This document shows positions 1 through 64,000 of a DNA stretch of 64,000 nt, piece after piece. Numbering within the stretch: position 1 is the first letter of the stretch; every line of letters starts with the position of its first letter. The stretch is taken from the IMG/VR virus record IMGVR_UViG_3300013121_000035, positions 40,203-104,202 of that record. The stretch is one strand, 5' to 3'. This DNA is from a virus. Lineage: Duplodnaviria; Heunggongvirae; Uroviricota; Caudoviricetes. The notes below the pieces were generated by a model. The model made no database searches. It had not been told where the DNA came from and saw only the letters and a list, made by a program, of their open reading frames with translations. Made by a program: the position numbers and the translations under genes.

Positions 1-2172
1 CGAGAAGAACAACAAGCCCAACAGCGGCTCGGGCAACGGTCCTACTTCGGCGGGGGTGGGCAGCTCACTTTCCAAGAAATCCAAGATGGCATGAACGCCC
101 TCGGCCAGACCGCAGCCAGCCAGGCCGACAAGTGGTACCTGCTCCGCAAAGCCATCGAAGACGCCTCCTCCGCCGCAGAGCAGGGTGCGATGGCGTTCCC
201 GCGTGGCGGCTTCCGCCAGTTCGCCGACGACCAAGTGAAACTGCTCAACGAGCAGGTCATCCCCGACGCGCTCTCCGCGTCTGGAACCAAGATGACCGCC
301 GACGAGCTCAAGAAGAACCCGGCGTTCCAGCGCCGCCAGGCAGCCACGCAGGTGTGGTTTGCCGACTACCTGCGTACGCGGCAAGACCCCAACGCGCCGG
401 TCAGCAAAGCGGACTACCAGAAGCTCGCCGACCGCACTGCCGAGGACGTCGCCAAGACGGTCGGTGGTGACACGAAGAACCTCCGCCGGCTCATCCTCGC
501 CGGCGCTGGGACCAAATTCCGCGAGGTCATCCAGCAACAGGGTCTTGACCCGCAGGCACGCGCCTACGCCGTCCAGCAGGGCATCGCCGCGCTCGGCGAT
601 GTGCAACAACGCGAGACGCTTCGCGCTGGCGGCGATCAGATGGTCGGCGCGCGCGCCCGCCTCGGCGAGGCGCGCTACCTCGCAGACCTCGCCCGCCAAC
701 GCCGGTCCGAAGCGGAGCGCACCGGCAAGAGTGCTGATGAGATCCGCGACGCCGAGATCGACATCCTCGCCGCCGATGACGCCGTCTTGGAATCCGCACA
801 GGCCGTCCGTGACGCCGAGCAGCGCCGAGCTGACGCTGAGCTGGAATACCAGCAGTCCCGACTCACTACCGATGACACCCTCGGACGCATCCGCCTGCAA
901 CAAGCCGCGCTGTGGGAGAAATGGTCCAAGACGACCGATCCTGACGAGCGCAAGCGCATCGAAGCGCAGCTCAACCAGCTCGGCCAGCAGTTCATGACCG
1001 AGGCGGCCGCCACCCAGCAGGCACAGCGGCTCAGCACCGTTGACCCACGCGACCGGCTCGGCACCGCGCAGGAAGAACTGCGTGGGATGCAAAACCGGCT
1101 CAGTCTCATGTCCAACACCACCAAGGAGTACTACGAGCTGCAACGCCAAATCTGGGCGAAAGAACAAGAAATCGCCCAGATGCAAGCTGAAGGGATCAGC
1201 GCCCGCGAACGCGCCGCGATCGACCCCCGTGACACCGTCCGCAACGCCGAGCAGGACCTCACCGACGCGCGACGCGCGCGTGACCGCACCCTGCACTACG
1301 ACCGGCAGGGCAATGTCACCCCCGAGTACGCAGCCGCTGACCGTCAAGTCCGTGAAGATGAAATCGCGGTGTCCAGGGCGCGAGTCGAACGCGCCAATCG
1401 CATCGAGGCCGCCACCGTGCCCCTCGGTGACACCGTCGGGCAGGCCGCCGCCGCCCTCAATGCCGCCAAACGCAACCTCACCCTCGCCAAGGGCGACCCG
1501 GCCGACTGGGCAGAAGCGGTCCACGCTGTCCAGCAGGCCCAGCTGGACTACTCCAACGCTGTCGTCGACGCGACCCACCAGCGGATGCTGCGCACGATCG
1601 ACATCACTGACCCCGTGGCGATGGCGCGAGAGGACTTGCGCACGGCACGCAGTCGGCTGCGTGCCGCCCAGCGCGCCGGTGTCGGTGGGGAAGCCCTTGA
1701 CCAGCTCCGCAATGACGTGCGCTCCCGCGAAGCCGCCCAGGAGCAGGCCGCGTTCCAGCAGCGTTTCCAGGACGCCCAGACCAACGAGCAGCTTGGTCGC
1801 ATCTCCCACGCGGCCTACCTGCGCTACCTGCACAACGAACACGACCGGCTGACCGCCATCCGCCACCGCACCCGCCAGCAGCAAGACGAACTCAACCAGA
1901 TCGACCAGGCGCTGCAGGCCGCGTCGGAGCAGATGCAGGGCCAGTGGAACATCGGCGACATCAGGGTGCCGACCATCTACGAGGTCCGCCGTTCGATGGC
2001 CGCCCAGGCCCGCGGTCAGAACTACGCCGACAACTCCGTCCGCAACGTCGAGATCCACATCAACGGCGACTCCATCGCCCGCATCAAGGCTGCGGTCCTG
2101 GAAGCCGTCGGCCAGCAAGTCAAGACAGGACGAGCCGCCAACGCCGGCACGTCACGCAAGGGGGGACGATAG
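1..2172 (+). CDS. tail tape measure protein (5' partial, open to window start)
   Basis: ORF is open from base 1 with no in-frame stop before the annotated ATG at 91. Long Ala/Gln/Arg/Glu-rich coiled-coil protein sits immediately upstream of tail-tip genes. Stop TAG at 2170-2172 abuts the ATG of the next gene. Confidence 0.7.
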   Translation, partial: REEQQAQQRLGQRSYFGGGGQLTFQEIQDGMNALGQTAASQADKWYLLRKAIEDASSAAEQGAMAFPRGGFRQFADDQVKLLNEQVIPDALSASGTKMTADELKKNPAFQRRQAATQVWFADYLRTRQDPNAPVSKADYQKLADRTAEDVAKTVGGDTKNLRRLILAGAGTKFREVIQQQGLDPQARAYAVQQGIAALGDVQQRETLRAGGDQMVGARARLGEARYLADLARQRRSEAERTGKSADEIRDAEIDILAADDAVLESAQAVRDAEQRRADAELEYQQSRLTTDDTLGRIRLQQAALWEKWSKTTDPDERKRIEAQLNQLGQQFMTEAAATQQAQRLSTVDPRDRLGTAQEELRGMQNRLSLMSNTTKEYYELQRQIWAKEQEIAQMQAEGISARERAAIDPRDTVRNAEQDLTDARRARDRTLHYDRQGNVTPEYAAADRQVREDEIAVSRARVERANRIEAATVPLGDTVGQAAAALNAAKRNLTLAKGDPADWAEAVHAVQQAQLDYSNAVVDATHQRMLRTIDITDPVAMAREDLRTARSRLRAAQRAGVGGEALDQLRNDVRSREAAQEQAAFQQRFQDAQTNEQLGRISHAAYLRYLHNEHDRLTAIRHRTRQQQDELNQIDQALQAASEQMQGQWNIGDIRVPTIYEVRRSMAAQARGQNYADNSVRNVEIHINGDSIARIKAAVLEAVGQQVKTGRAANAGTSRKGGR

Positions 2173-2595
2173 ATGGCCGGTCAGCACCTGCTGCGCTGGA
2201 AATTCACCGACCCCCACGCCGGCGCCGACCCCAGCGAATACGTCTTCGCGGTCAACCCCAAGCGCATGACCAGCCCCTACCGGGCCAAGACCATCACCTA
2301 CGCCGTCACCACCGCCCAAGACGGCAAGGCGCTGGCCACCGAAGGGATGACCCCACCCAAGGAGTGGCAGTTCGGCGGCACCAGCCTCACCGAAGACCAG
2401 CTCAAAGCGTTCGAGACCTGGCTGGCCAAGCGCACCAGGATCTACGTCTACGACCACTACGGCCGCCGGTACGAGGTCTACCTCAAAGAGCTCGACAGCG
2501 CCCCCCACGAAGGGCGCACCAACCCGACCTACCCGTTCCGCCATGAGTGGACCTGGACGGCGGTGCTGTTCGGCAACCCGGTGTGGCCCGCATGA
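2173..2595 (+). CDS. minor tail protein (small, distal-tail candidate)
   Basis: 140-aa ORF directly after the tape measure gene. Its stop overlaps the next start as ATGA (2592-2595). High GC3. Confidence 0.55.
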   Translation: MAGQHLLRWKFTDPHAGADPSEYVFAVNPKRMTSPYRAKTITYAVTTAQDGKALATEGMTPPKEWQFGGTSLTEDQLKAFETWLAKRTRIYVYDHYGRRYEVYLKELDSAPHEGRTNPTYPFRHEWTWTAVLFGNPVWPA

Positions 2596-4742
2596 AGCAC
2601 GACCCGACCGCGTCGATGGCCGCCGCCAGGACCTGGGCCATCTGGAAATCAGGCAACTTCGTCGGCGACCAGGCGCCCCGCGGCCGCGTTACCGTGCAGG
2701 TCCCCGCCATCCGGCGCAGCCTCACCAAGAAAGGCCGCTTCGCCACGCTGTGGTTCAACCAGACCCACACCCCGATGGAGCTGCCCAACGTCAAGTCGAT
2801 CGAGTGGAGCCGCTCGGTCGACCAGGACGCCGCCGACTGCACCGTCGAGCTGTACAACACCGCCCCGCTGGACATGACCGGCCCCTCACCCGACACCGGC
2901 GACCCGGTCTTCGCCGACCTCGGCGACTTCGATGTGCGCGGTGCGTACACGTTCAACCGCGGAGAGCGCAACACCCTCGCGCACTGGTTCTACGACACCA
3001 ACCAGTGGCACCACGTCCTGGTGCCCAACCGGGTCTTGCGCACCTACCAAGGCTACGGCGCCAACCCCGAGCTCATCCCCGAAGACGACCCCAACCTGGA
3101 GCTCACCGGCACGTGGCTCATCGACGAGGTCAACTACGACTCCGGCGGGACGATCCGGCTCACCTGCCGCGACTTCGCCAAGGCCCTGCTGGAGCAGATC
3201 TACTTCCCGCCCGTCATCCCGTTGAGCATGTACCCGCTGCGCTGGGAGGCGTACAAGCGGGTCGGCGCCAAGCCCCCCGGGCCGCCCAGCACCCGCTACG
3301 CCACCGTCAAGACCCGCTGGCGTGGCGACTCCAACACCCCTTGGGTCGGGGCCGGCAACCCGCTGTTTGGCCACCGTGGCCGTGACGCGTTCGACGCCAA
3401 CCCCGCCACCTACTGGTTGAGTGTCGGCAACGCCACCCCGCGCGCGGACTACGCCTATGAGTGGGTCGAAGGCTCCGTTGCCAACGCCACCATCCACGGT
3501 GTGCGCTTCACGCCGTGGATGGGCAACTACGTCGTGTACGTCAGCGTGTACGCCAACGGTGCCTGGCAGGGCAGCAACACCGTCCCCTACAACCCCGACG
3601 CCGCTCCCGCCGCGCCCAACGGCGCCAACATCCACTACGTGAAGAAGACCACCTGCGGGACGGGGGAGACCACCATCTACCTCGGCCGTGACTACCACAA
3701 CGTCACCCGGGTGCGGCTCACCTTCCACAACCTCGCCTACTCCCACCTGCCGCCCTACCAGTACCGCGCTGGCGTGCGCTCCATGACCGCGATCAAGATC
3801 GCCGGGCACACCCGCACCCCAGCCAAGCCCGGCAAGCTCATTGGTAATTATTCCGACTATACGGACATCGTGAAGTGGATCTGCGCGACCGCCGGGTTCT
3901 ACTGGCCCGCCCGGCAGCTCGACGGGTCCGGGTCGGCGACCGTGCGCCACACCGACGGCAGCGATCAGCTGTACGGGTTCGCCCACCACGACCCGGTCCT
4001 TGGCACCGGCCGCGCGTGGGGTGACTTCGAGAACACCGGCACCAGCGGCGTCGCTGACCTGTCCGCCCAGAGCTTCGACAAGCAGCCGCTGATGAGCGTC
4101 ATCAGCCACATCCGCGACATCGTCAGCTTCATCTTCTACGTCACCGAAGACGGCGCCGCGGTGTGGCGTGCGCCGAACATCTGGCAGCTGGGGAACTGGC
4201 GGCGCCCGGTCGGCAACCAGACCGCCCGCACCAGCTACATCCCCGTCATCGACGAGCAGCAGCAGCTGCGCCAGATCACCGTGAACCTGTCCGACCACAA
4301 CCAGCGGTCGAAGTTCTTCGTCGGTGACGTCACCGGCAAGATCGGCGCGACCGCCGACGGGCACGAGCAGTTCCCCATCGGCCTGGAACGCGTCGGCGGG
4401 TGGACCGACCAGCACTTCGAGAAGCGCGCCGAAGCCCAGATCATGGCCGACCTGATCGCGCTGCGGACCTACTTCACCTGGCGCACCACCTCGGTCGTCA
4501 TCCCCGGCAACCCCTACCTGCAGCCAGACGACCAGGTCCGCCTGGTCGACCGCGGTGTCGGCGAAGCGTTCGTCCACTACGTCAAGTCGATCCGCTCGAC
4601 CTGGGACGCCGAGTCGGGGGAGTGGACCATGACGTTGGACACCCACTGGCTCGGCGAGCAGCCGTTCAAGCGGTGGGCGGTGGACCCCGCGATGCTGTCG
4701 CGCGACACCAAGATGTTCCTGGCCGCGCTGGGCAAGCTGTGA
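2592..4742 (+). CDS. large minor tail protein (tail-tip / Tal-like)
   Basis: 716-aa ORF starting at ATG 2592 (MKHDPTAS) in the same frame as track ORF 2547..4742. Its position after the tape measure protein and small tail protein supports a tail-tip role. The antisense 626-aa ORF is rejected. Confidence 0.6.
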   Translation: MKHDPTASMAAARTWAIWKSGNFVGDQAPRGRVTVQVPAIRRSLTKKGRFATLWFNQTHTPMELPNVKSIEWSRSVDQDAADCTVELYNTAPLDMTGPSPDTGDPVFADLGDFDVRGAYTFNRGERNTLAHWFYDTNQWHHVLVPNRVLRTYQGYGANPELIPEDDPNLELTGTWLIDEVNYDSGGTIRLTCRDFAKALLEQIYFPPVIPLSMYPLRWEAYKRVGAKPPGPPSTRYATVKTRWRGDSNTPWVGAGNPLFGHRGRDAFDANPATYWLSVGNATPRADYAYEWVEGSVANATIHGVRFTPWMGNYVVYVSVYANGAWQGSNTVPYNPDAAPAAPNGANIHYVKKTTCGTGETTIYLGRDYHNVTRVRLTFHNLAYSHLPPYQYRAGVRSMTAIKIAGHTRTPAKPGKLIGNYSDYTDIVKWICATAGFYWPARQLDGSGSATVRHTDGSDQLYGFAHHDPVLGTGRAWGDFENTGTSGVADLSAQSFDKQPLMSVISHIRDIVSFIFYVTEDGAAVWRAPNIWQLGNWRRPVGNQTARTSYIPVIDEQQQLRQITVNLSDHNQRSKFFVGDVTGKIGATADGHEQFPIGLERVGGWTDQHFEKRAEAQIMADLIALRTYFTWRTTSVVIPGNPYLQPDDQVRLVDRGVGEAFVHYVKSIRSTWDAESGEWTMTLDTHWLGEQPFKRWAVDPAMLSRDTKMFLAALGKL

Positions 4743-4767
4743 GGAGGCCCAGGTTGAGGAGGTCACG

Positions 4768-5175
4768 GTGAGCGTCTACATCCAGCTGGAACGCAACCGC
4801 GCCGACCTGGAAGCCAACGCCGAGAACCAGGCCCGCACCGCCCGTGTGCTGCTGGACTACGAGTCCGCCGGACACGGCGAGATCGCCCTGGCCGACCCGG
4901 TCGGCTTCGACGTCACCTTCCTGGAAGAACCACGCGTGGTAACGGGCGTTGTCCTCGCATCCGGGCAGCTGCTCGCAGGGAAGTTCCCCCAGGTCACCGC
5001 CGGGGTGCACCGCTGGGTCCGCGACGCCCGCGGGCTGTGGACCGGCGCGTACCTGTTCTTCGTCGTCGACGCCAGCAACCAGCCCTACCGGCTGCGCCAC
5101 CACCTCACGTTCGAGGGGGTGGCGATCAAGCTCGCCGACGCCCAGTTCCTCGCCGAGATCGAGGTCGGCGGATGA
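4768..5175 (+). CDS. hypothetical tail-module protein
   Basis: 135-aa ORF preceded by GAGGAGG. Its stop overlaps the next ATG (ATGA at 5172-5175). Confidence 0.5.
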   Translation: MSVYIQLERNRADLEANAENQARTARVLLDYESAGHGEIALADPVGFDVTFLEEPRVVTGVVLASGQLLAGKFPQVTAGVHRWVRDARGLWTGAYLFFVVDASNQPYRLRHHLTFEGVAIKLADAQFLAEIEVGG

Positions 5176-6548
5176 GCAACCGCCTGGCCCGCGGCGGCCA
5201 CGCCGTCCGCCAGCACGGCAAACGGGTCGCGCTGGCCCCGCGGCCCAACGCCAACCCGCGCCGGCCGCCACCCGACACCAGCGCCCGCGTCTGGTTCTGG
5301 GGCGGCTACAACGACGTCGAATACCCCGAACGCGACTTCGGGGTGTGGGAGTACCTCACCGTCGCCAACCGCTTCCGCCAGCTGTACGCACCCAGCGTCG
5401 ACCGGGTCAAAGTCCACGGGGTGTGGCGCACCCCCGCCTGGACCGACCCCGACCAGGTCGTGTGCACCGGCACGCTCACCGACACCGACGGGTACACCAT
5501 CGGCACGTTCGGGGAGATGGTCACCTGGAAGACCTACCAGCCGTATGGGTACAGCACCCCGCAGCAGCAGCGGATCGCCTCCAACCCACTGCTGGTCCTC
5601 ACCGGCCTCGGCCGCCACTTCTTCATCTACGGCGGCCCACCCGCCGACTTCGGCGACCCCACCAACTACGGCAGCACCTGGTACCTGACCGACAACGCCT
5701 ACATCTACCCCGAGGTGTGGTGCCAGCTGCCCGACAGGTCGATCGCTGCGGTCTTCCGCTACGAAGACCGCGAGGTCAAGTTCCCCTGGGGCTGGGCGGA
5801 GTACCCACAGAACGTCCCCCGCGGCCGCTGGTACCTGCACCACTGGGACCGTTTCGGCCGGGAGCTGTCCAGGTTCCTGCTTGCGACCAAGTGGGGCGGT
5901 GGCGGCAACCTGTTCGACACCATCGCCCCATCCCCGGACGGCCAAGCTGTGCTGCTGCGCAACTGGCTGCGGGAAGACTGGAACCCGATGGACATCCTGC
6001 GGGTCGACTTCGACGGCACCTACACCCGCTACATCATCCAACCCCCAGCCGGGTTCTACTGGGAGATCCCCAGCTACAGCCGGATCATCCCGCTGGACGG
6101 CAAGGTCTACTGCGACCGCGCGATCGGCTACGGCGCCCGGGTGCTCAGCGTCTACGACGACCAGACCGCCGAGCTGCTGTGGGAACGCACCCTGGACTAC
6201 TTCGGCAGCAAGCTGTGCGTCACCGCACCCGGCACGGTCGGCCGCCAGCAGATCCCCCCCTACCTGCTCCAATCCGGCCAGACCAGCTACGGGTTCTGGG
6301 CGCAAACCTGGTGGGAGCTGCTGGACCACGACCCGTGGCAGCGCGTCGCTCACACCCTGCAAGACACCGAATGGTGGCGCATCGAGTACACCGGGGTCTT
6401 CAACCCCATCACCAAGAGCTACCCCAGCGAAGTCGACATCATCCGCTACGACCCACCCGACGCCCCACCCGTGGTCGAGCCGCGCCGCAACGACCTGAAC
6501 GGCGGCCGCCACCACCAGCGCGTCGAGTTCACCCCGATCACCAGCTAG
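5172..6548 (+). CDS. minor tail protein
   Basis: ATG at 5172 (MSNRLARGG) in the frame of track ORF 5037..6548. About 458 aa, rich in W/Y/G, with high GC3. Confidence 0.55.
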   Translation: MSNRLARGGHAVRQHGKRVALAPRPNANPRRPPPDTSARVWFWGGYNDVEYPERDFGVWEYLTVANRFRQLYAPSVDRVKVHGVWRTPAWTDPDQVVCTGTLTDTDGYTIGTFGEMVTWKTYQPYGYSTPQQQRIASNPLLVLTGLGRHFFIYGGPPADFGDPTNYGSTWYLTDNAYIYPEVWCQLPDRSIAAVFRYEDREVKFPWGWAEYPQNVPRGRWYLHHWDRFGRELSRFLLATKWGGGGNLFDTIAPSPDGQAVLLRNWLREDWNPMDILRVDFDGTYTRYIIQPPAGFYWEIPSYSRIIPLDGKVYCDRAIGYGARVLSVYDDQTAELLWERTLDYFGSKLCVTAPGTVGRQQIPPYLLQSGQTSYGFWAQTWWELLDHDPWQRVAHTLQDTEWWRIEYTGVFNPITKSYPSEVDIIRYDPPDAPPVVEPRRNDLNGGRHHQRVEFTPITS

Positions 6549-6583
6549 TCCAATCCTGGCCCGCGCAGGCCGATCTTGCAGGC

Positions 6584-8977
6584 GTGACCGAGACACAACG
6601 CTACGGGCTGAAGAAGTTCGGCGGGGCACTGGGTGGTGACCTGTCCGCCGACGGCTACCAGTTCTCCACCCGCGACCGCGACGTCATCGACGCGCTCCTG
6701 GCCGCGCTGGAGGGCCACCGCCACCTGTCCAGCGACCCCGACCGCCTCGCCGACCCGGCCAGCGCCCCCAGCGTCGCGCTGGTCAGCGACGTCCCCGCCC
6801 GCCAGACCACCCACGCCTACTCCCTCGGCGACCAGATCCACCCCGACCCGGCCAACGGGCACATCTACCGTGCCATCCAAGCCGGCACCAGCGCCGGCGG
6901 CGCGGTCGGCTGGACCACCAGCAGCGGCGACCAGATCACCGACGGCACCGTCATCTGGCAAGAAGTCGGCGCGCTGCCCACCACCGGCGACCTGCCCGCC
7001 GGGATCACCTTCGGCTACCGGGTCAGCTACCTGGACACCTACGGGCTGGAAACCGCCGCCAGCGACGAGGCGACCGTCACCACCCCCGACCCGATCCAAG
7101 ACCCCGACCCGCCAGCCGCCACCGCCTACGGTGGGGAAGCGTTCGAGGACGGCCTGTACTACTACGCCATCACCTTCACCGAAGGCGTCGACCCCTCCAT
7201 CCAAGAGACCGCCGTCAGCCAAGCCACCCAAGTCACTCTCGGCTCGGGCGCTAACCAGGTCGAACTGCTCCTGCCACCCCTGCCGGAGCGGGCCAGCGGC
7301 TATCGCATCTACCGGATGATCCCCGGCGAAGCCGACCTGTCCCTGATCGCCACCATCGCCCCCTGGCAGCCCAACACCACCTACACCGTCGGCGACGTCG
7401 TGGTGCCCACCAGCCCCAACGACCACATCTACCGGGTCAGCGCCATCACCAGCTCGGGGTCCACCGGCGGCAGCGAACCGACCTGGCCGACCGACGCTGG
7501 CGACACCGTGGTCAACAACCAGGTCACCTTCACCGCCGTCGCCGGGTTCATCGACGACGGGCTGGCGTCCTCTACCATCAACGCGCCGTACGACAACACC
7601 ACCGGGGCGACCGCCGCGGTCGTCATCACCCCACCGCTGGTCGACGGTGCGCTGCCAACGGGCGTCACCGCGTGGCGGATCTACCGCGGCGACCCCGACT
7701 ACGGCGACCAGAGCCTGGTCCACCAGGTCGTGGAAACCGTCACCGAAGACGGCAGCGACCTGGTCACCAGCTGGATCGACGACGGTGACGTCCTCACCGA
7801 CGGCACCCCACCCGAGGTCTCAGCCGCGTTCACCCCACCCGGTCCCGCCGAAGCCCGCGCGGTCCACTACGAAGGCGCCGACCTGCCCACCGAAGGCTCC
7901 TACAACGTCGGTGACCAGTTCCACCGCACGTCCGACCACACCCTGTGGTTGCGCTCAGGCAGCGACTGGTACCAGGTCCAAGCCGCCGGGGTCGCGACCG
8001 GCACCAGCCTGCCCGGCAGCGGCGCCGAAGGGCAGCTGTACTTCCGCACCGGCGACGCCACCTTGTGGCTGTGGCGCACCGCGACCGGCTGGGTCCAGGT
8101 CGAAGACCCCACCATCACCAACGCCTCCAGCCTGCCCGGCGGCTCCCAGACCGCCGGGAGCATCTTCTGCCGCACGACCGACAACACCATCTGGGCCTAC
8201 CTGTCCGGCGCGTGGCGGCCGATCGCCACCGGCGCGATCGTGCTCGCCACCGGGTTCCCCGGCAGCCCCGCCGAAGGCACCACGTTCTTCCGCTCAACCG
8301 ACAACACCATGTGGGTGTACGCCAGCAGCGACTGGCGCGAAGTCGGCGCGACCGGCGGCGCGACCGGCCACTACGTCGGCACCGACCTGCCCGACCCCAC
8401 CGGCCTGGACGACGGGGTGCAGTTCTTCGACACCGGCACGCTCACCCTGCACGTCCTGGTCAGCGGGGTTTGGCAGTTGGTCGGCGGCGCCGACGTCCTG
8501 GACGACCTCGCCGACGTGTCCGCGGCCAGCCCCGACGACGGCGACGTGCTCACCTTCGACGACGACCTCGGCGCCTGGACCGCCAAGCCGCCCGTTCACC
8601 CGGCACGCACCGTGGCGACCTACACCACCGCGTCGCTGGACCAAGACGACGACGAGACCGGCACGATCACGATGGCCCTGTCGTGGCGGCTGCTGCGCGT
8701 GGAAACCGACTACCCCGCGCGGGTCCGGCTGTACTCCACCGCCGCCAAACGCGACGCCGACCGCGCCCGCGCCGCCGGGATCGACCCGACCGGCGACCAC
8801 GGCGTCATGGCTGAGGTCGTCACCGACGGGGGAATGCTCAGCCTGGACATGAGCCCCCAAGCCGACGGGTCCAACCTCGAAGGCAGCCCCACCGCCGATA
8901 TCCCCATCACTGTCGCCAACCTGGACACTGTCAGCCGTGCGGTGACCGTCACCTGCACCTACCTGCCCACGGAGTAG
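6584..8977 (+). CDS. tail fiber-like protein with five tandem ~41-aa repeats
   Basis: GTG 6584 is the first start after the previous stop (TAG 6546-6548) in the frame of the artefactual 1342-aa ORF 4949..8977. The protein is Gly/Thr-rich with repeats of the form G..LPG...G..FFRT.D.T.W (7870-8480). Confidence 0.55.
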   Translation: MTETQRYGLKKFGGALGGDLSADGYQFSTRDRDVIDALLAALEGHRHLSSDPDRLADPASAPSVALVSDVPARQTTHAYSLGDQIHPDPANGHIYRAIQAGTSAGGAVGWTTSSGDQITDGTVIWQEVGALPTTGDLPAGITFGYRVSYLDTYGLETAASDEATVTTPDPIQDPDPPAATAYGGEAFEDGLYYYAITFTEGVDPSIQETAVSQATQVTLGSGANQVELLLPPLPERASGYRIYRMIPGEADLSLIATIAPWQPNTTYTVGDVVVPTSPNDHIYRVSAITSSGSTGGSEPTWPTDAGDTVVNNQVTFTAVAGFIDDGLASSTINAPYDNTTGATAAVVITPPLVDGALPTGVTAWRIYRGDPDYGDQSLVHQVVETVTEDGSDLVTSWIDDGDVLTDGTPPEVSAAFTPPGPAEARAVHYEGADLPTEGSYNVGDQFHRTSDHTLWLRSGSDWYQVQAAGVATGTSLPGSGAEGQLYFRTGDATLWLWRTATGWVQVEDPTITNASSLPGGSQTAGSIFCRTTDNTIWAYLSGAWRPIATGAIVLATGFPGSPAEGTTFFRSTDNTMWVYASSDWREVGATGGATGHYVGTDLPDPTGLDDGVQFFDTGTLTLHVLVSGVWQLVGGADVLDDLADVSAASPDDGDVLTFDDDLGAWTAKPPVHPARTVATYTTASLDQDDDETGTITMALSWRLLRVETDYPARVRLYSTAAKRDADRARAAGIDPTGDHGVMAEVVTDGGMLSLDMSPQADGSNLEGSPTADIPITVANLDTVSRAVTVTCTYLPTE
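7870..8480 (+). repeat. five tandem ~123-nt (41-aa) coding repeats inside tail fiber-like gene
   Basis: Repeats share G..LPG....G..(F/Y)FRT.D.T(L/I/M)W...S/T..W..V. Examples: LPGSGAEGQLYFRTGDATLWLW, LPGGSQTAGSIFCRTTDNTIWAY, FPGSPAEGTTFFRSTDNTMWVY. Confidence 0.6.
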
Positions 8978-8979
8978 CT

Positions 8980-9858
8980 GTGGCGACGACCGCGACCGGC
9001 CTGGTCTACAACCAGACCAATGACACCGAGTTCCGCGCTTGGGGCTCGGCGGTCAGCGCCGCGATCGCCACCGCCGGGTTCACCCAGACCGCTGACACCG
9101 GCCAGGTCGACTGGTCCACCGTTACCCGGCCATCCGCAGGGACCACTCCGCACTACGAGATCTGGGCGTTCGCCGACACCCTGCAGGCGACCCGGCCGGT
9201 CATGATGAAGGTGAGCTACGGGTCAGGCAGCAGCGCCACCCGCCCCTGGATGAGTGTCGAGCTCGCTCGCGCCACCGACGGTGCCGGTACGCTCACCGGC
9301 ACCACCACCGGGCCGCTGGTCTCCAGCTACGCCGACTTCAGCCCAGCCACCGACACCATCACCAGCTACATCGCCGGTGGCGGCAACTGGCTCACCATGT
9401 GCCTGTGGCCGGGCGGGTCCACCGGCGGCGGGACCGGATCAGCGCTGGTGCTCGTCATCGACCGCACCCGTGATGGGACCGGCGCCGCGACCGGCGACGG
9501 CGTCCTGCTCGCCGGCGGCCCGATGGTCACCAGCGGCTACTGCTCCCAGTACGTTCTGCCGCTGTGGTCCACCGGCGCGGCCATCGCGCTCAGCTACCCG
9601 CCGTGCTACGTCGGCAGCCCCACCACCGCCACCCAAGGGCTCGACGTGTCCTTCTTCCCCTGGACCCCGGTCACCCCCAAGCTGCACCCGCCGATCCTGG
9701 CCTGCTTCAGCTACTGGAACGCCGACATCTCTCGCAACACCGACGTCACGTTCACCGTCAGCGGCACCAGCCACACCTACAAGACGCTCGGCAACTGGGG
9801 GAACTGGGCATCAGCCAATCAGCAAAACGGTGCCAGCCTCGCGATCCGGTACGAGTAG
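8980..9858 (+). CDS. hypothetical tail/structural protein
   Basis: 292-aa ORF with a GTG start 2 nt after the previous stop. Gly/Thr/Ser-rich, with high GC3. Confidence 0.5.
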   Translation: MATTATGLVYNQTNDTEFRAWGSAVSAAIATAGFTQTADTGQVDWSTVTRPSAGTTPHYEIWAFADTLQATRPVMMKVSYGSGSSATRPWMSVELARATDGAGTLTGTTTGPLVSSYADFSPATDTITSYIAGGGNWLTMCLWPGGSTGGGTGSALVLVIDRTRDGTGAATGDGVLLAGGPMVTSGYCSQYVLPLWSTGAAIALSYPPCYVGSPTTATQGLDVSFFPWTPVTPKLHPPILACFSYWNADISRNTDVTFTVSGTSHTYKTLGNWGNWASANQQNGASLAIRYE

Positions 9859-9860
9859 CC

Positions 9861-10505
9861 ATGCCCTACGTCACCATCACCCGCGGTAGCTACACCGTCC
9901 GCAAGCACGCCTCGACCACCGCAACGCCCGTTGTGGTCGGCGGTGGCCCCGGCATACCCGTCGCGCTGGACAAAGGCCAGCTGTGGCCGCCGACGATCCG
10001 CCGGCCCGTCCACGGCGCCGGCCCCGACCTGCCTGACCCCGGCGACTACATCAACGGCGACCAGTACTTCAGGACGTCCGATAACAACCTATTTGTCCTG
10101 GTTGATGGCGAATGGGTCCAGCCGGGCATCCCCGAGCTGCCGCTCATGCTCGCCGTGGAAGGTACCCTGGCCGTCGAGAGCGGCGTCATCGCCGTCTACG
10201 CCCCCTACTCCGGGGTGCTCACCCGCGCGCACGCCGCCGTGTGGACCCCACCCGTCGGCGCCGACATCGTCCTGGACGTCAACCGCAACGGCACGTCGAT
10301 CTTCACCGACGCTGACGACCGCCTGGTCATCCCCGACGGGCTGTACACCACCGACTATGTCGTGCTCGCCGGCAACCCCGACATCACCACCGAGGTCACC
10401 GCCGGGGACTACTTCAGTGTCGACGTCGACCAGATCGGCTCGGGCACCGAAGGTGCGAACCTGACCGTCCAGCTGCTGTTCGCGTTCACCAGCGTGCCGA
10501 GCTAA
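9861..10505 (+). CDS. hypothetical tail protein carrying one copy of the fiber repeat motif
   Basis: ATG at 9861 (MPYVTITRG) within track ORF 9564..10505. Contains LPDPGDYINGDQYFRTSDNNLFVLVDGEWVQ, which matches the repeat unit of the 6584..8977 protein. Confidence 0.5.
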   Translation: MPYVTITRGSYTVRKHASTTATPVVVGGGPGIPVALDKGQLWPPTIRRPVHGAGPDLPDPGDYINGDQYFRTSDNNLFVLVDGEWVQPGIPELPLMLAVEGTLAVESGVIAVYAPYSGVLTRAHAAVWTPPVGADIVLDVNRNGTSIFTDADDRLVIPDGLYTTDYVVLAGNPDITTEVTAGDYFSVDVDQIGSGTEGANLTVQLLFAFTSVPS

Positions 10506-10516
10506 GCCGGTGTGCC

Positions 10517-10539
10517 CGCCGCCTTCGGCGGGGATCAGT
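10517..10539. terminator. GC-rich hairpin between convergent genes
   Basis: gcccgccg-cctt-cggcgggg forms an 8-bp perfect stem. It lies between the stop at 10505 (+) and the stop at 10549 (-). Confidence 0.5.
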
Positions 10540-10548
10540 TGGCCATGA

Positions 10549-10779
10549 TCAGGGCCGGACGGGGCACAGGTCGCTTGGCACCTTGTGCGCCGCCATCAGC
10601 TGGCAGATGCGCACCGCGTTGCGGTTGGCTTGCAGCTCAGCGATGTCGTGGCGCAACCGGGTCACCTGGTTGGCCAGCACGATCGTCTGGGCGACCAGCA
10701 CCATCGTGACGACCAGCAGCACCACCTGTGGCCAGGTGAAGCCGCGACGCTGGGTGTCAGACGAATCGGATGGGCTCAT
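10549..10779 (-). CDS. small single-TM membrane protein with C-terminal coiled coil
   Basis: Internal ATG (MSPSDSS...) gives 76 aa. TM segment VVLLVVTMVLVAQTIVLA is followed by an RLRHDIAELQANR region. The longer 114-aa track ORF has a low-complexity N-terminus. Confidence 0.4.
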   Translation of the reverse strand: MSPSDSSDTQRRGFTWPQVVLLVVTMVLVAQTIVLANQVTRLRHDIAELQANRNAVRICQLMAAHKVPSDLCPVRP

Positions 10780-10904
10780 GTCCCTTTGGTCGGGACTGGC
10801 CCTCGCGGAACTGAATCCGCAGCTGTCGTGGCTGTCGAGGCTCACATCACCAACTCGGCGTGTCGAATTGGACCTGCAGGGACCCACTCGCACAGGAGGC
10901 TCGT

Positions 10905-11288
10905 ATGACCGACGTCGCCGGCGTCCCCTCCGATCTCATCCGGCTGTCCGCCGTGCTTGGCACCGCCGTGCCGCTCGTTGCCGCCCTGGTCAAGCAGGAC
11001 CGGCTGTCCAAGCGCACCAACGCGGTCATCGCCATGCTCGTCAGCCTGGTCGTCGCGGGTGTCGCCGCGGCCGCTGAGGGCCACTTCACCTTCGGTGGCG
11101 GCTGGGACGATCTGATCGGCTCGTTCATCGCCATCTACACCGTCGCCGTCGCCACCTACAAGGGCTTCTGGCACCCCACCGGCATCGAGCCGGCGTTGCA
11201 GACCGCGACCAGCGCTGCGCCCAAGGCTGTCGACCCGACCGCCGCCGCTCGAACCACCGACGCTGACCGGACAATTTTCCCGCAATAA
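10905..11288 (+). CDS. putative holin-like membrane protein (3 predicted TM segments)
   Basis: ATG 10905 is preceded by AGGAGG (10893-10898). Three hydrophobic segments (AVLGTAVPLVAALV, AVIAMLVSLVVAGVAAAA, LIGSFIAIYTVAVATY) and a charged C-terminus. Lies at the end of the tail module. Confidence 0.45.
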   Translation: MTDVAGVPSDLIRLSAVLGTAVPLVAALVKQDRLSKRTNAVIAMLVSLVVAGVAAAAEGHFTFGGGWDDLIGSFIAIYTVAVATYKGFWHPTGIEPALQTATSAAPKAVDPTAAARTTDADRTIFPQ

Positions 11289-11295
11289 TCGCAGC

Positions 11296-11395
11296 GGAAA
11301 AAACCCTCGAAATATCCCAAGGGTTTTCCACTGCTGTGGACGGCAGGACCTGGCGCGGGGCGCAGGGAAGTCAACCGCTCCAGGCCAGGTCCTGC
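11296..11395. terminator. two hairpins after holin-like gene / before convergent minus-strand gene
   Basis: aaaaccct-N12-agggtttt forms an 8-bp stem. gcaggacctggc-N28-gccaggtcctgc forms a 12-bp stem. Both lie between the + gene stop (11288) and the - gene stop (11402). Confidence 0.45.
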
Positions 11396-11401
11396 GTCAC
11401 C

Positions 11402-11656
11402 TCATGACCGCGGCCACCACGCCGGCGGGGTCCCGCCCGACAGGTGCGCGTTGGCGCGGGCACTGCGCTTGGCCTCGATCGTGATCGTCAACGTCGCGGC
11501 GACGTCGTCCAGCTCGTAGGCGTTGACGGCCTGGCTGATCCAGTACCTGGACTGCGGGCGCATCTCATGCACCATGCGCGCCATCCGCATGGCCAGCTCG
11601 TCGTCTTCCAGGGGCTGCCGTGACAACGGCAGTTGCAGCTGGGGGTTGGTCGCCAT
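11402..11656 (-). CDS. hypothetical protein (84 aa)
   Basis: ORF from the six-frame track. Convergent with the holin-like gene. No recognisable motif. Confidence 0.35.
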   Translation of the reverse strand: MATNPQLQLPLSRQPLEDDELAMRMARMVHEMRPQSRYWISQAVNAYELDDVAATLTITIEAKRSARANAHLSGGTPPAWWPRS

Positions 11657-11889
11657 GCTCGCGCTCCTTCATGCCGTCCAGCAACAGCAAAGGGCCGGCC
11701 GCAAGGCGCGCCCAGTGTGCAGGAACGCCTCGAAGCCGGCCCTTGTCAGCCGCGCTGATGGTGCCTCGATGGCCGGCCCCGCCGGCCACCGGAATCTTGG
11801 ATGATTTCTATCCTGCGGGACGCCAGAGGATCACGTCAAACCCCCTGGACGAGACGGACAGATCGTCACGGCCGACCAGAGCGAGCCGG

Positions 11890-12216
11890 TCAGTCGATAG
11901 GGGTCCCGATCAGCCCGCCGGTGGTGAATGCCGCCTCCACCGGCCCGCGCCCCTCCGGGATCTGGATCACCAGCGTGCCGGTCGCGCCGGGCGCCAGCGC
12001 CGAGCGCGCCGCCCCCTTGGAGCGAGCACGCATCCGCTCGTAGACAGCGGCAAAGTCCGCAGCGGCCCGTGCCGAATCATCATCGGCCGGCTCAGCCCGC
12101 GGACCAGGTTCGATGCGGTCGCCAGACACGGCGCCACCCCCCTCAACCTGGATGAAAACGCGCCCGCTGGACGAGCGCACAAGAGTGCTGGGGGTTGTAC
12201 CACGCGCTGGGAACAA
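11890..12216 (-). CDS. hypothetical protein (about 108 aa, TTG start uncertain)
   Basis: Strong GC3 bias in the C-terminal two thirds (GGLIGTPID, GTLVIQIPEGRGPVEAAF). Lies in an otherwise intergenic-looking 800-bp region. Confidence 0.35.
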   Translation of the reverse strand: MFPARGTTPSTLVRSSSGRVFIQVEGGGAVSGDRIEPGPRAEPADDDSARAAADFAAVYERMRARSKGAARSALAPGATGTLVIQIPEGRGPVEAAFTTGGLIGTPID

Positions 12217-12264
12217 CGCGCAATACGTCAGAATCGGGCGAATCGGGACGTCCGATTTGGCCGC

Positions 12265-12295
12265 TTGACAGCCTGTCGGACCGGCGCGCTAGAGT
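12265..12295 (+). promoter_or_regulatory. sigma70/HrdB-like promoter TTGACA-N19-TAGAGT
   Basis: Exact TTGACA at 12265-12270 and TAGAGT at 12290-12295. Located about 165 nt upstream of the Cas4-like gene, at the start of the rightward early region. Confidence 0.45.
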
Positions 12296-12459
12296 CGCGT
12301 CCTCGGGGCACGCGGCACGGCCGGTGTCCCGGTCCAGGCGGCTCGGCCGCCCAACGGGCCGACCTCCATCCAGACTCGCCGCGGCGGGCTGGCCGGGGGC
12401 CGGCCCGTTGTCGTTTCCGGGGTGACGCCCGTTGCCATCGTCGACGTCGAGGGGGCTCG

Positions 12460-13374
12460 ATGCTCAGCGAACAACCCGTGCGCGCCATGCTGCCGCGCAA
12501 CAATCGCGGCGGCTACGTGTTCAGGCAGTCCACGATCGGCGCCTGGCAGCGGTGCGCGATGCAGGCCCACTACCTGGCCAGCGGCGCCCCCCGCGAGCAG
12601 CTGTCCGCCACCGCGTACGGGTCGGTCGTCCACCACGCGCTGCATGTCCTGGAACGCTACGGGGACCTCGACCAGGCGCTGGCTACGTTCGAGCACTACT
12701 GGCATCCGGACAACATCGGCGAGCTGTGCGACCCGGTCGACGTGTGGCTGCCCCGCCAGACGTACGGCGGGCTGCGCTCTCGCGGCCTGCGCGCTCTGCG
12801 CGACTACGCCGACCTCGCCCGCAGCGACGAAGCCGACATCCTCGCGTTGGAATACACCTTCACCGTCCCGATCACCGGGACCGACCATGACCTCACCGGC
12901 ACGGTCGACCGGCTCACCATCCGCAAGCAGCGCACCATCCCGTACCTTTCCCTCGACGACCATAAAACGGGCAAAAAGCCTGCCTATTTGCGTCATGCCG
13001 TCCAAGGCACCGCGTATTGCTACGCGACAACGCAGCGGGCGTTTTGGGACGGATTTGACGCGGCGCCCGTCCAGCTCCACAGGAGGGGCGAGCTGGACGG
13101 CGCCGCGTTATTCGAGCTCACCAAAACGTGGGCTCGCCGCTTCCGCTGGATCGACCTGATGCACATCGAGCATCACGACGGCGGCTGGCGCTCCGAACGC
13201 GACTACGCCCGGCTGCGGATGGCGGTCAACCAGATCGCCGCGTGCATCGACGCCGACATCTACCCCATGACGCTGTCGGGCGACACGTGCACCTACTGCG
13301 CGTTCCGCTCGATCTGCGGCGGGATCGGCATCGCCAGCGACGACGAAGGCGCCCCCACCAGGCGGCCAGCATGA
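12460..13374 (+). CDS. PD-(D/E)XK RecB/Cas4-family exonuclease
   Basis: ATG 12460 is preceded by GAGGGGG. Cas4-like DxK motif LSLDDHKTGKK, D in TVDRLT, and a C-terminal 4-Cys cluster (C-x16-C-x2-C-x5-C: CIDAD...CTYCAFRSIC). Confidence 0.65.
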   Translation: MLSEQPVRAMLPRNNRGGYVFRQSTIGAWQRCAMQAHYLASGAPREQLSATAYGSVVHHALHVLERYGDLDQALATFEHYWHPDNIGELCDPVDVWLPRQTYGGLRSRGLRALRDYADLARSDEADILALEYTFTVPITGTDHDLTGTVDRLTIRKQRTIPYLSLDDHKTGKKPAYLRHAVQGTAYCYATTQRAFWDGFDAAPVQLHRRGELDGAALFELTKTWARRFRWIDLMHIEHHDGGWRSERDYARLRMAVNQIAACIDADIYPMTLSGDTCTYCAFRSICGGIGIASDDEGAPTRRPA

Positions 13375-13586
13375 CCGCTCTCACCCGCGTGCGCACCATC
13401 GCCGCCTACCTGCTGGTCACCGCCGTGGTCACCGCGGTCGTCGCGCTCACCGTCGCCCAGGCCCGCCTCAGCCGGCCGCCACCACCCCTGCAGACCCCCA
13501 CCACCTCCACCCGTCCACTCAGCCCGCCACCAGCCGCCTCCCACCCGGCGGCCAGCGGGCACCACTGCCAGGGGTGCCACCAGTGA
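13371..13586 (+). CDS. small membrane-anchored Pro-rich protein
   Basis: ATGA overlap with the previous stop. N-terminal TM segment AAYLLVTAVVTAVVALTVA is followed by a Pro/Thr-rich tail ending HHCQGCHQ. Confidence 0.4.
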   Translation: MTALTRVRTIAAYLLVTAVVTAVVALTVAQARLSRPPPPLQTPTTSTRPLSPPPAASHPAASGHHCQGCHQ

Positions 13587-13801
13587 CCAACGACGACTTC
13601 CGTCTGCCGTTCCCCACCGAACCCCACCCCTACCTCGTCCTGATCGACGACGGCCGCCTGCTCACCCTCATGGCCACCCACGCCCTGGCCTTGCACGACG
13701 CGCTGCGCGAGCACCTCCACCACGACCCCGACACCCAACCCAGCGTCCACATCCAGCGCGCCTGGCGGATCGGCAACGAGGTCCACGTCACCGATGCCTA
13801 G
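13574..13801 (+). CDS. hypothetical protein (75 aa)
   Basis: Track ORF with a GTG start overlapping the previous stop. Confidence 0.35.
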   Translation: MPPVTNDDFRLPFPTEPHPYLVLIDDGRLLTLMATHALALHDALREHLHHDPDTQPSVHIQRAWRIGNEVHVTDA

Positions 13802-14045
13802 CCGACCCCAGCGCCACTGCTCCCACTGCCTGCGCAAACTCCCACGCCAGCCGATCACCATCGTCTGCGACGGGACCGCCAACTGCGTCTGCGCAGCCAC
13901 CGACGGCACCCACCGGGTATGCGACTGGGCGTGCGCGATCAGCTTCGCCGTCTCCCACTCCACCGGCGCCCACAGCCCACTGGACCACGACGCCCAAGCC
14001 GCCCGCGCCCGCGCCGCCCTACGCGTGGTCAAGGGGGCACCATGA
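13794..14045 (+). CDS. Cys-rich zinc-binding protein (83 aa)
   Basis: CSHC...C.C...CDWAC pattern. Overlaps the previous gene by 8 nt. Confidence 0.4.
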   Translation: MPSRPQRHCSHCLRKLPRQPITIVCDGTANCVCAATDGTHRVCDWACAISFAVSHSTGAHSPLDHDAQAARARAALRVVKGAP

Positions 14046-14206
14046 ATCCCATCAGCGACGCGCACTGGGACGCCTTCGTGCTGGAGGACCTCGCCCAACA
14101 CGCCGAGGAGTGGCTGCGCCCACCGCTCTTTCTGCCCTACAGCCTGGACCGCCTGCGCACCGCACTCACCAACGGCGCCCAAGCACTGCGCCGGGGCATC
14201 CCATGA
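14042..14206 (+). CDS. hypothetical small protein (54 aa)
   Basis: ATGA overlap at 14042-14045. High GC3. Confidence 0.35.
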   Translation: MNPISDAHWDAFVLEDLAQHAEEWLRPPLFLPYSLDRLRTALTNGAQALRRGIP

Positions 14207-14622
14207 CCACCCACAACGACCCCTACCAGCAAGCCGTCCACCAGCGACGCATCGCCGTCGGCCTGGACTGCCGGTTCTGCACCGCGGCACACCTGCCCGA
14301 CCCCACCAGCAACCAGCTCGGCCCCTGGCACGCCGGTGACCCCGGCACCAGCCGCGCCGCCGCACTGAACAACTACCCCCGCTCGGGCACCCAGCGTGCC
14401 CGGGTGCTGTCGGCCATCGCCGCCGCCGGCGACCACGGCGCAACCGACTACGAGCTCGGCCAGGCACTCGACCTCAAAGTCTGGGTCGCCGGCACCCGCC
14501 GCGGCGAGCTCATGCGCGACGGCTGGGTGCACGCCACCCCAACCACCCGTCCCACCGACTCCGGCAACGCCGCCACGGTGTGGACCCTGACACCCGCAGC
14601 ACGAGCCAAGCTCACCCCCTGA
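14203..14622 (+). CDS. hypothetical protein with winged-helix-like C-terminal region
   Basis: ATGA overlap start. RARVLSAIAAAGDHGATDYELGQAL resembles a wHTH recognition region. Confidence 0.4.
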   Translation: MTTHNDPYQQAVHQRRIAVGLDCRFCTAAHLPDPTSNQLGPWHAGDPGTSRAAALNNYPRSGTQRARVLSAIAAAGDHGATDYELGQALDLKVWVAGTRRGELMRDGWVHATPTTRPTDSGNAATVWTLTPAARAKLTP

Positions 14623-14689
14623 TCGGAGGACCACGCACAGATCGTGGTGCCGCGGCACGGCCGGGCACCAAGCACCATCAGCACGGCTG

Positions 14690-14752
14690 ACAAGGGCTGG
14701 AGCATCGCAGGTGAACCCCACCTGAAATGCCCAGCCCTTTTGCGTTCAGAAA
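14690..14752 (+). terminator. hairpin followed by T-rich tract
   Basis: aagggctgg-N27-ccagccctt is followed by ttgcgtt. Located between the 14203..14622 gene and the Sak4-like gene. Confidence 0.4.
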
Positions 14753-14764
14753 CGAGGGGAGAGC

Positions 14765-16150
14765 GTGCCACTGCAAATCCGCACCACCGGCATCGAGGAT
14801 TACCTTGGCGGCGACGCCAACATCAAAGCGTTGATTCTCGGCAAGCCCGGCGCGGGCAAAACTCTGTCCGCTAGCTATTGGCCCAAGCCGATCTTCGCTG
14901 ACTGCGAAGGCGGCCGTGCCTCCATCGCCCGCCGGCGCATCCCATACGCCGACATCAAAACCAGCGACGACATGCTCGCGTTCCTGCGGCTCATCAAAGC
15001 CGAGAACGGCAAGCCGAAAGCCGATCGCCGCTGGCTCACCGTCGTCATCGACACCCTCGACGCGTTCCAGCGAAAGCTCATGCAAGAACGCCTCACCGCC
15101 GAGAAGAAAGACTCCTTCTCCGGGTGGGCCGACTGGGGCTGGCTCGAAGCCAAAATGCTCCAGTTCCTTGAGCGGCTCATGAACCTGGACGCCAACGTCG
15201 TCGTCAACCTGCACATCAAGGAGGAAAAAGAAGGCGACGACGACAACAGCCTGCTCATCACCGCCCCGCACCTGAAGGGCGATATTCGCACGCAAATCGC
15301 TGCCGAATTCGACCTCGTCGGTGTCATGGGCAGCTTCTGGGAAGCCGAAAGCGGTGAGCGGGTCCTCAAGCGCGGCATCCGCTGGGAGGCCGACCCCAAG
15401 CACCCCATCGTCAAAGACCGCTTCGGGCTGCTGCCCAAGTGGACCGAAGTCGACTTCACCGAAGCGGACTACGGCCGGATCTTCACCGCGCTGATGACCG
15501 GCATGGAAGAACTCGACGGCGTCGCCAGCGAGCTCGTCGAGACCGTCCAGACCGACGCCGACCGGCGACCGCCACCCGTCAAGGCCAACCTGCGCGGCGG
15601 CCCCGTCCAAGCCAAGGCCGCCGCCAAACCGCGCCGCGCCGTGCGGCCCGAGCCAACCACCCCGTCTACCCCGGCGACCCCGCTGGCACCACCAGCCGGT
15701 GGTGCCAGTTTGGCGCCAACACCCCAACCCGCTGCGACCACCACCGCGACCACCACAACGGACGTCACCAGCGACGAGACGGCCGCGGCCGAGCCAACCC
15801 AGCCGGTCGGCGACCAACCGGCTGACGAGGCACCCGCCACACCCGAACAAGCCTTGCAGACCATCGCCGCCGCCGGCCTTCGACCGCAGGTTCTTTCTGT
15901 CAACCGCACCACCGAGGACACCGGCACTACACCCACCACCAACGGCACCAGTCCCACCCAACGCCACTGCGGCGACCCCGCCCGAGCAGGCGCCAAGGCG
16001 CAACGCGAAGGCTGCGGCAAGCCAGTGGACCCAGACCACGAGCTCACCAAGATCGCGTCGGTGCGCTGGCGGACCCTGCTGTGCCCCGACTGCTACGCCA
16101 CCAGCAAGCCCGCCGGCCGCAAGCCGGCGCAGACCGCGGACCAGAACTAG
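14765..16150 (+). CDS. Sak4-like AAA_24-family recombination ATPase with C-terminal Pro/Ala/Thr-rich linker and zinc-finger tail
   Basis: GTG start is preceded by AGGGGAGAG. Walker A is GKPGAGKT. The fold follows the Sak4/AAA_24 pattern (VVIDTLDAFQ, hhhh-NLHIKEE). C-terminus carries HCGD...C-x24-CPDC. The antisense 525-aa ORF is rejected. Confidence 0.6.
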   Translation: MPLQIRTTGIEDYLGGDANIKALILGKPGAGKTLSASYWPKPIFADCEGGRASIARRRIPYADIKTSDDMLAFLRLIKAENGKPKADRRWLTVVIDTLDAFQRKLMQERLTAEKKDSFSGWADWGWLEAKMLQFLERLMNLDANVVVNLHIKEEKEGDDDNSLLITAPHLKGDIRTQIAAEFDLVGVMGSFWEAESGERVLKRGIRWEADPKHPIVKDRFGLLPKWTEVDFTEADYGRIFTALMTGMEELDGVASELVETVQTDADRRPPPVKANLRGGPVQAKAAAKPRRAVRPEPTTPSTPATPLAPPAGGASLAPTPQPAATTTATTTTDVTSDETAAAEPTQPVGDQPADEAPATPEQALQTIAAAGLRPQVLSVNRTTEDTGTTPTTNGTSPTQRHCGDPARAGAKAQREGCGKPVDPDHELTKIASVRWRTLLCPDCYATSKPAGRKPAQTADQN

Positions 16151-16167
16151 GACAAGAGGGGGGAACA

Positions 16168-16608
16168 TGCCACGCGCAACCGTGGAAGAACCGGAGTTCG
16201 TACTCCTACCCGAAGACACCTTGCTGCGCTGCCGGCTCAACGCCGTCAACCCCAAGGAAGTGCCCTACCGGGACAAGAACACCGGCGAGCAGAAAACCTT
16301 CACCAAATGGGAGTGGGAATTCCAGGTCATCGAAGGCGAATTCGCCGAGAAGAAGATCTGGGGCGAGACCAACGACAAGCTCACCACCCACCCCGACAAC
16401 AAGCCGCGGAACTGGGCTGAGGCGATCCTCGGCCAAGAGCTTGACCTCGGCATGGAGTTCGACACCGACGACATCGTCGGGCTCATCGCCGACGTGACCG
16501 TCTACCACCACCACTACACCAAGAACGGCGAAGACCGCACCATCGCCAAGATCCAAGACGTCCTGCCCGCCGGCAAGCTCTCCAGCGCCGCCGACCCCCC
16601 CTTCTGAC
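16168..16608 (+). CDS. DUF669-like protein (Sak4-associated, putative ssDNA-binding)
   Basis: RBS AGAGGGGGG precedes ATG 16168. About 146 aa, acidic. Position immediately after Sak4 matches the common Sak4-DUF669 pairing. Assignment is by context and composition only. Confidence 0.4.
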
Positions 16609-16681
16609 CCGTCCCCGCACCACGCCCAGCCGGGATGGCAAAGCCCGGCTGGGCACCCCACGGTCAGAAGGAGCCGGTCAC

Positions 16682-17101
16682 ATGCAGCTCACGCACCCCG
16701 ATCCCCAGCCCGCACGCTTCCAGCTCCACCGCCACCGCAACCTCGCCAACCCCGACGCGATCGGCCTGGTCGCCTCCGGCTGCCAGTGGCCCGACGGCGT
16801 CGTCGCGTTGCGGTGGAACACCTCCACCCCGTCGGTCGCCATCTACGACTCGATCACCGTCGTCCAAGCCGTCCACGGCCACAACGGCGACACCGAGGTG
16901 CTGTGGCTGGACACGCCCTACCCGGTCGGCGGGTGGACCGCCAACCCCGAAGGCCCCGTCATCGCCGACGACGAAGACGGCGACCAGCACGTCCACGTCC
17001 CCACCCCCGGCGGCCCCAGCACCCCGTATGAAGACGCGCGCACCAACGAGCTCATCCAGGCGCGCCGCCGCGCCGCCGAATGGCGTGGTGAGCGGCAATG
17101 A
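16682..17101 (+). CDS. hypothetical protein (139 aa)
   Basis: ATG is preceded by AGGAGCCGG. Stop overlaps the primase-helicase ATG (ATGA). Confidence 0.45.
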   Translation: MQLTHPDPQPARFQLHRHRNLANPDAIGLVASGCQWPDGVVALRWNTSTPSVAIYDSITVVQAVHGHNGDTEVLWLDTPYPVGGWTANPEGPVIADDEDGDQHVHVPTPGGPSTPYEDARTNELIQARRRAAEWRGERQ

Positions 17102-19071
17102 GCATCGACCTGGTGGAGTACCTGGACCGCAAAGGCATCCCCCACTTCCAAGCCGCCGGCCCCGAGCTGACCATCCACTGCCCGTGGTGCCCGGACGGCA
17201 ACCCGAAGTACAAGGGCAAGTGCTACGTGAACACCGCCGACGCGGTCTTCTACTGCCAGCGCTGCCAGGAGACCGGCACCTGGCACAAGCTGGTCCGCCA
17301 GTTCGGCGACGACCCCGACCAGCTCACCGGCACCCCCGACGGTCCCGACCCGCACACCCGCCAGCAGGTCCTCACCGACGCGCTGCGCTACGCGGTCGAG
17401 CAGCTGGCCAACAACGAACCCGTCCTGCGCTGGCTCATGCGCGAACGTGGCCTGGACCCCGAGACGATCGTCGACGCCAAGCTCGGCTGGATCTCCCGCT
17501 CCTGGCCGCTCACCCCACACCTGCGCGAACGCGGCCACTCCTTGGCCGACATCCGCGCTGCCGGCCTGCTGGACTCCCGCGACCGTGACCTGTTCGCCGA
17601 CCACCTCGTCATCGCCTACCGCTCCCGCAGTGCGGTCATGCAGCTGCGCGCCAAGGCGATGGGCGGCAAGTACCTCACCGGCGCTGGCGAAGCGGTCCGC
17701 CTGTTCGACGTCGACCAGCTCACCGGCCCCAACGGCCCCCGCGACCGGGTCCTGATCACCGAAGGGGAACTGGACGCCCTCATCGTCGGCCAACACCTGG
17801 CCCGCAGCCCCGACCCTGCCCTGCGCGACCTCGGCGTCGTCGCGCTGCCCGGCGCCAGCGCGTTCCCCAAGGAGTGGGCCGACTACTTCCGCCACACTAA
17901 GCGGGTCTACCTCGGCCTGGACCCTGACGACGCCGGCCGCAAAGGCGCCGAGAAGATCCAAGCCGCGCTCGGCGCCAAAGCCCGCGTCGTCCAACTGCCC
18001 GCCACCAGCCCCAAGTGCGACTGGACCGAGCTGCTGACCAACCGCGGCGGTACCTGGCGGGAAGTCCGCGAGCTGCTCGCCAACTGCGGCGGCCGGCGGC
18101 TGTTTTCCGTCGCCGACGCCGCCGCCGCCTGGCGCAAGCAGCGTGCCACCACCACCGGCGTCAAGTTCGGCTACGCCACCATCGACGCGGCGATCCTGCC
18201 CGGCGTGCTGCCCGGCCAGCTCGTCGTCGCCCTGGCAAAGACCGGCGTGGGAAAGACGGTCTGGTTGTGCAACCTCGCCTACGCCATGCGCGAGCGGCGC
18301 GTGCTGTTCGTCAGTCTGGAGATGACCCGCGCGGAGGTCTACACCCGCCTGGCGCGCATCTACCGCTTCTGGCATCCGCTGGCCAGCGACGACGACATCG
18401 ACCGCGCGTACGCCAACCTCGCCATCTGCGACGAGAACCGCCTGGACGCCGCGGTCCTGGCCGACCTGGTCACCGAGTACACCGAGGAGTACGGCACCCC
18501 ACCCGAGCTGGTCTTCGTGGACTACCTCGGCTACTTCGCCCGTGCGATCACCGGCGTTGGCGCCTACGACAAGACCTCCAACGCGGTCATGGAACTCAAG
18601 GCGTTCGCCAAGAGCGCCGACCTCATCGTGCTGACCCCCGCGCAGGTCAACCGGATGACCAAGGACGGCAAGCCGGTGGAGTCCGACGCCGCCCGCGACT
18701 CCGGTGTCATCGAGGAAACCGCCGACTTCCTGTTCAGCCTCTACCGGCCTGATGACGCGGTCAACGAGGAGCTCGCCCCCGAGGACCGCACCCCCAGCGC
18801 CAAGGTGAAGCTGGAGATCCTGAAATCCCGCCACGGCGGCAAAGGCACGGTCGCCACCCTCACCTTCTCCGCCGCGAGCCTGGTTCTGGTCGACGCGGGT
18901 ACCGCCGCCGCTCGACGCGCCGAGGCCGAAAGCCACCAGATCTGGCAGGGCGCCACCTACGAGGAAGTCGCCGCCGCCGAACGCCGCCGGTTCCTCGCCG
19001 CCGGCCACCACCAACCCACGCTCCAGCACACCCAGCAGCCACTCACCCTCGTCCAAGGAGGCGCATCGTGA
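17098..19071 (+). CDS. bifunctional DNA primase / DnaB-family helicase (zinc-binding + TOPRIM + RecA-like helicase domain)
   Basis: N-terminal CPWCPDG...CQRCQ zinc motif. TOPRIM-like acidic cluster VLITEGELDALIVG and DPDDAGRKGAE. C-terminal Walker A AKTGVGKT and Walker B LVFVDYLGY. The antisense 815-aa ORF is rejected. Confidence 0.65.
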   Translation: MSIDLVEYLDRKGIPHFQAAGPELTIHCPWCPDGNPKYKGKCYVNTADAVFYCQRCQETGTWHKLVRQFGDDPDQLTGTPDGPDPHTRQQVLTDALRYAVEQLANNEPVLRWLMRERGLDPETIVDAKLGWISRSWPLTPHLRERGHSLADIRAAGLLDSRDRDLFADHLVIAYRSRSAVMQLRAKAMGGKYLTGAGEAVRLFDVDQLTGPNGPRDRVLITEGELDALIVGQHLARSPDPALRDLGVVALPGASAFPKEWADYFRHTKRVYLGLDPDDAGRKGAEKIQAALGAKARVVQLPATSPKCDWTELLTNRGGTWREVRELLANCGGRRLFSVADAAAAWRKQRATTTGVKFGYATIDAAILPGVLPGQLVVALAKTGVGKTVWLCNLAYAMRERRVLFVSLEMTRAEVYTRLARIYRFWHPLASDDDIDRAYANLAICDENRLDAAVLADLVTEYTEEYGTPPELVFVDYLGYFARAITGVGAYDKTSNAVMELKAFAKSADLIVLTPAQVNRMTKDGKPVESDAARDSGVIEETADFLFSLYRPDDAVNEELAPEDRTPSAKVKLEILKSRHGGKGTVATLTFSAASLVLVDAGTAAARRAEAESHQIWQGATYEEVAAAERRRFLAAGHHQPTLQHTQQPLTLVQGGAS

Positions 19072-19114
19072 ACAACCCAGGGGGGCCACAGGGGATGTCA
19101 CCACGAGGCCAGCA

Positions 19115-19423
19115 ATGACCGCCGCGGCACCACTGTCACCGCGGTTCGCCCGCGCGTGGGATGCACGCGCCGCCTGCCGCGACGTCGACGGCGAGCTGTT
19201 CTTCGCCGAGACCAAGACCGACGCGGACAAAGGCGTCACCGACGACGCCAAGACCGTCTGCCAACGCTGCGAAGTCCGCGGCCACTGTCTGCAGTACGCG
19301 CTGGTCACCAGACAGGAATTCGGGATCTGGGGGGGCATGACCTCCGACGAGCGCCGTGGGCTCATGCGCTTCTACGCTCGTCAGGACGCCGCCGCGCGAG
19401 CTGTCGCGCGGACAGGGTGGTGA
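19115..19423 (+). CDS. whiB: WhiB-family (Wbl) Fe-S transcription regulator
   Basis: Four Cys (CRDVDGELFF, CQRC, GHC), the GIWGG turn and a basic C-terminus together form the classic WhiB signature. Confidence 0.8.
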   Translation: MTAAAPLSPRFARAWDARAACRDVDGELFFAETKTDADKGVTDDAKTVCQRCEVRGHCLQYALVTRQEFGIWGGMTSDERRGLMRFYARQDAAARAVARTGW

Positions 19424-19854
19424 GGCGCCCGTCCACCCACGCCGAACTGTTCGACTACCTGCAAGCCAACTTCGGCCTGGGGGACTGGGACGACCACGAC
19501 CCCGACGTCGCCTTCTGGCGTTGGCGGCTCACCGGCATCGCCAAGCTCAAAGCGCAGCTGACCAGCCGCCAGCGCAGCGTCGCTGACGTCGTCGCCGCCG
19601 CCGAGTACGCCAAAGCGCACCGCCGCGGCGTCCCACACCTGCGCGCCCTGCTCGACCTGGTCCCCGAAGCGCGCCGCTGGCTGCGCCAGCGTGCTCGCCA
19701 AGCCGGCGCCGACACCGTCGCCCAAGCCGCCGCCGACGCGCTCGCCCTGGGCGAAGCCGGCTGGCATCAGCGGCTCATCCGCGCCCGCGGCGCCTACCGC
19801 ACCCAGGTCCTGGACGCCTGGAACGTCCACCGAGAGGAGGCCACCCGTGCCTGA
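19417..19854 (+). CDS. hypothetical protein (about 145 aa)
   Basis: GTG start overlaps the WhiB stop. High GC3. Confidence 0.4.
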   Translation: MVRRPSTHAELFDYLQANFGLGDWDDHDPDVAFWRWRLTGIAKLKAQLTSRQRSVADVVAAAEYAKAHRRGVPHLRALLDLVPEARRWLRQRARQAGADTVAQAAADALALGEAGWHQRLIRARGAYRTQVLDAWNVHREEATRA

Positions 19855-20047
19855 CGCCGTCCACGTGCGCATCTACGCCACCGACGCCGAATTCCACGCC
19901 GCCAACCCCTGGGACCCCGACTTCGCGGTCCACCTGGACACCACGACGCTGCACACCCTGCGCCGCGTCGTGGCCGGCAACGTCCTCATGCGGCCCCTGT
20001 CAGCCGAGATGGCCGACGCGATCACCCAGGAGCTCGCCCGCCGATGA
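19847..20047 (+). CDS. hypothetical small protein (66 aa)
   Basis: GTG start is preceded by GAGAGGAGG. Confidence 0.4.
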   Translation: MPDAVHVRIYATDAEFHAANPWDPDFAVHLDTTTLHTLRRVVAGNVLMRPLSAEMADAITQELARR

Positions 20048-20172
20048 CCGACGAACCCATCGAACACCTCCCGCCGTGCGCCGGCCCGGTCGGCCACGAC
20101 TGCGAGCGCAACGTCGGCGCGTGCGAAGGCGTCTGCGTCGACTGCGCCTGCTGCCCACCCAAACGGCCATGA
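20044..20172 (+). CDS. tiny Cys-rich protein (42 aa)
   Basis: ATGA overlaps at both ends. Seven Cys in 42 aa (CAGPVGHDCERNVGACEGVCVDCACC). Confidence 0.35.
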   Translation: MTDEPIEHLPPCAGPVGHDCERNVGACEGVCVDCACCPPKRP

Positions 20173-20474
20173 CCCGCAAGGCCAGCCGCAAGATCCCCGT
20201 CCACCACGCCCACGGCTGCGTGGGCTGCCGCACCCGCTACATGGACTCCTGCCGCACCCCGGCGGTCAACGAGCGGTGCATCGCGTGCCGCACCGGCGCG
20301 CCCCGCGTCATCTGGGAAGCCGACTACGACCCGCGGCCGTGCTGCCGCGACCGGCCCGTGCTCGTCACCGACACCGAGACCCTCAACCGTTACGCGCTCG
20401 GTGGCTCCAGCGCCTGGTGGCAGTGCCGTACCTGCGCCAGAACCCACCCCTACGACCCTTCCATCGAGGTGTAG
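20169..20474 (+). CDS. Cys-rich zinc-ribbon protein (101 aa)
   Basis: Multiple CxxC pairs (CVGCRTRY, CIACRTG, CCRDRP, CRTCAR). Confidence 0.45.
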   Translation: MTRKASRKIPVHHAHGCVGCRTRYMDSCRTPAVNERCIACRTGAPRVIWEADYDPRPCCRDRPVLVTDTETLNRYALGGSSAWWQCRTCARTHPYDPSIEV

Positions 20475-20476
20475 CC

Positions 20477-20806
20477 ATGCCAGATCCCATCCCCGACTTC
20501 GAGGGCGCCCACGTCGCAGCCGCCTTCCTCAAGTTGCGTGTCAGCGGCCGGCTGGACTGCGACGACCGGATCGTGCAGATGGACGACGTCGTCAAGCTCG
20601 AAGTCCTCGGCCGCGTCGCCGGCGTCACCCACGAACTGGACGAAAAACGCGGTGAGCTGCACCGCATCCAAGCGATCCGCGTCGCCGAAGTCGACTTCGC
20701 GCCCTGGCAGAAGCCCGACCACGTCTGCCTGGACTGCGGCTCCACCGCCGTCAAGGAAGTACCCCAGCCAGGCGACGACGGGGTGCTGCGCGAGCAGGTC
20801 CCATGA
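20477..20806 (+). CDS. hypothetical protein (109 aa)
   Basis: ATG lies 3 nt after the previous stop. Contains a C-terminal CLDCGS motif. Confidence 0.4.
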   Translation: MPDPIPDFEGAHVAAAFLKLRVSGRLDCDDRIVQMDDVVKLEVLGRVAGVTHELDEKRGELHRIQAIRVAEVDFAPWQKPDHVCLDCGSTAVKEVPQPGDDGVLREQVP

Positions 20807-20976
20807 GCAGCCGTTTCGTGTTCGCCCTGGCCATCGGCGGGATCGGCGGGCTGGTGCTTGGCGCTCTGATCAGCGGCTGGTTCGGCATCGGCGGGCACCT
20901 GGTCCTCATCGGCGTGCTGCTCGCCGTCGTCATCTGGCAAGACCGCGACCGTCGCCGGCGAGGCGAACGGTGGTGA
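20803..20976 (+). CDS. small 2-TM membrane protein (57 aa)
   Basis: ATGA overlap. FVFALAIGGIGGLVLGALISGWFGIGGHLVLIGVLLAVVIW. Confidence 0.4.
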   Translation: MSSRFVFALAIGGIGGLVLGALISGWFGIGGHLVLIGVLLAVVIWQDRDRRRRGERW

Positions 20977-21254
20977 CGACCGACTGCCACGGCGAGTGCT
21001 GGCGGGTCCACATGGACTGCGCCATCACCAAAGCCATCGACGACGTCCGCGTCGCCCTGCACGAAGACAACGCAGCCCTGGACGTCGCCGAAGCTGCCGT
21101 GTACGCCGCCGCGCCGACCCTGCTCGCCCACGGCCGCACGGTCGCTCAGCTCGACCACCGCTGCCCCGCCAAAGGCCAGTTCGACCGGCGCCTGCACCAG
21201 TGCCGGCACTGGGCCGGGCACAGCGGCCCCTGCCTGTTCGGAGACACCCCGTGA
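20973..21254 (+). CDS. hypothetical Cys/His-rich protein (93 aa)
   Basis: GTGA overlap. CHGECWRVHMDC...HRCP...HQCRH. Confidence 0.35.
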   Translation: MTTDCHGECWRVHMDCAITKAIDDVRVALHEDNAALDVAEAAVYAAAPTLLAHGRTVAQLDHRCPAKGQFDRRLHQCRHWAGHSGPCLFGDTP

Positions 21255-21601
21255 CCTTGCCCGCCGCCGTCCAGATCGGCCCGCACCGCTACGACGTGCA
21301 GTGCGACGCTGACGCCACCGTCGCGCTGCGCGAGCTCGCACCCGACCGGATCGGCTCCAGCGACGCCGGTGCGCTGCGCATCCAGATCGCCCACCACCTG
21401 CACCCCAGTCAGCAGCAAGACACCCTGCTCCACGAGATCTTGCACATGCTGCTGCATCAGCTCGGCCTGCAACCCAGCCTCGCCAACGCCAGCCACGACG
21501 ACGACGTCGAAGAACGTGTCGTCCATGCACTCGCACCCGCCCTGCTGGACCTGCTGCGCCGCAACCCCGACCTCGTCGCCTACCTGGTGGCCGACCAATG
21601 A
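21251..21601 (+). CDS. hypothetical protein with HEXXH motif (possible ImmA/IrrE-like metallopeptidase)
   Basis: GTGA overlap. HEILHMLLHQLG resembles the HExxH zinc-peptidase motif of ImmA/IrrE. The call is weak. Confidence 0.3.
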   Translation: MTLPAAVQIGPHRYDVQCDADATVALRELAPDRIGSSDAGALRIQIAHHLHPSQQQDTLLHEILHMLLHQLGLQPSLANASHDDDVEERVVHALAPALLDLLRRNPDLVAYLVADQ

Positions 21602-22077
21602 GCGCCGCGACCTGCCGGCGGTGCGAGGTGGACGTCAACAGCGCAACCCCCGGCTGTCCTGCCTGCTACCAGCGGCACTGGTACCGGCGCAAACGCTCCG
21701 GCCTGCCGATGGACCCCGGTCTGCTCTGCCCGCACGGAGTGGCGAAACGAACCTCCTTTGGGACCGGCGCGAAGGACTGCACGGACTGCCGCCGCGCTCG
21801 AAGTCGAGAAAGCACCAAACGAACGTACGCGCGGCGCCGCGCCGACCCCGCATGGGCGTGGTGGTTCGAGCAGCGCAACGCTGCCAAGCGGGCCGCCGGT
21901 CGCCGGGAGCGACTCAAGGGCCGCGTCGGCTACCCCAGCTGCCCCCACGGCGTGGTCAAGCTGCGCCTGGACGGGTCGCGGGCCAAACGCTGTCCGGACT
22001 GCAAGCGGGAACGTGACCGGCTGGCACACCAGCGCCGACGCGCACGGCAACGATCAACAGGGGGAGTGCATGGCTGA
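21598..22077 (+). CDS. basic Cys-rich protein with duplicated CPHGV...CxDCxRxR motif
   Basis: Two copies of CPHGV(A/V)K...C(T/P)DC(R/K)R(A/E)R, plus an N-terminal CRRC...CPAC. Confidence 0.4.
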   Translation: MSAATCRRCEVDVNSATPGCPACYQRHWYRRKRSGLPMDPGLLCPHGVAKRTSFGTGAKDCTDCRRARSRESTKRTYARRRADPAWAWWFEQRNAAKRAAGRRERLKGRVGYPSCPHGVVKLRLDGSRAKRCPDCKRERDRLAHQRRRARQRSTGGVHG

Positions 22078-22348
22078 GCACGTTATCTACGCGATGGAGT
22101 TCACCCCCGACGGTGGTGTGGCGATCAGCTACAACGAGCTGCCCACCGACGTGCGCAACGAAGGCTCCCTGTTCGTCACCCACCACCTGGAGATCGCCGA
22201 CTGCCCCGACTACCGCGAAGGCATCGAGGCCGTCCAGGACGCCCTGCGCGAGCTGCTGCGTGACGCGCTGGACGACCTCACCAGCACCGAACCTGTGGAC
22301 TTGCGAGCCATCCAGGAGCCCGACCCCGACCCTGACGATGACGACTGA
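22070..22348 (+). CDS. hypothetical acidic protein (92 aa)
   Basis: ATG overlaps the previous gene by 8 nt. Asp-rich C-terminus. Confidence 0.4.
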   Translation: MAEHVIYAMEFTPDGGVAISYNELPTDVRNEGSLFVTHHLEIADCPDYREGIEAVQDALRELLRDALDDLTSTEPVDLRAIQEPDPDPDDDD

Positions 22349-22427
22349 CCGACGCTGTTCCCCGCGGTTCGGCTTGAACCAGCACGCAGCCGTACCCCGC
22401 AGCCGCCAGGCGGCGCCTCAAGGGGAG

Positions 22428-22589
22428 ATGAGCGACAGATACGTCAGGTACCCCATCGGCAGCCTGCATCCTGACACCGACCGCGCGGTGCGCTTCGCCG
22501 CCTGGGCGTTCGCTGCGCTGTGCACGGTGACGACCGTTGTCGTGGTCTTGTTCGTCACCACCTGGGTCTCGGTCCACGTCCTCAGCTGA
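22428..22589 (+). CDS. small membrane protein (53 aa)
   Basis: AAGGGGAG RBS. TM segment AAWAFAALCTVTTVVVVLFVTTWV. Confidence 0.3.
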   Translation: MSDRYVRYPIGSLHPDTDRAVRFAAWAFAALCTVTTVVVVLFVTTWVSVHVLS

Positions 22590-22703
22590 GTGGCCGGATT
22601 GCGACGAATCAGTGCTTGGGATAAGGTAGCGCCGCTCTGACACACAGCCGCAACGGGCCGCCCCCACGGTGGCCCGTTGTGCTGTCCAGAAGGGGGGGCC
22701 TTC

Positions 22704-23012
22704 ATGGACGAAGCAGCACTGTGCAGCGCCGACGTCCGCGCCGCCGTCCTGGCACGCGACAACTCCACCTGCCGGATCTGCGGCGTCTGGCAGCAACGCC
22801 CAGCGTTGCACCACATCCAGTACCGCTCCGGCGGCGGCGAGGACACCGTCGACAACCTCATCACCGTCTGCTGGCTGCCCGGCACCAACAACTGCCACGC
22901 CAACCGTGCGCACGCCGACAAGCGCACCTGGCAGCCCATCCTGCAACAGCTGGTCCACACCCCCGGCGTCACCGGCTTCCAGCTGCTGCGCTGGGCGGCG
23001 GCCTGGTCATGA
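22704..23012 (+). CDS. HNH endonuclease
   Basis: CRICG...HHIQYRSGGGEDTVDNLITVC...NCH matches the HNH motif. RBS AGGGGGGG precedes the ATG. Confidence 0.65.
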   Translation: MDEAALCSADVRAAVLARDNSTCRICGVWQQRPALHHIQYRSGGGEDTVDNLITVCWLPGTNNCHANRAHADKRTWQPILQQLVHTPGVTGFQLLRWAAAWS

Positions 23013-23137
23013 TCACCTGCGAGAACTGCGGGGAGCCGTTCGACCCCATCGCCACCCGATGGCGCTGTCCCCACTGTGGCCTCAAAGCGCACTGCTGCGA
23101 GGGAGCACCCCAGTCGTGCGCTCCGCCACCCGGGTAA
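23009..23137 (+). CDS. zinc-ribbon peptide (42 aa)
   Basis: ATGA overlap. CENCG...CPHCG. Confidence 0.35.
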   Translation: MITCENCGEPFDPIATRWRCPHCGLKAHCCEGAPQSCAPPPG

Positions 23138-23286
23138 CCCAGAGCCGGGCGCGCTGCACCCGCTGTGGCGCCACGTTCGTGTTCTGGCGCCGCCAAGCCA
23201 AGAAGCGCGCCCCCGGCCACCGAAAGCACCTGTGGTGCCCGCGCTGCCAGCGCGTCACCGCCCACATCGAACAATCCGACGACTGA
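23116..23286 (+). CDS. zinc-ribbon protein (56 aa)
   Basis: GTG start within the previous gene's end. CTRCG...CPRCQ. Confidence 0.3.
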   Translation: MRSATRVTQSRARCTRCGATFVFWRRQAKKRAPGHRKHLWCPRCQRVTAHIEQSDD

Positions 23287-23310
23287 ACGACGAGGAGTAG
23301 AGAACAGCTC

Positions 23311-23538
23311 GTGCCGTTTCATCCGCGTATCACCCACATCCACCGTCACAAGGCGTTCGTCGCCGGCTTCCAGATGGGTCGCCTGGACAGTGACCTGGCC
23401 GCCGGCGACACCCAGCCGCGACTGGTCTACGCCCACCTCGCCGACCAGGCCGACCTCATCGCCATGCGCCACGGCTACACCGTCACCCTGTCACCCACCG
23501 ACGACGCCACCTGGGCGTGGCTGGAGGTCCACGCCTGA
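23311..23538 (+). CDS. hypothetical protein (75 aa)
   Basis: GTG start with GAGGAG upstream. Confidence 0.35.
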   Translation: MPFHPRITHIHRHKAFVAGFQMGRLDSDLAAGDTQPRLVYAHLADQADLIAMRHGYTVTLSPTDDATWAWLEVHA

Positions 23539-23563
23539 CCTTCACGTGACACAGGAGCGCGCA

Positions 23564-23776
23564 GTGCCAACCCGCATCCCCACCAACCCTGACGGCACCC
23601 GCACCTGCACCCAGTGCGGCCAGGCCAAACCCGAGGACGCCTACTACAGCTACCCGCCACGCGCCGGCCGGCCGACCCCCCAGCGGTTCGGCTACTGCAA
23701 AGACTGCGCCCGCTTGCGCCGGCGCCAGCGCATCGACCCCCAGTTCCGGCTCGTCGACGTCCTGGTCAGCCGCTGA
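23564..23776 (+). CDS. basic zinc-ribbon protein (70 aa)
   Basis: CAGGAG RBS. CTQCG...CKDC. Confidence 0.4.
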   Translation: MPTRIPTNPDGTRTCTQCGQAKPEDAYYSYPPRAGRPTPQRFGYCKDCARLRRRQRIDPQFRLVDVLVSR

Positions 23777-23838
23777 GCTCGAATGGCCACCCCCAACCGC
23801 CGATCTGTCAACACAACAGGCGCGGCCAGGGGGTGGCA

Positions 23839-24903
23839 ATGGATTCGGAGTACCAGGCAGACGACCCGCGACATCCCAACGCCCCAGTGCACGGGGCCGA
23901 GGACGACGATCAGCGGCGCAGTGACCTCACCATCGCCGAGGTCGTCGCTGGTCTCGGTGACGTTGCGCTGGCACCCGTGCAGCTGCGCGAGCCCCAGCTC
24001 GACGACGACGAGGATGGGCAGCCGCCCCGGCGCGGCGTGGCCTCCAGCGCCACCGTCGCCCACATGCGCGCCATCATGGCCGTCTGCAAGCAGCTCGGCC
24101 TGCGTGTCATGGAAGCCCCCGGCTGGGAGACCCGCGGCCGTTCGATCCTGACCCCGGCCTACTCCATCCAGCACCACACCGCCGTCACCAACGACTGCGA
24201 CTACGTGCTCATCAATGGCCGCAGCGACCTCACCGGCCCGCTGTGCAACTTCGCCCACCACAGCGACGGCACCGTCGTCGCCATCGCCGCCGGCCGGGCC
24301 AACCACGTCGGCGTCGGCACCGTAACCAACAGCGAAAGTTACGGCATCGAGACCACCGGGCCAGTCCCGCTGACCGCGAGCGGCCCGCCCGCGTTCCCCG
24401 AGTACGCCACCGGCGTCCTACTGCAGGCCGCCATCTGCATCCATCACCGCTGGGACCCCAAGGCCAGGGTGCTCGGCCACAAGGAAGTCGCCAGGCCACT
24501 GGGCCGCAAGGTCGACCCGGCCTACGACATGAACGCCATGCGCAACGCGGTCGCCGCAGCGATCGCCGCCCACACTCACAACGTATCGGGGGGGGACCTC
24601 AGCATCGTGGACGCCGCAACCAAGACCTACCTGGACAACCAGTTCAACACCCTCATGCGCGGCACCGCCGCCGGCAAGCTGGACTCCCACCCCTACAACC
24701 TGGAGGAGATCCGCACCCGGCTGCTGAACCTCACCCAGACCGTCGAGCTGATTCGCCTGGGCGACAACCCCGACCCGGCCGGCGGCGACACCCACCCGCA
24801 GAACCTCGACAGCATCTGGAAGGCGCTCAACGCCGTGCGCGCCGACGTCATCAGCCTCAAGGAGACCCTTGGCCGGGTGGAGACTGCCCTGACCGCCAAG
24901 TAA
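23839..24903 (+). CDS. N-acetylmuramoyl-L-alanine amidase (Amidase_2 / PGRP domain) with N- and C-terminal extensions
   Basis: HHTAV...DCDYV...GHKEV...KVDPAYD is a PGRP-type zinc amidase pattern in the central region. Acidic N-terminal 100 aa. Confidence 0.55.
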   Translation: MDSEYQADDPRHPNAPVHGAEDDDQRRSDLTIAEVVAGLGDVALAPVQLREPQLDDDEDGQPPRRGVASSATVAHMRAIMAVCKQLGLRVMEAPGWETRGRSILTPAYSIQHHTAVTNDCDYVLINGRSDLTGPLCNFAHHSDGTVVAIAAGRANHVGVGTVTNSESYGIETTGPVPLTASGPPAFPEYATGVLLQAAICIHHRWDPKARVLGHKEVARPLGRKVDPAYDMNAMRNAVAAAIAAHTHNVSGGDLSIVDAATKTYLDNQFNTLMRGTAAGKLDSHPYNLEEIRTRLLNLTQTVELIRLGDNPDPAGGDTHPQNLDSIWKALNAVRADVISLKETLGRVETALTAK

Positions 24904-24909
24904 ACCCTG

Positions 24910-25022
24910 GCCCCGTTCCAGCTCGGGATGGTCTGCGCGACCCAGGTGCCAAGAGCCACGCAGGACGGCCACGGGGAATGCACGAGTCGTGCGGTATCTC
25001 GGTTCGAGTCCGAGGCGGGGCT
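24910..25022 (+). other. tRNA-like element (T-arm plus 7-bp acceptor pairing, 113 nt, non-canonical)
   Basis: Near-canonical T-arm ctcgg-TTCGAGT-ccgag (24998-25014) is followed by gcggggc + t. The complementary 5' strand gccccgt (24910-24916) is followed by U8. The 81-nt interior does not fold into a standard D/anticodon/variable arrangement by eye. Confidence 0.3.
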
Positions 25023-25093
25023 CAAAGCAGGTGGTGACAAAGTCGCACCAGTCCCCGCTACACTGACTGGAGAACGGACAAGGGGGACACGCC

Positions 25094-25270
25094 GTGCGAC
25101 CGCTGCGCCTGCCATCCACGCTTGCTGCCTATCCAGGCCAGTGGGTGCTGCTGCGCGGTCAGGACGTCATCGCCCACGCCATCCGCATGGACGACCTGCC
25201 GCGGGTTCCCGGCAGCCTGCTCCTGCGGGTCCCCGCCGTCGATGAGCCCGAACTGGTCGGGCTCGGCTGA
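25094..25270 (+). CDS. hypothetical small protein (58 aa, below track cutoff)
   Basis: AAGGGGGA RBS precedes GTG 25094. High GC3. Stop overlaps the next ATG. Confidence 0.35.
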   Translation: MRPLRLPSTLAAYPGQWVLLRGQDVIAHAIRMDDLPRVPGSLLLRVPAVDEPELVGLG

Positions 25271-25686
25271 TGGCCAACCCGATCTTCGGCCCCTGGCCTG
25301 ACGTCCCCGCCGCTGAGGGCGCGCCGGTCGTCCCAACGCCCGTTGGCAGCGTCTGCCACCTGTGCGACGAGCCGATCCGCGACGGTGAGTTTGGCACCGT
25401 CCTGCAAGGCTACCGCCTTGGTGACGACGGCCAGCTGATGGGGGAGCGACTGGCCCAGCACGCCGAATGCGGCCTGATGAACGTGACCGGCAGCCCCGCG
25501 TGCGCCCAGCACGCCTGCAACGGGCCAGGCTCGGACCACACCACCTGCGCGACCTGCGCATCGCTGGTCGGCGACGGCGACCACCTCCAGTGCGAGCGCA
25601 AGAACGGTGAGCTCACCGTCATGAGCCGTCACGAGCAGGCCCGCTGGGTGTGGGACTGGGTCCAGCGAGGCGGCTTGCGTGCCTGA
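25270..25686 (+). CDS. Cys-rich hypothetical protein (138 aa)
   Basis: CHLCDE...C...C..C...CATCAS...C: eight Cys. Confidence 0.45.
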   Translation: MANPIFGPWPDVPAAEGAPVVPTPVGSVCHLCDEPIRDGEFGTVLQGYRLGDDGQLMGERLAQHAECGLMNVTGSPACAQHACNGPGSDHTTCATCASLVGDGDHLQCERKNGELTVMSRHEQARWVWDWVQRGGLRA

Positions 25687-26071
25687 CGCCTTCGAGGAGC
25701 CGACCTCCAGTTCGGAAGCTGAACGGCGCATCAAGATCCTCGCCGGGGAGCTGCGCGACATCGAAGCCCAACTCGGCACCGACACCCCGCCGCGGCCCAT
25801 GACCCCAGAGATGCGCGGTCGCTGGCGCGCCGACGCCAACGCTGCCCACCGCCACAAGACCGCCGAGTACCGTCAGTTGCGCGCCTGGCTCAACCAGCAG
25901 CGCCGCACGCAGGCAGGCCCTGGGCAAGCCACCCTGGATGAGCTGTTCGGCGCCCAGCGCCGCGTCGCTGACGTGTACCGTCACGCGGTCGCCTGGGCGC
26001 TGGACCCCACCGAGCAGCGTGCTGAGGAGCTGCGCGCCGCCGTCCGAGACGCCGAAGGGCTGGGCGAATGA
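25679..26071 (+). CDS. hypothetical protein (130 aa)
   Basis: GTG start overlaps the previous stop. Arg-rich helical protein. Confidence 0.4.
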   Translation: MPDAFEEPTSSSEAERRIKILAGELRDIEAQLGTDTPPRPMTPEMRGRWRADANAAHRHKTAEYRQLRAWLNQQRRTQAGPGQATLDELFGAQRRVADVYRHAVAWALDPTEQRAEELRAAVRDAEGLGE

Positions 26072-26223
26072 GCCCACGCTGCCTGGCCAGGTTCACCCGG
26101 CCGGCGTTCGGGGTGCTGCACTGCCAGCTCGACGCCGACCACACCACCGACCCTGACCGGGTATGGCACCGCGTCGAAGGCCACACCCACGGGCAGTGGT
26201 GGGCGTTCGGCTGGCGGTCCTAG
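26068..26223 (+). CDS. hypothetical small protein (51 aa)
   Basis: ATGA overlap. High GC3. Confidence 0.3.
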   Translation: MSPRCLARFTRPAFGVLHCQLDADHTTDPDRVWHRVEGHTHGQWWAFGWRS

Positions 26224-26288
26224 AGGACCACCTGCGAGGACCATTCTGCGCAAACGGGCGTCGACATCCCTGGTGACAGGGAGGTGTC

Positions 26289-26951
26289 ATGCCGGTTCTC
26301 GACCGCCGCATCCAGTTCGACGAGCGTTCTCGTGCCTATCCGATCCGCGCGCTGCTGCCACCCAAGCCGCTGCGCGGCTGGACCTGGCGCGGCGGTCCGG
26401 TCCTTGACCAGGGTGAGGAAGGCGCCTGTGTCGGGTTCGCCTGGGCGGGGGAGGCCGGCGCCAGCCCCGTGCGTGTCCCGGGCATCACCGACGCGGTCGC
26501 GCTGGCCATCTACCAGCAGGCCCGCACCCTGGACGAGTGGCCCGGCGAGGACTACGACGGCACCAGCGTGCTCGGCGGCGCCAAGGCGATGCAGGCCCGT
26601 CACTGGCTGCGGGAGTACCGCTGGGGCTTCTCCATCGACGACGTCCTGGATGCGCTTGCCTGGCACGGCCCGATCGTGGTTGGCACCAACTGGCGTGACG
26701 CCATGTACGACCCGCGCCCTAGCGGCCTGGTCGACGTCAGCGGCCCGGTCGTCGGCGGTCACGCCTGGCTGCTGCGCGGCCTGTCGCTGCACCCGCGCCT
26801 GCCCGGCGAGACCCTCACCGAGCCGGTCGTGCGCGCCCGCAACTCCTGGGGGCCGAGCTACGGTGCCGGCGGGGACCTGTTCATCCGCGTCGCCGACCTC
26901 GCCGGGCTCCTGGATGACCAGGGCGAAGCGTGCGTGCCAGTACTGCGATGA
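26289..26951 (+). CDS. papain-like cysteine peptidase
   Basis: Catalytic-triad-like pattern: Q...EGACVGFAW (Cys), GGHAWLLRG (His), NSWG (Asn). RBS GGGAGG. Confidence 0.5.
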   Translation: MPVLDRRIQFDERSRAYPIRALLPPKPLRGWTWRGGPVLDQGEEGACVGFAWAGEAGASPVRVPGITDAVALAIYQQARTLDEWPGEDYDGTSVLGGAKAMQARHWLREYRWGFSIDDVLDALAWHGPIVVGTNWRDAMYDPRPSGLVDVSGPVVGGHAWLLRGLSLHPRLPGETLTEPVVRARNSWGPSYGAGGDLFIRVADLAGLLDDQGEACVPVLR

Positions 26952-27031
26952 GCGCGGCCGAGGCGCTGGTCTGGATCGTGGTCATCCTGCTGCTCGCCGC
27001 GGCGATCTGGCGGCTCGCCCGGCGGCGGTAG
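26948..27031 (+). CDS. 27-aa single-TM peptide
   Basis: ATGA overlap with the peptidase stop. MSAAEALVWIVVILLLAAAIWRLARRR. Confidence 0.3.
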   Translation: MSAAEALVWIVVILLLAAAIWRLARRR

Positions 27032-27289
27032 GGGAGGAGCGGAAGCGGACTGCGCCGGTCCTACGCAATCCGCTCCCGCAGCTGCGCCAGGGCAGCGCAG
27101 GACGGGTGGCCCCCCCGAGCAGACGGCAAAAAGACCGATCCCTGCCGCCGCTCCGTTCGTGTACGCTACGATACGTCTGAGGATTGTGCAACACGCGCGC
27201 GGTTTGAGTGGACTGGCCGGGTTCTGTTATCACTGACAGGACAGTCAGCACACCCACGCCGACACTGGCAACGGCCGTTAGGAGCGCTC

Positions 27290-27928
27290 GTGCACGAACC
27301 AGACCCACAGCAGCAAGCACCAAGCACGCCGCCGGGCGTGCCACCCCAGCACGAACTCGAAGAAGAAACCGGCACGTGGACCATCCAAGAACGCTTCATC
27401 GAGACCTGGACCCACGCCGGCATCGACTGCGCCATCGGGCACACCTCCCTGCAGGGCCGCTGCTTCAACGGCTACGCCCGGCTGCCCGACAATCACCCGC
27501 TGCGGCGCATTGTTGACGCCCATGCCACCCTGCGCCCCGACGACCCCGCCTGGCGGGTGCTCGAAAACGTGATCGAGGAGAGCGACTGGGGCCTGTCGGT
27601 CCACGGCGGGCTCAACTACGGCCCCGACGACGAGGGCTGGATCGGCTTCGACACCGCCCACGCCGGCGACCTGTGGCGGGCCGAGGACTTCCTGCCCCAC
27701 ATGACCGACAAGCAGCGTGCCGTGTTCGAGTACATGCGCGACAACCTCGTCGGACCCTATCCGGTTTTGCGGGACTGGTATGACGAGCACCACCCAGTCG
27801 AGTCCTTCTGGGTCGAGCGGCCGCGACTGTGGACTCTTGAGCGGCTGCGCAAGGAAGTCAACAGCCTCGCCGACCAGCTCGCCGATCAGATCGCTGAGGT
27901 CGCCCGCATGGTCGCCGAGGATCACTGA
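27290..27928 (+). CDS. hypothetical protein (212 aa)
   Basis: GTG start with TAGGAG RBS. W/H-rich. A 260-bp upstream non-coding region carries inverted repeats. Confidence 0.45.
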   Translation: MHEPDPQQQAPSTPPGVPPQHELEEETGTWTIQERFIETWTHAGIDCAIGHTSLQGRCFNGYARLPDNHPLRRIVDAHATLRPDDPAWRVLENVIEESDWGLSVHGGLNYGPDDEGWIGFDTAHAGDLWRAEDFLPHMTDKQRAVFEYMRDNLVGPYPVLRDWYDEHHPVESFWVERPRLWTLERLRKEVNSLADQLADQIAEVARMVAEDH

Positions 27929-28182
27929 CGCAGCAGCTCGGCCTCCAGCAGCGCCAACCGGGCTGCGGCCAGCTGCTGCTCGACCTTGGCCAGCTCACCC
28001 ATCAGTTGGCCGATCGGCAGGTAGGTGAGCTCCGGCCCCTCGTCGGCCAGCGCGACCGCGGTGCGCACCAGCTCCCGCAGCGTGTGTCGCAGGGTGCGCT
28101 CCGCGTCACAGGTGCGCACGTACGCGGTCGTTGCACGCCTGGCGATCTCGTTCACGAACCCCCCGAACGGGTGAGCGTCCAC
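27922..28182 (-). CDS. hypothetical coiled-coil protein (86 aa)
   Basis: Track ORF, convergent with the 27290..27928 gene. Confidence 0.4.
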   Translation of the reverse strand: MDAHPFGGFVNEIARRATTAYVRTCDAERTLRHTLRELVRTAVALADEGPELTYLPIGQLMGELAKVEQQLAAARLALLEAELLRQ

Positions 28183-28229
28183 TGTGACCAGATCGGGGAG
28201 TAACTTTCGCGATTTGAGGAGTGTGTCCG

Positions 28230-28766
28230 TTACAACTGTGTACGGGCACGCAGGAGGTCCTCGCGCAGCAACTTCGCCAGCTGTGCATCGCGCAACGCCG
28301 CCGACGGGTGGTAGGTCACGAACACCCGCGTCCCGTCCGCCAAGGCGAGCTGCCGGGTCCGCAGCCGCGCCACCCCGCTGGTGCCCAACACTGCCTGCGC
28401 TGCGGTGTTGCCCAGCGCCACCACCACCCGCGGCTTGACCAGCCGCAGCTGCTCACGCAGCCACGCCGAGCACGCCCCGACCTCTGCCGGCGTCGGGGTC
28501 CGGTTGCCCGGCGGGCGACACAGCACCGAGTTCGTCACGTACAGGTGCTCGCGGTCCAGCCCCACCACGGTCAGCAGCCAATCCAGCAACTGCCCCGAGC
28601 GCCCCACGAACGGCCGGCCCTGGACGTCCTCATCACGCCCCGGTCCCTCACCGACCAGCATCAGCTGTGCGCTGGGATCACCGTGGCCGAACACTACCTG
28701 GGTCCGCCCGGCAGCCAGGGGGCAGCGCACACAACTGCGGGCGACCCGCGCCAGCTCATTCAGCAC
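28230..28766 (-). CDS. uracil-DNA glycosylase, family 4 (Fe-S type)
   Basis: GEGPGRDEDVQGRPFVGRSGQLL motif, four Cys (C12, C15, C83, C99) and HPS near the C-terminus. Confidence 0.65.
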   Translation of the reverse strand: MLNELARVARSCVRCPLAAGRTQVVFGHGDPSAQLMLVGEGPGRDEDVQGRPFVGRSGQLLDWLLTVVGLDREHLYVTNSVLCRPPGNRTPTPAEVGACSAWLREQLRLVKPRVVVALGNTAAQAVLGTSGVARLRTRQLALADGTRVFVTYHPSAALRDAQLAKLLREDLLRARTQL

Positions 28767-29010
28767 GCTCAGGCGCCTCGATCAGCGCCACCGACGGCTG
28801 CGTGATCGCCTCCACCTCGGTCCCGAACCGCAACCCGTGGCCGGTCTCGGGGTCTTCGATCTCGATCAGCCACGGCTGCTGGGCTGCCAGCGCCTCGGCC
28901 ACCAGCGAGGTGTGTGCGGTGGCAACCTCCCGCGGCGTCACCGACACCAGATCGTCCTCAGCCGCCAGCTCACCGTCGATGTAGACGCGGATGCGCACCT
29001 GGTCACTCAT
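28756..29010 (-). CDS. hypothetical protein (about 84 aa)
   Basis: Internal ATG (MSDQVRIRVYIDGELAAEDD...). Overlaps the UDG start by 11 nt. Confidence 0.35.
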   Translation of the reverse strand: MSDQVRIRVYIDGELAAEDDLVSVTPREVATAHTSLVAEALAAQQPWLIEIEDPETGHGLRFGTEVEAITQPSVALIEAPERAE

Positions 29011-29225
29011 CGGCGCCGACGCATCTGGCGCAGCGCCGACACACTCAGCCATGCCAGCCACACACACGCGCCGGTGACCGCCCCAACCGCGACCACCGGC
29101 CACCACCATCCGTTCCGAATCCAGCCCGGCAGCAGCTGCAAGCCGTACCAGACGAACACCTCGGCGAGCAGGCTGGCAAGGATCGCCAACGCCAGCGACG
29201 GTCCAGCCGATGCGTGCTCGTCCAT
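29007..29225 (-). CDS. small 2-TM membrane protein (72 aa)
   Basis: LALAILASLLAEVFVWYGL...WWWPVVAVGAVTGACVWLAWL. ATGA overlap. Confidence 0.45.
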   Translation of the reverse strand: MDEHASAGPSLALAILASLLAEVFVWYGLQLLPGWIRNGWWWPVVAVGAVTGACVWLAWLSVSALRQMRRRR

Positions 29226-29265
29226 ACCGCACAGTCTAACCTCCCGAAACGGCCAAACCGAAATG

Positions 29266-30063
29266 TCAGCCGCAGTCCTTCGCGGTCGCCTGCAGCCACT
29301 GGTGCAGCTTCGGCGACTCGTCCTGGCCCCACTTCTTCAGCGTCTGGCGCCAGATGAACACCACCGTGCCCGGCTTGGGGTTGTTCAGGTCCCCGAACTC
29401 GCGCTTGTGCTGGACGTAGTCCTTGTGCGCCTGGGCGTGCTCGGCGAACGTCTTGTCCACCGCCGCCGCCCACTGCGCCATCGTCAACGCCGACTTCTGG
29501 CAGGCATCCATGTCCTTGGTCGCCGCTGGGATCAGCACCGGCCCCTGGATCGGATGCTCATCAGCGTGGTCATGACCAGGCTCGATCCCGGTCGCGTGGG
29601 CGATCCCACCAGCGATCAGCAACACCGTCACCGTCAGCGCGATGATCCGAAGCCGCCACACCGCCCGTGACAACGCCCGTTCCCGTCGCGTGTGCGGCGG
29701 CAGATCCACCCCCCGCTTGGGCAACCGCCACGCCCAGCGCACACTGCGACCGACTCCCAGCACAGCGGCTCGGACGGCGACCCACAACCACCGCGCCGCC
29801 GTCATCGTGGCCGACCACGTACCCAGCGCCGCCAGCACCACCGCGCCAGCAACGACCCCAGCGGTCCAGGCCACCACATGGCCGACCCCTCGGGCCACAG
29901 CGGCAATGCCACGGCCGCTCGCCAGCGTGCCGCGAGCGACCCCACTTCCCGTCGCCTTCACCCCACGGGTGATGCCAGTTCCCACCCGATGCGCCGCGCC
30001 ACGTGCGGCCTGGGTCGAGCGTTCGCGCCAGTGTGGCGCTCCATCCAGCTCGAAGTCCTTCAC
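29266..30063 (-). CDS. membrane protein with Arg/Gly-repeat N-terminus and Cys-containing extracytoplasmic C-terminal domain (265 aa)
   Basis: Multiple hydrophobic segments. C-terminal 110 aa is hydrophilic with two Cys (DACQKS...AKDCG). Confidence 0.5.
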   Translation of the reverse strand: MKDFELDGAPHWRERSTQAARGAAHRVGTGITRGVKATGSGVARGTLASGRGIAAVARGVGHVVAWTAGVVAGAVVLAALGTWSATMTAARWLWVAVRAAVLGVGRSVRWAWRLPKRGVDLPPHTRRERALSRAVWRLRIIALTVTVLLIAGGIAHATGIEPGHDHADEHPIQGPVLIPAATKDMDACQKSALTMAQWAAAVDKTFAEHAQAHKDYVQHKREFGDLNNPKPGTVVFIWRQTLKKWGQDESPKLHQWLQATAKDCG

Positions 30064-30126
30064 GTCGCCCCCCCTTCTTGGACGTGGACGACGCAGTGTA
30101 CGGTCAACCGTGTCAAACGCGACAGC

Positions 30127-30375
30127 TCACGCTCCGTGGTCGCCAGCGTTTGACGCACGGCCGTGGGGGAGTGCTACGGTCCCCGCAGCGGTTGCCGGCA
30201 CGGCAGGCGACCCGGTACCAGAGGCACGGTCTCCAAGGGCCTTCATCGCAACCAGACGATGGGGGGCCTGGTGGAGCCGGCAGAAGCGCAGCGCCAATTC
30301 GACGAACTCGATCTGCGAGGCGTCGACCCGAAGGAAGCCGGCCGTCTCATGGCGCCGCTCATTCGAGCCAAACAC
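30127..30375 (-). CDS. hypothetical protein (82 aa), weakly supported
   Basis: Moderate GC3, directly downstream of the integrase on the same strand. An overlapping + strand ORF of similar quality exists. Confidence 0.25.
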   Translation of the reverse strand: MFGSNERRHETAGFLRVDASQIEFVELALRFCRLHQAPHRLVAMKALGDRASGTGSPAVPATAAGTVALPHGRASNAGDHGA

Positions 30376-30426
30376 GGCCTGGGTCCGGTCGTGACCGACC
30401 CCGCCATCATCGGGCGAGTGCTGGCT

Positions 30427-31971
30427 TTACTGAGCGGACAACATCTGGTCCACGGTGGCGAGCTCGGCGGGGATGATCTCCAGCCGCTTGGGGTCGAAGA
30501 CGCCCCGGCGAGTGACCGGATGGACGATCACCTGGTGGATCAACGTCTGTAGCAGCATCCGCCGGAAGGGCAGTTGCCAGCCATCCCACAGGGCTCGGAG
30601 CCGACTGGCGTCATCGGGGAGTGTGGTGGACAGCGGCTGCGCCTCCTGCAGGCGTTCGATTCGCCGCTCTGACTGCTCGATTCGCTGAGCGACCGGGAGG
30701 CGCATCTGCAGGAACTCCGTGCGTGTGATCTCGCGGTTGGTCAGCATCTCGCCGATCTCGGCGAGCAGCGCTTGATCGGTCTCCAGCGCTTTTGCCAGCC
30801 GGGTCATGTCGGTGTTGGGCTTGATGGCGTCCCGCGTGGCTTTCAGGACGATGGGATTTTCCAACCACTGGAACATGGTCTCGACGATGACGTCCTCGGC
30901 CATGTCCGCCCGCACTGCCAGCTTTCCACACGATCGCTGGTTCTCCTCACCGTGGATGCCTGGTTCGTTGAAGCAGCGGTACAGCGGCTTGCCGTTGATC
31001 ACGCCGCCGATCAGCCGGTAACCGCAGCGTCCGCAGACCGCCACGCCCCCGGTCATCAGGTAGCCGTAGGCTCGCCCATGCTTGGCGTTGGTGCGCACGA
31101 GCGAGCGCAACCGCTCCCACGTCGGCAGGTCCAGGATCGGCGGCCACTGCGCCTTCACCGGGCAGCCGTCGCTGTCCAGCACGATCTCACCGTGATGTTC
31201 CCGGTAGCCGACGATCCTCGGCGAGGTCAACGCGCGCCTGAGCGGAGTCGCCCGCCACATCTTTCCAGTGGTTGTGCGGATCGGCAGGGCGTTCCACTCA
31301 CGAACGATGTCGGTCCAGGTGGCGCGGCCATCAGCAATACGTTGGGCAGCGTCAACGATCAGCTCTGCTTCGGACTCGACGATTCCGTCCCATTTCTCGG
31401 TCAGCCCGAACGCCCGGCTGCCGCCGCCACTCCACTTGCCCTTGGCTGCATTCTCCGCCTGATAGGACAGCTGCCGCCGTTTCATGGCGGCGATCTCCAT
31501 CTCAGCCAGCATGACCAGTAGGCGGATGACGAACTTCCCGATGTCGGTCGACGTGTCGAAGCCGTCCATCGCCGAGGCAATCATGCCGCCCTGGTCTTCC
31601 ACGACGCCCCAGCACCGCTCGAACTCGCGTGACAGACGGACGAGTCGATCCAGCCGCCAGACCACAATCCCATCCCACATGCCGCCGCCGATGTCGGCCA
31701 GCATCGCTTCGTAGTTCGGCCGGCGCACTCGGAGGTCCGCAGCCGTCAGGTCTCGGTCCTTGTACACGCTGCCGATGGTGTGGCCGTGAAGGTCGGCCCA
31801 CTTCTCGATGTCGGCCAGCTGCCGGTCGTACCCCGTCTTGGTTCCGTCCCGGTCAACGGTCAATCGCAAATAGGCTGCTAGGTCTGCCAACGCTGTCTCC
31901 TCGCTCGGCTCGCGGCCCCCCGCCGCAGATCTGCAGGTCGTAGTATATGCCATAACGAACGGTGGGGTCAC
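30427..31971 (-). CDS. int: large serine recombinase (integrase) with zinc-ribbon and coiled-coil C-terminal domains
   Basis: GTG start. Resolvase-domain motifs YDRQ and VVWRLDRLVRLSRE. CGRCGY...YRCFN...SCG zinc ribbon. Long helical C-terminus. The predicted nucleophile position reads RLT (Thr) rather than RxS. Confidence 0.7.
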   Translation of the reverse strand: MTPPFVMAYTTTCRSAAGGREPSEETALADLAAYLRLTVDRDGTKTGYDRQLADIEKWADLHGHTIGSVYKDRDLTAADLRVRRPNYEAMLADIGGGMWDGIVVWRLDRLVRLSREFERCWGVVEDQGGMIASAMDGFDTSTDIGKFVIRLLVMLAEMEIAAMKRRQLSYQAENAAKGKWSGGGSRAFGLTEKWDGIVESEAELIVDAAQRIADGRATWTDIVREWNALPIRTTTGKMWRATPLRRALTSPRIVGYREHHGEIVLDSDGCPVKAQWPPILDLPTWERLRSLVRTNAKHGRAYGYLMTGGVAVCGRCGYRLIGGVINGKPLYRCFNEPGIHGEENQRSCGKLAVRADMAEDVIVETMFQWLENPIVLKATRDAIKPNTDMTRLAKALETDQALLAEIGEMLTNREITRTEFLQMRLPVAQRIEQSERRIERLQEAQPLSTTLPDDASRLRALWDGWQLPFRRMLLQTLIHQVIVHPVTRRGVFDPKRLEIIPAELATVDQMLSAQ

Positions 31972-32569
31972 CGAGCGTGACTTACCACAGTTGAGAGTTC
32001 AAGGCCCTCCAACCTGCTCTACCTGGAGGAATGACTGTCAGTGGCGAGCTGACCGCTAACGCTCGAACTGCTCGAACCTACCCAAGCATTGACTCCGATT
32101 TCGGGTTGCGAGAAAATGCCCCCCAAGCGAATCAAGCAAGGGGTCAGCCAGTTGGGATGGGTTGAGCGGCCGCCACGACGCCGGCCTCGTGCGTGTTGGC
32201 GCGAGGGTCAGGTCAAGCGCCACAAGGCGTTCGATACCGAGCAGGAGTGCGAGGAGCACCTGCGCGTCGTCGATGGGTGCTCGTACATGCCGCCTCAGCT
32301 TCGCAGGCGTGGGCGCCCCCGCAACGGGGAGCGACCGCATCCTCCGTCCGTCACTCGATACCGGCGAGGGTCACGCCACCTGCTGCTGACTCGTGAGCGT
32401 GACATCCAGCTTGTCTGGCGCTGCCTTGGCGATCCCTGTCGCCAGGCGCATCTGGATGCCGTCCGCCAGCGCAGCGCCCGGCGCAGCGCTGAGCGAGCCG
32501 AGTTGCGACGCCTCGATCCGAGGAGTCGGCCGGGGCCGAAGCCTAGAGGTGCTGATCCGGTTGTGGGTA

Positions 32570-32797
32570 TCAACGGCTGAGCTGGTTGAGGGGGGTCAGT
32601 CCAGTAATGTCGCTTGGGTTGATCCCCCAACGCCGTGCCAGGCCGTGCAAGGCGATCTGGTAGCCGTTTCGGAACTGCTCGTCCTCGTACCACTGCTCGA
32701 CTTGGCTCATCGAGTCGAGCTCTTTTGCCATGCTCTCAGCGAGCAGTTGCTGGAAACCGCTCAGCACCTTCTCAGTGGCCTCCTCGGGACTCATCCC
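32570..32797 (-). CDS. hypothetical small protein (75 aa)
   Basis: Internal ATG (MSPEEATEKV...). Moderate GC3. Confidence 0.3.
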   Translation of the reverse strand, partial: GMSPEEATEKVLSGFQQLLAESMAKELDSMSQVEQWYEDEQFRNGYQIALHGLARRWGINPSDITGLTPLNQLSR

Positions 32798-32877
32798 CAG
32801 CACTGTGTGTCCCCCCGTCCATCTCGTGCGTTCTGATCCATGTGAGCCTACTGCGACATCCGCGGGGTTCGCACGTT

Positions 32878-33145
32878 CTACTCCGGGGCGATCTCCGGCG
32901 CGAAGAACTCCGGCAGGGGCTCGGGACCGACGTAGCGCCGGCAGGGGCACTTCACCAGGTGGTCGCGCACGTTCTTGTGAATCCACCACTCCGCGTGGCA
33001 TCGGCCGGACGCTGGGTCGTGGAAGGCCAGTTCGTGCCCGCAGGCGCAGGTGGGTCCTGACGGGCGTCGTGGTCGCTTCCTGAGCCGTTCCAGGACGGCG
33101 CCCAGCGCCATGCCGGCGAGCAGGATCAGTGCACCTTCAACCATG
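32878..33145 (-). CDS. membrane-anchored Cys/His zinc-binding protein (89 aa)
   Basis: ATG is preceded by ACGGGGGG. N-terminal TM segment ALILLAGMALGAVL is followed by CACGHELAFHDPASGRCH...KCPC. Confidence 0.45.
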
Positions 33146-33303
33146 AGCCCCCCGTTTCGTACAAGTCCGCAATCTTCGGACATTTCGCAAAACTGCTGAC
33201 CTGCTCTGACCTCCCGATTTGATCAATCGTTGTGAATCTGTCCATCCTTCGCGACCTCCCCGTGACCTCCAGCGGGTCCACCCGTCTCACGGAAGGAAGC
33301 GAC

Positions 33304-33798
33304 TTGTCCGAGAAACACGTTGTTCGTCGTCTCGTGTCGGCCACGATGGCCCTCACCGTCATGGCGGCGACCATGCTCACCGGACCGATGGCCCACGCAA
33401 GCCATGCGCGGAGCGCACCACCCAAGCGCTGGACGACGAAGAAGATTCACGCCCCTGGTTCTACCGTGCGCGCTCGCGCGGCACGGGTCGCTCTGTCGCG
33501 TGTCGGCAGGCGCTACTGCCGGGGCGGCACCCGCCGCTGCTACGACTGCAGCGGGCTGACCTACTCCTCCTACCAGGCCGTCGGCAAGCACATCCCGCGC
33601 ACCAGCTGGGGGCAGCAGTACGCCACCCGGCGGATCTCCCTGCGCCGGGCACTGCCGGGTGACCTGCTGTTCTACGGCGGGCATGTGGAGATGTACATCG
33701 GGCACGGCAAGGCCGTGGCCGCCAACACCTACAGCCGGCCGGTCAACGTTCACTTGGTCCGCCACCGTGGACTGATCAAGGTGGGCCGCGTCACCTAA
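33304..33798 (+). CDS. secreted NlpC/P60 (C40) cell-wall peptidase
   Basis: TTG start with GGAAGG RBS. Signal-peptide-like RRLVSATMALTVMAATMLTGPMAHA. YDCSGL (Cys), HVEMYIG (His) and the IPRTS...Q motif. Confidence 0.6.
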   Translation: MSEKHVVRRLVSATMALTVMAATMLTGPMAHASHARSAPPKRWTTKKIHAPGSTVRARAARVALSRVGRRYCRGGTRRCYDCSGLTYSSYQAVGKHIPRTSWGQQYATRRISLRRALPGDLLFYGGHVEMYIGHGKAVAANTYSRPVNVHLVRHRGLIKVGRVT

Positions 33799-33925
33799 GC
33801 GAGCGAGCATGACCGCTGGAGGGGGGGAGACAACGGGCCTGGCAGCGCCAGGCCCGTTGTCGTTGCTGGACGTGTGCGTGACGCCTGGTACGCTATGGAC
33901 GAGATCGCAGCATTTGGGAGGCAGG

Positions 33926-34114
33926 ATGACCGAGGGCCAGGTGTGGTTCGCGCTTGTGGGCGCAGTCGCCAGCCTGGCCGGCGTGGCTGGCGGACTGTTT
34001 CGCCTCGCGGCTCGCATCGGCAACCTGGAGGGCAAGGTCGACCACCTCGCCGCCAAGATCGACCACCTTGAGATGCGGCTGGACGCCCACGTCGATCGGC
34101 ATCGCACGGCGTAA
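33926..34114 (+). CDS. small membrane protein with C-terminal coiled coil (62 aa)
   Basis: GGGAGGCAGG RBS. TM segment WFALVGAVASLAGVAGGLF is followed by GNLEGKVDHLAAKIDHLEMRLD. Confidence 0.4.
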   Translation: MTEGQVWFALVGAVASLAGVAGGLFRLAARIGNLEGKVDHLAAKIDHLEMRLDAHVDRHRTA

Positions 34115-34130
34115 CGCCCGTTGTCAGCGC

Positions 34131-34421
34131 TCAGTTGTTCTCGCGCCGGACTTGGGCGTACAGGTGGCAGGCGCCTCGGAGCAGGTGGATCACCGCCGGT
34201 GGTGGGGTGTCGTGGACGTCCTCCAGCGACAACATGCCCAACTGCATCCCCAGTGCGACGCCCATTGCGACGCTCGTGGTCAGCGGGACCTGCAGCTGGT
34301 TGAGGAACTCGCGGATGCTGTCGGCCATCCGCTCCAGGCTCTCGCGGTCCTCAGCGTCGTGCGCCGCGTGCGCCTCGCTCTCGGCGACCAGCGCCTCGAA
34401 CGTCGTCACGCCGTTGCTCAT
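34131..34421 (-). CDS. hypothetical protein (96 aa)
   Basis: Track ORF, last gene of the leftward operon starting at 36494. Confidence 0.4.
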   Translation of the reverse strand: MSNGVTTFEALVAESEAHAAHDAEDRESLERMADSIREFLNQLQVPLTTSVAMGVALGMQLGMLSLEDVHDTPPPAVIHLLRGACHLYAQVRRENN

Positions 34422-35034
34422 GACGGCTCGGCGGCCGGCTCGGCTTCCTCGCGGTCGGTGTTGAGCCCCTGGGGGTCCTCCAGGAACTGGCCGAGCCCGT
34501 TGATGATCATGCGCGCCCGGCCTTCGTCCAGTTTCATCTGGCCGATGAGGACCTGGTACAGCTGGGTGTCCAGCTCGGTGCCGTAGCAGATCTCCAGCAC
34601 CGCCTGCGCGTGGTGATGGGCGTCAGCGATGGACCACTTGCCCAGCAGCTTGTCCTCCAGCTGCACACCGACGTAGGGGTACAGCTTGCGGGTCTGGCTG
34701 TGCATGGCGACGCCAGCGCCGAAGACCAGCGGCGCGGTGGCATCGTTGTCCACGTCAGGCCGGGCGGGCCGAAGGTCCTCGGCAACGAAGGTCGCGGCCT
34801 TGTCCAGCGGCAGGCCCATCTCCTCGTGCAGCAGGCGCATGTTGGCCGCGTCGTGGTCGGCGATCATCGCCGCTCGCAGCACCACCTGCGCCCAGCGCAG
34901 CGCCTTGTCCTCGGTGAGTTCGACGGTGTGCTCACCGACCTCGACCACCGCCTGGTAGCCGCCGTCCACGACCTTGGACCGCACCCAGATCGCGTCACGC
35001 TCGTGGTCGTGCGCCTCGTCCTGTTGTTCGCTCA
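34418..35034 (-). CDS. hypothetical protein (205 aa)
   Basis: Internal ATG (MSEQQDEAHDHE...) with GAGGGGGGG RBS. Acidic N-terminus. Confidence 0.45.
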
Positions 35035-35294
35035 TCAAGCCCCCCCTCATGGATGCGGGGGCCGGTCTGCCTTCCCCAACAGACCGGCCCCCGCTGATGC
35101 AGGAGGCTACCATGCGAGCGGCGAATGTCCGAATCGGGGGAGTCGGTGGACGAAGGGACTCGATGCTGCCGCGCGTGCGGGCGGCCGCTTGAGTGGGGGG
35201 AGTCCTGCTTTTGCCGCTGGGAGGACGAGGTCGTTTGGGAGGCCCGTCGGCGCTGCTGGGTGGTGGAGATCGCCACGGTCAGCGTGCACCCGCG

Positions 35295-36013
35295 CTACTT
35301 GTAGAACACGGAGACGATCGTGGCAGTGAAAGCGAGCGCGAAGATGGTGGTGTTCCACGCCAGGTGCGCGCTGGCCGACTGCAGGACCGCGGCGTCGCGG
35401 ACTGGGCGGGTGCTGATGGGGGAGCCGGCGATGATCCAGGCGCCGTGCGGTGTGGTCCGCCGCTGCTCAGCGACGAACTGGCGGGCCTCGGCGAAGAAAG
35501 CGGTGCGGTAGGCGGCCAGGTAGCGCCGGGTGAACCACAAGCCGCCGATCCCCAGCGCCAGGCCGAACCCGATCGGGATGCCCAGCCACAGCGAGTGCGC
35601 CAGCCCGAATCGCAGCGCCTGGAGCAGGTTGCGGGTGGGGGAGCGGAACTCCGCGCCTTCGCGGTAGATGCGCTCCTCGATCAGCACCATCCGTGGGAGC
35701 GCGGCGAGCACGAGCAGCAGGAACGGCACGGCGATCCACGCCATCGACCCGCTCAACGTGGCGATCGGCCCTTGCGGGCGGCCGTGGTCCAGCAGCGCCC
35801 ACCAGCCCCAGCGCAGCACGGGCAGCTGGATCAGCGCGATCCCGAGCGTGACGGTCACCGCGATCATGGGGATGGCGATCAGGAACGTCGAGACGCGCAG
35901 GGAGCGCAGCAACGCCAGCGACTCGGCACGCCGGCGCGCCCACGCCCGCCAGACCGACAGCGGCAGGCCGGCGACAACCAGCGTCAGGAACGCGATGCGG
36001 ATGACGGTGCTCA
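35295..36013 (-). CDS. CPBP-family (CAAX protease / Abi) intramembrane metalloprotease
   Basis: Motif 1 EERIYREG (EExxxR), motif 2 FGLAHSLW (FxxxH) and motif 3 AHLAWNT (HxxxN), with multiple TM segments. Start (TTG about 36013) is uncertain. Confidence 0.6.
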
Positions 36014-36256
36014 ACGGCGCTCCTGCACGTAGGCGGCGGCGTGCGCGGGGCGGCAGAAGGCCAGCTTGCCCGGCGCTGGCGGCTGGCCACCGGGACGCAG
36101 CAGCAGCTTGCCGGTGCGGTGGCAGTAGGCGCACTCGACCATGACGAAGCACAGCTCGGTGACTTCGACGTCGCCGTCGGCGTTGGTCGAGAGCTCCGCG
36201 ATCGGGGTGCCTTTGTCGGTGTAGACCTGGCGTTGCTCGATGCCGTCCACGATGTC
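36011..36256 (-). CDS. small zinc-ribbon protein (81 aa)
   Basis: GTG start with CAGGAGAC RBS. CAYCHRTGK...FCRPAHAAAY. Confidence 0.4.
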   Translation of the reverse strand, partial: DIVDGIEQRQVYTDKGTPIAELSTNADGDVEVTELCFVMVECAYCHRTGKLLLRPGGQPPAPGKLAFCRPAHAAAYVQERR

Positions 36257-36261
36257 TCCTG

Positions 36262-36494
36262 TCAGCTGTCGTCGCTCCAGGACGCTGTCGGCGCCTTGAA
36301 GCGGAACTGGGTCGGGCCGCCGTCGACCTTGCGGCGCTCGGCGGTGCCAACCTCGCACAGGTGGGCCAGTGCCGGGCCGACCATCGCCGCCCTGGTGTTG
36401 GTCATGTTCACGATCTCCGCCTGGGTGTGCCAGTTCTGGTGGTTGAGCAGGGTCAGCAAGACCGTCTCGGCAGTCGCAGTGATGTTGTCAGCCA
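36262..36494 (-). CDS. winged-helix transcription regulator (about 77-84 aa)
   Basis: LLTLLNHQNWHTQAEIVNMTNTRAAMVGPALAHLCEVGTAERRKV forms an HTH-wing pattern. First gene of the leftward operon. Confidence 0.45.
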
Positions 36495-36865
36495 CCCGTC
36501 CACACCATCCTCTCACGTCCGGTCGGGCTTGATCCTACCGGGAATCTCATCGGATTTGTGTTGATCGGGGGTTGTGTCGCATCCTTCGGCCGTTGACACT
36601 AGGGGGGGCAACTCCGGTGGCGGGACTGTCTGGTTGACTGTGCCGTCAGGCGCCGCGCCGGTTGGGGGACCGGCAACGTCCCGGGTCCCGCCACCGGCTT
36701 TCCCCCCGCGCACGGGCTTCGGCCACCACAACGGCCGTCACCAATGACACACGAGACATCCCCCGACACGCCCCGCGAGCGTGCACTGGCTGCCAGCGTC
36801 GCCCCTGACGCGGAGATTCACTTGAGCGTCGAGGAGATCGAGCGCCTCTGGAACGGCGAGGACTC

Positions 36866-37222
36866 ATGCTGATCGCCTCGCTGTCGACCACCACCAGCCT
36901 GCATCCCAAGCCAGGCGAACCCAAGCACCGCTTCTGGGTCGAGGTGTACCGGATCTCGATGCGCGACCACCTCATCGGCCGGGCCTACCACCGCTACGAC
37001 TCCCACCCGCTGGTGTGGTGGGTCAGCAAACGCCTGGAACGCGCCGAGCAGTGGTGGCGCACACGCACCGGCCGCGCCGACGCGTGGGACATCCCCTGGA
37101 CCAACCGTCAGGACCTCCGCTGCCACGAGCTCAACTACGACAAGCGGACCCTGCTGCACCAGTTCGAGATCGACGAGGCCACCTACGAGCAGCTGTGCGC
37201 TAAGGCCAAGGGCGAGCCGTGA
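36866..37222 (+). CDS. hypothetical protein (118 aa)
   Basis: Track ORF at the start of a rightward operon after a 370-bp intergenic region. Confidence 0.4.
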   Translation: MLIASLSTTTSLHPKPGEPKHRFWVEVYRISMRDHLIGRAYHRYDSHPLVWWVSKRLERAEQWWRTRTGRADAWDIPWTNRQDLRCHELNYDKRTLLHQFEIDEATYEQLCAKAKGEP

Positions 37223-37443
37223 CCCGCGTCATGCTCCTGGTCATCGCGGTCGGGCTGACCCTGTGGGCCTTGGGCGCCTTCTTCTACTACGTGCCGACCA
37301 AGCTGCGGCGCCGGCGCGCCCAGCTCGCCAGACTGCGCCGGCTGGAACGCCAGCTGCGCCTGGACCGCCGCCGGGATCTCACCAGCGACATCGACGACCA
37401 ACTCCGACGTCACCACCACCAAGGGGGGCCAGATGGGCAGTAG
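37219..37443 (+). CDS. small membrane-anchored protein (74 aa)
   Basis: GTGA overlap. MLLVIAVGLTLWALGAFFYYV TM segment, then an Arg-rich helix. Confidence 0.4.
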   Translation: MTRVMLLVIAVGLTLWALGAFFYYVPTKLRRRRAQLARLRRLERQLRLDRRRDLTSDIDDQLRRHHHQGGPDGQ

Positions 37444-38386
37444 AGGATTCAACGACACGCGACTGGGTGACCTGGACGACCTGTCCGTCCGCCAGCGGAT
37501 GATCCGAGCGGCCCTGGCCGCGCTGGGGGTCCTGCTCGGCATCTTCCTGATCTTCCTGATCCTGGTGGGCCTGTTCGGCCGCACCCAGGTCCCCCGCGGC
37601 GAGATCGGCCTGTCCTATGGCGGCGGCCTGATCGAAGGCAACGGCTTCCAGGGCATCAAGCACTCCGGCCCGAAGTTCTTCAACGGCATCGCCGACGCGC
37701 TCTACACCTACCCGACCGGCCAGCGCACCTTCGGCTTCGCTGACGACGACTCCGCCGACATCAAGGGCACGATCAAGGTCACCACCAAGGACAAGATCAC
37801 CATCGAGCTGCAACCCACCGCCTACTTCAAGCTCAACACCACCCCTGACGTACTGCGCCGCTTCCATGAAGACCTCGGCTACAAGACCCAGGCGTGGAAC
37901 TTCAAGCAAGAAGGCGGCGGCTGGGACGTCCTGCTGCGCGAGAACCTCCAGCGCCCCCTGGAGCAGGCCAGCGCCGCCGCCGCGCAGCGGTTCACCATCG
38001 ACCAGCTCCAAGCCCAAGGCACCGGCACGCTCGCGCAGGCGATCGGCGCGGACACCACCGCCATCGTCAAGGCCAACGTCGGCGCCGACTACTTCTGCGG
38101 GCCGAGCTTCAACCTGACCACCGGCGAGTGCCCACCGCTGACGGTCACCTTGAAGCCCATCAAGCTCCCCGCTGAGATCACCGCATCCGCCGCGCGGATC
38201 AAGGCGGCCGCCAACAACAAGCGCGCCGCGATCGACGAGGCCGCCGCGGTCAAGATCGCCGCCGGCTCCGGACTGACCGGCTACGCCTACGTCCTGAACG
38301 AAGCGCTCAAGGACGGCAAGGTCCAGGGCGTGTGGCCCGTGCCGGTGGGAACGGGCGTCACTGTCACCCCACCACGCCAACCATGA
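37433..38386 (+). CDS. SPFH/band-7 (prohibitin/HflK-like) membrane protein
   Basis: N-terminal TM segment LAALGVLLGIFLIFLILVGLF is followed by an SPFH-like core (VPRGEIGLSYGGG...GPKFFNGIADALYTYPTGQRTF) and an Ala-rich coiled-coil tail. Confidence 0.55.
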   Translation: MGSRGFNDTRLGDLDDLSVRQRMIRAALAALGVLLGIFLIFLILVGLFGRTQVPRGEIGLSYGGGLIEGNGFQGIKHSGPKFFNGIADALYTYPTGQRTFGFADDDSADIKGTIKVTTKDKITIELQPTAYFKLNTTPDVLRRFHEDLGYKTQAWNFKQEGGGWDVLLRENLQRPLEQASAAAAQRFTIDQLQAQGTGTLAQAIGADTTAIVKANVGADYFCGPSFNLTTGECPPLTVTLKPIKLPAEITASAARIKAAANNKRAAIDEAAAVKIAAGSGLTGYAYVLNEALKDGKVQGVWPVPVGTGVTVTPPRQP

Positions 38387-38637
38387 ACATCGACCGTGTC
38401 GAGTGGCGCATGTGGGCCGAGCCCTACGAGCAGGCGTTCTTCGTCGCCCTGTACGCCTTGGAGGGCGTCCACGACGAGCTTGACCGGGCCGGCCCGGACG
38501 TTGATCGCGCACTGCGGATTACTGAGGAGGCGGTGCGGACCCTGGAGCTGCTGAAGCGGTATCCAGGGCCGTGCCCCGCGCCGATCGAGGATGCTGGTGG
38601 GCCTGACGGCCGGGTCATCCTGCCTGAACGCCGATGA
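38383..38637 (+). CDS. hypothetical protein (84 aa)
   Basis: ATGA overlap with the SPFH stop. Confidence 0.4.
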   Translation: MNIDRVEWRMWAEPYEQAFFVALYALEGVHDELDRAGPDVDRALRITEEAVRTLELLKRYPGPCPAPIEDAGGPDGRVILPERR

Positions 38638-38840
38638 CGATCGAGCGCATCTGGTACTGCGAGGGTCCTGAGTGTCTGACACACATCCGCACCAGCCGAA
38701 CCAGCACGGTCCCGATCGGGTTCCTGTTGGTCACCGAGGGCGCCCACGAGGGCGACCAGGACCATCACTTCTGCGGGTGGGACTGCGTCATGCGCTACGC
38801 GGCCGCCCTGCCACCGCCGGAGGTCATCGAGCTGCCGTGA
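38634..38840 (+). CDS. Cys-rich small protein (68 aa) ending at an in-frame TGA
   Basis: ATGA overlap start. CEGPEC...CGWDC. The same frame continues as coding-like sequence after TGA 38838-38840. Confidence 0.45.
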   Translation: MTIERIWYCEGPECLTHIRTSRTSTVPIGFLLVTEGAHEGDQDHHFCGWDCVMRYAAALPPPEVIELP

Positions 38841-39206
38841 TCAACCCCGACTGCGCGTTTCGGCCGGGAGCTTCTCGTCGGCCCCAACGGCCCGATCGCT
38901 CCTTGTCACCGGGACGCCACCTGCAAGCTGGTCACCGACGAGTGCACGCTGTGGCTGTGCCCCGAGCACGACGCGGAACTCGGCGAGCAGGCCGACGCGC
39001 TCGTCGTGCGGACCCTTGGCGTGGACGCCGCGTACGCCAAGGGCTTCGCGCTCGGCCCCGAACCCACCCAGCGGTGTGAGTACTGCCCGCACCGCTGGGG
39101 CGACCACATGCTGGTCGCCCTGGACCAGGACGAGGTCGAGGGTGGCTGGATCGAGTGCGGCGAGTACTGGTGCAACTGCCGTGGCACTTTCAGCGTCTCG
39201 CGCTGA
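38841..39206 (+). CDS. Cys-rich protein, start unresolved (first canonical start GTG at 39006)
   Basis: High GC3 from 38841 onward in the frame of the preceding gene, with no ATG/GTG/TTG before 39006. CxxC-rich (CKLVTDECTLWLCPEH, CEYCPH, CGEYWCNC). Confidence 0.35.
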   Translation, partial: STPTARFGRELLVGPNGPIAPCHRDATCKLVTDECTLWLCPEHDAELGEQADALVVRTLGVDAAYAKGFALGPEPTQRCEYCPHRWGDHMLVALDQDEVEGGWIECGEYWCNCRGTFSVSR

Positions 39207-39238
39207 AATCAGCTCTGGCCGGCGCCGAGACTGCCAGC

Positions 39239-39625
39239 ATGAAACGCCTGTGGCACCACTACAGCCTGTCTATCACCCTGGCCGCCCTGTTCCTGGCCAG
39301 CTGGCTCGGGCAGTTCGTCTGCAACTGGCAGGAGTACGTCGACGACCAGGTCGCCCACGGTCACAGCATGAGAATCGGCGGAGACTTCTGGGCGTACTTC
39401 TGGGGCCGGACGTTCGAGAACTGGCAGAGCGAGTTCCTGCAGCTGCTGACGTTCGTTGTCCTGACCGCCTACCTGGTCCACCGCGGCTCGCACGAGTCCA
39501 AGGACTCCGACGAGCGGATGGAAACCAAGCTGGACGAGCTCAACCATCGCCTGCTGGTGTTCGAGGAACGCTTCGACCAGCGCGACGACATCCCGCCCAA
39601 GAACCGCACCCGCAGGATCACGTAG
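39239..39625 (+). CDS. 2-TM membrane protein (128 aa), locally lower GC
   Basis: Internal ATG (MKRLWHHYSLSITLAALFLASWLGQF...LLTFVVLTAYLV). Codon usage is more AT-rich than the neighbours. Confidence 0.45.
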   Translation: MKRLWHHYSLSITLAALFLASWLGQFVCNWQEYVDDQVAHGHSMRIGGDFWAYFWGRTFENWQSEFLQLLTFVVLTAYLVHRGSHESKDSDERMETKLDELNHRLLVFEERFDQRDDIPPKNRTRRIT

Positions 39626-39723
39626 CCCGGGTGGCGGGCCTTTGGGAGCGCAGTGCCGCTGCCGGACCCGCGCACGGTTGCCCCGACCCTTCCGGTGGTC
39701 ACCCGCCACCCGGACGTGGAAGT

Positions 39724-39990
39724 CTAGCGCCCCCCGATGCGCCACACGTGCACATGATCACGGTCGCCACCGTTCGCGGTGCCATGTTCGTCGACTCGCG
39801 CACCGCACGCGCACGTCACCGGGTAGCCGCGTTCGGCTTCGTTGGCCAGCTCCTGCAGTTCGCGGTCGGTGAGCACCTTGCCGGTTGTGGTCACGGCGCG
39901 CAGGCCAGCTTCGACGTCCAAGATCTCGGCGAGGTCGCGCAGCAATCTGCGGTGGCGCTCCGCCAGCCAACGATCGACGTCGTCAGCAGT
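39724..39990 (-). CDS. hypothetical Cys/His protein (88 aa)
   Basis: Internal ATG (MTADDVDRWLAERH...CACGARVDEHG...HVHVW). Confidence 0.35.
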   Translation of the reverse strand, partial: TADDVDRWLAERHRRLLRDLAEILDVEAGLRAVTTTGKVLTDRELQELANEAERGYPVTCACGARVDEHGTANGGDRDHVHVWRIGGR

Positions 39991-40274
39991 CATTCGTCCT
40001 CGCCGAGCAGCCGATCGGTCTCCGCCTTCAGGTCCCGGTAGCGCGGCGGCGGGCCGAGCGACAGCCAGTCCCGCCAGCTGAACGGCTTGGGTCGCTCGGC
40101 GAGGATGGAGAAGTAGCTGCCGTACCGCTCCCACAGCCAGCCGGCGATCAGGAACGACATGGCACTGACCGCTGCCATGAACACCGCCGCCACCCAGTAG
40201 CCCTCGCGGGCAGCCTTGAGCGCGACGACCAAGCCGATGACGCCGGTCACCAGCTGTGGCCATGCTCGTCTCAT
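39990..40274 (-). CDS. membrane protein (94 aa)
   Basis: VTGVIGLVVALKAA...WVAAVFMAAVSAMSFLIAGWLW. Stop overlaps the downstream start. Confidence 0.45.
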   Translation of the reverse strand: MRRAWPQLVTGVIGLVVALKAAREGYWVAAVFMAAVSAMSFLIAGWLWERYGSYFSILAERPKPFSWRDWLSLGPPPRYRDLKAETDRLLGEDE

Positions 40275-40492
40275 TGGGCGCCTCCATCACGATTGAAGTG
40301 GGTGCAACGATGCGGGGGAGCCGACATCGTCACACCCACTTCAACCACGGTGGAGCCCCCCACGTCACGAATGTCAGCGCGTCCGTCGCCTGCGACGCCG
40401 TAGTGACCCGTCCACTGTAGCGCGCGAACGAGACAACCCGTCTCACAACTCGGTCACGATTTGGTGTCCGAGTTGTGCCCAATGCGTGATGT

Positions 40493-40687
40493 TCAGCTGA
40501 GGCCGGCGAGGATGCGGTTGGCTTCACGCAGCGCCTGCAGGTGCTCGTGGGAGTAGCGCCGGGTGCGGTACAGCTGCCAGATCCGCAACCGCAGCTCCAT
40601 CGGCAGCGCGTACCAGTGCGCCCGGCAGGCGACCAGATGGCGCGCGATCCGCCTGGGGCAGTCGGTGCAGGGGCAGGGCTTAGCCAC
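40493..40687 (-). CDS. small Cys protein (64 aa)
   Basis: CPCTDCP...C. Track ORF. Confidence 0.35.
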   Translation of the reverse strand: MAKPCPCTDCPRRIARHLVACRAHWYALPMELRLRIWQLYRTRRYSHEHLQALREANRILAGLS

Positions 40688-40862
40688 GGCTGGCCTCGTC
40701 TTCGCACACCATGCACAACGGCAGCCGCGCAGCGCGCACCACCTGCGCCTCGCTTGCCAGGCCGCCGGTCACCCACACCCCACACAGCGCGGTGGTGGGG
40801 TCGCCGGGGCGGACGTAGTGGGCGTGATTGCCCGCCGCGGTGTAGCCACGCAGAAGTCGCAT
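40680..40862 (-). CDS. hypothetical small protein (60 aa)
   Basis: Track ORF. Overlaps neighbours by a few nt, consistent with translational coupling. Confidence 0.3.
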   Translation of the reverse strand: MRLLRGYTAAGNHAHYVRPGDPTTALCGVWVTGGLASEAQVVRAARLPLCMVCEDEASRG

Positions 40863-41029
40863 CAGTAGCTCGTTTCGATCCGGCGGGCGAGCAGCTCAAC
40901 GTCCTGCAGGCCCAGCAGTCGGGCTTCCAGCAAGTACATCGGGCCGCCGGCCTCGCCGGCGTGGATGCGGTTGCCAGCGTCTTGGGCGTCCACGGCGCGC
41001 AGCATCACGGTCACGACGTAGTAGTTCAC
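40862..41029 (-). CDS. hypothetical small protein (55 aa, below track cutoff)
   Basis: GTG start with GGGGAGCGG RBS. Very high GC3. Confidence 0.3.
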   Translation of the reverse strand: MNYYVVTVMLRAVDAQDAGNRIHAGEAGGPMYLLEARLLGLQDVELLARRIETSY

Positions 41030-41211
41030 AGCCGCTCCCCGCGCAGCAGCGCCGCACCCCAGGTGACCTCCACCGGCGTCTCGCCGAAGAAGCCGCGGAA
41101 CAGGTGCGGCCCGTCGGTGTCGTGGTCAGGGGAGCGGGCGCACAGCAGCACGACCGGCAGGTCTGGCAGGGGCAGGTTGTGCCCGCAGCGCGGCTGGTCC
41201 AGCTCGTGCAT
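41026..41211 (-). CDS. hypothetical small protein (61 aa)
   Basis: Track ORF. GTGA overlap with the downstream gene. Confidence 0.3.
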   Translation of the reverse strand: MHELDQPRCGHNLPLPDLPVVLLCARSPDHDTDGPHLFRGFFGETPVEVTWGAALLRGERL

Positions 41212-41291
41212 CCGCCCCCCCGGTCAACGCGCGTCCGTGCCGACAAGAATATGCCCATGCGGCGTATCAACGACAATCCTGCCACCAAAGA

Positions 41292-41318
41292 AGAACGCCC
41301 CCGCCGTGGCGGGGGCGT
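41292..41318 (-). terminator. intrinsic terminator for the 41333..41767 gene
   Basis: aacgcccccgcc-gtg-gcgggggcgtt forms a 12-bp perfect stem. On the minus strand it is followed by a TTCTTCTTT run. Confidence 0.6.
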
Positions 41319-41332
41319 TGGTGTGTGGCTGG

Positions 41333-41767
41333 TCAGGCGCTGACGGGCTTGGTCACGCGGAAGTCGAAGCCGCCGGTCTGCTGGACCAACACGAAGGCAC
41401 CCGTGGTGCCAGGCAAGACGTCTTCAGACAGCTGGGTGGTGCCGTTGCCCTGGCCGTTGGTGGTGAGCTCGGCCTCGGCCGTGAAGCAATCCTCCCCAGA
41501 GGGGATCTGCACCAACGACACCGAGTAGGTCGCGTTGGCCGCGCCGTCCTTGATGCTGACGGTCGCGCCGACCTTGCCGGCGTTGTTGAAGTTGATGACC
41601 GCGAACGCGTTGGTGTCGCTGCCGGCCGTGGCGCCGATGTTGCAGGAGCCCGACGGCGAGGACAGCAAGGTGACCTTGCCGGCGCCCTGCGCGTTGGCGG
41701 TCGCACCGAACAGAGCGAGGGCGAGCGCGCCGGTGAGCGCGGCCGCGATGGTGAGACGACGAAGCAT
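41333..41767 (-). CDS. secreted hypothetical protein (144 aa) with signal peptide
   Basis: ATG with GGGAGG RBS. MLRRLTIAAALTGALALALFGATANA-QG is signal-peptide-like. Gly/Ala/Thr/Asn-rich mature part with two Cys. Confidence 0.5.
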   Translation of the reverse strand: MLRRLTIAAALTGALALALFGATANAQGAGKVTLLSSPSGSCNIGATAGSDTNAFAVINFNNAGKVGATVSIKDGAANATYSVSLVQIPSGEDCFTAEAELTTNGQGNGTTQLSEDVLPGTTGAFVLVQQTGGFDFRVTKPVSA

Positions 41768-41870
41768 GGGACCTCCCGAATAGGACCGGATGCCGGGTGG
41801 CAGCAGTCTCGCAGAACCACCCGAACCACGCCAGGAGGCCGAGCGTGTCAAACGGTCAGTCGCTCGGGCG

Positions 41871-42179
41871 TCAGCATCCTTGCCCCTGCGCCCGACGGGA
41901 GAGCACCTCACGAGCGATCACTTCCAGGAGCGGCGCGACGTTGACGCTCTCATACTTGCGCTTCGTGGCGCAGTCGGTGCACGCATCAACACCGGGCGCG
42001 ACCTCGATTCGCTCACCCAGCGGCGAGCCGCAGATCGGGCATCGGCCGTCCGCCAGGCGCTGGCGCGCCCAGCGCAGCTTGAGCTCGTCCATCGACTGCA
42101 TGGACTCGTAGTGGCGCTGCCAGCCCCACGGCGGCTCCCCGACTCCATCCCAGCGTTCCGGCACCCCGACCCCCGTCAC
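41871..42179 (-). CDS. zinc-ribbon protein (102 aa)
   Basis: CPICGSP...CTDC. Confidence 0.4.
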   Translation of the reverse strand: MTGVGVPERWDGVGEPPWGWQRHYESMQSMDELKLRWARQRLADGRCPICGSPLGERIEVAPGVDACTDCATKRKYESVNVAPLLEVIAREVLSRRAQGQGC

Positions 42180-42323
42180 GTCACCGGCGCCACTCCATCG
42201 TCAGACACACCGCGCCGACCATGCCGACGACCACCCCGATCAGCGTCCACTTCCAGTACGGGCCGGCGCGCCAGCACGCCGCAACCACAACGGCCGTTAC
42301 CGCCAGCGCTGTCAGGAGCCGGC

Positions 42324-42737
42324 TCACGGCAGCACGATCCGCGGCCGCATGAACTGCGATGTTGGCTGACCCATTGCCCGCACGGTCGCCAGCGCGGTCA
42401 GCGCACGGATCAGCTGCACCCCGAGCTCCGTGGCGGCCAGCTGGATCAGCAGCGAGATTACCGGCGGGTCGCCGTGTGCGGGGATCTCCAGCTCCGCGTC
42501 TAGGTCCGCCCGGTCCCACTCCAGCTGCACCCCACCGTCAGCGACCGGGATCAGGTACGGGCGGGGCAGGCCCGCCTCATGCACCGCGTCGATCAGCAGC
42601 GGCAGCAGGCTTCGGGTCACCGGCGCCATCGGCTTGGCACCGTAGGAGTCCCAGTTGTCTTCCAGGCGTTCCAGCTCACCGATGCGCGCGGCCAGATCCG
42701 CCGGGTGCCAGATGTCAGGGTAGTGCTCCACGCTCAT
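42324..42737 (-). CDS. hypothetical protein (137 aa)
   Basis: Internal ATG (MSVEHYPDIW...) with GGGGGGGG RBS. The long 408-aa track ORF upstream of it is low-complexity. Confidence 0.45.
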   Translation of the reverse strand: MSVEHYPDIWHPADLAARIGELERLEDNWDSYGAKPMAPVTRSLLPLLIDAVHEAGLPRPYLIPVADGGVQLEWDRADLDAELEIPAHGDPPVISLLIQLAATELGVQLIRALTALATVRAMGQPTSQFMRPRIVLP

Positions 42738-42908
42738 GACCGGCCCCCCCCGTGGGATGCAAACGAACACGCCGGGAAGGACCGTTCCCATTTGCGTAAA
42801 GCCCCCGAGAACGGACGGGGGAGTCCATCGTATATCGTCTGGTCCGGGTTTGTCGTCAGGTTCTTCGGTTCCGGCATGATGTGAGCCACACCGACACGGG
42901 GGGCGGCA

Positions 42909-43172
42909 ATGAGCTACCGAGCCGACGGCGACCAGGTCGACCACCTGTTCCTCGAAGCGTTCGACCGTTGCGACCGCATCGAGGTCGCCTTCGGCCACGA
43001 CCAGTGGGTCATGGCCTCCATCACCTGCCCCCACGGCGTCTGGCAGGCCGAGAGCGACGGGCTCGTCATGGGCTTCAGCCAGTCGCTGGCTCGCGCGCTG
43101 CACGGCATGGCCGCCGAGCACCCGAACCCCACCGACCATCCAGACCCAACCGCACCAACCGGACCAGCTTGA
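42909..43172 (+). CDS. hypothetical protein (87 aa)
   Basis: ACGGGGGGG RBS. Track ORF. Confidence 0.4.
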   Translation: MSYRADGDQVDHLFLEAFDRCDRIEVAFGHDQWVMASITCPHGVWQAESDGLVMGFSQSLARALHGMAAEHPNPTDHPDPTAPTGPA

Positions 43173-43310
43173 CACGATCAGCAGGCTTCGGCAGGCTGCG
43201 GACAACGACAGGGATGGCTGCACGGTGGCCGTCCCGGCACCAGAGACACGGTCTCCAAGGGCCGCTCCCACACCACGGGGGCGGCCCTTGCGGCATTCAG
43301 GGGGGGGACC

Positions 43311-43505
43311 TTGAGCGAAGACACCATCACCGAGGTGGAAACCGCCACGTACACCGTCGAGCAGGCCGCCAAGAAGCTCGGGATCAGCCGCAGCCTCGCC
43401 TACCAGCTCGCCCAGGAGAACAAGCTGCCCGTGCTGCGCCTGGGCTGGCGGCTGGTCGTGCCCAAGGTGAAGCTCGACGCGATGGTCGCCGGCGAGCCGT
43501 GGTGA
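43311..43505 (+). CDS. excisionase-family (MerR-like HTH_17) DNA-binding protein, possible recombination directionality factor
   Basis: YTVEQAAKKLGISRSLAYQLAQENKLPVLRLGWRLVVPKVKLDAMV matches the Xis/AlpA-type HTH pattern. TTG start after GGGGGGG. Confidence 0.5.
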   Translation: MSEDTITEVETATYTVEQAAKKLGISRSLAYQLAQENKLPVLRLGWRLVVPKVKLDAMVAGEPW

Positions 43506-43506
43506 G

Positions 43507-44136
43507 ATGCCCGACGTTGTCGTCGCCAACCGGGCGGCCCGCCACGCCAACCGGCGCGCCCGCTACGACGGCCGTCACGCGCGCCACCGGCGACGTCGGT
43601 TCCTGAGTGCCGGCTGGCTCGCGCTGGTCGCCGGGGTCGTGCTCACCGGCGTCGCGTTCGCCGTCCAAAACCAGCCGACCAGCCCGCTGCGCACCCCACC
43701 AGCACCCAACCTGATCGCCAACGGCGGCGTCGAAGGCGGCACCCGCGGCTGGCAGGCCGTCACCCCGACCGCGACGATCGCCCAGATCAACGGTGGCCAC
43801 AGCGGCCGCGCCGCGCTGCGCCTGGCCACCGCCGGCCCAGCCCCGATCGTGCGCTACCGCAGCGGCTTCGGTGGGCGTGCCGGCGTCGTCGTCCAGACGG
43901 TCGTGTGGATCAAAGCCACCCCAGGCCACCGGGTCTTGCTGCGCCTGGTCGAATACCAACGCGGCACCCCCGGTGCCGCCGACCAGGTTGTGCGGGTCGC
44001 CGGCACCGGGTTCCAACGCCTGGAAGTGCTGCACACCATCACCCGCCCCGGCGCCGAGCTCGTCCTGGAAGCGGGCCTGGCCGACGACGGCGCGCAGGCC
44101 GCCACCCTCGACGACGCGTTCATGCGCGGCACCTGA
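43507..44136 (+). CDS. membrane-anchored protein with CBM4/9-like beta-sandwich domain (209 aa)
   Basis: Arg-rich N-terminus and a TM segment (WLALVAGVVLTGVAFAV). NGGVEGGTRGWQA...LVEYQRG resembles CBM_4_9 starts. Confidence 0.4.
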   Translation: MPDVVVANRAARHANRRARYDGRHARHRRRRFLSAGWLALVAGVVLTGVAFAVQNQPTSPLRTPPAPNLIANGGVEGGTRGWQAVTPTATIAQINGGHSGRAALRLATAGPAPIVRYRSGFGGRAGVVVQTVVWIKATPGHRVLLRLVEYQRGTPGAADQVVRVAGTGFQRLEVLHTITRPGAELVLEAGLADDGAQAATLDDAFMRGT

Positions 44137-44149
44137 CAGGAAGGACCCG

Positions 44150-44359
44150 ATGCAGGCCCAGTACGTCCGCACCCACCGTGGCCGCAAGATCCACCACCGC
44201 GACTGCCGGTTCCTCCACGCCGCGGCGGTGGCGCCCTGGCCGTGGGCCAACGGGCGCACCCCAGAACAGATCCACGCCCAGCTACGCGAGATGGGCCTGC
44301 TGAACCAGCTCAGCTTCTGCCGGACCTGCTTCGCCCCGTGGATGCCGCAGCTGCTGTGA
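44150..44359 (+). CDS. hypothetical small protein (69 aa)
   Basis: AGGAAGGA RBS. CRF...CRTCF. Confidence 0.4.
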   Translation: MQAQYVRTHRGRKIHHRDCRFLHAAAVAPWPWANGRTPEQIHAQLREMGLLNQLSFCRTCFAPWMPQLL

Positions 44360-44501
44360 GCCGCGCCTTGGCTTCCTCGATCGAGTGGGCCGCGTAGGTC
44401 CCCGGGTGCTTGCGGGCGACGTGGCGCTGCAGCGCTGCTGGTGAACGGTAGTCCCGGGAGCAGTACAGGCAGTAGTCCTCATCCAAGATGTCGTACGCCA
44501 T
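44310..44501 (-). CDS. C2H2-like zinc-finger protein (63 aa)
   Basis: CLYCSRDYRSPAALQRHVARKH. Overlaps the 3' end of the convergent + gene. Confidence 0.3.
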   Translation of the reverse strand: MAYDILDEDYCLYCSRDYRSPAALQRHVARKHPGTYAAHSIEEAKARLTAAAASTGRSRSGRS

Positions 44502-44504
44502 CGC

Positions 44505-45059
44505 TCACCGCGCCGCCGTCAACGTCGTGTGCATCAGCTTGTGCAGGTGCTTGTGGACCGCGCCACCAAGGTCGCCATCGCCGTAGTCCGGTGGCATGAA
44601 CTCCTGCATCGTGACCAGCTCCCCGCCCCGTTCACGGATCAACCAGTAGTCCTCTTGTTCCCGGTCAACCCCGAACACGAACCGCAGCTCCACCCGATCA
44701 GGATGCTTGTAGACCTCACGCTGCAACGCCGTGGCGACCTGCTCAGCAGGCGAGGCGCTGGTGCGGTGGGCGAACAGCCCCCACGCCTCGTGGATCATCA
44801 GCCACGCCTGCAGCTCCCCGAACGGCCGCAACGCCTTGGGCACCCCGTACTGCAACCGCCGGCCCAGCTTGGTCAGCCGGCGCAGCGCGTCCAGGTGGGT
44901 GCCGCCCGGCCCGGCGAGCTGCGTGAAGTCGGGGACCTCCAACACGTCGTAGGTGGGCAGCACCCCGAACAGCCGGTAGCGCTGCTGGTCCCACCCGCCA
45001 CGGTCCACGTCAGCCTCCACGCGGCGCATGGTGCGCACGAGCGTCTGGTCGCGGTTCAT
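44505..45059 (-). CDS. hypothetical protein (184 aa)
   Basis: Track ORF. Last gene of the long leftward array. Confidence 0.45.
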   Translation of the reverse strand: MNRDQTLVRTMRRVEADVDRGGWDQQRYRLFGVLPTYDVLEVPDFTQLAGPGGTHLDALRRLTKLGRRLQYGVPKALRPFGELQAWLMIHEAWGLFAHRTSASPAEQVATALQREVYKHPDRVELRFVFGVDREQEDYWLIRERGGELVTMQEFMPPDYGDGDLGGAVHKHLHKLMHTTLTAAR

Positions 45060-45511
45060 GAACGTGGTCCTGGTCGCCGGTAGCCGTACAGCGCCGAAGG
45101 CGCGTCCGGCAGCTCCACCAGGTCTGGCAGCGCGTCGATCGGCAGGCGGCCGTCGAGTCGGCCGACGCTACCGGCCCAGGCGTACAGCCAGGTCAGGAAC
45201 GGCTCGAACAGCGGGCACACCCAGATCTGATGCTTGTGCAGGTCCGCAGCTGCCAGGCCGCCGGGGCGAAACAGTGCCCCCTCGCCGGTCTCCAGGTCCA
45301 ACACCAGTAGCGTGCCGCGCTCCCAGCGCGGCTGGAGCAGCAGGTAGGGCTGCGGTGCGACCCCAACCTTGGCCAGGTGGACCAGGTCCTCCTCGGTGTG
45401 CTGCTGGTCGACCGGCAACGCGCTGCGCCGGCCAAGCTCATGGTCGAACTGGCCGAGCAGGAACTTGCCGTGGTTGAAGCCGTTGGTCGCCTCGATGATC
45501 TTGGTCTTCAT
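45056..45511 (-). CDS. hypothetical protein (151 aa)
   Basis: Internal ATG (MKTKIIEATNGFNHGKFLL...). Confidence 0.4.
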   Translation of the reverse strand: MKTKIIEATNGFNHGKFLLGQFDHELGRRSALPVDQQHTEEDLVHLAKVGVAPQPYLLLQPRWERGTLLVLDLETGEGALFRPGGLAAADLHKHQIWVCPLFEPFLTWLYAWAGSVGRLDGRLPIDALPDLVELPDAPSALYGYRRPGPRS

Positions 45512-45684
45512 CGCTCGTCCAACATGCGCCGGATCGCCGCGATGAACACGGCCAAGCCCACCCAGACCCCGCCGACCATCGCCGGCTCCCACCGGCGGGC
45601 CAGGATGCCAACGGCGAGCCCGACCAGCCCGCCGACGAACAGGATCGCCTGCAGGCTGTCGGAATGCAGCCGGTCGGTGCTCAT
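45508..45684 (-). CDS. 2-TM membrane peptide (58 aa)
   Basis: ILFVGGLVGLAVGILARRW...VGGVWVGLAVFIAAI. Confidence 0.35.
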   Translation of the reverse strand: MSTDRLHSDSLQAILFVGGLVGLAVGILARRWEPAMVGGVWVGLAVFIAAIRRMLDER

Positions 45685-45953
45685 TCGGCGTGGTCCTTGC
45701 ACGACGGGTCCTCGACGATCGTCATCTGGATCGCCTTGTCGCTGACCTTGGTGCTCACGTAGATCCGATGGCCGTGGTTGCACTTGGTCGCCACGTTCGG
45801 GTAGCCGTCGGGGAAGTTGATGATCTCCCCAGGGCTGTCATCGGCGGGGCCGACGGGCGCGTCGCCGCGGCCACGCTGCGTCTTGTAGTCCTCGCTGCAG
45901 CCGGCCGTTGCGAGCGCGGCGACGACCAGGACGGCAAGCATCCACTGCTTCAT
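45681..45953 (-). CDS. putative secreted lipoprotein (90 aa)
   Basis: MKQWMLAVLVVAALATAGC-SED N-terminus is lipobox-like. Four Cys in the mature part. Confidence 0.45.
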   Translation of the reverse strand: MKQWMLAVLVVAALATAGCSEDYKTQRGRGDAPVGPADDSPGEIINFPDGYPNVATKCNHGHRIYVSTKVSDKAIQMTIVEDPSCKDHAE

Positions 45954-46001
45954 CTGGGCTCCTTCACGGCGTCGTTGAACGTTGGGTCATCTCGATGGTC
46001 T

Positions 46002-46211
46002 TCATGCCGGCAGCGCCTTCCAGTCCCGCTCGGCGAGCCACTCGTGGGTGACGGGCATGTGGACGCTGATGACGTGCGTTACCAGCGTCTGGTGCAGCAC
46101 GGTCGGCCGGCGCAGCACCACGACCGCGTCCGGCGCGTCGACCCGCTGGCTGGTGTCGCACGGCTCGCTGACCCACTGGCAGTGCAGACAGCACACCCGC
46201 ACCTGGTTCAT
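46002..46211 (-). CDS. Cys-rich small protein (69 aa)
   Basis: ATGA overlap with the phosphoesterase stop. VCCLHCQW...C. Confidence 0.3.
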   Translation of the reverse strand: MNQVRVCCLHCQWVSEPCDTSQRVDAPDAVVVLRRPTVLHQTLVTHVISVHMPVTHEWLAERDWKALPA

Positions 46212-47038
46212 GGCAGCGTCCAGGTGAGCTCGGGCAGGTCCAGCCACGCCCACGACCGATCCGCCTCGATGTTGCTGGCCAACCCCACCACCCGCGTCGT
46301 GCCGCCAGGGTGGGTGACCTGGTCGGTGTAGAACGCGTGGAAGTGGCCGTGGAACTGCACGACCGGGCGGGTGTGGTCCACGATCTGGCGGACCCGCTGG
46401 CGGTTGGCATCCGACGCGCGGATCGAGCGCATCCCCGGTGGGATCGCACCTAGCGGCGCGTCGTGGGTGAGCAGCACATCGGTGCGCCCACCACGGCAGG
46501 CGCGGCGCACGTCGTCGTCGGTCAGCTCCTCCTCCGGCCACCAGCTCAACCCTGGCACCCGCCACTTCTTGTCGATCGAGTACGCCCCGCCCACCGCCAG
46601 GAACCGCACCCCCTGCCACGTCCACCGATGCCCACGCGGCAGGTAGGCGATGTGGTCGCGGATCGGCCACGTCCCATCCGGGTTGACCAGATGCTCGTGC
46701 GGGGCGTCTTGCTCGTGGCCGGCGCGCTTGCAGCCTGGCACCCGCGCCGGCTGATACTGCTGGCGTAGCCACTGATGGTTCTCATGGTTGCCGTCCAGCC
46801 ACAGCAGCCCCATCTCGAAGCTCGCGGCGAGCTCCTCGACGTGGTCCAGGTACTCAACTCCAGCGTCGGTGTGCTCCCAGAACCCGAAGTCGCCCAGCTG
46901 CACGATCACGTCCGCGTCGGCCTCGGCGACCTCGAACAGCTTCTGCACATGCCAGATGTCGGCGTGGGTGTCACCGGCGAGCAGGACCCGGCGAGGGTTG
47001 AGCGTGGCGGTGAACGACCCGGTGGTAGTCACGGCCAT
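46208..47038 (-). CDS. calcineurin-like metallophosphoesterase
   Basis: GDTHAD, GDFGF, LDGNHENH, THD and GHFH motifs form the MPP signature. Confidence 0.65.
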   Translation of the reverse strand: MAVTTTGSFTATLNPRRVLLAGDTHADIWHVQKLFEVAEADADVIVQLGDFGFWEHTDAGVEYLDHVEELAASFEMGLLWLDGNHENHQWLRQQYQPARVPGCKRAGHEQDAPHEHLVNPDGTWPIRDHIAYLPRGHRWTWQGVRFLAVGGAYSIDKKWRVPGLSWWPEEELTDDDVRRACRGGRTDVLLTHDAPLGAIPPGMRSIRASDANRQRVRQIVDHTRPVVQFHGHFHAFYTDQVTHPGGTTRVVGLASNIEADRSWAWLDLPELTWTLP

Positions 47039-47274
47039 CCGACCGCCTCCACCCCGAACCGGCGCGCGACGGCACGCACGTCATCGACGTGGCGCAGCGC
47101 GTTGGCCAGCATCAGCCGGGCGTAGTCCAACTGCTCGTCGCGCGCTTCGACGGTGTAGCACCCGTCGGCCTCGGCCAGGCCGTACGCGGCGTCGCGCAGG
47201 CTGGCGCCCATCGCCTCCAGCGTGAGCGCGTCGGCGCGCAGCTGGGCATCCACGATGTGTTCTGGTTCGGTCAC
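47029..47274 (-). CDS. hypothetical protein (81 aa)
   Basis: Track ORF. Overlaps the phosphoesterase start by 10 nt. Confidence 0.4.
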   Translation of the reverse strand: MTEPEHIVDAQLRADALTLEAMGASLRDAAYGLAEADGCYTVEARDEQLDYARLMLANALRHVDDVRAVARRFGVEAVGWP

Positions 47275-47507
47275 CGCTCACCGCCGTCAGGCGTGCCAAG
47301 CTCACGGACGACCTGACCGGGAATCATGCTGCCCGGCTCGCCAGGGGCGGCCAGCGACGGCGGGATGCCGCCGGTCATGTCCGACTCCCACCCGCGGTCG
47401 GGAGACTCGGCGATCAGCTCGGCGAGCTGATCGGTCAGGCGGTCCAACGCGCTTTCCTCGATGTTCATCAGGTCGATCGTGATGCGGTAGAACGGGATCT
47501 TGGTCAC
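47271..47507 (-). CDS. hypothetical protein (78 aa)
   Basis: GTG start with GGGGGGGC RBS (VTKIPFYRITIDLMNIEE...). Confidence 0.35.
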   Translation of the reverse strand: MTKIPFYRITIDLMNIEESALDRLTDQLAELIAESPDRGWESDMTGGIPPSLAAPGEPGSMIPGQVVRELGTPDGGER

Positions 47508-48202
47508 GCAGCCCCCCCATCGTCTTGCAGGCGGGACCGAAACACCTGCTCCAACGCTTCCAGCCACACGCGTGACTCCTCCACGCACGCGACCAGCTCC
47601 TGTAGTTGCTGACGCACCCGCGCCAGCCCATCCACCGCGTCCACTCCGGGACGCGGGTCTTGCAGCAGGCCCATCACCGTAGTGACCGCCTGGCGGAAAT
47701 CAGCGAACGGATTGATGACCGCTGGCTGGCGGGCGATCACCCCAAGCTGCTCCAACAACGCCGGGGTTGCGCGGATGATCCCCTGGCGCACCCGCTGCCA
47801 GCCCGGCTGCATCGCCCATTGGCCGGCGAGCTCGTTCGCGCGCCGCCACGCCTGGTCGTGCTCCTGGAAGTACTCGGTGATGCCTACCGTTCCCGGCTGA
47901 CCGTCGGGAACCTCCACTGAGATCACCCGGTACCACGCCGGCTCGCGCAGCTCCCGAGCCAGGTAGACCACGTGGTGGCGTCCGCCGCTGGGATGGCGCA
48001 GCAGCCAGTGCTCCACGTCGCTGACCAGGTCGGTGCTGACCACGACCTCGTCAGTGCTCCTCGCCCGGTCGCTCGGCTGGGAACCGCCGGTGATGTTGAC
48101 CCCGTTCTCCTGCCAGGTCTGCCAGATTGCCCGGTCGCTCGGCTGGGAACCGGCGTCACCGGCCTTCACGATCTGCCCGTCGGTCTTCCAGATGTAGTCC
48201 AT
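47504..48202 (-). CDS. hypothetical protein (about 232 aa) with internal duplicated 22-aa segment
   Basis: Internal ATG (MDYIWKTDGQ...). Duplicated GSQPSDRA segment is encoded by a perfect 24-bp direct repeat. The start could be further upstream (48268). Confidence 0.45.
   Translation of the reverse strand: MDYIWKTDGQIVKAGDAGSQPSDRAIWQTWQENGVNITGGSQPSDRARSTDEVVVSTDLVSDVEHWLLRHPSGGRHHVVYLARELREPAWYRVISVEVPDGQPGTVGITEYFQEHDQAWRRANELAGQWAMQPGWQRVRQGIIRATPALLEQLGVIARQPAVINPFADFRQAVTTVMGLLQDPRPGVDAVDGLARVRQQLQELVACVEESRVWLEALEQVFRSRLQDDGGAA
48062..48151. repeat. perfect 24-bp direct repeat (gcccggtcgctcggctgggaaccg x2, 66-nt spacing) within CDS 47504..48202
   Basis: Seen directly in sequence at 48062-48085 and 48128-48151. 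Confidence 0.7.
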
Positions 48203-48230
48203 GTACTCCAAGCCAGCCCCCCCGCGGCGC

Positions 48231-48749
48231 TCACGCGGTCGCAAGCTGTTCGCGCAGCTTGGCCTCATACGCCCGTTCCAGTGTTGCCATCCATGTCGTG
48301 GCGTCCTCCATCCGCTGCGTCAGCACGGCCAGCTCCTCGCGGACCGTGTCCATCATGTGCATGTCGCGCTCGTCCAGCACCTCGCGGTCGTCCAGGTCGC
48401 CCTTGACGTCGGTCACTAGCGCGCGGAACAGCTGGAACGGGTCGTCGGTCGGCTCCGTGGCCCACCCGAAGATCTTCAGCAGCTGCGGAGTTGGCGCCTG
48501 CACCATGTACCCGGCCTCCCGCCAGCGCGCCCGCTGCCGGCGCTCCAGCAGGGCCTGCACCCACGCGGCCGCGCGGCTGGCCGTGTCGAACAGCTCCACC
48601 TTCGTCGACCCGGCCGAGCCGCGCGGCCCCTCGATGAGCGCAACCCGCCACCGGCCGTGATCGGCGGCGCCGGCCAGGTGCACGGTTAGGAATTGGTACT
48701 CACGGCGCACGGTGTCGTGATGGCGCAGCTCCCACGTCTCGATCTGCAT
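48231..48749 (-). CDS. hypothetical protein (172 aa)
   Basis: Internal ATG (MQIETWELRHHDTV...) with GGTGGCGGTG upstream. Confidence 0.4.
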   Translation of the reverse strand: MQIETWELRHHDTVRREYQFLTVHLAGAADHGRWRVALIEGPRGSAGSTKVELFDTASRAAAWVQALLERRQRARWREAGYMVQAPTPQLLKIFGWATEPTDDPFQLFRALVTDVKGDLDDREVLDERDMHMMDTVREELAVLTQRMEDATTWMATLERAYEAKLREQLATA

Positions 48750-48750
48750 G

Positions 48751-49086
48751 TCACACCGCCACCGGGTCGCCACGACGGCTGGTCAGGAACTGCGCGAGCT
48801 GGTAGGTCGCCGCAGCGGCAAGCTCCGCGCGCACCCGCCGGTCGGTGATGTGGTTGCGGGTGCAGATCCCATCCACCGCCCGGTTGATCAACGCTTCGGT
48901 GTCCATCGACTGGATCAGCTGGTGGCAGGCGTCGCCGACGACCCAGCTGTCCCCGGACACCAGCGTGTGCTCAGCGTCCACTGCCAGCACCTGCCCCGGC
49001 TCGACCGGATAGGACCAGCTGATTGACTCCTCCGCGCACAGGTCACACGTCGGGGGAGCGTCCACAGGCTTGGGGTTGTACGCCAT
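48751..49086 (-). CDS. hypothetical protein (111 aa)
   Basis: ATG with GGAGGG RBS (MAYNPKPVDAPPTCDLCAEE...). Confidence 0.45.
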   Translation of the reverse strand: MAYNPKPVDAPPTCDLCAEESISWSYPVEPGQVLAVDAEHTLVSGDSWVVGDACHQLIQSMDTEALINRAVDGICTRNHITDRRVRAELAAAATYQLAQFLTSRRGDPVAV

Positions 49087-49090
49087 CGCT

Positions 49091-50131
49091 TTAGCCCTCC
49101 ACCAGCATCGCAACCTGCTGCAGCTGCACGCGCACCAGGTCGATCGCGTCGCCGGCGTCTTCCAGCGCGGCGTCCAGGGTCTCGGTGTACTCCTGCGCCC
49201 GGTTGAGCACCAAGTCGTAGCGGGCCTTGAGCTTGGCGGCCCGCTCGGCGGTGATCGGGTTGTTGGCCTTGGTCACCGTCGCCAGCTCCGCTGACAGCTC
49301 CTGCAGCTGTTCACGGGTCTCCGACCGGAAGTCCTCGATCACCATCTCCCGCAGCCGCGGCAGGTCCAGGCACGGCACCAGTCGCATCGTGGAGGTCCCG
49401 CCGTAGCGTTCGACCAGCGTTGCCAGCCGCGCCAGCGTCTCGTGACGGGTCTTGGGCACGAAGTAGGTCCCGCCGGACTGGATCAGCCGTACCGCGTTCA
49501 GGTGTGGCCCGAGCAGGTACTCCCGCACGATCGAGCGCAGCTTGTCCGCGGCGTAGAAGTCGCACAGCTCGGAGTGGCGGCGCATCGTGCGGGCCATCAG
49601 GTCCTCCACGATGCCTTCCTCGAACGGGGCCAGCTGCTGGTCGCCGGTCGCCGGGTCGTGCACGAAGATCTGCTGCTTGATCCTGGTCGACGTCCGATCG
49701 GCCGCCTTGCCCCGCCCCGCCCGGTACAGCACCAGCTCACCGATCTTGGCCGAGTAGTGCAGCCGCTCCTTCTTGCCGTCGGTGATCTGGCGGACCAGGT
49801 GGTAGACCAGCCGCTCGGGGCTGGTCGCCACCTTGACGGCCGTCACCGTCGCGGTCAGCTCGCCTTTGCGGCCCACGTCGTAGGCGTGCTTGACCTCCGC
49901 GCAGGCACGCTCGAACGCGCCGAAGATCTTGATCGGCGGCGGCATGTACATCGCCGAGTCCAAGCCGAGCTCATCGAACCAGGACTGCAGCTTCTCGCGG
50001 GACACCTGGTGCGGCTCGGCGACACGGAACATCACCACCGAACCCAGCAGTGCCTCACTGCCAACTTGGGCGATGTCGTGTAGGTAGCGGTCCAGGTCGG
50101 CCGCGTGGGTTGCGTCTGTTGCCACGGTCAT
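49091..50131 (-). CDS. hypothetical protein (346 aa), no recognisable motif
   Basis: ATG with strong AAGGAGGG RBS. High GC3 throughout. Confidence 0.5.
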   Translation of the reverse strand: MTVATDATHAADLDRYLHDIAQVGSEALLGSVVMFRVAEPHQVSREKLQSWFDELGLDSAMYMPPPIKIFGAFERACAEVKHAYDVGRKGELTATVTAVKVATSPERLVYHLVRQITDGKKERLHYSAKIGELVLYRAGRGKAADRTSTRIKQQIFVHDPATGDQQLAPFEEGIVEDLMARTMRRHSELCDFYAADKLRSIVREYLLGPHLNAVRLIQSGGTYFVPKTRHETLARLATLVERYGGTSTMRLVPCLDLPRLREMVIEDFRSETREQLQELSAELATVTKANNPITAERAAKLKARYDLVLNRAQEYTETLDAALEDAGDAIDLVRVQLQQVAMLVEG

Positions 50132-50191
50132 ACGTGCTCCCTCCTTCGGGCGCGTCGGGACGCCCCCCGCCCCGACGTGGGTCGGAGGGGT

Positions 50192-50563
50192 CTACGGGGG
50201 GGTCAGGTCAGGGCGAAGATCACGCAGGTGCTTCACCCCGTCGATCACGGCGGCTTCCACATAGCGCAGCCGCCGCAGCGAGGAACTGGCCATCATCCGC
50301 TGGCCGGCGCGAATGCCACGCCAACGGGCATGGTCGGTCGGCCGCGGACGCATCGTCTCCGGCGGCAGGCCGCGCGCGACCCAGGAACGCTGACGTTCCC
50401 GCTCGGCGACCCGCAACGCCTTGCCGGGGGGGATCACGTCCATCCCAGCTTCGAGGACCTCCTCCAGCGGGTGCCAGTCACCATCGGCAAGCACCCGCAG
50501 CATCGCCAGCGATGCCGGGCTGAGCGTCACACGCGGGTGCGCCTTGTTCGGGTTACTTGCCAC
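50192..50563 (-). CDS. hypothetical protein, possible winged-helix DNA-binding (123 aa)
   Basis: Track ORF. LAMLRVLADGDWHPLEEVLEAG. Confidence 0.4.
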   Translation of the reverse strand: MASNPNKAHPRVTLSPASLAMLRVLADGDWHPLEEVLEAGMDVIPPGKALRVAERERQRSWVARGLPPETMRPRPTDHARWRGIRAGQRMMASSSLRRLRYVEAAVIDGVKHLRDLRPDLTPP

Positions 50564-51539
50564 GCAGCTTCTCCGCCAGCAGGCTCAGGCGACTGGCGGC
50601 GTCCTCCAGGTCGCGGATCATCTGCGGCCGCTCAGCGCTTGGCACCGACTCGACCACCGCAGCCTCGTCGAGCTTGCGGATGCCGCCGACGTACATGCGG
50701 ACCACATTGCGGGGGCTGCCGGTCAGGTCCATGACCCGCCCTTGGCGGCGGGTGGCGAGGTTGGCTTCCAACTGGTCCAGGTAGGCCCAGGTGTCTTCCT
50801 CGCTGCTCATCTTGTTGATGTCGGTCACCATCGTGAAGACCTCGGGGGACTTCATCCGCGTGTCGACCGCGAGCTGCGCGGCCCGCTCGAACCAGCGGTC
50901 CATCTTGATCTGGTTCAGCCGTGCCTGGGAGGAGTTGGCCAGGGACACAAACCCGCGGACCTTCAGCTTCTGCGCGCGGCGGATCGCGGCCTCCTTGTTG
51001 ACCGCGCCCTGCACCTTGCCCTTGGGCAACGCCAGCTGCCGGGCCGCCTCGTCAGGGCTCACCCCGGCGTTGCGGACCAGCCAGATCGCGTGGCTGACCC
51101 GCACCCGCTCCTCGGGGATCAGCCCGTTGTGGCCGTTGGCGGTCAACGTCATCGCCTGCAGCTTGATCGGGTCGGTGCCCGGCTCGACGACGTAGTGCGG
51201 GAACGACTCGAAGTCGTTGGACAACGCCGCCGCGATCCGGTTGTTCCCGTCGATCAGGATCAGCCCACCGACCGGATCGGGGTAGGAGACGACCGCGGGG
51301 AACTCCGTACCGTGCTCCATCAGCTCGGTGTAGGACTCCACCAGGTCGGGCACCAGCGCCTCGTCACGGGCCTGGTTCTGGCGGCTCTTGGCCAGGTTGA
51401 CCTTCTCCAGGGGGACTTCGGGGTCGTAGTACCACTCGACGTCCCAGTCCTCCAGCCACTGTTCGATGTCGGCGCGGCGGGCCGCGTCATCCAGCGGCGC
51501 GAGGTCGCTGGGGCCAAGCTGCTTGCGGGTGGATGCCAT
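50553..51539 (-). CDS. ParB/Sulfiredoxin-like N-terminal nuclease-domain protein (328 aa)
   Basis: LILIDGNNRIAAA matches the ParB GxxR box. About 200 aa of C-terminal helical extension. Confidence 0.55.
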   Translation of the reverse strand: MASTRKQLGPSDLAPLDDAARRADIEQWLEDWDVEWYYDPEVPLEKVNLAKSRQNQARDEALVPDLVESYTELMEHGTEFPAVVSYPDPVGGLILIDGNNRIAAALSNDFESFPHYVVEPGTDPIKLQAMTLTANGHNGLIPEERVRVSHAIWLVRNAGVSPDEAARQLALPKGKVQGAVNKEAAIRRAQKLKVRGFVSLANSSQARLNQIKMDRWFERAAQLAVDTRMKSPEVFTMVTDINKMSSEEDTWAYLDQLEANLATRRQGRVMDLTGSPRNVVRMYVGGIRKLDEAAVVESVPSAERPQMIRDLEDAASRLSLLAEKLRGK

Positions 51540-51559
51540 CGGCGGGAACCTCCGGATCG

Positions 51560-53188
51560 TCAGATCGTGCGGAACAGGTCGCCGGTGGTCGATTCCACAT
51601 CAATCAGGTCGACCACCGTGCGGGTGTTGTCGCTCACGGCGGCGATCTCGGGGGTGACATCGGTTGCGACCGCCACGCCGAAGCAGCGGAACCCGCTGCG
51701 GTCTTTGCGCTCATGCCAGCGGCGCAGAAACGTCGGGGAGATCGGCGCTTCACCGTCGGTGACGAACACGATGTCGCCATGCTGGCGCCCGGTGCCGCTG
51801 AACTCCCGCTCCAGGAGTCCACTGGCGACGTCCAGCGGTGCCTCAAAGTCGGTCCCCCCACCCCAGAAGTGCTCAGCGAGCGCAATTCGGTCGCTGATGG
51901 TAGACGCACCAGCACGAAACAGGAAAGTCTGGATTTGGTTGCGCGAGCTGAACAGGACACACGCGAAATCCCGCTTGGCCGTGCGCGCCTGGTCCAGCAG
52001 CGCAAGCGACAACGCCTTGCCCCACGCCTCCCGGCTCGGCTCGCGCATCTGCCAGCTGATCCCGCCGCCCATCGACCCCGAGCAGTCCAGCACGACCACG
52101 ATCGCGCCCTTGCCGATGCGTTCCTCGCCGCGTAGCTGGCCTTGCAGCAGGCTGCTCTCGGCGAACCGGCGCAGGAACTCGATCTCCAGGTCGTCGTCAG
52201 CCAGCAGCAGCAGCTCGCTGGGCAGCACCAGCCCCAGGTCGTTGCCGGTCACGATGTCGTGCAGCTCATCCACCCCGTGGACGACCTTGCGGGCACGCTC
52301 CGCCTGCGCCAAGGTCCGCATCCGCCCGATCAGCTCGCTGAACTTGCGCAGCTTGTCGCTCTGCAGCTGCTTGGCGAGCTGCTGACGCTGGCGGAAGTCC
52401 AGCTTCTGCAGCTCCCCGTCGCCGATGCCCCACGAGCGCATCGCCTCGGCCTGCTCGTCCAGGTCCTTGGTCGCCTGCTCCGCCGCCTCCCGTAAGCTCT
52501 TGGCGGTCTTGGCCTTCAACGCGTCGTTGGCGTCGTCCAGCAGCTCCCCGGCAGCCTGCGCTGTCGCAGCTGCCTGCTGCGCATCCGCCATCGCCTGCGC
52601 CAACTGCTGCGCGGCGTCCTCGGGCAGCGACCCGTCCTCGCCGGCTTGCTGCTGCGCCTGGTCGAGTTGCTCAGCCAGCGCCTGGGCTTGGGCGGCCGCC
52701 TCGGCCTGGGCACGCTCAACCTCCTCCGCGCGCTCCTCGGCCTCAGCAGCCTGGGTGAGCGCGTCCTCGATCGCCGGGCGCATCCCCAGCAGGCCCATCA
52801 CCGCGCCGTACTCGTCATGGATCGAATGCTGGCGTAGCGCCTCGATCTCACTGGTCTCCGACAGGTTGCCGACCACCGTGTGGTTGGTCCGCCACCGCGG
52901 GTGCATCTGGTCACGGTCGCGCCGTTCGGGGTAGTTCTTGTACAGCAGGTGGTACAGGTCGCGCAGCAGATCGCCGGTGTGGCCGTGATGTTCCCCCAAT
53001 TCCTCGGCCACATCGCTCAGTGCAGGCACCTCACCCAACAGTTCCTCGAACATCTGCGCGTCGAAGCGGTCGTGGCGGATCGCGTCGGTCGCTGTCGGGT
53101 AGACCTCCGCAACCGATGCCAGGAACGACTCAACCTCGCTGACCAGCTGCGCTCCATCAGGAGTTTGGTCCTCACTCACTGCGCACAC
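51560..53188 (-). CDS. von Willebrand factor A (vWA) domain protein with MIDAS motif and long coiled-coil N-terminal region (542 aa)
   Basis: C-terminal VVVLDCSGSMGG (DxSxS) and FVTDGE. Central AEAEERAEEVERAQAEAAAQ... coiled coil. Confidence 0.65.
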   Translation of the reverse strand: MCAVSEDQTPDGAQLVSEVESFLASVAEVYPTATDAIRHDRFDAQMFEELLGEVPALSDVAEELGEHHGHTGDLLRDLYHLLYKNYPERRDRDQMHPRWRTNHTVVGNLSETSEIEALRQHSIHDEYGAVMGLLGMRPAIEDALTQAAEAEERAEEVERAQAEAAAQAQALAEQLDQAQQQAGEDGSLPEDAAQQLAQAMADAQQAAATAQAAGELLDDANDALKAKTAKSLREAAEQATKDLDEQAEAMRSWGIGDGELQKLDFRQRQQLAKQLQSDKLRKFSELIGRMRTLAQAERARKVVHGVDELHDIVTGNDLGLVLPSELLLLADDDLEIEFLRRFAESSLLQGQLRGEERIGKGAIVVVLDCSGSMGGGISWQMREPSREAWGKALSLALLDQARTAKRDFACVLFSSRNQIQTFLFRAGASTISDRIALAEHFWGGGTDFEAPLDVASGLLEREFSGTGRQHGDIVFVTDGEAPISPTFLRRWHERKDRSGFRCFGVAVATDVTPEIAAVSDNTRTVVDLIDVESTTGDLFRTI

Positions 53189-53195
53189 CTCCCTC

Positions 53196-54398
53196 CTACT
53201 TGTCCTGCCAGATCTCGTCGGCGCTGTTCGCCGGCCGCATCCCCAGGCACTGGGTCCACACCTGGTTGGCGACCTCCAGGTGGCGGGCGATGATCTCGTC
53301 CAGCTTGGTCGTGGACCGGCCGGACTTGACCGCGTCGGCGCGTAGCTTCTTGAGCTTCTTGTGCATCGTGCGCATCTTGGCGTTGGCGTCGAACCCGAAC
53401 TTGTTCAGCTCGTCGCGCGCCTCACCGCCCAGATCCCGCAGCCGGGAGGCGAGCTCGTTGACGCTCTCCAGGATGATCACCGCGTCCTTCAGCTGCGGGC
53501 TGGCCAGCGTCAGTACCATCCGCTCCACCGGCTGGACCTGCTCGATCGTCTCCCACAGCGCGTAACGCAGGATGATCAGGTCTTCGTCGATGCACTGGGA
53601 ACGGCCGTTCAGGTAGGCGTGGGCTTGCACCAGCCGCACGCACTGTTTGAACCTGCGATCGGAGGGATGCATCCCCGCGCCGCGCATCTGGGTCCACAGC
53701 TTGGCCATCGCCTCGAAGATCGCGTCGGACACCGGCAACGCGGGCACCTCGACCCGCACCGCCTGCTCCAGCTCTGCCAGCGACACCGTCGTCGGGATGC
53801 TCGCCGGCGCGACCGCCGAGCGCAGCAGCTTGTCGAAGTTGCCTGGCTCCTCGATGTAGTTGACCGGGAACCGGACCAGGAAGCGGTCGAAGATCGCCGC
53901 GGTCTCCTCCGAGTCGGGCAGCTCGTTGGACGCACCCAGCACGCTCAGCGTCGGCGTGGCCACCGGCTGGGGGTTGTGGAAGATGTGCTCGTTGGCGATC
54001 GCCAGCAGGGCGTTCAGCACCGCCGAGCGGCCCTTCCAGATCTCGTCGATGTAGGCGATGTGCGCCTCGGGCAGCATCCCGTCGGTCACCCGCACGTAGC
54101 GGCCACGCTTGAACTCGTCGATGTCCAGCCCGCCGACGACCTCCTCCACCTGGGTGGTCGGCCACAGCAGCTTCTCGAAGTAGTGCGCGTCGGTGACTCG
54201 CTCGCAGAACGCGCGGATCAGCTGGGACTTCGCGGTCCCCGGCGGGCCGAGCAGGAACCCGTTGGCGTTGGCCAGCACGGTCACCGCCAACGCCTCGATC
54301 GCGCCGCGGCGCTCCAGGAACTCCTCGGTGAGCTCGGTGACGATCGCCTTCAGCTTGGCCTGCGTCGTCGCGGTTGGGGTCACGGTCACGGTGGTCAT
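53196..54398 (-). CDS. MoxR-type AAA+ ATPase (400 aa)
   Basis: Walker A GPPGTAKS and Walker B IAYIDEIWK. Sensor region ALLAIANE. Immediately upstream of the vWA partner gene. Confidence 0.65.
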   Translation of the reverse strand: MTTVTVTPTATTQAKLKAIVTELTEEFLERRGAIEALAVTVLANANGFLLGPPGTAKSQLIRAFCERVTDAHYFEKLLWPTTQVEEVVGGLDIDEFKRGRYVRVTDGMLPEAHIAYIDEIWKGRSAVLNALLAIANEHIFHNPQPVATPTLSVLGASNELPDSEETAAIFDRFLVRFPVNYIEEPGNFDKLLRSAVAPASIPTTVSLAELEQAVRVEVPALPVSDAIFEAMAKLWTQMRGAGMHPSDRRFKQCVRLVQAHAYLNGRSQCIDEDLIILRYALWETIEQVQPVERMVLTLASPQLKDAVIILESVNELASRLRDLGGEARDELNKFGFDANAKMRTMHKKLKKLRADAVKSGRSTTKLDEIIARHLEVANQVWTQCLGMRPANSADEIWQDK

Positions 54399-54877
54399 CT
54401 CTCCTCGCTCTCCGCAACGGCCGTTGCCGTTGCCAGGTCAGGGTCTTCCTCCGGTGGTAGGGGGCGCTGCTTGGCGCCCATGAACGGCGTGCTGCTCACC
54501 GCCGGCTCGCTCGGGTGGTAGCCCCACGGCAGCCGTTGCCCGGTGGTGTTGACGTACAGGTGGTACTGGTTGGCTGCGTCGACCTTGCGCGACTCCGCCG
54601 GGTACAGCTCGATCCCCTCAGCCTCGGGGCCGAAGATGTCGTTCTTGATCCGTTGGAAGTCACGCCAGTCGCGGATCGCCGCCCGGTTGTTGTGGCGGAT
54701 CGACAGGTGCGCCCACCCGTCCATGTCGGTCGGCTCCACGATCACCGTGTACTTGTCGTTCTTGAACATCCGCGCGCCGCGTGCGAAGAACCGCTCGATC
54801 ACGTCCGGCTGGATCGGAGCGGCGGGCGCCATCCGCTGCCACGGGCGGGGAGTGTTGGACTTGCGCTGCTTGCCCAT
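54395..54877 (-). CDS. hypothetical protein (160 aa)
   Basis: Track ORF. ATGA overlap with the MoxR start. W/H/R-rich. Confidence 0.45.
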   Translation of the reverse strand: MGKQRKSNTPRPWQRMAPAAPIQPDVIERFFARGARMFKNDKYTVIVEPTDMDGWAHLSIRHNNRAAIRDWRDFQRIKNDIFGPEAEGIELYPAESRKVDAANQYHLYVNTTGQRLPWGYHPSEPAVSSTPFMGAKQRPLPPEEDPDLATATAVAESEER

Positions 54878-55101
54878 CAGCTCACCTTCGCCTCACGCTC
54901 GCGGACCTTGCCCAGCAGCACCTCCAGGTCCTTGATGATCCCGCCGAGCGTCTTGGCCTCACGGGCGAATCCGGCCGCGGTCAGCGCCTTGTGGGCCTTG
55001 TCCAGCGACGGGAACGCCGTGTTGATCGCTGTCTTGGCCCTGGACGCCTGCCGTGCCGGGCTCAACCTGGCCTCACTGGTCGCCATGCTTCCTCCCTTCA
55101 C
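54877..55101 (-). CDS. hypothetical small protein (74 aa)
   Basis: Track ORF between the ligase gene and the 54395..54877 gene. Confidence 0.35.
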   Translation of the reverse strand: MKGGSMATSEARLSPARQASRAKTAINTAFPSLDKAHKALTAAGFAREAKTLGGIIKDLEVLLGKVREREAKVS

Positions 55102-56021
55102 GTCACCGGCAGCTCATCCAGCTGCGAACTCACACACGCCGCCGGCTCCACGTCGCTGCGGACCCCCTTGAACGCGGGGTTGCGCAGCTTGCCGTCACGG
55201 CTGACCGACAGCGCCTCCACCTCCACTACCAGCGGCACCCCGGCGTCGAGCGTCTGCTTGCAGACCGCCAGGTCCGCCTCGGTCAACCCCGAGCCGACCT
55301 TGCCGACCAGCAGCAGCGACGCATCTGGGGCGACCAGGACCAGCTTCAGCGCGCCGACCTTCCCGGCCCTGGCACCCTGGCCGGGCTCGTAGCCGATCGC
55401 GATCGCGGTCAGCCGGCTGGTGGTCTTGAACTTGCACCACGCCGGGCTGCGCCGACCCACATACCGTGAGCCGCGCCGCTTGGCGACCACACCCTCCAGC
55501 CCCAGCGCCCGCACCTGCGCCCACAACGCCACGCCGTCCTCGCACACCACGGAGCGGCGCACCGGGCCGTCCGCCGGCCACGCGGCCGCCAGCTCGTCCA
55601 GGCGTCCCAGGCGCACCTCCAGCGGCTGGCCGCGCAGATCCCGGCCGCCCTCGGCGAGCAGGTCGAACGCGATCAGCGTCGCGGGGAACTGGCGAGCTGC
55701 CAGCCGGATGGAGAAGTCGCCCTGCTGCGCGTCACGGCGGTGGATCGCGGCGAAGTCCGGCCGGCCGCCACGCAGCACAACCAGCTCGCCGTCAACGACA
55801 ACGTCCGTCAACAGCGCAGCCAGCGCGCTGGTCAGATCTGGGTAGCGCGCGCTGATGTCAGCGCCGCGCCGATTGCGCAGCCGCACATGCCCCCCCTCGG
55901 CGACCACGATCGCGCGGACGCCGTCCCACTTGGTATCCCACAGCCACTGACCGCTCGCCTGGAACGCCGCGATCTGCTCGGGCTGTCCGGGACTGGCCAG
56001 CATCGGCTGGAAGCCGCTCAC
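55098..56021 (-). CDS. ATP-dependent DNA ligase (adenylation + OB domains)
   Basis: GTG start overlaps the RuvB-like stop (GTGA). Motif I KWDGVRAIV, then FDLL, EGVVAK, WCKFK. Confidence 0.7.
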   Translation of the reverse strand: MSGFQPMLASPGQPEQIAAFQASGQWLWDTKWDGVRAIVVAEGGHVRLRNRRGADISARYPDLTSALAALLTDVVVDGELVVLRGGRPDFAAIHRRDAQQGDFSIRLAARQFPATLIAFDLLAEGGRDLRGQPLEVRLGRLDELAAAWPADGPVRRSVVCEDGVALWAQVRALGLEGVVAKRRGSRYVGRRSPAWCKFKTTSRLTAIAIGYEPGQGARAGKVGALKLVLVAPDASLLLVGKVGSGLTEADLAVCKQTLDAGVPLVVEVEALSVSRDGKLRNPAFKGVRSDVEPAACVSSQLDELPVT

Positions 56022-57130
56022 GATAGCGCCTTGCCGTGACGGGCGTCCGCCAGCTGCTGGATACGCGCCTGGCCGAGCTGGGTCAGCGAGCGGCCGTTGG
56101 CGGTGCGCGTGATGAACCGGCGGTCCACCAGCAGCTGCTCGACGTAGGCCAGCCCACCCGGCTCGCGCATCTGGTTGGCGATCGCCTTCTCCCCAGCGGT
56201 CCCACCGAGATCGCGCAGCGTGAGCAGGTAGTGCGCGGCCTGGTCGGTCAGCCCGTCGGGGTACAGCCCCGCGCGGCGCAGCGGCACGTCCAGATCGAAC
56301 GTGGTCCCGTCCCAGTTGTCCCCGTCGCGGGCGACGTAGATGTCGCGCACCGCGATCAGCACCGGGATCATCAGCCGCGGCACCCGGTTGGCTGCCGTGG
56401 AGATCGTGTAGTAGAAGTCCGGGTCGGTGGGCAGCGGCACCCCGTCAGTGCCGAACCCGACCCGTGCGGCCAGCTGCACGCAGATCGACAGGGCCTCAAC
56501 TTCGTCGTAGGGGTGCAGCGCTGGGCGGATCAGGAAACGGTCAAGGATCGTCTCCGGCAATCGGCCCGCGTCGGTCGTCGCGCCGATCACCGTGACGTCG
56601 GGCACGTCGTCCAGCGTCACCCCGCCAGCGCCGAACAGCGCGCCGTCCTGCAGGTAGTTCAGCAGCCATTCGGCCTTGCCCTTGCCGCCGTGCACCAACC
56701 GATGGACCTCGTCGATGAACAGAATGTCGTGGTCGTCCAGGCTCACCAGCGCCGCGTAGGCGTCCTTGACCGTGAGCGTCCCCGACAGCATCAGGAACTG
56801 CTGGCCCCACTCCTTGCCGACCAGCATCGCCAGGCTCGTCTTGCCGATCCCCGGGATGCCCGAGGCCAGCAGGATGTGGTCCAGGCGCGCGTCGCGCCGT
56901 CGTGCTGAGGTGATCGCGTCGCGCAGGTGCGCCTTGGCGTCCTCCTGGCCGACGTACTCACTCCAGCTACGCGGGTAGTGGGTGCTGGTGAAGATCGCGT
57001 CGCCGCTGGCCGGGGCGAACTGGCTGGCCAGCGCCGTCGCCTTGCCCTCCTCGCGGATCGCCTTGCGCCGGCGTTGGATGAAGTCCATCGCCACCTGGCC
57101 GGCGAACATGTTGACCGCGCTGCCACGCAT
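56018..57130 (-). CDS. RuvB-like AAA+ ATPase
   Basis: Collinear RuvB pattern: YPRSWSEYVGQ, LDHILLASGIPGIGKTSLA, ILFIDEVHRL, VTVIGATTDAGRLPETILDRF. No ruvA-like gene is adjacent. Confidence 0.6.
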   Translation of the reverse strand: MRGSAVNMFAGQVAMDFIQRRRKAIREEGKATALASQFAPASGDAIFTSTHYPRSWSEYVGQEDAKAHLRDAITSARRRDARLDHILLASGIPGIGKTSLAMLVGKEWGQQFLMLSGTLTVKDAYAALVSLDDHDILFIDEVHRLVHGGKGKAEWLLNYLQDGALFGAGGVTLDDVPDVTVIGATTDAGRLPETILDRFLIRPALHPYDEVEALSICVQLAARVGFGTDGVPLPTDPDFYYTISTAANRVPRLMIPVLIAVRDIYVARDGDNWDGTTFDLDVPLRRAGLYPDGLTDQAAHYLLTLRDLGGTAGEKAIANQMREPGGLAYVEQLLVDRRFITRTANGRSLTQLGQARIQQLADARHGKALS

Positions 57131-57132
57131 GG

Positions 57133-58020
57133 TCAGCTCGCCTTCCGCCGCCGCCTGACCGGCGCCGGCGCGGCCTCGACCGGCTCGGCAGGCGTGGGCT
57201 TGGGCTTGGGCTTGCGGGTCCGCTTGGGCTTGGGCGTGTTGGCCGCCACCGCTGCCCGCAGCGTCGCCATCAGGTCGCCACCAGTCGGCAGCTCAACCAC
57301 TGCCGCCTGCGCCGTGGCCGCCTGCGGGTCCTTGGCCGCCACGATCTCGGCCAGCTTGTCGGCCTTGACGTCGCGGTAGGCAGCCGGGTCGAACGGGCGG
57401 GTCAGGCTCGCCAGGAGCTGCTCGGCCAGCGGCAGCGCACCCTCGGCGAAGCTGGTCGGCACCATCGGCATCGCCTTGATGTCGGCCGGCCAGGCCAGCT
57501 GCTCCAGCACCAGCACGTCGCCGAAGGTCCGCAGCGCGAACATGGTGACGGCCGTTCGCAGCGCCAGCCGGCAGCACAGCGTCAGCTCCGGGTGGGTCTT
57601 GAGTGCCGCTGCGATCAGCGCGTACGCCTCAGCGGTGGAGGCGTCGCTGGTCAGGTAGTAGACCTTGCCGCCCGGCAGCGTCTTGGCCTTGACCTGCTCG
57701 CTCGGATGGGGGAACAGCTCGACCCGCTCGCCCTTGAACGCCTCGACCTCGGCGTCGATCGCGGCCAGCTCCTGGTCAGTGAGCAGGACGTAGGCGTCCT
57801 TGCCCTTGGGCCGGCCCTTGGTGAACGTCGCCTTGTCGGCATTGCCGCACGTCGGGCACGTGCTGGACTGCTTGGGCTTGTCGGGTGGGTGGGGCTTGTC
57901 CGCCGAGCCGACGCACAGCGTCGTGTGCGAGCTCGGGCTGGTGATGGCGCTCTCCACGTCGACCCTGGCCGAGACCAGCGGGCCGAACGCGAGCGTCACC
58001 CCCGAGGTGACCGTTGCCAT
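57133..58020 (-). CDS. ku: Ku (NHEJ DNA end-binding protein) with Lys/Pro-rich C-terminal tail
   Basis: ATG (MATVTSG...) is preceded by AAGGAGG. Ku-core pattern: VTLAFGPLVSARV, CPTCG...DAYVLLTDQELAAID, VELFPHPSEQV, KVYYLTSD, EAYALIAAAL, LAWPADIK. C-terminus carries KPKRTRKPKPKPT. Confidence 0.7.
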   Translation of the reverse strand: MATVTSGVTLAFGPLVSARVDVESAITSPSSHTTLCVGSADKPHPPDKPKQSSTCPTCGNADKATFTKGRPKGKDAYVLLTDQELAAIDAEVEAFKGERVELFPHPSEQVKAKTLPGGKVYYLTSDASTAEAYALIAAALKTHPELTLCCRLALRTAVTMFALRTFGDVLVLEQLAWPADIKAMPMVPTSFAEGALPLAEQLLASLTRPFDPAAYRDVKADKLAEIVAAKDPQAATAQAAVVELPTGGDLMATLRAAVAANTPKPKRTRKPKPKPTPAEPVEAAPAPVRRRRKAS

Positions 58021-58137
58021 GTGAGCCTCCTTGGTTCGAGGCGGCACCCCAACCCGGTGGCAACCGGGGGAGATGCGTTGTCGTCCTGCCAGTATACTAC
58101 AGAATTAGCTAAGTCTCACCTGCTCTGACCAGGTGTT

Positions 58138-58431
58138 TCAGTCCTCCTCACCGTGCTGCGAGAGCGCCAGGTGCACGAAGTGCCGCTTGGTCTCGGCGTG
58201 CAGCTCGCGCTCCACCGTGAGGATCAGCTCATCGAGATCTACGCTGAGGACCGTCTCCTCAACCACGATGCCCAGCGCGTCGCGGAACTCCCAGCTGAGG
58301 TCGTTGGCGTCGGTGTAGTTCTCGTAGTAGCGGCGCACTGCAATCTTCAGCGCCTCGGTCAGCGCCTCCTCGGCGCGCTGATCTGCCAGTGCCCGCAGGA
58401 AGAACCCCGCAGGTGGTTGGGTGTCGGTCAT
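58138..58431 (-). CDS. hypothetical acidic protein (97 aa)
   Basis: Track ORF. Confidence 0.4.
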   Translation of the reverse strand: MTDTQPPAGFFLRALADQRAEEALTEALKIAVRRYYENYTDANDLSWEFRDALGIVVEETVLSVDLDELILTVERELHAETKRHFVHLALSQHGEED

Positions 58432-58482
58432 GTTGGCTGCTCCTTGCTGCCCTGACGGGCGTTGTCGTGGCTGTCCTGCTGC

Positions 58483-58902
58483 TCAGCGGTCCAGGACCTC
58501 CTCGGGAACTCGCCAGCCGGCCAGCTCCCTGCTGATGCCGCTTGGCAACAGATGTGACCGGCGGGTGCGCTGGGCCAACCCCAGCCGTTGCAGCACCTCA
58601 GCCGCCTCGTCGACGGCACGACGCGTCAACCCGGTGCGGCGCATGACCTCGTCGGTCAGCGTCTGGCTGTACCCGTCGGAACTCCACAGCGCCTCGTCCG
58701 CGGCGTGCGCCAGCGCCAACAGCACCAGCTTCACGGTGGCGTTGCGACGCACCGGCAGGTGCGCCCAGGCCCACGCGGTCACCTGCCGGGTGTTCTCCCG
58801 CGCCGGACGGTTGCGGTCCCCGCCGCAACGATCGCAGGTGGTCTCGTAGTACGCCTCCGAGAGCTGCTTGTATGGCATGTGGCAGTCAGCTTGTTGTGTC
58901 AT
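58483..58902 (-). CDS. HTH/winged-helix DNA-binding protein (139 aa)
   Basis: N-terminal CDRCGG Cys pair, then VKLVLLALAHAAD...TLTDEVMRRTGLTRRAVDEAAEVLQRLGL, which is HTH-like. Confidence 0.45.
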   Translation of the reverse strand: MTQQADCHMPYKQLSEAYYETTCDRCGGDRNRPARENTRQVTAWAWAHLPVRRNATVKLVLLALAHAADEALWSSDGYSQTLTDEVMRRTGLTRRAVDEAAEVLQRLGLAQRTRRSHLLPSGISRELAGWRVPEEVLDR

Positions 58903-58923
58903 CAGGTCCTCCTTGGCCGGGCG

Positions 58924-59721
58924 TCATGCGGCCCAGTCCTCGATGTCGTCCACCTGCTCCACGCCGGCCGCGGCGACGACGTCAGCCATCGACAGGTCCA
59001 TGCGGAAGCGGTGGCCCATGCGCGCCTCGGCTGCGGCGTACTCCGTGGCTAGGTCCGGGCGCAGCTGTGCGGCCAGCACGAGCTGACTGCGGCTGGCGAA
59101 CACGCAGAACGAACAGCTCAGCCGTGGCATCCCCTGGTCGTACACCGGGTGATAGGGCACCCCGGACGCCCGGATGCGCTGCCACACCTGCGCGGTGGAC
59201 CAGGCGTGGATCGGCAGCCACTCCCATACGTGCCGGCGGGTCTTGTTGCTCGCCCGCTCGTCGAAGGCGAACGCCGGCCGCTTGGCCCTGGCCGGCGACT
59301 CCGCCGCTCGCAGGCCCATGCAGTTCAGGATCTTCACCGGCCGGTCCAGGTCCAGCTCCCGCACCAGCTGGGTCATCAGCTTGTAGACCTGGTTGCGCTT
59401 GAACTCCGACGTGCAGTAGCGGTTCTTGGCGTCCGGCCACCGGCCGCGCAGCTCGATGCGTTCCAGCAAGTCGATGTCAGGGTGCTCGACGATCTCGAAC
59501 CGCAACCCGTAGTGCGCCGCCTGCCTGCCTGCCAGCTCGGGCACCCCGTCCCACTCCACCCGGCCCAGGTCAGCGTGGACAACCACGATCCGGCTGCGTG
59601 GCACACCCTAGGCGTCGGCCAGCTCGGCCACGACGTCCAGCTGCGCCTGAGAGTCCTTGCCCCCGGAGGAGTTGACCAGCAACACGTCGTAGTCGTTGAG
59701 GTTCACGGTGGCTCCTTGCAT
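58924..59721 (-). pseudogene. PAPS-reductase-like (phosphoadenosine phosphosulfate reductase family) gene interrupted by in-frame TAG at 59608-59610
   Basis: N-terminal segment (ATG about 59721) carries VLLVNSSGGKDSQ. After TAG the same frame continues through GTG 59604: GVPRSRIVVVHADLG...CTSEFKRNQ...SCSFCVF. The two segments together read as a single gene. Confidence 0.5.
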
Positions 59722-59757
59722 GGCAAAGGCCCCGGCGTTGCCGGGGCCTTTGCGAAG
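59722..59757 (-). terminator. perfect 12-bp hairpin abutting the PAPS-reductase-like start codon
   Basis: aaaggccccggc-gttg-gccggggccttt. Lies between the 59765..60001 gene stop and ATG 59721. Confidence 0.45.
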
Positions 59758-59764
59758 TCGGGTG

Positions 59765-60001
59765 CTACTCGCCGTGGATGGCGTCCAATGTGCGGTTGAG
59801 CGCGGCCACGGTCGCCTCGAAGGTGGCGGTGACCATCTCCTCGCTCCGAGGGAAGGTGTACTCAAACACCTCACTGCTGCCATCCAGTCGGACTAGGCGC
59901 AGGATGCAGCGGGTCACGACTCCCCGCGGGTAGCCTTCAATCGTGCGCTCGTCGATCTCGATGCGCCGCAGATTGCGTACGCTGAAGCTCGACAAGTCCA
60001 T
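59765..60001 (-). CDS. hypothetical protein (78 aa)
   Basis: Track ORF. Good GC3. Confidence 0.45.
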   Translation of the reverse strand: MDLSSFSVRNLRRIEIDERTIEGYPRGVVTRCILRLVRLDGSSEVFEYTFPRSEEMVTATFEATVAALNRTLDAIHGE

Positions 60002-60003
60002 CA

Positions 60004-60177
60004 GCCGAGTCTCTTGACTGATGCCACTCGTGCTCCGAGCGCCTCAAAGATGCTCGCCAGTGCGTGCGCGTCGCCGGCTGCGAGGCGCTCGACGAGAGGG
60101 CGGTTCTCCTGCAGAGCGCGTTCGATCTCCTCGGGGCTGAGATCAACCCCTCGCTCCGGAACAGGCTCAGCAGTCAT
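60004..60177 (-). CDS. small protein, paralog A (57 aa, below track cutoff)
   Basis: GGAAGGAG RBS precedes the ATG. Shares PERG...GD.HAL..FE.L with paralog B. An upstream TAGACT -10-like box is present. Confidence 0.4.
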
Positions 60178-60227
60178 GCGGCTCCTTCCATCTGGTGTGT
60201 GTCAGTCTAGCGTAGGCCAGATCAGCG

Positions 60228-60392
60228 AACAGTCTTGGGCTGGACGACGAGCGTCTCGAACAGCCGGTCCAGGGCGTGCACGTCGCCGTTGGCGAGGTAG
60301 CGAACGAGGTGCGTGTGCCCATCGCCGACACGCTCGGTGTCGGGTGCGCCGTGGGGGAGACCTCGCTCGGGGAAGCTGTGCTCAACACTCAT
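60228..60392 (-). CDS. small protein, paralog B (54 aa)
   Basis: Same RBS and upstream sequence as paralog A (about 85% identical over about 30 nt). Confidence 0.4.
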
Positions 60393-60429
60393 GCGGCTCC
60401 TTCCAGATGGTGCCGCTGAGTCTATATCG

Positions 60430-60789
60430 TTACCGAGTTGAGATAAATGGTCCGTTGTTGTCCCAGTCGGCGCCGCGCAGATCCGCCAGCCACAGCAGGT
60501 CCTCGTCGATGGCTGCGGCCAGCTCGCCGAACCTGATGTCGGGGACGTTCGCTGCAAGCAGGCCGTGCTCGTTCGTGAGCTGTTCCGGTGACAGGCGAAG
60601 GTCACCGTCTTCGTTGTAATGGCTGCTCAGCAGCAGCTTCGTCGCAGTCGGGTAGAAGCTGCGCACCTTCGCCACGATCCGCGCCTCCACCGCCTCGCAC
60701 AACGCCCTGGCCGCAGCCGCGTACGCCTGCTCCGCCTCCATGACCCGCTTATCGAGCCCGGTCAGGTCAACGTCCGTCATCGTGGTCAC
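60430..60789 (-). CDS. hypothetical protein (119 aa)
   Basis: Track ORF. Confidence 0.4.
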   Translation of the reverse strand: MTTMTDVDLTGLDKRVMEAEQAYAAAARALCEAVEARIVAKVRSFYPTATKLLLSSHYNEDGDLRLSPEQLTNEHGLLAANVPDIRFGELAAAIDEDLLWLADLRGADWDNNGPFISTR

Positions 60790-61075
60790 CTCCTGCGAAC
60801 CGGGCGCCGGCGGTGAACCCGTCCAGCCACAACCCGGCGCCTCTGACCGTCTCCATCCCGCTGCGACCGCCGTGCGCGTGTAGCGAGCGCTGCATCGCCA
60901 TGTAGATCACGCTGTCCTTGTCGATGTGCTTGGCGACCTCGTGCGGCAGCACCTGGTTGCGCGGCACGCTGTCGGCGGCCATGTCCAGGCCCTGCATGAT
61001 CGCCGCCAACCGCCAGTAGTCCGGGTGGTCGGGTCGTTCGGGGAAGTCGCTGCTGTCTGGACGCTTGTCGGTCAT
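60767..61075 (-). CDS. hypothetical protein (102 aa)
   Basis: Track ORF. Overlaps the downstream gene by 23 nt. Confidence 0.4.
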   Translation of the reverse strand: MTDKRPDSSDFPERPDHPDYWRLAAIMQGLDMAADSVPRNQVLPHEVAKHIDKDSVIYMAMQRSLHAHGGRSGMETVRGAGLWLDGFTAGARFAGGDHDDGR

Positions 61076-61120
61076 CTGTCCTCGCTCTGGTAGTTGTTCG
61101 CTCGTGGTGAACCGTTCCGA

Positions 61121-61696
61121 CTACTGCCAGTCGGCCATGAACTGCTCACCGTCACCAAGATCACCGATCTCGATGATGTCGTTGGGACTGTCGTGGTGGG
61201 CCAGCGCCCGCAGCAGCCAGAAGGCGTGACCGACCAGCGGCCGCAGATGGGCCTCAACCTCCGCCACCGTCGCCGGCCCCACCGTGGCATGGCGGAACCG
61301 CACCGCCCGGTAGGCCACCGTCTGCGCCATGCGCCACAGCTGATCCTCCGGCCCCAGTCGCACACCCGGTGGTGCTGGTGGCGGTGGGGGAGCATCGGTA
61401 CTGGCACGCAGCGCGTCCTGTGCGGCGCGCAAGCTGGCGAAGATGTGCTCGATCACCGCAGGGTCAGCGTGGAAGTCCACCTCGACCCGGTCGATGACCT
61501 GCGGGTCGAACTGGGTCACCAGGTAGTGCCCAGCCGGCAGGACCTCATCGGCTGGCACATCCAGCCGGGTCACCCGCACGCCGTCCCGCTCGATGTCACC
61601 GAACGCATCGACGACGAACCGGCTGACCTTCACGTGACTCAACGCTGCTGCGGCGACCTCGTCGGGCAGCTCGCCCAGGCCGATCACGCGGGTCAT
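61121..61696 (-). CDS. hypothetical protein (about 191 aa)
   Basis: Track ORF with internal ATG (MTRVIGLGEL...). Pro-rich linker PPPPPAPPG. Confidence 0.45.
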   Translation of the reverse strand: MTRVIGLGELPDEVAAAALSHVKVSRFVVDAFGDIERDGVRVTRLDVPADEVLPAGHYLVTQFDPQVIDRVEVDFHADPAVIEHIFASLRAAQDALRASTDAPPPPPAPPGVRLGPEDQLWRMAQTVAYRAVRFRHATVGPATVAEVEAHLRPLVGHAFWLLRALAHHDSPNDIIEIGDLGDGEQFMADWQ

Positions 61697-61698
61697 GG

Positions 61699-62256
61699 TC
61701 ACCACTCCCAACTGGGCAGCTCGTCGATGATCGCCGCGTCCCGGTCGAAGTTGACCCAGGTGCAGTCATGGGCGCGGGCGAACTGAACGACCTTGAGCAG
61801 GTTGGGAAGTTGACCGTGCTCGGCGAACGCGTTGTCTTGCTCGTGCGGGTCGTCGATCTGCACATTCACCCACGCACCGTAGGCGTGCGGGATGACCCGG
61901 GCCGGGAGCTGGTCGGGGTTGATCTCGCTGTCGCGCGCGTTGCGCAACGCCACCATCTCCGCCTGCGGCAGATGCCCGGTGGACAGATCCAGGTAGCGGC
62001 TGATCGGCAGCGTCTCGGTGACAGCCGGCGGGAGCTTGACGTCCACGGTGCTCCAGCCCTCACGGTCGTTGCCGTCGAAGTACGCCTCGATCGCCTCGTC
62101 ACGGTCGGCCGGGATCTCCCCCTCGGAGAAGCCGTCCTCCCAGTGCTCTTGCACCCACAGGTACAGCGACTCCTTAGCCTCATCGTGGGTCCGGTGCACC
62201 TCAGTGATCATGTCGTGCCGCAGGTCGATCGTCAGCACCACACCGTCTCGCTTCAT
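61699..62256 (-). CDS. hypothetical acidic protein (185 aa)
   Basis: Internal ATG (MKRDGVVLTIDLRHDM...) with GAGGAAT RBS. The longer track ORF N-terminus is low-complexity. Confidence 0.45.
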   Translation of the reverse strand: MKRDGVVLTIDLRHDMITEVHRTHDEAKESLYLWVQEHWEDGFSEGEIPADRDEAIEAYFDGNDREGWSTVDVKLPPAVTETLPISRYLDLSTGHLPQAEMVALRNARDSEINPDQLPARVIPHAYGAWVNVQIDDPHEQDNAFAEHGQLPNLLKVVQFARAHDCTWVNFDRDAAIIDELPSWEW

Positions 62257-62276
62257 GATCTCGCTCGATTCCTCAC

Positions 62277-62786
62277 TCAGCTGTGCGCGGTGACCCGCAG
62301 AAACAGCTCCGTGATCGTATTGGCGGGCAGCGCCGCGGTCTCCCACTCGCCACCCGCGCCGTGCTTGGGCCATGCGGTCCAGCGCACCTCATCGGTGCGG
62401 ACCTTGCGCCGGTCCACCTCGCTGCGAACCTCCAGGTCCGCCTCGTCGAGCAGCGCCCACAGCGCCGTCTGGTCAGCGTCGCTGAGGACCTCGAACGTCT
62501 CGGTGTCGCTCTGGATGCGGTCCAGCAGGCCATCCGCGCTGCCGTCGAGCAGCGCCTCGCTCAGCGAACCGTGGTCATCGTCGCGCAGCCATCGCACCCG
62601 GTGGTCCCAGGCCAGCAGCGCGTCCACGTCCCCGTCGGTGGCGCTCAACGTCGCCACCGCCTGCATCTCCTGGCCGATCCGCAGCAGCGCGTCCTCCGTC
62701 AGCGCCACGACCGCGCAGCTCGGCGACTCGTGGTCGCCGTCACCGGAGACGTTGAGCACCACCGTGATGGTCTTGGCGTCGGTCAT
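62277..62786 (-). CDS. hypothetical acidic protein (169 aa)
   Basis: Track ORF. Confidence 0.45.
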   Translation of the reverse strand: MTDAKTITVVLNVSGDGDHESPSCAVVALTEDALLRIGQEMQAVATLSATDGDVDALLAWDHRVRWLRDDDHGSLSEALLDGSADGLLDRIQSDTETFEVLSDADQTALWALLDEADLEVRSEVDRRKVRTDEVRWTAWPKHGAGGEWETAALPANTITELFLRVTAHS

Positions 62787-63262
62787 CGGGCATCCTCCTC
62801 CGCGTCCAGATCCGGGTGCTGGTCCACCAGGTTGTTGCGGACCACCTCGACCAGCTCATCCGGCAGCACTCCGACGAGATCCTCCAGCTCGTCCAGCTTC
62901 AGCCCGGCGTAGTCCGCGTTCTGCTTGCTCTCGTCGTAGTCGATCCTGAACAGCTGCACCCCCGGTGCCGTCTCCGCACCTCGGAACGCCCCGTCCCGCC
63001 ACGACAAGAACACCCAGGCCGGCGCCTGCGGCAGGTTCAGCAGGAACCCACGGGTGTAGGTCTCCTCCACGACACCGTTGTCCGCGAAGCCCTGGAGGGC
63101 GCAGGCCCGGCCGCCGAGCCACATGGCACGGCGCACCAGATCCTCGCCGCTGACGCCAGCCTCCTGGAGGGTCTTGACCAGCTCGTTCATGTCGCGCAGG
63201 CCGGTGTAGAACGCCTTGTCGGTGGGGCTGTCCAGCTTGATGGTCTTGGGTTCCTCGCTCAT
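62783..63262 (-). CDS. hypothetical protein (159 aa)
   Basis: Internal ATG (MSEEPKTIKL...) with GAGGAATC RBS. Confidence 0.45.
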   Translation of the reverse strand: MSEEPKTIKLDSPTDKAFYTGLRDMNELVKTLQEAGVSGEDLVRRAMWLGGRACALQGFADNGVVEETYTRGFLLNLPQAPAWVFLSWRDGAFRGAETAPGVQLFRIDYDESKQNADYAGLKLDELEDLVGVLPDELVEVVRNNLVDQHPDLDAEEDAR

Positions 63263-63684
63263 GATTCCTCGCTCTCTGCGGTCATGGATGGCCATATGGG
63301 CCTGAACACGTCGGTCCCATCGGCCCGACGGAAGCTCAACACCCCCGACGGTGGCCGCTGGTCAATCGGGTACTCCCAGACCTCCGGCCCGTCTTGCGGA
63401 ACGGGACCGCCGTCCCACCAGGTTTCGCGCTCAGCGTTACCCAGGACCGCCGCCCACATGCCGCCTTCCTGGTAGAACCAGTGCGTCGCTGGAGTCGGCG
63501 GCCACTCTGGAGAGTTGGCGCAGACCGCCTCGTCCGTTGCGTACGTCCGGCCGGTCGCCAGCACGGTGGCAGCGACCTTGGCGATGGTGCCCGCGCCCCA
63601 CTGCGCCACCCGCAACGCCTGACAGATGCAGTCCATCGCTGCCCTGTCGCCCAGCAGTGGCTCCTGGTGGTCTGTGATCTTCAC
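63259..63684 (-). CDS. hypothetical protein (141 aa)
   Basis: GTG start with GGCAGGAG RBS. W-rich. Confidence 0.4.
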   Translation of the reverse strand: MKITDHQEPLLGDRAAMDCICQALRVAQWGAGTIAKVAATVLATGRTYATDEAVCANSPEWPPTPATHWFYQEGGMWAAVLGNAERETWWDGGPVPQDGPEVWEYPIDQRPPSGVLSFRRADGTDVFRPIWPSMTAESEES

Positions 63685-63694
63685 TCCTGCCCCC

Positions 63695-64000
63695 TTACGG
63701 CCAGTCGCTCTGCGGCTCGAAGTCCTTCTGCTCCAGCAGGTGCAGCACGCCGGTCTGGCGGTCGAACACACCCCAGTGCGTATCGCCGGAGCTGCCGTCA
63801 CGGGTCAGGTCCAGCGCCGCCGCTGCGGCCGCTTCCGGCGTGTCGATCTCGTCGCCCTCGTAGCCGGCGTAGCCGACCAGTAGCGAGACCACGAAACGGT
63901 TGCCCCGACCGCAGTAGGTGTTCAGGATCTCCTTGGCGTCGAAGTGTCGTTCCTCGTTGCGCTTGGCGGTGCGCTCAGTGTCGTTGGCGTAGCTCTCGGC
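63695..64000 (-). CDS. hypothetical protein, 5' partial (runs off window end)
   Basis: ORF is open to base 64000 on the minus strand. C-terminal part is FVVSLLVGYAGYEGDEIDTPEAAAAAALDLTRDG.... Confidence 0.4.
   Translation of the reverse strand, partial: AESYANDTERTAKRNEERHFDAKEILNTYCGRGNRFVVSLLVGYAGYEGDEIDTPEAAAAAALDLTRDGSSGDTHWGVFDRQTGVLHLLEQKDFEPQSDWP

Follow-up and report, generated by a model that had tools for sequence, protein, structure and literature searches.

Gene content and layout of the locus

The window, as the whole stretch of 64,000 nucleotides analysed here is called, carries on its minus strand a run of six consecutive genes (49091-54877) that an earlier note had described as coupled. 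All six open reading frames are present on that strand with the limits given, and in transcription order they are packed with a 4-nt overlap, gaps of 7 and 20 nt, an 11-nt overlap and a gap of 60 nt. These genes and their neighbours, in the direction of transcription, are:

58091..58119, minus strand: sigma-70-like promoter match, directly upstream of Ku
57133-58047, minus strand: Ku (Pfam and NCBIfam)
56018-57130, minus strand: RuvB-like AAA+ protein (Pfam and NCBIfam)
55098-56021, minus strand: LigD-type ATP-dependent ligase, ligase domain only (Pfam and NCBIfam)
54877-55101, minus strand: basic 74-aa open reading frame (p74)
54395-54877, minus strand: DUF7694 gene, 160 aa
53196-54398, minus strand: MoxR gene, 400 aa, core gene 1
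51560-53188, minus strand: ViaA-like vWA gene, 542 aa, core gene 2
50553-51539, minus strand: ParB/Srx-like gene, 328 aa
50192-50563, minus strand: gene for a small basic protein (p123), 123 aa
49091-50131, minus strand: DUF6744 gene, 346 aa, core gene 3

Because transcription runs towards lower coordinates, the block lies downstream (3′) of the Ku, RuvB-like and ligase genes, and not upstream as originally described. The strong ribosome-binding site reported for the 346-aa gene is found as GAAGGAGG, 8 nt ahead of the ATG. The promoter match is the sole promoter-like site within 46-61 kb, where 0.6 would be expected by chance, and the same interval holds no minus-strand terminator-like site. 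Since the genes are tightly packed and preceded by this one weak match, the minus-strand run from Ku, the RuvB-like gene and the ligase into the cassette may form a single transcript, of which 58091..58119 is a possible start. No virion genes were recognised in the window; judged on the window itself, a phage origin is no more than plausible.

A RavA-clade ATPase and its vWA partner

On its profile matches, the product of 53196-54398 is assigned to the MoxR-class AAA+ ATPases, RavA clade. The MoxR-type assignment made earlier is borne out by Pfam matches to bpMoxR (1.9e-48), AAA_5 (1.5e-19) and AAA_lid_8 (8.7e-18), and by the NCBIfam RavA model (1.6e-51, model positions 11-328 of 498), whose score of 176 bits is well under the 681-bit equivalog cutoff. 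Its sole solved relative in the PDB is Escherichia coli RavA (1.5e-43, AAA+ module, residues 19-296). Walker A (GPPGTAKS), the Walker B DE pair (118-119), sensor-1 N158, the arginine finger R172 and sensor-2 R248/R249 can all be located, and the catalytic residues are invariant across 26 relatives.

The product of 51560-53188 would be a ViaA-like adaptor. It consists of an N-terminal region, a middle part that is an acidic coiled coil, and a vWA domain at the C-terminus, and it matches VWA_2 above the Pfam gathering score (1.6e-8), phrog_24053 (1.3e-53) and the NCBIfam ViaA model over the helical middle and vWA domain (3.2e-18, residues 155-521; 66 bits against an equivalog cutoff of 500). The DCSGSMGG motif noted before belongs to a complete MIDAS (D368-x-S370-x-S372, T446, D478), the residues of which are kept in at least 52 of 57 vWA-family relatives.

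The pair resembles E. coli RavA-ViaA in that its ATPase is nearest to RavA among both solved structures and NCBIfam models, its vWA protein matches the ViaA model, the vWA gene follows the ATPase gene, and the MIDAS is intact. However, both scores fall far under the equivalog cutoffs, and the 400-aa ATPase lacks the LdcI-binding LARA region found at the C-terminus of RavA. The window pair also belongs to a group carried on mobile elements together with DUF6744, whereas a true chromosomal-type RavA-ViaA locus, on a Vibrio chromid (L064), has no DUF6744.

DUF6744 and the three-gene cassette

The 346-aa protein, earlier listed as unknown, belongs to Pfam DUF6744 (6.8e-23), a family of about 2,796 cluster representatives for which a literature search returned no mention. 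By its conserved linkage it appears to be the true third component of the MoxR-vWA system. In a confident AlphaFold2 model (pLDDT 93.2, pTM 0.86), an alpha/beta region on the N-terminal side (about 28-255) precedes a three-helix bundle at the C-terminus (258-345). Positions G30, P64, D71, A72, F73, A76, E115, R199, G220, Y223, F224 and P253 are nearly invariant. With a family median pI of 6.0 the protein counts as mildly acidic, and no DNA-binding signature was found in it. Comparison of the globular part with PDB folds gave no informative match, so any role given to DUF6744 is a guess.

MoxR, vWA and DUF6744 genes all lie on one strand in 53 of the 61 loci retrieved through DUF6744. The other eight comprise six short or cut contigs, one locus in which MoxR is missing and the vWA gene is in fragments, and one with only 2.9 kb of downstream flank. 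When viral loci were collected by MoxR alone, 16 of the 20 also held DUF6744, and one of the four exceptions, Bacillus phage 0305phi8-36, does carry it (ORF046), 8.5 kb off. De novo clustering of all open reading frames showed just the three families of the trio to be widespread (in 61, 58 and 54 loci), the rest being antisense shadows, and Pfam searches of 137 nearest or inserted neighbours found no family in more than two loci. Pairwise identities of the three families are correlated (r = 0.92, Mantel p = 0.001, 69 loci), a co-divergence that would also arise from common host phylogeny.

The trio is found on plasmids of Streptomyces, Nocardia (pNF1), Kutzneria, Prauserella, Brevibacillus and Pseudanabaena, representing Actinomycetota, Bacillota and Cyanobacteriota, and in phages and viral contigs, including large phages such as 0305phi8-36. 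The idea that the MoxR-vWA pair is part of a conserved multi-gene system, uncharacterised in mobile elements, is upheld by this linkage; the functional unit comprises three genes rather than six, and the trio is a conserved, previously unstudied mobile-element cassette spanning several phyla.

Genes added locally to the cassette

The remaining genes of the block are not conserved partners of the trio. Homologues of the ParB-like protein, p123 and p74 are absent from beside the trio in all 84 comparison loci, a DUF7694 homologue is near it in only one (L084), and unrelated insertions occupy the same positions in other trio loci. The cassette in the window would accordingly have gained the ParB/Srx-like and small basic genes between vWA and DUF6744, and DUF7694 in front.

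The 328-aa protein had been assigned a ParB/Srx fold, and it is probably a member of that superfamily. Residues of about 55-105 hold an NQAR...LILIDGNNRIAAA motif, those of about 140-175 resemble an HTH, and the C-terminus is helical; the succession of a DGNNR motif and an HTH-like stretch is the ParB domain order. The profile matches remain below threshold: PHROG phrog_1033, "ParB-like partition protein", matches residues 56-107 (9.6e-5), Pfam ParB_N does not match, and the sole distant homologue (P0155) matches ParB_N sub-threshold (7.7e-4). Two metagenomic relatives (L085, L086) have no trio genes alongside on their short contigs. The gene is best described as a lineage-specific insertion. 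The 123-aa protein, formerly called wHTH-like, is basic (pI 11.2) and has no significant match in Pfam, PHROGs, NCBIfam, PADLOC or PDB; its start overlaps the ParB-like stop by 11 nt, and it was probably inserted along with that gene. The 160-aa protein, another former unknown, matches Pfam DUF7694 (4.8e-17) and phrog_7839 (4.1e-17). The end of its gene and the start of MoxR share an ATGA; the gene lies outside the core and neighbours the trio only occasionally. The original description holds in part: the MoxR and vWA proteins are firm, the ParB/Srx call is sub-threshold, the wHTH call finds no support, and of the six genes only the trio is conserved.

Neighbouring Ku, ligase and RuvB-like genes

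Ku, LigD-type ligase and/or RuvB-like genes occur within a few kb of the trio in four viral contigs (L065, L008, L007 and L084) that show 25-42% identity to the window and a shuffled gene order. The proposed tie between the block and the Ku/ligase genes thus recurs in four other, strongly diverged contigs, and no description of these genes beside a MoxR-vWA-DUF6744 trio was found in the literature. Because plasmid trio loci mostly have no Ku, ligase or RuvB-like genes, the link to DNA ends may be mere synteny within phage replication modules. The presence of Ku and a LigD-type ligase domain directly upstream recalls mycobacteriophage-type Ku (Corndog, Omega) and bacterial Ku-LigD end joining. 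In contrast to those systems, the element in the window itself supplies both a ligase and a RuvB-like ATPase, and its Ku, ligase and RuvB-like genes are of a set that recurs beside the trio.

Related pairs on mobile elements

MoxR-vWA pairs on pCAR1 (ORF101/103), R478, Rts1, SXT/R391 and 0305phi8-36 resemble the one described here in being conserved mobile-element accessories of uncharacterised function. The pCAR1 and SXT pairs are set apart by their description as CbbQ-type, another MoxR clade. Those of 0305phi8-36, orf066 (MoxR) and orf063 (vWA), fall in the same clade as the trio (HMM 7e-127 and 4.5e-149), and the DUF6744 gene of that phage, 8.5 kb off, had never before been linked to the pair. 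Deletion of the island holding both genes left the phage viable with a growth defect; the same deletion also took two tRNAs and six other ORFs (PMC3357382). Such a phenotype agrees with a role from which the phage profits.

Proposed function and alternatives

The model favoured here, held with middling confidence, is that the trio is a dedicated AAA+ remodelling module for the mobile element's own DNA establishment, replication or repair. It is drawn by analogy from the MoxR/vWA pairs RavA-ViaA, CbbQ-CbbO, NorQ-NorD and the Mg-chelatase BchI-BchD. The MoxR ATPase would assemble into a hexameric motor on which the vWA protein docks, and the MIDAS-bound metal would hold a client by one of its acidic residues while ATP hydrolysis remodels it. 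DUF6744, perhaps in a physical complex with the other two, could be the dedicated client or a specificity subunit delivering the real target.

The trio also has the three-part architecture of the MoxR-vWA ternary conflict systems, a MoxR and a vWA protein with a conserved third protein, and bpMoxR, the top Pfam match of its ATPase, is a model from the beta-propeller class of these systems (Kaur et al. 2020, PMC7159879). It might accordingly be a conflict system in that sense, detecting an invader and setting off a response (superinfection exclusion, competition between elements or abortive infection, for example), or else a counter-defence device that takes apart a defence complex of the host. 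Carriage by mobile elements with unrelated flanks, as with defence cassettes, and a PemK toxin and a GmrSD_N protein among occasional neighbours point the same way. We nevertheless consider this rather unlikely. DUF6744 lies outside the four described classes (VMAP, iSTAND, FtsH and beta-propeller), the peptidase fusion that vWA proteins of the described systems have is missing here, and the trio is on plasmids and phages, not on chromosomes of multicellular bacteria. PADLOC defence models gave no meaningful match to any of ten genes, MoxR, vWA and DUF6744 included. The cassette is placed in replication/repair modules and not in defence islands, and it is found in a lytic jumbo phage whose growth drops on loss of the island. 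Nuclease, peptidase, TIR, pore and EAD domains are absent from all three proteins; because no effector domain is present, a defence or counter-defence role would be drawn from analogy only, though a counter-defence role would be compatible with all of these observations. The effector could be sought in the ParB/Srx-like protein, as a nuclease or NTPase acting with the MoxR-vWA pair in one six-gene system, which is how the block was first interpreted. ParB/Srx NTPase-nuclease domains of conflict systems carry DGQQR-type motifs, which DGNNR resembles, and the six genes are tightly packed on one strand with stops and starts overlapping or almost abutting. Such a unit is improbable given the 84 comparison loci, the trio-free contigs of the metagenomic relatives, the unrelated insertions elsewhere and the sub-threshold ParB assignment. 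What survives of the first interpretation is the MoxR-vWA system and its Ku/ligase link, not the six-gene unit or the nuclease-like partner.

Three further roles may be considered. Viral MoxR-vWA pairs have been given a virion-assembly chaperone role (PMC7824862), as proposed for the Acidianus two-tailed virus MoxR and group 2.2 jumbo phages, and weak tblastn matches to archaeal virus MoxR proteins were obtained. That role is very doubtful here, as many plasmids without virion genes carry the same trio, which in the window and the viral contigs sits among DNA-metabolism and not structural genes, and the metallopeptidase fusion of the group 2.2 pair is missing. Metal-cofactor insertion for an enzyme of the element, of the CobS/CobT, NorQ/NorD or CoxD/E kind, is a classical role of several MoxR/vWA pairs, and the 0305phi8-36 genes are annotated "metalloprotein chaperonin subunits"; with no metalloenzyme gene conserved beside the trio and no Cys/His cluster among the near-invariant DUF6744 residues, there is little likelihood of it. 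Least probable is that the block serves in partition or segregation with a ParB protein at its centre; the N-terminal motif and the HTH of the ParB-like protein follow each other as in ParB. No window ORF has a ParA Walker motif, repeated palindromic parS-like sites are absent from 48.5-58.5 kb, GNNR stands where ParB box II has GERR, and the gene does not accompany the trio in the comparison loci.

As a remodelling module, the cassette would work for the mobile element and not for its host. Its likeliest task would be an early one, in DNA establishment, replication or repair, because the phage cassettes sit in the DNA-metabolism module, repeatedly beside Ku, a LigD-type ligase and a RuvB-like ATPase.

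Gene Organization of the Minus-Strand Run

The window is GC-rich (~68%), and from ~44.5 to 64 kb nearly all of its credible genes lie on the minus strand. The relevant run comprises ten of them.

Genes of the run, in transcription order
57133-58047, minus strand, Ku
56018-57130, minus strand, RuvB-like AAA+ protein
55098-56021, minus strand, LigD-type ATP-dependent ligase domain
54877-55101, minus strand, 74-aa basic ORF (p74)
54395-54877, minus strand, DUF7694 protein
53196-54398, minus strand, MoxR ATPase
51560-53188, minus strand, vWA protein
50553-51539, minus strand, ParB-like protein
50192-50563, minus strand, 123-aa basic protein (p123)
49091-50131, minus strand, DUF6744 protein

The last six ORFs from DUF7694 onward had been flagged as a block in the earlier note; their limits are exact as given there, the ORFs are closely packed, and the strong RBS reported ahead of the 346-aa (DUF6744) gene is confirmed. 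The block had been placed upstream of the Ku, RuvB-like and ligase genes and in fact lies downstream of all three. One weak promoter-like site is found just 5′ of Ku, and no minus-strand terminator-like site is found between 46 and 61 kb. The DUF6744 gene is preceded by a 60-nt gap (50132-50191, minus strand) containing a GC-rich hairpin (CGTCGGG...CCCGACG) without a T-run; this hairpin lies directly 5′ of the strong RBS and could be a processing or attenuation element. Repeats within the block were dismissed as chance matches of GC-rich coding DNA.

A Three-Gene Cassette

Searching with the MoxR protein (tblastn) retrieves genes of 40% identity from plasmids of Streptomyces and Nocardia, where the annotated order is AAA ATPase, vWA protein and DUF6744 protein with nothing in between. 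Moorella phage MTATph1 carries the same trio, as do Brevibacillus and Pseudanabaena plasmids. Loci were gathered by two independent routes, one via DUF6744 and the other via MoxR alone. The DUF6744 route yields 61 loci, made up of 6 viral contigs, 4 annotated records and 51 genome contigs (chiefly Actinomycetota and Bacillota, including named plasmids of Kutzneria and Prauserella); family HMMs find the whole trio on one strand in 53 of them. The other eight are six short or cut contigs, a locus with a fragmented vWA gene and no MoxR (L046), and one whose downstream flank is only 2.9 kb long (L059). Via MoxR alone, DUF6744 is also present in 16 of 20 viral contigs. One of the misses is Bacillus phage 0305phi8-36, in which the DUF6744 homolog, ORF046, lies 8.5 kb from the vWA gene.

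When every ORF of the first 61 loci is clustered all against all, only the trio families are widely shared, and the next-largest clusters are their antisense shadows. Among 137 nearest or inserted neighbors, no Pfam family occurs in more than two loci. Pairwise identities of the trio families correlate across 69 loci (r = 0.92, Mantel p = 0.001). Because linkage is recovered by both routes, only three families are widely shared and their identities vary together, the functional unit is taken to be a three-gene cassette, which moves as a block between mobile elements. The six-gene unit proposed earlier does not survive: the genes for p123, p74 and the ParB-like protein stand beside the trio in the window and nowhere in the comparison loci, DUF7694 accompanies it elsewhere only in one viral contig (L084), and unrelated insertions occupy the same trio junctions in other loci.

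Two further genes of the minus-strand run lie close by. A 120-aa ORF (48751-49113, minus strand) shares 23 nt with the end of the DUF6744 gene and has a homolog in L084 (15843-16184, 3e-6), between the RuvB-like and DUF7694 genes there; it may be a further gene that at times accompanies the cassette. A calcineurin-like metallophosphoesterase gene (46208-47038, minus strand; Metallophos_2, 2.8e-6) is located ~2 kb downstream of the cassette.

The MoxR ATPase and Its vWA Partner

The MoxR call made earlier is solid. Members of this class combine a MoxR-type lid with an AAA+ module bearing the Walker A and B motifs, sensors 1 and 2 and an arginine finger, and the protein scores well above the Pfam cutoffs for bpMoxR (1.9e-48; 164.7 bits, cutoff 27), AAA_5 (70.8 bits, cutoff 22) and AAA_lid_8 (64.3 bits, cutoff 22.8). 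Residues G54, K57, D118, E119, N158, R172, R248 and R249 are invariant across 26 relatives. The vWA call is equally sound: VWA_2 matches at 35.6 bits against a gathering score of 27, and the Rossmann-like domain has the DxSxS, T and D metal-site residues of a MIDAS (D368, S370, S372, T446 and D478), each kept in at least 52 of 57 relatives.

The cassette pair falls short of RavA-ViaA proper. The only solved relative of the MoxR protein is Escherichia coli RavA (PDB, 1.5e-43), but the RavA equivalog model NF010054, which demands a full-length match including the C-terminal triple-helix and LARA region, gives 175.9 bits (1.6e-51) against a cutoff of 681; the match is limited to model positions 11-328 of 498 in a protein of only 400 aa. 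Likewise, the vWA protein scores 66.2 bits (3.2e-18) against the 500-bit cutoff of the ViaA model NF008230, over residues 155-521, and finds no match by sequence search against the PDB. The window's pair thus fails both equivalog tests, and a true RavA-ViaA locus on a Vibrio chromid is without DUF6744, unlike the cassette.

DUF6744, the Third Component

The earlier note listed two proteins as unknown; both exist, and they now fall into the Pfam families DUF6744 and DUF7694. The 346-aa protein belongs to DUF6744 (PF20529) with 81.5 bits (cutoff 27), residues 25-341 aligning to model positions 15-309 of 314, and all 149 of its aligned relatives match the same family. Word-indexed homology searches return just 1 and 5 proteins, the family being visible only by exhaustive HMM search, which gives 2,796 cluster representatives at E up to 1e-3 and 1,279 at 1e-10. 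Among the best 150 of these 2,796, lengths range from ~240 to 410 aa and are mostly near 300 aa. The family is mildly acidic (median pI 6.0) and spans Actinomycetota, Bacillota and Cyanobacteriota, with further members in single genome bins labeled Acidobacteriota and Desulfovibrio and in one haloarchaeal tailed virus. The literature searched contains no mention of DUF6744, DUF7694, PF20529 or PF24746.

An AlphaFold2 model built from the 149-sequence alignment is confident (pLDDT 93.2, pTM 0.86) and predicts an N-terminal alpha/beta region followed by a C-terminal three-helix bundle; a first model from 5 sequences was poor (pLDDT 62.6) and was set aside. Its secondary structure, taken by itself, would allow a helix-grip or TBP-like alpha+beta fold in the N-terminal part, an assignment that we do not claim. 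Foldseek finds nothing in the PDB below E = 1e-3. Among predicted viral structures, four uncharacterized proteins match (7e-17 to 4e-11), one of them from Haloarcula vallismortis tailed virus 1 (HVTV-1). This protein, the product of gene 25 (KC117377, 9815-10966), is the structural match at 7e-17 and is also a DUF6744 member by HMM (6.9e-30). The AAA ATPase (gene 59) and vWA protein (gene 57) of HVTV-1 are encoded 15 kb away on the other strand and fall outside the RavA-like clade.

Relation to Known MoxR-vWA Systems

MoxR-vWA pairs have been noticed earlier in 0305phi8-36, jumbo phages, pCAR1, R478, Rts1 and SXT/R391; the literature searched yielded nothing on a conserved third gene, on DUF6744 or on how the cassette is distributed. 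In the ternary conflict systems of Kaur et al. (2020), the defining third component belongs to the VMAP, iSTAND, FtsH-type or beta-propeller proteins, and the core has effector or peptidase domains fused to it or encoded alongside. In the cassette this place is taken by DUF6744, whose 149 members show no Pfam match to these classes and no other recurring Pfam family even at E up to 1. None of the three cassette proteins has an effector or peptidase domain, and no family of any kind recurs among the 137 neighboring genes. The cassette falls below the RavA and ViaA equivalog cutoffs and lacks these defining third-component and effector features; it is best filed with the MoxR-vWA ternary systems, as a variant carried by mobile elements.

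The ParB-Like Protein and Other Local Neighbors

The assignment of the 50553-51539 product to the ParB/Srx fold is no more than suggestive. It has a PHROG ParB-like match (9.6e-5) and a NQAR...IDGNNRIAAA motif followed by an HTH-like stretch, in keeping with ParB domain order. The protein itself has no Pfam match to ParB_N (PF02195), and its single distant homolog, P0155, reaches 19.9 bits, under the 26.3-bit cutoff. A ParABS partition module was considered and rejected: the ParA motif KGGxGK[ST] is absent from all window ORFs, no significant palindromic repeat family resembling parS sites was found in 48.5-58.5 kb, and the CTP-binding box reads GNNR, not GERR. The few metagenome relatives of the ParB-like protein come from short contigs, on which there are no trio genes. 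The winged-helix label once attached to p123 finds no match in any search made, and sequence searches against the PDB return nothing for p123, DUF7694 or the ParB-like profile. A PAPS-reductase-domain protein (58924-59604, minus strand; 8.2e-15) is encoded on the same strand ~7 kb upstream of the ParB-like gene. Pairs of ParB-like and PAPS-reductase-like proteins (IbrA/IbrB type) occur in prophages.

Nature of the Element

The 64-kb window has no recognizable virion gene (capsid, portal or terminase), and the label of phage therefore rests on relatives that are IMG/VR viral contigs. Near-identity DNA searches of the block and two 24-25 kb stretches against phages and plasmids find no close relative of the element, nor does an exact 40-mer in IMG/VR or a metagenome scan with the single MoxR protein. 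The encoded proteins themselves are recorded from a single 104,202-bp JGI contig only. Its other recognizable genes form a set typical of a temperate phage or phage-plasmid.

Other recognizable genes of the window
30427-31971, minus strand, large serine integrase (1.2e-79)
23614-24903, plus strand, endolysin-like protein
17098-19071, plus strand, Toprim+DnaB primase-helicase
14765-16150, plus strand, AAA_24 protein
11620-13374, plus strand, PD-(D/E)XK nuclease

For three very large plus-strand ORFs (91-2172, 2547-4742 and 4949-8977; 693, 731 and up to 1342 aa), Pfam gives no match and PHROG almost none; the third alone hits families, all of uncharacterized function, and does so at its C-terminus.

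The Ku, Ligase and RuvB-Like Neighborhood

The element encodes its own end-joining pair, the ligase at 55098-56021 and Ku at 57133-58047, both on the minus strand. Such a pair is recognized by the beta-barrel core of Ku and by a LigD-type, ATP-dependent ligase domain, and both are found here. Ku scores 38.4 bits in Pfam (cutoff 25; 1.6e-9) and 91.6 against 150 for Ku_bact; the ligase scores 90.9 bits for DNA_ligase_A_M (cutoff 26.2) and 206.5 for NHEJ_ligase_lig, just short of 227.75. Since the Pfam cutoffs are exceeded and those of the two specific models are missed, the predicted Ku and LigD-type domains are present in divergent proteins. The ligase has the ligase domain only, with no polymerase or phosphoesterase domain. 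The RuvB-like gene between the two (56018-57130, minus strand) matches RuvB_N (3.8e-27) and RuvB_C (2.5e-6), with the RuvB model at 5.6e-41 falling below cutoff, and no RuvA-like gene is recognized near it.

A same-strand neighborhood of this kind recurs in four viral contigs at 25-42% identity to the window with its order shuffled, and in none of the plasmid or genome loci.

Gene order in the four viral contigs
L065 (86 kb, GC 0.67): Ku, ligase, MoxR, two ORFs, vWA, one ORF, DUF6744, several ORFs, RuvB-like
L008 (117 kb, GC 0.67): Ku-like, MoxR, DUF6744, four ORFs, vWA, RuvB-like, ligase
L007 (145 kb, GC 0.51): DUF6744, RuvB-like, several ORFs, ligase-like ORF (grouped with the ligase family by clustering only, with no direct match to the window ligase), MoxR, vWA
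L084 (80 kb, GC 0.65): MoxR, vWA, DUF6744, RuvB-like, homolog of the window ORF 48751-49113, DUF7694

That the neighborhood persists while its order changes is a hint of functional coupling. Alternatively, the genes may simply reside together in a replication and repair module common to one broad phage lineage.

Possible Functions of the Cassette

Characterized MoxR/vWA pairs combine an ATP-driven hexamer with an adaptor that uses its MIDAS to hold an acidic client residue, as summarized for RavA-ViaA, Midasin and an archaeal virus tail system (PMC7159879) and for NorQ-NorD (PMC9976466). Since the trio families strongly conserve both the ATPase's catalytic residues and the adaptor's MIDAS, the best-supported inference, by analogy, is that the trio works in the same mode. 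DUF6744 would then be a dedicated client or specificity subunit of the MoxR-vWA machine.

What such a machine would do is most readily read as a service to the mobile element that carries it. Three points favor this reading: a lytic jumbo phage carries the trio, growth of that phage suffers when the island is lost, and the setting is one of DNA metabolism. In 0305phi8-36, deletion of the island with the MoxR and vWA genes, which also took tRNAs and other ORFs, leaves the phage viable with a growth defect (PMC3357382). The DUF6744 homolog of this phage, ORF046 (EF583821, 175435-176304; 2e-18), is annotated as hypothetical; the published deletion (181,412-189,531) spared it, which leaves the trio open to a single-gene test in this phage. 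The leading guess is that the cassette acts in DNA establishment or repair. The main rival is a role in defense or counter-defense, which the three-component architecture would suit; however, the trio has no effector domain, the third-component classes of the published ternary systems are absent, and PADLOC-DB v2 gives no match for MoxR, DUF6744, the ParB-like protein, p123 or DUF7694 and nothing meaningful for any of the ten genes, the JetC matches to the vWA coiled coil (5e-3) being at chance level only. Readings as a partition module, metal chaperone or virion chaperone were all rejected.

The recurrence of the Ku, ligase and RuvB-like neighborhood supplies a concrete hypothesis of a DNA-related function. 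In a more far-reaching reading, to which we assign little credence, the trio would be a DNA-end-associated protein-extraction or -loading machine working with the element's own Ku, ligase and RuvB-like proteins. For instance, once the ends of the phage or plasmid genome have been joined or the genome circularized, the machine would strip off ring-shaped Ku or another protein trapped on the DNA. If true, this would be a prokaryotic, mobile-element analog of the p97-dependent removal of Ku in eukaryotes, and would echo the vWA domain of eukaryotic Ku, which bacterial Ku lacks.

MoxR-vWA pairs are frequent accessory genes of phages, plasmids and ICEs. A clade among them is now defined as a cassette of three genes, in which the third protein is obligate and structurally unclassified. 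It forms a testable unit, with experimental systems at hand in 0305phi8-36, MTATph1, Nocardia pNF1 and the Streptomyces plasmids. Should it prove to act on DNA-end or establishment complexes, or to dismantle host defenses, the cassette would represent a new class of ATP-driven remodeling machine in mobile elements.

Follow-up and report, generated by a model that had tools for sequence, protein, structure and literature searches.

A six-gene cassette pairing Ku and a DNA ligase with two AAA+ ATPases in uncultivated phages: a putative end-joining operon

The DNA analyzed here (the window) is a 64-kb part of a 104,202-bp metagenomic contig from an uncultivated high-GC phage, which is probably actinobacterial and temperate. 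An initial annotation had described three adjacent, translationally coupled minus-strand genes, encoding a Ku homologue, a RuvB-like AAA+ ATPase and an ATP-dependent DNA ligase. All three ORFs, together with every motif quoted for them, were present in the translations, and only the start of the Ku gene differed from the positions given. The coupling of these genes is real: the TGA codon of the Ku gene is followed after 2 nt by the ATG codon of the RuvB-like gene, which is joined to the ligase gene by a 4-nt overlap (GTGA). Their GC3 values of 0.90-0.93, compared to an overall GC content of ∼0.70, are usual for genuine high-GC coding sequences. From Ku to the DUF6744 gene, the minus strand carries a run of 10 genes (Table 1), whose spacers do not exceed 60 nt and are, in the tightest case, a 4-nt overlap. 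The promoter-like site 5' of this run was the sole sigma-70-like match within 48.5-60 kb, and no terminator-like sites were found after it in the same interval. The Ku, RuvB-like and ligase genes probably form the head of one early operon.

Table 1. Features of the Ku-DUF6744 gene run and its candidate promoter (positions in the window).
Feature	Position	Strand	Evidence or remark
Promoter-like site GTGAGA-17-TATACT	58091..58119	-	Candidate operon promoter in AT-rich gap 5' of Ku; consensus match only
Ku homologue, 295 aa, Lys/Pro/Arg-rich C-terminal tail	57133..58020	-	Pfam, PHROGs, PDB, NCBIfam
RuvB-family AAA+ ATPase, 370 aa, phage-specific clade, truncated presensor-1 hairpin	56018..57130	-	Pfam, AF2 model
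ATP-dependent DNA ligase, 307 aa, LigD ligase-domain type, nucleotidyltransferase + OB only	55098..56021	-	Pfam, PDB, NCBIfam
74-aa ORF overlapping the ligase gene by 4 nt, no assigned function, not kept in relatives	54877..55101	-	
DUF7694 protein, 160 aa, sporadic cassette companion	54395..54877	-	Pfam DUF7694 4.8e-17
MoxR-type AAA+ ATPase (bpMoxR / RavA-like)	53196..54398	-	Pfam, NCBIfam
VWA-domain protein (ViaA-like co-chaperone), long AEQ-rich (Ala/Glu/Gln) N-terminal region	51560..53188	-	Pfam, NCBIfam
328-aa ORF, faint ParB-like N-terminal match	50553..51539	-	phrog_1033 9.6e-5
123-aa ORF in the apparent gap between the 328-aa ORF and DUF6744, no assigned function	50192..50563	-	
DUF6744 protein, 346 aa	49091..50131	-	Pfam DUF6744 6.8e-23

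The Ku-core identity of the first protein stood, with a match to Pfam PF02735 of 38.4 bits (gathering cut-off 25; 1.6e-9). Its start was corrected from GTG 58047 to ATG 58020, which is preceded by an AAGGAGG ribosome binding site 6 nt upstream; homologues align from this methionine, and the IMG start is identical. The protein also matched phrog_4873 of the PHROGs collection (3.8e-20) and, over residues 59-272, bacterial Ku in the PDB (8.5e-11). The score against TIGR02772 was 91.6 bits, under the equivalog cut-off of 150. Judged from these profile matches, the window protein is a divergent member of the Ku family, and it was on account of this strong divergence that tblastn against deposited phages yielded no homologue.

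The identification of the ligase was likewise borne out. The Pfam domains DNA_ligase_A_M (90.9 bits, residues 6-199) and DNA_ligase_A_C (36.2 bits, residues 264-290) both scored above the gathering thresholds and together fill the 307-aa protein, while the motifs KWDG, FDLL, EGVVAK, KFK and LRNPAFKGVRSD were read by eye in the translation. The top PDB match was the ligase domain of M. tuberculosis LigD (1VS0, 2.7e-33), and the best NCBIfam model was TIGR02779 (NHEJ_ligase_lig), with 206.5 bits, just under its cut-off of 227.75. The polymerase (primase-like) and phosphoesterase domains of LigD are absent from the protein, and none were found among the window ORFs scanned. A ligase lacking these two domains fits the sealing of defined ends.

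The second gene had been described as RuvB-like rather than generic AAA+, with no ruvA nearby, and both statements held. The RuvB_N (PF05496, 95.4 bits) and RuvB_C winged-helix (27.8 bits) domains scored above the Pfam gathering thresholds. In a Foldseek search of the PDB with an AF2 model of the protein (pLDDT 93.5), the best 47 matches were all RuvB (target-normalised TM up to 0.84), and non-RuvB AAA+ folds came next in the list, weaker by ∼10 orders of magnitude. According to the model, the protein has the three-domain fold of RuvB (large ATPase, lid and winged-helix head). It scored below the NCBIfam RuvB cut-offs (NF000868 / TIGR00635: 140.5 bits vs. 282 and 117.8 vs. 299). Eleven residues (G94, G96, K97, D140, E141, T185, T186, R198, R252, G346 and R347) are invariant in 36 of 36 members of the clade; Walker A, Walker B, sensor 1, the Arg finger, sensor 2 and the head-domain G-R...T are unchanged in the same set. 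Of the three arginines in the DNA-binding R-T-P-R-G-R motif of the head domain, the window protein has kept two (positions 342 and 347).

In RuvB, the presensor-1 β-hairpin docks domain III of RuvA (PMC9477746). Throughout the RuvB-like clade this hairpin is 6-8 aa shorter: the segment following [QE]D comprises 18-20 aa, compared to 26 aa in cellular RuvB, and the conserved hydrophobic strand GPAARS[IL][KR]L is missing from every member. As far as can be judged from the sequences, the RuvB-like protein has lost its RuvA docking site. A profile built from 31 cellular RuvA proteins gave no match in the 64-kb window or in any clade locus, and recovered the host-type ruvA of locus L108 (140 bits), which served as the positive control. 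Of the window ORFs scanned with Pfam, none matched RuvC, RusA or any other resolvase. The protein resembles the RuvAB motor (PMC9477746) in its three-domain fold, invariant catalytic residues and largely kept R-T-P-R-G-R motif, and differs from it in the truncated hairpin, a GGK insertion after Walker B, a ∼50-aa N-terminal helical extension and the lack of a detectable RuvA or RuvC. A RuvB without RuvA was also found 0.9 kb from Ku in an independent lineage (L135).

Further along the run lie adjoining genes for a MoxR-type ATPase (Pfam bpMoxR 1.9e-48, also AAA_5 and AAA_lid_8; NCBIfam RavA 1.6e-51) and a VWA protein (Pfam VWA_2; NCBIfam ViaA 3.2e-18). DUF6744 is a third gene linked to this pair on phages and plasmids. 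The DUF6744 family comprises 608 clusters at 50% identity; a profile search found no PDB homologue, the AF2 model reached a pLDDT of 42.7, and no Pfam domain besides DUF6744 was detected in the window protein. The MoxR-VWA-DUF6744 trio is present by itself on plasmids of Nocardia and Streptomyces, and Moorella phage MTATph1 likewise has it without a Ku, ligase or RuvB-like gene. Adjoining MoxR and vWA genes plus a conserved third gene recall RavA-ViaA and the MoxR-vWA ternary systems, for which four third components have been published: VMAP, iSTAND, FtsH and β-propeller (PMC7159879). Since Pfam gives only DUF6744, the window protein matches none of these four. Unlike the ternary systems, which are found on chromosomes of multicellular bacteria, the trio is carried by phages and plasmids, and no effector domains were seen with it.

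The conservation of the locus was analyzed in 25 related viral loci, each sampled from the RuvB-like gene outward, so that the co-occurrence counts are biased. Six families were widely common to these loci: Ku, ligase, MoxR, VWA, DUF6744 and the RuvB-like protein. In all-vs-all clustering they were the only families common to more than 8 loci, once antisense shadow ORFs lying over the cassette genes were disregarded, and the genes flanking the cassette were not conserved. The complete set, on one strand and within ∼10 kb, was found in the window and in 11 other non-redundant loci (L084-087, L092, L093, L095, L097, L099, L103 and L231), and the cassette proteins of the relatives are 22-47% identical to those of the window. 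The commonest gene order is Ku>Lig>MoxR>VWA>DUF6744>RuvB-like. In the relatives, the Ku gene adjoins the ligase gene or shares 4 nt with it, and the ligase/MoxR junction is equally tight. The position of the RuvB-like gene varies, and in most relatives it lies at the far end, after DUF6744. As the usual order differs, the Ku-RuvB-Lig adjacency of the window represents a local permutation. What is conserved is not the initially proposed three-gene module, in which RuvB would be an added NHEJ motor, but a six-gene cassette with a usually distal RuvB-like gene.

DUF6744 was present in 23 of the 25 loci, MoxR and VWA in 18 each, and DUF7694 in 6, at variable positions; the 328-aa ORF is not conserved, since tblastn of the related loci gave no match. 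The most persistent neighbour of the RuvB-like gene is DUF6744, not Ku. In three loci (L100, L101 and L230) DUF6744 and the RuvB-like gene are kept together, and neither Ku nor ligase was detected in the flanking DNA. In L102 these two genes are accompanied by a weak 78-bit ligase-family match ∼9 kb off, with no Ku in the flanks. The cassette is a composite, whose linkage is hierarchical and not uniform.

The Ku-RuvB-ligase arrangement was absent from 50,697 deposited phage records; where deposited phages have one of these genes, it is Ku alone or ligase alone, and never the cassette set. Its description as unusual holds for deposited phages and does not hold for uncultivated ones, in which the arrangement recurs, though it is uncharacterised anywhere. 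Ku alone is known, as had been stated, from mycobacteriophages (87 records). Two of them, Courthouse and Corndog, were checked directly, and no ligase, RuvB-like, MoxR, VWA or DUF6744 gene was detectable near Ku. In phages Omega (cluster J) and Corndog (cluster O), Ku and the host LigD are reported to circularise the genome at cos (Pitcher et al., 2006, as cited in PMC12848934 and PMC4351075). Like them, the window phage encodes a Ku-core protein that has a basic tail, the setting being an actinobacterial phage of ∼70-110 kb, and in both cases Ku is presumed to act on the phage's own DNA ends. Unlike these phages, which encode Ku only, it has its own ligase. A LigD-type ligase-only protein, ∼30-34% identical to the window ligase, is found in rhizobiophages phiLM21 and vB_RleM_PPF1; these 'NHEJ DNA ligase' genes stand alone, beside attP or the genome end, without Ku or the other cassette genes. 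Bacterial two-component NHEJ consists of Ku and LigD (Della et al., 2004, as cited in PMC12848934). The window likewise encodes Ku together with a LigD-family ligase domain, but the LigD polymerase and phosphoesterase domains are missing, both proteins fall under the NCBIfam equivalog cut-offs, and the pair sits in an operon with two AAA+ ATPases.

We put at about even the chance that the three genes, as part of a six-gene DNA-end cassette, belong to a phage operon for self-sufficient end joining, to which AAA+ remodellers are accessory. Since the best model for the ligase is of the NHEJ/LigD type, self-contained end joining by Ku and ligase would be the natural reading. From the sequences we infer the end-joining activity, its substrate and the roles of both AAA+ motors. 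Ku rings would thread onto linear phage DNA ends, which may be the termini of the genome after injection or breaks left by host nucleases, and would recruit the phage's own ligase-only LigD homologue, which would seal clean or cohesive ends. The phage-encoded ligase would thereby make circularisation or repair independent of host LigD. The RuvB paralogue may form an active hexamer that translocates double-stranded DNA but has given up docking on RuvA; the cassette itself would supply the partner that recruits it, with DUF6744 as the likeliest candidate. Acting with the MoxR-VWA chaperone pair, the paralogue could remodel or clear protein-DNA complexes at the ends.

A possible, though doubtful, alternative is that three separate modules are merely co-located, and that early expression from one shared promoter is all that keeps them clustered. 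Ku and the ligase would perform end joining, the trio would be an unrelated ternary chaperone or conflict module (for instance one that counters host defence, helps incoming DNA to become established or assembles virions), and the RuvB paralogue would serve recombination-dependent replication or branch migration with the Sak4-like and exonuclease genes. The sub-modules do occur apart, namely the trio on Nocardia and Streptomyces plasmids and in the Moorella phage, DUF6744 with the RuvB-like gene in the three loci without detected Ku or ligase, Ku in mycobacteriophages and the ligase in rhizobiophages. They can thus work independently, and their co-location may reflect co-regulation only. MoxR-VWA proteins are documented chaperone pairs in virion assembly (PMC7824862) and conflict systems (PMC7159879), and genes for a PD-(D/E)XK exonuclease and a Sak4-like protein are indeed present in the window. 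However, these recombination genes lie ∼40 kb off on the opposite strand, not beside the RuvB-like gene. Moreover, at least 12 loci retain the six genes as a group in spite of 22-47% identity and wholly replaced flanks, the gene order shuffles inside the block, yet the block is not dispersed, and the Ku>Lig>MoxR junctions often overlap or span no more than ∼50 nt.

It is unlikely that the cassette is primarily a counter-defence device, in which Ku would cap ends against RecBCD/AdnAB-type exonucleases, the ligase would reseal restriction or CRISPR cuts, and the AAA+ motors would displace host factors. A precedent is the Ku-like Gam protein of phage Mu, which shields DNA ends from host exonucleases. 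The genes are phage-borne and apparently early, with their own promoter-like site, a ligase-only enzyme is suited to resealing clean cuts, and an interplay of host NHEJ with phage double-strand break repair is documented in mycobacteria (PMC12848934). None of the cassette proteins matched PADLOC models, which cover defence and not anti-defence; the sequence does not separate this role from genome circularisation, and both may hold together. Less probable still is that the RuvB-like protein substitutes for RuvB and co-opts RuvA and RuvC of the host in classical branch migration of Holliday junctions. The complete three-domain fold, the intact catalytic and DNA-binding residues and the known complementation of RuvA/RuvB across species (PMC9477746) would suit such a role, but every clade member has the shortened RuvA-docking hairpin (by 6-8 residues) without the hydrophobic strand, the score is half of the RuvB equivalog cut-off, and the dedicated RuvA profile and the Pfam scan of window ORFs for RuvC or another resolvase were both negative.

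Within the end-joining reading, a narrower proposal, to which we attach only a small probability, is that all six genes make up a single integrated end-joining machine, whose two AAA+ motors handle the Ku ring. Ku rings would become topologically trapped once the phage genome is sealed, and the motors would load, push or extract them: MoxR in concert with its VWA adaptor, and the RuvB paralogue, independently of RuvA, in concert with DUF6744. In eukaryotes, extraction of Ku from DNA depends on p97/VCP, and Ku70/80 carry a fused vWA domain. By analogy, such Ku-ring management would be a prokaryotic and viral counterpart of p97/VCP-dependent extraction, echoing the vWA domain of Ku70/80.

Bacterial NHEJ is regarded as a minimal two-protein system. 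The six-gene cassette is uncharacterised, and it occurs in a dozen related viral contigs and in no sequenced phage isolate. If the end-joining reading is true, this would be the first phage lineage seen with its own complete Ku and ligase pair, whereas Omega and Corndog borrow the host ligase, and the pair would be hard-wired to two AAA+ remodellers and to DUF6744, a family of ∼600 clusters that gains a genomic context. The MoxR-VWA-DUF6744 trio is a possible fifth type of MoxR-vWA ternary system, located on mobile elements. The natural RuvB without a RuvA interface would offer a way to ask what a RuvB ring does on DNA alone. As a compact, portable end-joining operon, the cassette would be a candidate tool for NHEJ-deficient hosts, and it may provide a handle on how prokaryotes clear Ku rings from repaired DNA.

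The ORFs at 55098-58047 had been read in the initial annotation as a three-gene, NHEJ-like module with a RuvB-like motor. Three minus-strand ORFs are present there, and every motif cited for them was found in their translations. GC content at the third codon position is 0.90-0.93 in all three, in a region of ~0.70 GC, as expected for real genes of a high-GC genome. The domain identities of the proteins lie above the curated thresholds of Pfam, and those of Ku and the ligase were also given by PHROGs. In a PDB search, the nearest solved structure was the LigD ligase domain of M. tuberculosis for the ligase (1VS0, 2.7e-33) and a bacterial Ku for the Ku protein (8.5e-11); the ATPase aligned end to end with RuvB among solved structures (~1e-23). 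The identification of a Ku and of a ligase of the phage's own thus holds, on profile and structure-database matches. Only the start of Ku had to be moved, to an ATG that carries an AAGGAGG ribosome-binding site 6 nt upstream, from whose methionine the Ku homologues align, and which is also the IMG start call. The TGA stop codon of Ku is followed after 2 nt by the ATG of the ATPase gene, and the ATPase gene in turn shares the four nucleotides GTGA with the ligase gene. Scans of IMG/VR with the single RuvB-like and Ku proteins returned no matches.

A search of 5.8 billion proteins placed the RuvB-like protein in a distinct clade of ~60 metagenomic proteins scoring 139-819 bits, with cellular RuvB appearing only from ~119 bits downward. 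Its AlphaFold model (pLDDT 93.5; alignment of 36 clade members) had RuvB structures as its best 47 PDB fold matches (target-normalised TM as high as 0.84), and the next AAA+ matches were ~10 orders of magnitude weaker; the protein is therefore a genuine member of the RuvB family rather than a generic AAA+ protein. The clade has a specific motif, GGK..AEWLL..LQDG. Walker A, Walker B, sensor 1, the arginine finger and sensor 2 are invariant in 36 of 36 clade sequences, as is the G-R...T core within the DNA-binding motif of the head domain. In RuvB, head-domain arginines bind DNA, and the presensor-1 β-hairpin and helix α-3 constitute the docking site for domain III of RuvA (PMC9477746). Three RuvAB-defining features fail in the RuvB-like protein, namely the hairpin, the RuvA partner gene and the equivalog score. 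Compared with cellular RuvB, all clade members have a hairpin shortened by 6-8 residues and without the conserved GPAARS[IL][KR]L strand. As noted initially, no ruvA is nearby: a profile of RuvA, derived from 31 cellular ruvAB loci, matched neither the window nor any of the clade loci, and it detected a host-type ruvA in the control locus L108. Finally, the protein scores 140.5 bits against the NCBIfam RuvB equivalog cut-off of 282, i.e., only half.

One clade member (P0029, 623 aa; L230:9001-10872) carries a 250-aa N-terminal extension. It was considered as an informative fusion and rejected, as these 250 residues match none of the cassette families described below. Two other divergent RuvB-like metagenomic proteins with short hairpins (P0068 and P0085) are fused at the C terminus to a domain matching Pfam PF14550, an XkdF-like phage protease domain; this suggests further phage RuvB paralogues with other jobs. 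Few catalogued viral proteins have a RuvB fold (one clear match in BFVD), and the matches in deposited phages (≤38% identity) seem to be host ruvB genes in records of prophages or metagenomes. Scans of one genome-contig and one metagenome-contig collection using the clade alignment were dominated by cellular ruvB genes. In a survey of jumbo phages, phage RuvC was not coupled to a RuvB-like ATPase (PMC7824862).

The genomic contexts of the clade, taken from assemblies (loci L001-003, L230 and L231) and from IMG/VR (L084-L103), were searched by tblastn and with profile HMMs made from the window and its relatives; the related contigs are metagenome-derived and viral by prediction. Six families were found repeatedly within ~10 kb on a single strand: Ku, ligase, a MoxR-type AAA+ protein (bpMoxR/RavA-like), a VWA protein (ViaA-like), DUF6744 and the RuvB-like protein. 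The complete set is carried by the window and by 11 other non-redundant loci (L084-087, L092, L093, L095, L097, L099, L103 and L231), and several other loci are interrupted by the locus edge or contig end. The cassette proteins of the relatives share only 22-47% identity with those of the window, so the loci are not copies of one phage. Every ORF of 25 loci was then clustered all against all, with antisense shadow ORFs over cassette genes set aside, and the six were the only families common to more than 8 loci. All related loci had been found via the RuvB-like gene, and the counts are thus conditional on its presence: DUF6744 and RuvB-like 23 of 25 each, VWA and MoxR 18 each, ligase 16 and Ku 12, followed by DUF7694, the next real family, in 6. 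A search started from a narrower Ku alignment recovered no contigs beyond these. Homologues of the window's flanking genes were found in none of the related loci, which indicates that the block persists and its surroundings turn over.

The commonest gene order is Ku>Lig>MoxR>VWA>DUF6744>RuvB-like, with the Ku/Lig and Lig/MoxR junctions often overlapping or nearly so. In the window, by contrast, the RuvB-like gene separates Ku from the ligase gene; a near-identical 2.5-kb Logan contig appears to have the same placement, as a contig of this length was found for its Ku as well as for its RuvB-like protein, and two further placements occur in L084 and L085. The initial framing of a three-gene module with RuvB as the NHEJ motor is therefore not sustained: the recurring unit comprises six families, and the RuvB-like gene usually stands last. 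In L231, an otherwise canonical cassette has an HNH-like gene between MoxR and VWA (5064-5735), probably a homing-endonuclease insertion. A gene for a WGR-domain protein (L001:7368-7955 and L003:6504-7088) immediately precedes the RuvB-like gene in two assembly loci; the window lacks such a gene. WGR is the DNA-break-sensing domain of PARP enzymes.

From Ku to DUF6744, the window has ten genes in a string, with every spacer ≤60 nt. The only promoter-like site in 11.5 kb is located upstream of Ku, in an AT-rich 117-bp gap (58021-58137, minus strand), and no terminator-like site was found in the stretch scanned around the string. The gap also holds, in the presumed 5' leader, a GC-rich inverted repeat noticed by eye (CCCGGT-TGCC-ACCGGG). 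Within the cassette, a 328-aa ORF (50553-51539, minus strand), not conserved in the relatives, shows a faint ParB-like match and, by eye, the ParB-like motif IDGNNRIAA; mycobacteriophage Corndog likewise has a ParB-like gene (gp90) near Ku.

Coordinates of the cassette genes, other window features and plasmid counterparts (window positions unless a locus is named)
Feature	Location	Strand	Remarks
Ku beta-barrel	57133-58020 (first drawn to 58047)	-	Pfam 38.4 bits
RuvB_N + RuvB C-terminal winged helix	56018-57130	-	Pfam 95.4 + 27.8 bits
ATP-dependent ligase adenylation + OB domains	55098-56021	-	Pfam 90.9 + 36.2 bits
MoxR	53196-54398	-	
VWA	51560-53188	-	
DUF6744	49091-50131	-	
PAPS-reductase-like protein	58924-59604	-	upstream of cassette; not conserved in related loci
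DUF5983 protein	61699-62373	-	upstream of cassette; not conserved in related loci
PD-(D/E)XK exonuclease	11620-13374	+	
Sak4-like AAA_24 annealing protein	14765-16150	+	
Primase-DnaB helicase	17098-19071	+	
AAA(MoxR)-VWA-DUF6744, self-contained	L148:5981-9987		Streptomyces sp. NBC_00239 plasmid
AAA(MoxR)-VWA-DUF6744, self-contained	L149:5997-9987		Nocardia farcinica plasmid

Parts of the cassette also occur outside it. MoxR-VWA-DUF6744 forms a three-gene operon of its own on large plasmids of Nocardia farcinica, directly downstream of a conjugative type IV coupling protein gene, and is found on large Streptomyces plasmids and in Moorella phage MTATph1; in Bacillus phage 0305phi8-36, MoxR-VWA adjoins a RecQ helicase. 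The RuvB-like clade has no member in the plasmid collection. Two loci with more distant RuvB-like genes (L105 and L107) keep MoxR-VWA-DUF6744 and have neither Ku nor ligase, and in L100-102 and L230 the RuvB-like gene retains DUF6744 as its sole cassette partner, with a weak 78-bit ligase-family match ~9 kb off in L102. The most faithful neighbour of the RuvB-like gene is thus DUF6744, not Ku. Judged from these partial sets, the cassette is a composite, with a nesting of DUF6744 and RuvB-like, then MoxR-VWA, then Ku-ligase. In a separate viral lineage of 61% GC (L135:9836-12799), a strong Ku (Pfam 123 bits) is preceded at 0.9 kb by a RuvB whose hairpin is of canonical length and whose lid domain was detected, with no RuvA and no ligase within 10 kb; this independent pairing, a single case, is suggestive of a link between Ku and RuvB.

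DUF6744, which has a GGxYFVH motif, comprises 608 clusters at 50% identity, and no mention of it was found in the literature searched. Word-indexed searches returned one protein with a single sequence and three with a 15-sequence profile, and the AF2 model (3-sequence alignment) was unusable, with pLDDT 42.7. No relative of solved structure was found, the profiles matching only generic helical hairpins (e.g., EsxA) among PDB sequences. Its identity as a divergent RuvA or a divergent Ku was rejected (hhalign probabilities 0.2% and 0.3%, respectively).

The window belongs to a 104,202-bp JGI/IMG contig and has no DNA-level kin among 50,697 deposited phage records. Its gene products include an endolysin, a large serine integrase and a primase-DnaB helicase, as well as WhiB, UDG, NlpC/P60 and HNH proteins; no tRNA genes were found in it, and no capsid, portal or terminase genes were recognised within its 64 kb. 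This gene content, together with the lack of deposited DNA-level relatives, points to an uncultivated, probably temperate phage, and the high GC, WhiB and nearest plasmid homologues in Nocardia and Streptomyces point to an actinobacterial host. For several large plus-strand ORFs (693, 731, 503 and ~300 aa; 91-6548 and 8980-10505), neither Pfam nor PHROGs gave an informative match, and one ORF that overlaps matches only a PHROG of unknown function; these large ORFs may encode tail or host-recognition proteins. At 11620-19071 (plus strand) lies a module for homologous recombination and replication, so the phage has HR-type as well as NHEJ-type gene sets.

The cassette builds on known kinds of system: phage Ku, two-component NHEJ, the RuvB family and MoxR-vWA ternary systems. 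The six-gene combination was not returned by any literature search, and the PADLOC defence models matched none of its proteins. The only deposited phages with Ku are those of 87 mycobacteriophage records, in keeping with the initial remark that it is known alone in such phages, and a direct check of Courthouse (Omega-like) and Corndog showed the other cassette families to be absent. The 'AAA ATPase' and ParB-like genes near Ku in Corndog were rejected as the same cassette, Ku being the only one of the six profiles that matches. In Courthouse (L146:7025-10605, gp207-gp201), a gene for an FtsK/SpoIIIE-like double-stranded-DNA translocase is located 1.4 kb downstream from Ku, a further example of a ring translocase in the neighbourhood of a phage Ku. 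In Omega/Corndog-type phages, host LigD is reported to be used for genome circularisation (PMC12848934; PMC4351075), whereas the phage described here brings its own ligase; in rhizobiophages, unlike here, the LigD-type ligase stands alone. Pairs of MoxR and vWA with a conserved third component are a published theme (PMC7159879). DUF6744, in which Pfam finds no other domain, matches none of the four third components described, and MoxR-VWA-DUF6744 may represent a fifth, mobile-element-borne type of ternary system.

What survives of the initial proposal is the observation itself and the pairing of Ku with a phage ligase. The most likely mechanism is end joining by these two proteins with AAA+ remodelling: as homology supports, Ku would bind DNA ends and the ligase-only LigD homologue would seal them. 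Since the ligase lacks polymerase and phosphoesterase domains, and none turned up among the window ORFs scanned, the candidate substrates would be defined, clean ends, such as those of the injected genome or of nuclease cuts, rather than damaged ends that need processing. The RuvB paralogue has the features of an ATP-driven double-stranded-DNA translocase but lacks the RuvA interface; it would be a motor that works independently of RuvA and whose partner is encoded in the cassette, DUF6744 being the strongest candidate. Acting on the joined ends, this motor and MoxR-VWA would remodel the complexes there or clear them, steps that we infer from linkage only. The main rival explanation, that separate modules are merely co-regulated as early genes, is favoured by the independent occurrence of each sub-module elsewhere, and we regard it as a real possibility, though a less likely one. 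Under the end-joining mechanism, joining would not depend on host LigD, as the phage supplies its own ligase. The cassette is best described as a conserved, uncharacterised, composite DNA-end unit of six genes in uncultivated actinophages.

What the first reader, a model, noticed from the sequence alone, without database searches (positions are those of the whole stretch)
58924..59721. Conserved PAPS-reductase-like gene split by an in-frame amber (TAG) codon
On the minus strand the segment ...VNLNDYDVLLVNSSGGKDSQAQLDVVAELADA is followed by TAG (59608-59610). It then continues in the same frame as GVPRSRIVVVHADLGRVEW...CTSEFKRNQ...SCSFCVF. Together the two parts match the PP-loop N-terminus and the C-terminus of a single PAPS-reductase-family protein.

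Possible explanations are a recent nonsense mutation (pseudogene), a sequencing error, programmed readthrough or amber suppression, or a two-piece protein restarted at GTG 59604. TAG is rare in a genome of this GC content, which makes a tolerated in-frame TAG notable.
Basis: seen in the sequence. Interest (0 to 1): 0.55.

Follow-up and report, generated by a model that had tools for sequence, protein, structure and literature searches.

The report
PAPS-reductase-like phage gene broken by one nonsense codon
A phage accessory gene of the well-known PAPS-reductase/PP-loop family is interrupted by a single premature TAG stop that sits where relatives usually have glutamine (CAG); it looks like an ordinary one-base nonsense change or assembly error, not a special decoding mechanism.

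Summary
On the minus strand, a GTG start at 59706 with a strong ribosome-binding site opens 32 codons that contain the PP-loop SGGKDS. A TAG follows at 59610-59608. The same frame then continues for 227 sense codons to TGA at 58926-58924. Both parts align to one PAPS_reduct (PF01507) protein.

All close homologs are single proteins of about 260-280 aa, and 79 of 80 IMG/VR loci are uninterrupted. The TAG column is most often Gln (36/80; CAG in 24), so one C-to-T transition explains the codon.

Nothing supports programmed decoding:
- TAG terminates 15 of 106 predicted genes in the window.
- No other gene carries an in-frame TAG.
- No tRNA was found.
- The RNA downstream of the TAG is not unusually structured.
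- No homolog is split at this site.

The lesion is young or artefactual, because both pieces keep all 52 invariant residues and normal codon usage. The truncation removes strand β1, the PP-loop and helix α1, so the downstream fragment alone should be inactive.

Strain variants of this phage exist (99.56% identity), so a strain-specific SNP is plausible. No independent assembly covers the site, so a real mutation cannot be separated from a sequencing error. This is an ordinary finding of low interest.

The parts
58924..59706 (-). Whole PAPS-reductase-like (PF01507, PP-loop) gene as it would read if the TAG were a sense codon: 260 codons plus the TGA stop.
   Evidence: One frame; homologs of 260-280 aa align end to end.
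59712..59717 (-). Shine-Dalgarno AAGGAG, 5 nt upstream of the GTG start.
   Evidence: Read directly.
59611..59706 (-). N-terminal fragment of 32 codons: strand β1, PP-loop SGGKDS and helix α1.
   Evidence: It retains invariant L3, D7, S14, G16, K17, D18, S19 and Q20. Secondary structure is mapped from the AF2 model of homolog P0007.
59608..59610 (-). In-frame TAG (premature stop) at residue 33, the last residue of helix α1. Homologs have Gln most often at this column.
   Evidence: Q in 36/80 loci (CAG 24, CAA 12), A 23, L 10, E 7. Q in 14/27.
58924..59604 (-). Downstream ORF of 226 aa from GTG 59604, including the TGA stop. It lacks the PP-loop and contains the conserved Cys residues (RYCTS, SCSFC).
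58924..59586 (-). The 220-aa gene call made by the source's annotation (P0001, JGI/IMG), starting at GTG 59586.
   Evidence: P0001 is 100% identical, a singleton cluster, on a contig of 104,202 bp.
59724..59752 (-). Perfect 13-bp GC-rich hairpin with loop AAC, lying between the upstream gene's TAG stop (59767-59765) and the SD. It is terminator-like but has no T tract.
   Evidence: Read. The consensus terminator scan, which requires a T run, did not report it.

Best explanation
This is a single-nucleotide nonsense lesion, most simply CAG (Gln) to TAG by one C-to-T transition. It lies in an otherwise intact accessory gene for a PAPS-reductase-like PP-loop enzyme, carried by a temperate, high-GC, actinophage-like metagenomic genome.

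The lesion is either a very recent strain-specific mutation or a base-calling/assembly error in the contig. It is not a programmed decoding event.

Shown:
- The ribosome-binding site and start are intact.
- The frame is open and conserved on both sides of the TAG.
- Homologs are continuous at this position.

Inferred, if the TAG is real:
- Ribosomes start at GTG 59706 and terminate after 32 codons, releasing a peptide that carries β1, the PP-loop and α1.
- Any product from reinitiation at GTG 59604 or 59586 lacks the ATP-binding PP-loop and the first core strand, so it should be inactive.
- Only basal near-cognate readthrough of UAG would give traces of full-length protein. In bacteria this typically inserts Gln, which is the ancestral residue here.
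- The gene is therefore a nascent pseudogene or a strongly hypomorphic allele of a dispensable, moron-type gene.
For: - Continuity of homologs: 27 close database homologs and 79 of 80 IMG/VR loci read through this position without interruption.
- Residue at the TAG column: Gln in 36/80 loci (CAG 24) and in 14/27 of the closest proteins, so one transition suffices.
- No other decay: all 52 invariant alignment columns are kept, eight of them in the 32-aa fragment. There are no frameshifts. N- and C-terminal identity to homologs is equal. The codon-model score is 0.77 per codon upstream and 0.45 downstream, against a genome mean of 0.51.
- TAG as a terminator: it ends 15 of 106 predicted genes. 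Thirteen of these have no coding signal in frame beyond the TAG. The other two are ordinary junctions, each with its own ATG start; the one read at sequence level (2170-2172) also has an SD.
- No tRNA in the 64-kb window or in 5.8 kb of extra flank from a near-identical contig.
- RNA downstream of the TAG folds no better than shuffled sequence, z = +0.41.
- Sporadic nonsense lesions occur elsewhere in the family. L047 has TGA at the invariant Trp of VDEWLPI.
- Strain variants exist at 99.56% identity, 53 mismatches in 12.6 kb. That predicts about 3 differences per 783-bp gene between strains.
- The AF2 model of a 65%-identical homolog (pLDDT 93.7) puts the stop at the end of helix α1, so β1 and the PP-loop are cut off.
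Against: - No reads and no independent assembly of the site are available. A real mutation and an error therefore cannot be separated, and the ancestral codon is inferred, not observed.
- The complete absence of secondary decay is also what a tolerated or functional stop would show.
- About 34 kb of the 104-kb source contig could not be inspected for a suppressor tRNA.
- A GTG lies 3 nt after the TAG, so some reinitiation is mechanistically possible.
Confidence: 0.85

Rival explanations
1. Programmed or regulatory readthrough: the UAG is decoded at a useful rate, by near-cognate tRNA-Gln or by a host or phage suppressor. This would give low, tuned levels of full-length enzyme.
For: - The TAG sits at a Gln-preferred column. 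Gln is what near-cognate decoding or supE-type suppression would insert (own knowledge).
- Both halves are perfectly preserved.
Against: - The stop is not conserved in any of about 200 homologs examined.
- No tRNA was found.
- No downstream structure beyond the shuffle expectation.
- TAG is an ordinary terminator of 15 other genes, which a suppressor would also read through.
Confidence: 0.05
2. Two-piece enzyme: termination at TAG is followed by reinitiation at GTG 59604, 3 nt downstream. The 32-aa PP-loop peptide and the 226-aa body then associate non-covalently.
For: - A start codon lies immediately after the stop.
- The break falls at the end of helix α1, before a surface loop, in the model of a homolog. 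Split proteins sometimes tolerate a break in such a place (own knowledge).
Against: - No homolog is organised as two ORFs at this position.
- No SD lies at a usable distance before GTG 59604 or 59586. The only purine run, AGGG, ends 1 nt before the GTG.
- The 32-aa piece contributes the first strand of the central sheet and the whole ATP-binding loop. A stable complex formed without co-folding is therefore unlikely (inference).
Confidence: 0.05
3. Genome-wide or late-gene TAG-to-Gln recoding, as in some gut phages, with a suppressor tRNA in the unseen part of the contig.
For: TAG-to-Gln is the commonest recoding reported in phages (bioRxiv 10.1101/2021.08.26.457843, listed; own knowledge). The TAG here is at a Gln column.
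Against: - Only 1 of 106 genes has an in-frame TAG.
- 15 genes end in TAG, and none of the 15 junctions looks read through (13 have no coding signal in frame beyond the stop; 2 are followed by a separate gene with its own ATG).
- Coding density under the standard code is already 85% with crude calls.
- No tRNA was found in 64 kb plus 5.8 kb.
Confidence: 0.02

Closest known systems
Phage 'PAPS reductase-like domain' proteins (PHROG 424; e.g. Streptomyces phage Gilgamesh gp116; Pseudomonas phages Dolphis and Jeremy)
   Same: Same Pfam domain (PF01507) and the same length of about 260 aa. It shares the PP-loop SGGKDS and the conserved RYCTS and SCxFC cysteines. It matches phrog_424 at E 1.2e-32 and is 45.7% identical to Gilgamesh gp116 over residues 3-244.
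   Different: The copy in the window carries a premature TAG at codon 33, while the listed phage homologs are uninterrupted. The biochemical role of this phage subfamily is not established.
Assimilatory APS/PAPS reductases (CysH; PDB 2goy, 6vpu, 1sur)
   Same: Same fold. The AF2 model of homolog P0007 matches these structures best (Foldseek E 3e-8 to 7e-7, TM about 0.5-0.6).
   Different: Only 14-22% identity. NCBIfam CysH/APS-reductase models score 28-38 bits against cut-offs of 154-254. The C-terminal ECG(L/I)H catalytic motif of CysH is absent from the sequence.
DNA-phosphorothioation PAPS-reductase-type enzymes: DndC, SspD and BrxP of type 4 BREX
   Same: Local profile matches to the PAPS-reductase domain: BrxP 1.1e-16, DndC 6e-6, SspD 1.6e-5. 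These are Cys-rich PP-loop enzymes that act on DNA (PMC12839542).
   Different: - The match covers only positions 133-336 of the 779-position BrxP profile.
- DndC TIGR03183 scores 23.9 bits against a cut-off of 290.
- No Dnd, Ssp or BREX partner genes lie nearby.
Stop-codon-recoded phages (TAG to Gln)
   Same: An in-frame TAG at a position where relatives have Gln.
   Different: This is a single instance. TAG is used normally as a terminator, there is no suppressor tRNA, and coding density is normal.

Membership tests
PAPS_reduct (PF01507) / PP-loop ATP pyrophosphatase superfamily | Profile score above Pfam's gathering threshold. | tested here: met
   67.6 bits against a cut-off of 22.5 for the joined translation; 55.7 bits for the downstream ORF alone.
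PAPS_reduct (PF01507) / PP-loop ATP pyrophosphatase superfamily | PP-loop motif SGGxDS after the first β-strand. | tested here: met
   SGGKDS at residues 14-19, upstream of the TAG. These columns are invariant in alignment A1.
PAPS_reduct (PF01507) / PP-loop ATP pyrophosphatase superfamily | Adenine-nucleotide α-hydrolase fold resembling APS/PAPS reductases. | tested here: met
   Tested on the 65%-identical homolog P0007, not on the window protein itself. pLDDT is 93.7, and the top Foldseek hits are 2goy, 6vpu, 2oq2 and 1sur.
PAPS_reduct (PF01507) / PP-loop ATP pyrophosphatase superfamily | One uninterrupted reading frame encoding the whole domain. | tested here: not met
   TAG at 59610-59608 after codon 32.
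Bona fide CysH / assimilatory APS-PAPS reductase | Score above the NCBIfam equivalog/subfamily cut-offs, and the C-terminal ECG(L/I)H motif. | tested here: not met
   TIGR02055 scores 37.9 against 235.3; NF002537 36.6 against 154; TIGR00434 29.7 against 165.1; TIGR02057 28.6 against 254.2. There is no ECG motif in the 260-aa translation.
DndC (DNA phosphorothioation) | TIGR03183 equivalog score, and a dnd gene neighbourhood. | tested here: not met
   23.9 bits against a cut-off of 290.4. Neighbouring genes show no Dnd proteins.
BrxP (type 4 BREX) | Full-length BrxP architecture (about 780 aa, with extra domains) and BREX neighbours. | tested here: not met
   Local hit only, to profile positions 133-336 of 779. 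The protein is 260 aa, and none of the neighbouring proteins scanned matched a BREX (Brx/PglZ) family; eight of them were scanned only against PHROGs.
TAG-recoded phage genome | Many genes with in-frame TAG, and TAG avoided as a terminator. | tested here: not met
   One in-frame TAG among 106 predicted genes, while 15 genes end in TAG.
TAG-recoded phage genome | Suppressor tRNA with anticodon CUA. | tested here: not met
   ARAGORN found no tRNA in the window or in L081. About 34 kb of the source contig was not available.
Programmed stop-codon readthrough | Stop conserved at the same position in relatives, and a stimulatory 3' context or structure. | tested here: not met
   0 of 79 intact IMG/VR loci and 0 of 27 aligned proteins have a stop there. 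The fold z-score is +0.41.
Naturally split (two-ORF) gene | Relatives organised as two adjacent ORFs broken at the same place, and a ribosome-binding site for the second ORF. | tested here: not met
   All relatives are single ORFs. No SD lies at a usable spacing before GTG 59604 or 59586.

The most novel reading that the evidence does not exclude
The TAG is real and tolerated. Either a host or phage glutamine-inserting amber suppressor, or unusually leaky UAG decoding, gives tuned low-level expression of a potentially toxic DNA- or nucleotide-modifying PP-loop enzyme. Alternatively, the enzyme works as a non-covalent two-piece protein after termination-reinitiation at the TAG-GGT-GTG junction. 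Either reading would be an unreported expression mode for a high-GC actinophage gene.
Probability: 0.06. Interest if true: 0.6.

Novelty: already known. Interest (0 to 1): 0.1.

Why it matters
It matters little biologically. It is an example of a freshly broken, or mis-assembled, accessory gene in a metagenomic phage genome.

Its practical value is for annotation. The source's 220-aa gene call (P0001) is a truncated product and should be flagged as a pseudogene or possible sequence error, not treated as a shorter family variant.

If, against the evidence, the stop proved to be conserved and read through, it would be a first case of amber suppression or a split PP-loop enzyme in an actinophage.

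Tried and rejected
1. Recovering the source contig, or a variant with a sense codon. Exact-pattern scans used the TAG codon wild-carded and then a second pattern inside the gene. Both patterns were scanned in IMG/VR and JGI metagenomes, and the wild-carded one also in GTDB genomes. All returned nothing.

2. Finding other assemblies of the same phage by exact look-up of neighbouring proteins.
- This found Logan SRR12022143_13086 (99.56% identical to window 1-12595) and ENA ERZ27258552 k141_1452761 (identical to window 58466-59059).
- Neither covers the TAG.
- Six other look-ups found nothing.

3. A second protein search with only the N-terminal 119 residues, to catch near-identical fragments. 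There was no hit above 71% identity.

4. A screen for other in-frame TAGs with coding signal on both sides.
- Three candidates (35302, 41526 and 8197) lie antisense to the predicted genes and were dismissed as antisense-frame artefacts of a high-GC genome.
- TAG 2170-2172 is a normal junction followed by ATG with an SD.
- The TAG at 61121 is followed by a 45-nt spacer and a separate ATG gene.

5. Conserved gene neighbourhood as a clue to function.
- None of the window's neighbours recurs next to homologs.
- The commonest neighbours elsewhere are DpdA, a C5-methyltransferase-like protein and a second PP-loop-like protein. Each occurs in only 6-7 of 80 loci, and none is in the window.

6. A profile search of PDB sequences found nothing, so the fold comparison was used instead.

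7. Frameshifting as a bypass was rejected. Homology resumes in the same frame at the very next codon (GVPRSR, matching homologs).

Full report
**1. Observation**

Reading the minus strand gives the following layout:
- The upstream gene ends with TAG at 59767-59765.
- A perfect 13-bp hairpin spans 59752-59724.
- An SD AAGGAG lies at 59717-59712, followed by a 5-nt spacer and GTG at 59706.
- Thirty-two codons follow: VNLNDYDVLLVNSSGGKDSQAQLDVVAELADA.
- TAG lies at 59610-59608.
- The frame continues GGT GTG(59604) CCA CGC ... for 227 sense codons (226 aa counted from GTG 59604) to TGA at 58926-58924.

The ORF list shows the 226-aa ORF 58924..59604. It also shows the upstream open frame ending at 59608.

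The joined translation hits Pfam PAPS_reduct (PF01507) across the TAG: residues 10-201, profile positions 3-172 of 175, 67.6 bits. The downstream ORF alone matches only profile positions 64-172.

**2. What the element is**

The window is 65-70% GC and has about 106 predicted genes. Recognisable genes include:
- the C-terminal part of a 2096-aa protein with a PhageMin_Tail (PF10145) match, seen whole in a near-identical contig (likely tape measure);
- a Sak4-like protein, a primase/helicase, an endolysin and a serine integrase;
- Ku, a RuvB-like AAA+ protein, an ATP-dependent DNA ligase, and a MoxR + VWA pair.

This is a temperate, actinophage-like genome. It has no close relative among 50,697 GenBank phages: megablast found nothing, and the primase/helicase is at most 26% identical to any of them.

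The source's own gene call for the broken gene is P0001, 220 aa, starting at GTG 59586. It comes from a JGI/IMG contig of 104,202 bp and is a singleton cluster.

**3. Homologs are single proteins and the TAG sits on a Gln column**

The database search returned 3846 relatives.
- The best non-self hits are 58-66% identical and 259-299 aa long. They cover 90-100% of the joined query.
- In the 28-sequence alignment A1, the TAG column is Q in 14, A in 8, E in 3, and V and F in 1 each.

Of 80 IMG/VR loci encoding relatives, all give one uninterrupted tblastn segment across this position.
- The residue at the TAG column is Q in 36 (CAG 24, CAA 12), A in 23, L in 10 and E in 7.
- Only one locus, L047, has any in-frame stop. 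It lies elsewhere: TGA replaces the invariant Trp of VDEWLPI.

A single C-to-T transition from CAG therefore accounts for the TAG. Independent nonsense lesions occur sporadically in this family.

**4. State of the two pieces**

The window's sequence keeps all 52 invariant columns of A1. These include L3, D7, S14, G16, K17, D18, S19 and Q20 in the 32-aa piece.
- Identity to homologs is 50-75% upstream of the TAG and 54-68% downstream.
- Codon-model scores are typical of genes on both sides: 0.77 and 0.45 per codon, against a mean of 0.51.
- There are no frameshifts.

The lesion is therefore very recent, artefactual or tolerated. Sequence alone cannot tell these apart.

**5. Tests for programmed decoding**

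a. *Recoding.*
- TAG terminates 15 of 106 predicted genes (TGA 80, TAA 11).
- For 13 of these, the in-frame continuation has a codon-model score of zero or below.
- The other two are ordinary junctions. TAG 2170-2172 is followed at once by ATG, preceded by GGGGGGA. The TAG at 61121 is followed by a 45-nt spacer and an ATG gene.
- Same-frame neighbours occur just as often after TGA.
- The three other TAG candidates from a composition screen lie antisense to the predicted genes.
- Coding density is 85% under the standard code, even with crude calls.

b. *Suppressor.* ARAGORN found no tRNA in the window or in L081, which adds 5.8 kb beyond the window's start.

c. *Readthrough signal.* The 121 nt around and after the TAG fold at -55.5 kcal/mol, against -57.0 ± 3.7 for shuffles, z = +0.41.

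d. *Split gene.* No relative is split here. The only purine run before GTG 59604 (AGGG) ends 1 nt from the start codon, and nothing better precedes GTG 59586.

e. *Frameshift bypass.* This is excluded, because homology resumes in the same frame at the next codon.

**6. Consequence for the protein**

An AlphaFold2 model of P0007 (65% identical; same numbering up to the TAG) has pLDDT 93.7.
- Its elements are β1 at residues 8-13, the PP-loop, α1 at 17-33 and β2 at 39-45.
- The stop is thus the last residue of α1.
- The model's best PDB matches are APS/PAPS reductases 2goy, 6vpu, 2oq2 and 1sur.

A product restarted after the TAG would lack the first strand of the central sheet and the ATP-binding loop. 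It should be inactive; this is an inference from the known role of the PP-loop in this superfamily.

Basal near-cognate decoding of UAG usually inserts Gln in bacteria (own knowledge). It would give at most traces of a wild-type-like protein.

**7. Family placement**

The protein belongs to the PF01507 superfamily and to the phage group phrog_424. It is not a CysH, APS reductase or DndC equivalog, since all NCBIfam scores fall far below their cut-offs. Its best defence-library match is local, to the PAPS-reductase domain of BrxP.

BrxP and DndC are PAPS-reductase-type enzymes of DNA phosphorothioation systems (PMC12839542).

Synteny gives little help:
- None of the window's neighbours recurs beside homologs.
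- Elsewhere DpdA (PF23859), a C5-methyltransferase-like protein and a second PP-loop-like protein each flank the gene in only 6-7 of 80 loci.
- None of these is in the window.

A role in DNA or nucleotide modification is plausible but untested. The gene behaves as a mobile, dispensable cassette.

**8. Real mutation or error?**

Near-identical strains of this phage have been assembled elsewhere.
- Logan SRR12022143_13086 is 99.56% identical to window 1-12595, with 53 mismatches and 2 gaps.
- ENA ERZ27258552 k141_1452761 is identical to window 59059-58466. It covers the last 44 codons of this gene but not the TAG.
- At that divergence, about three differences per 783-bp gene are expected between strains, so a strain-specific nonsense SNP is unremarkable.

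No other assembly or gene call covers the TAG. The contig is absent from the three DNA collections. The choice between a true allele and a consensus error therefore needs the reads.

**9. Verdict**

The finding is correct as an observation but ordinary in meaning. It is a one-base premature stop in a well-known phage accessory gene family. Every available test for recoding, readthrough or natural splitting came out negative. Confidence in the mundane explanation is 0.85 and interest is 0.1.

Noticed in passing
window 55098-58047 (minus strand): Three adjacent genes: Ku (57133-58047, PF02735 E 1.6e-9), a RuvB-like AAA+ protein (56018-57130) and an ATP-dependent DNA ligase (55098-56021). Together they look like a phage-borne end-joining/repair module. 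To my knowledge, the Ku-encoding mycobacteriophages described so far rely on a host ligase.
   Followed up: no
window 49091-54398 (minus strand): A MoxR-type AAA+ protein (53196-54398; bpMoxR PF20030, E 1.9e-48) next to a VWA-domain protein (51560-53179). A DUF6744 protein lies at 49091-50131. Their function in a phage is unclear.
   Followed up: no
L047 4001-4741 (IMGVR_UViG_3300033148_006102): A homolog of the same gene carries an in-frame TGA in place of the invariant Trp (VDD*FPI against VDEWLPI). This contig is 48.7% GC, and long open frames in it also end in TGA. It is an independent nonsense lesion in the family.
   Followed up: partly
L081 5786-18380 and L082 1-594: Strain variants of this phage exist in other public assemblies. 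Logan SRR12022143_13086 is 99.56% identical to window 1-12595. ENA ERZ27258552 k141_1452761 is 100% identical to window 59059-58466, then stops aligning 17 nt after the 139-aa gene. That suggests a mosaic junction or a chimeric contig end.
   Followed up: partly
IMG/VR loci L001-L080, within 2.5 kb of the homolog: DpdA (PF23859, E 2.7e-77; 7-deazapurine-in-DNA system) flanks the PAPS-reductase-like gene in about 7 of 80 loci. A C5-cytosine-methyltransferase-like protein and a second PP-loop-like protein each flank it in about 6. This hints at a link to DNA modification. None of these genes is present in the window.
   Followed up: partly
protein P0002 (424 aa, Logan): This looks like the N-terminal ~120 residues of one family copy fused in frame to a complete second copy. 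It may be a tandem duplication or an assembly artefact.
   Followed up: no
proteins P0137, P0147, P0155, P0164, P0165, P0190 and P0211: Many homologs of 108-203 aa that cover only the N-terminal half lie on long actinobacterial contigs (Amycolatopsis, Actinophytocola, Nocardia; up to 3.7 Mb). They may be truncated or decayed prophage copies, or a genuinely shorter subfamily.
   Followed up: no
window 59724-59752 (minus strand): A perfect 13-bp GC-rich hairpin (CAAAGGCCCCGGC-AAC-GCCGGGGCCTTTG) without a T tract lies between the upstream 78-aa gene and the SD of the PAPS-reductase-like gene. It may be a terminator or an RNA-stability element. The consensus terminator scan missed it because that scan requires a T run.
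   Followed up: no
window 58483-58902 (minus strand): The 139-aa protein immediately downstream has a Cys-containing N-terminus and a weak match to a replication-initiation PHROG (phrog_6643, E 6.6e-5). An identical protein is on the ENA contig. It does not co-occur with homologs of the PAPS-reductase-like gene elsewhere.
   Followed up: partly
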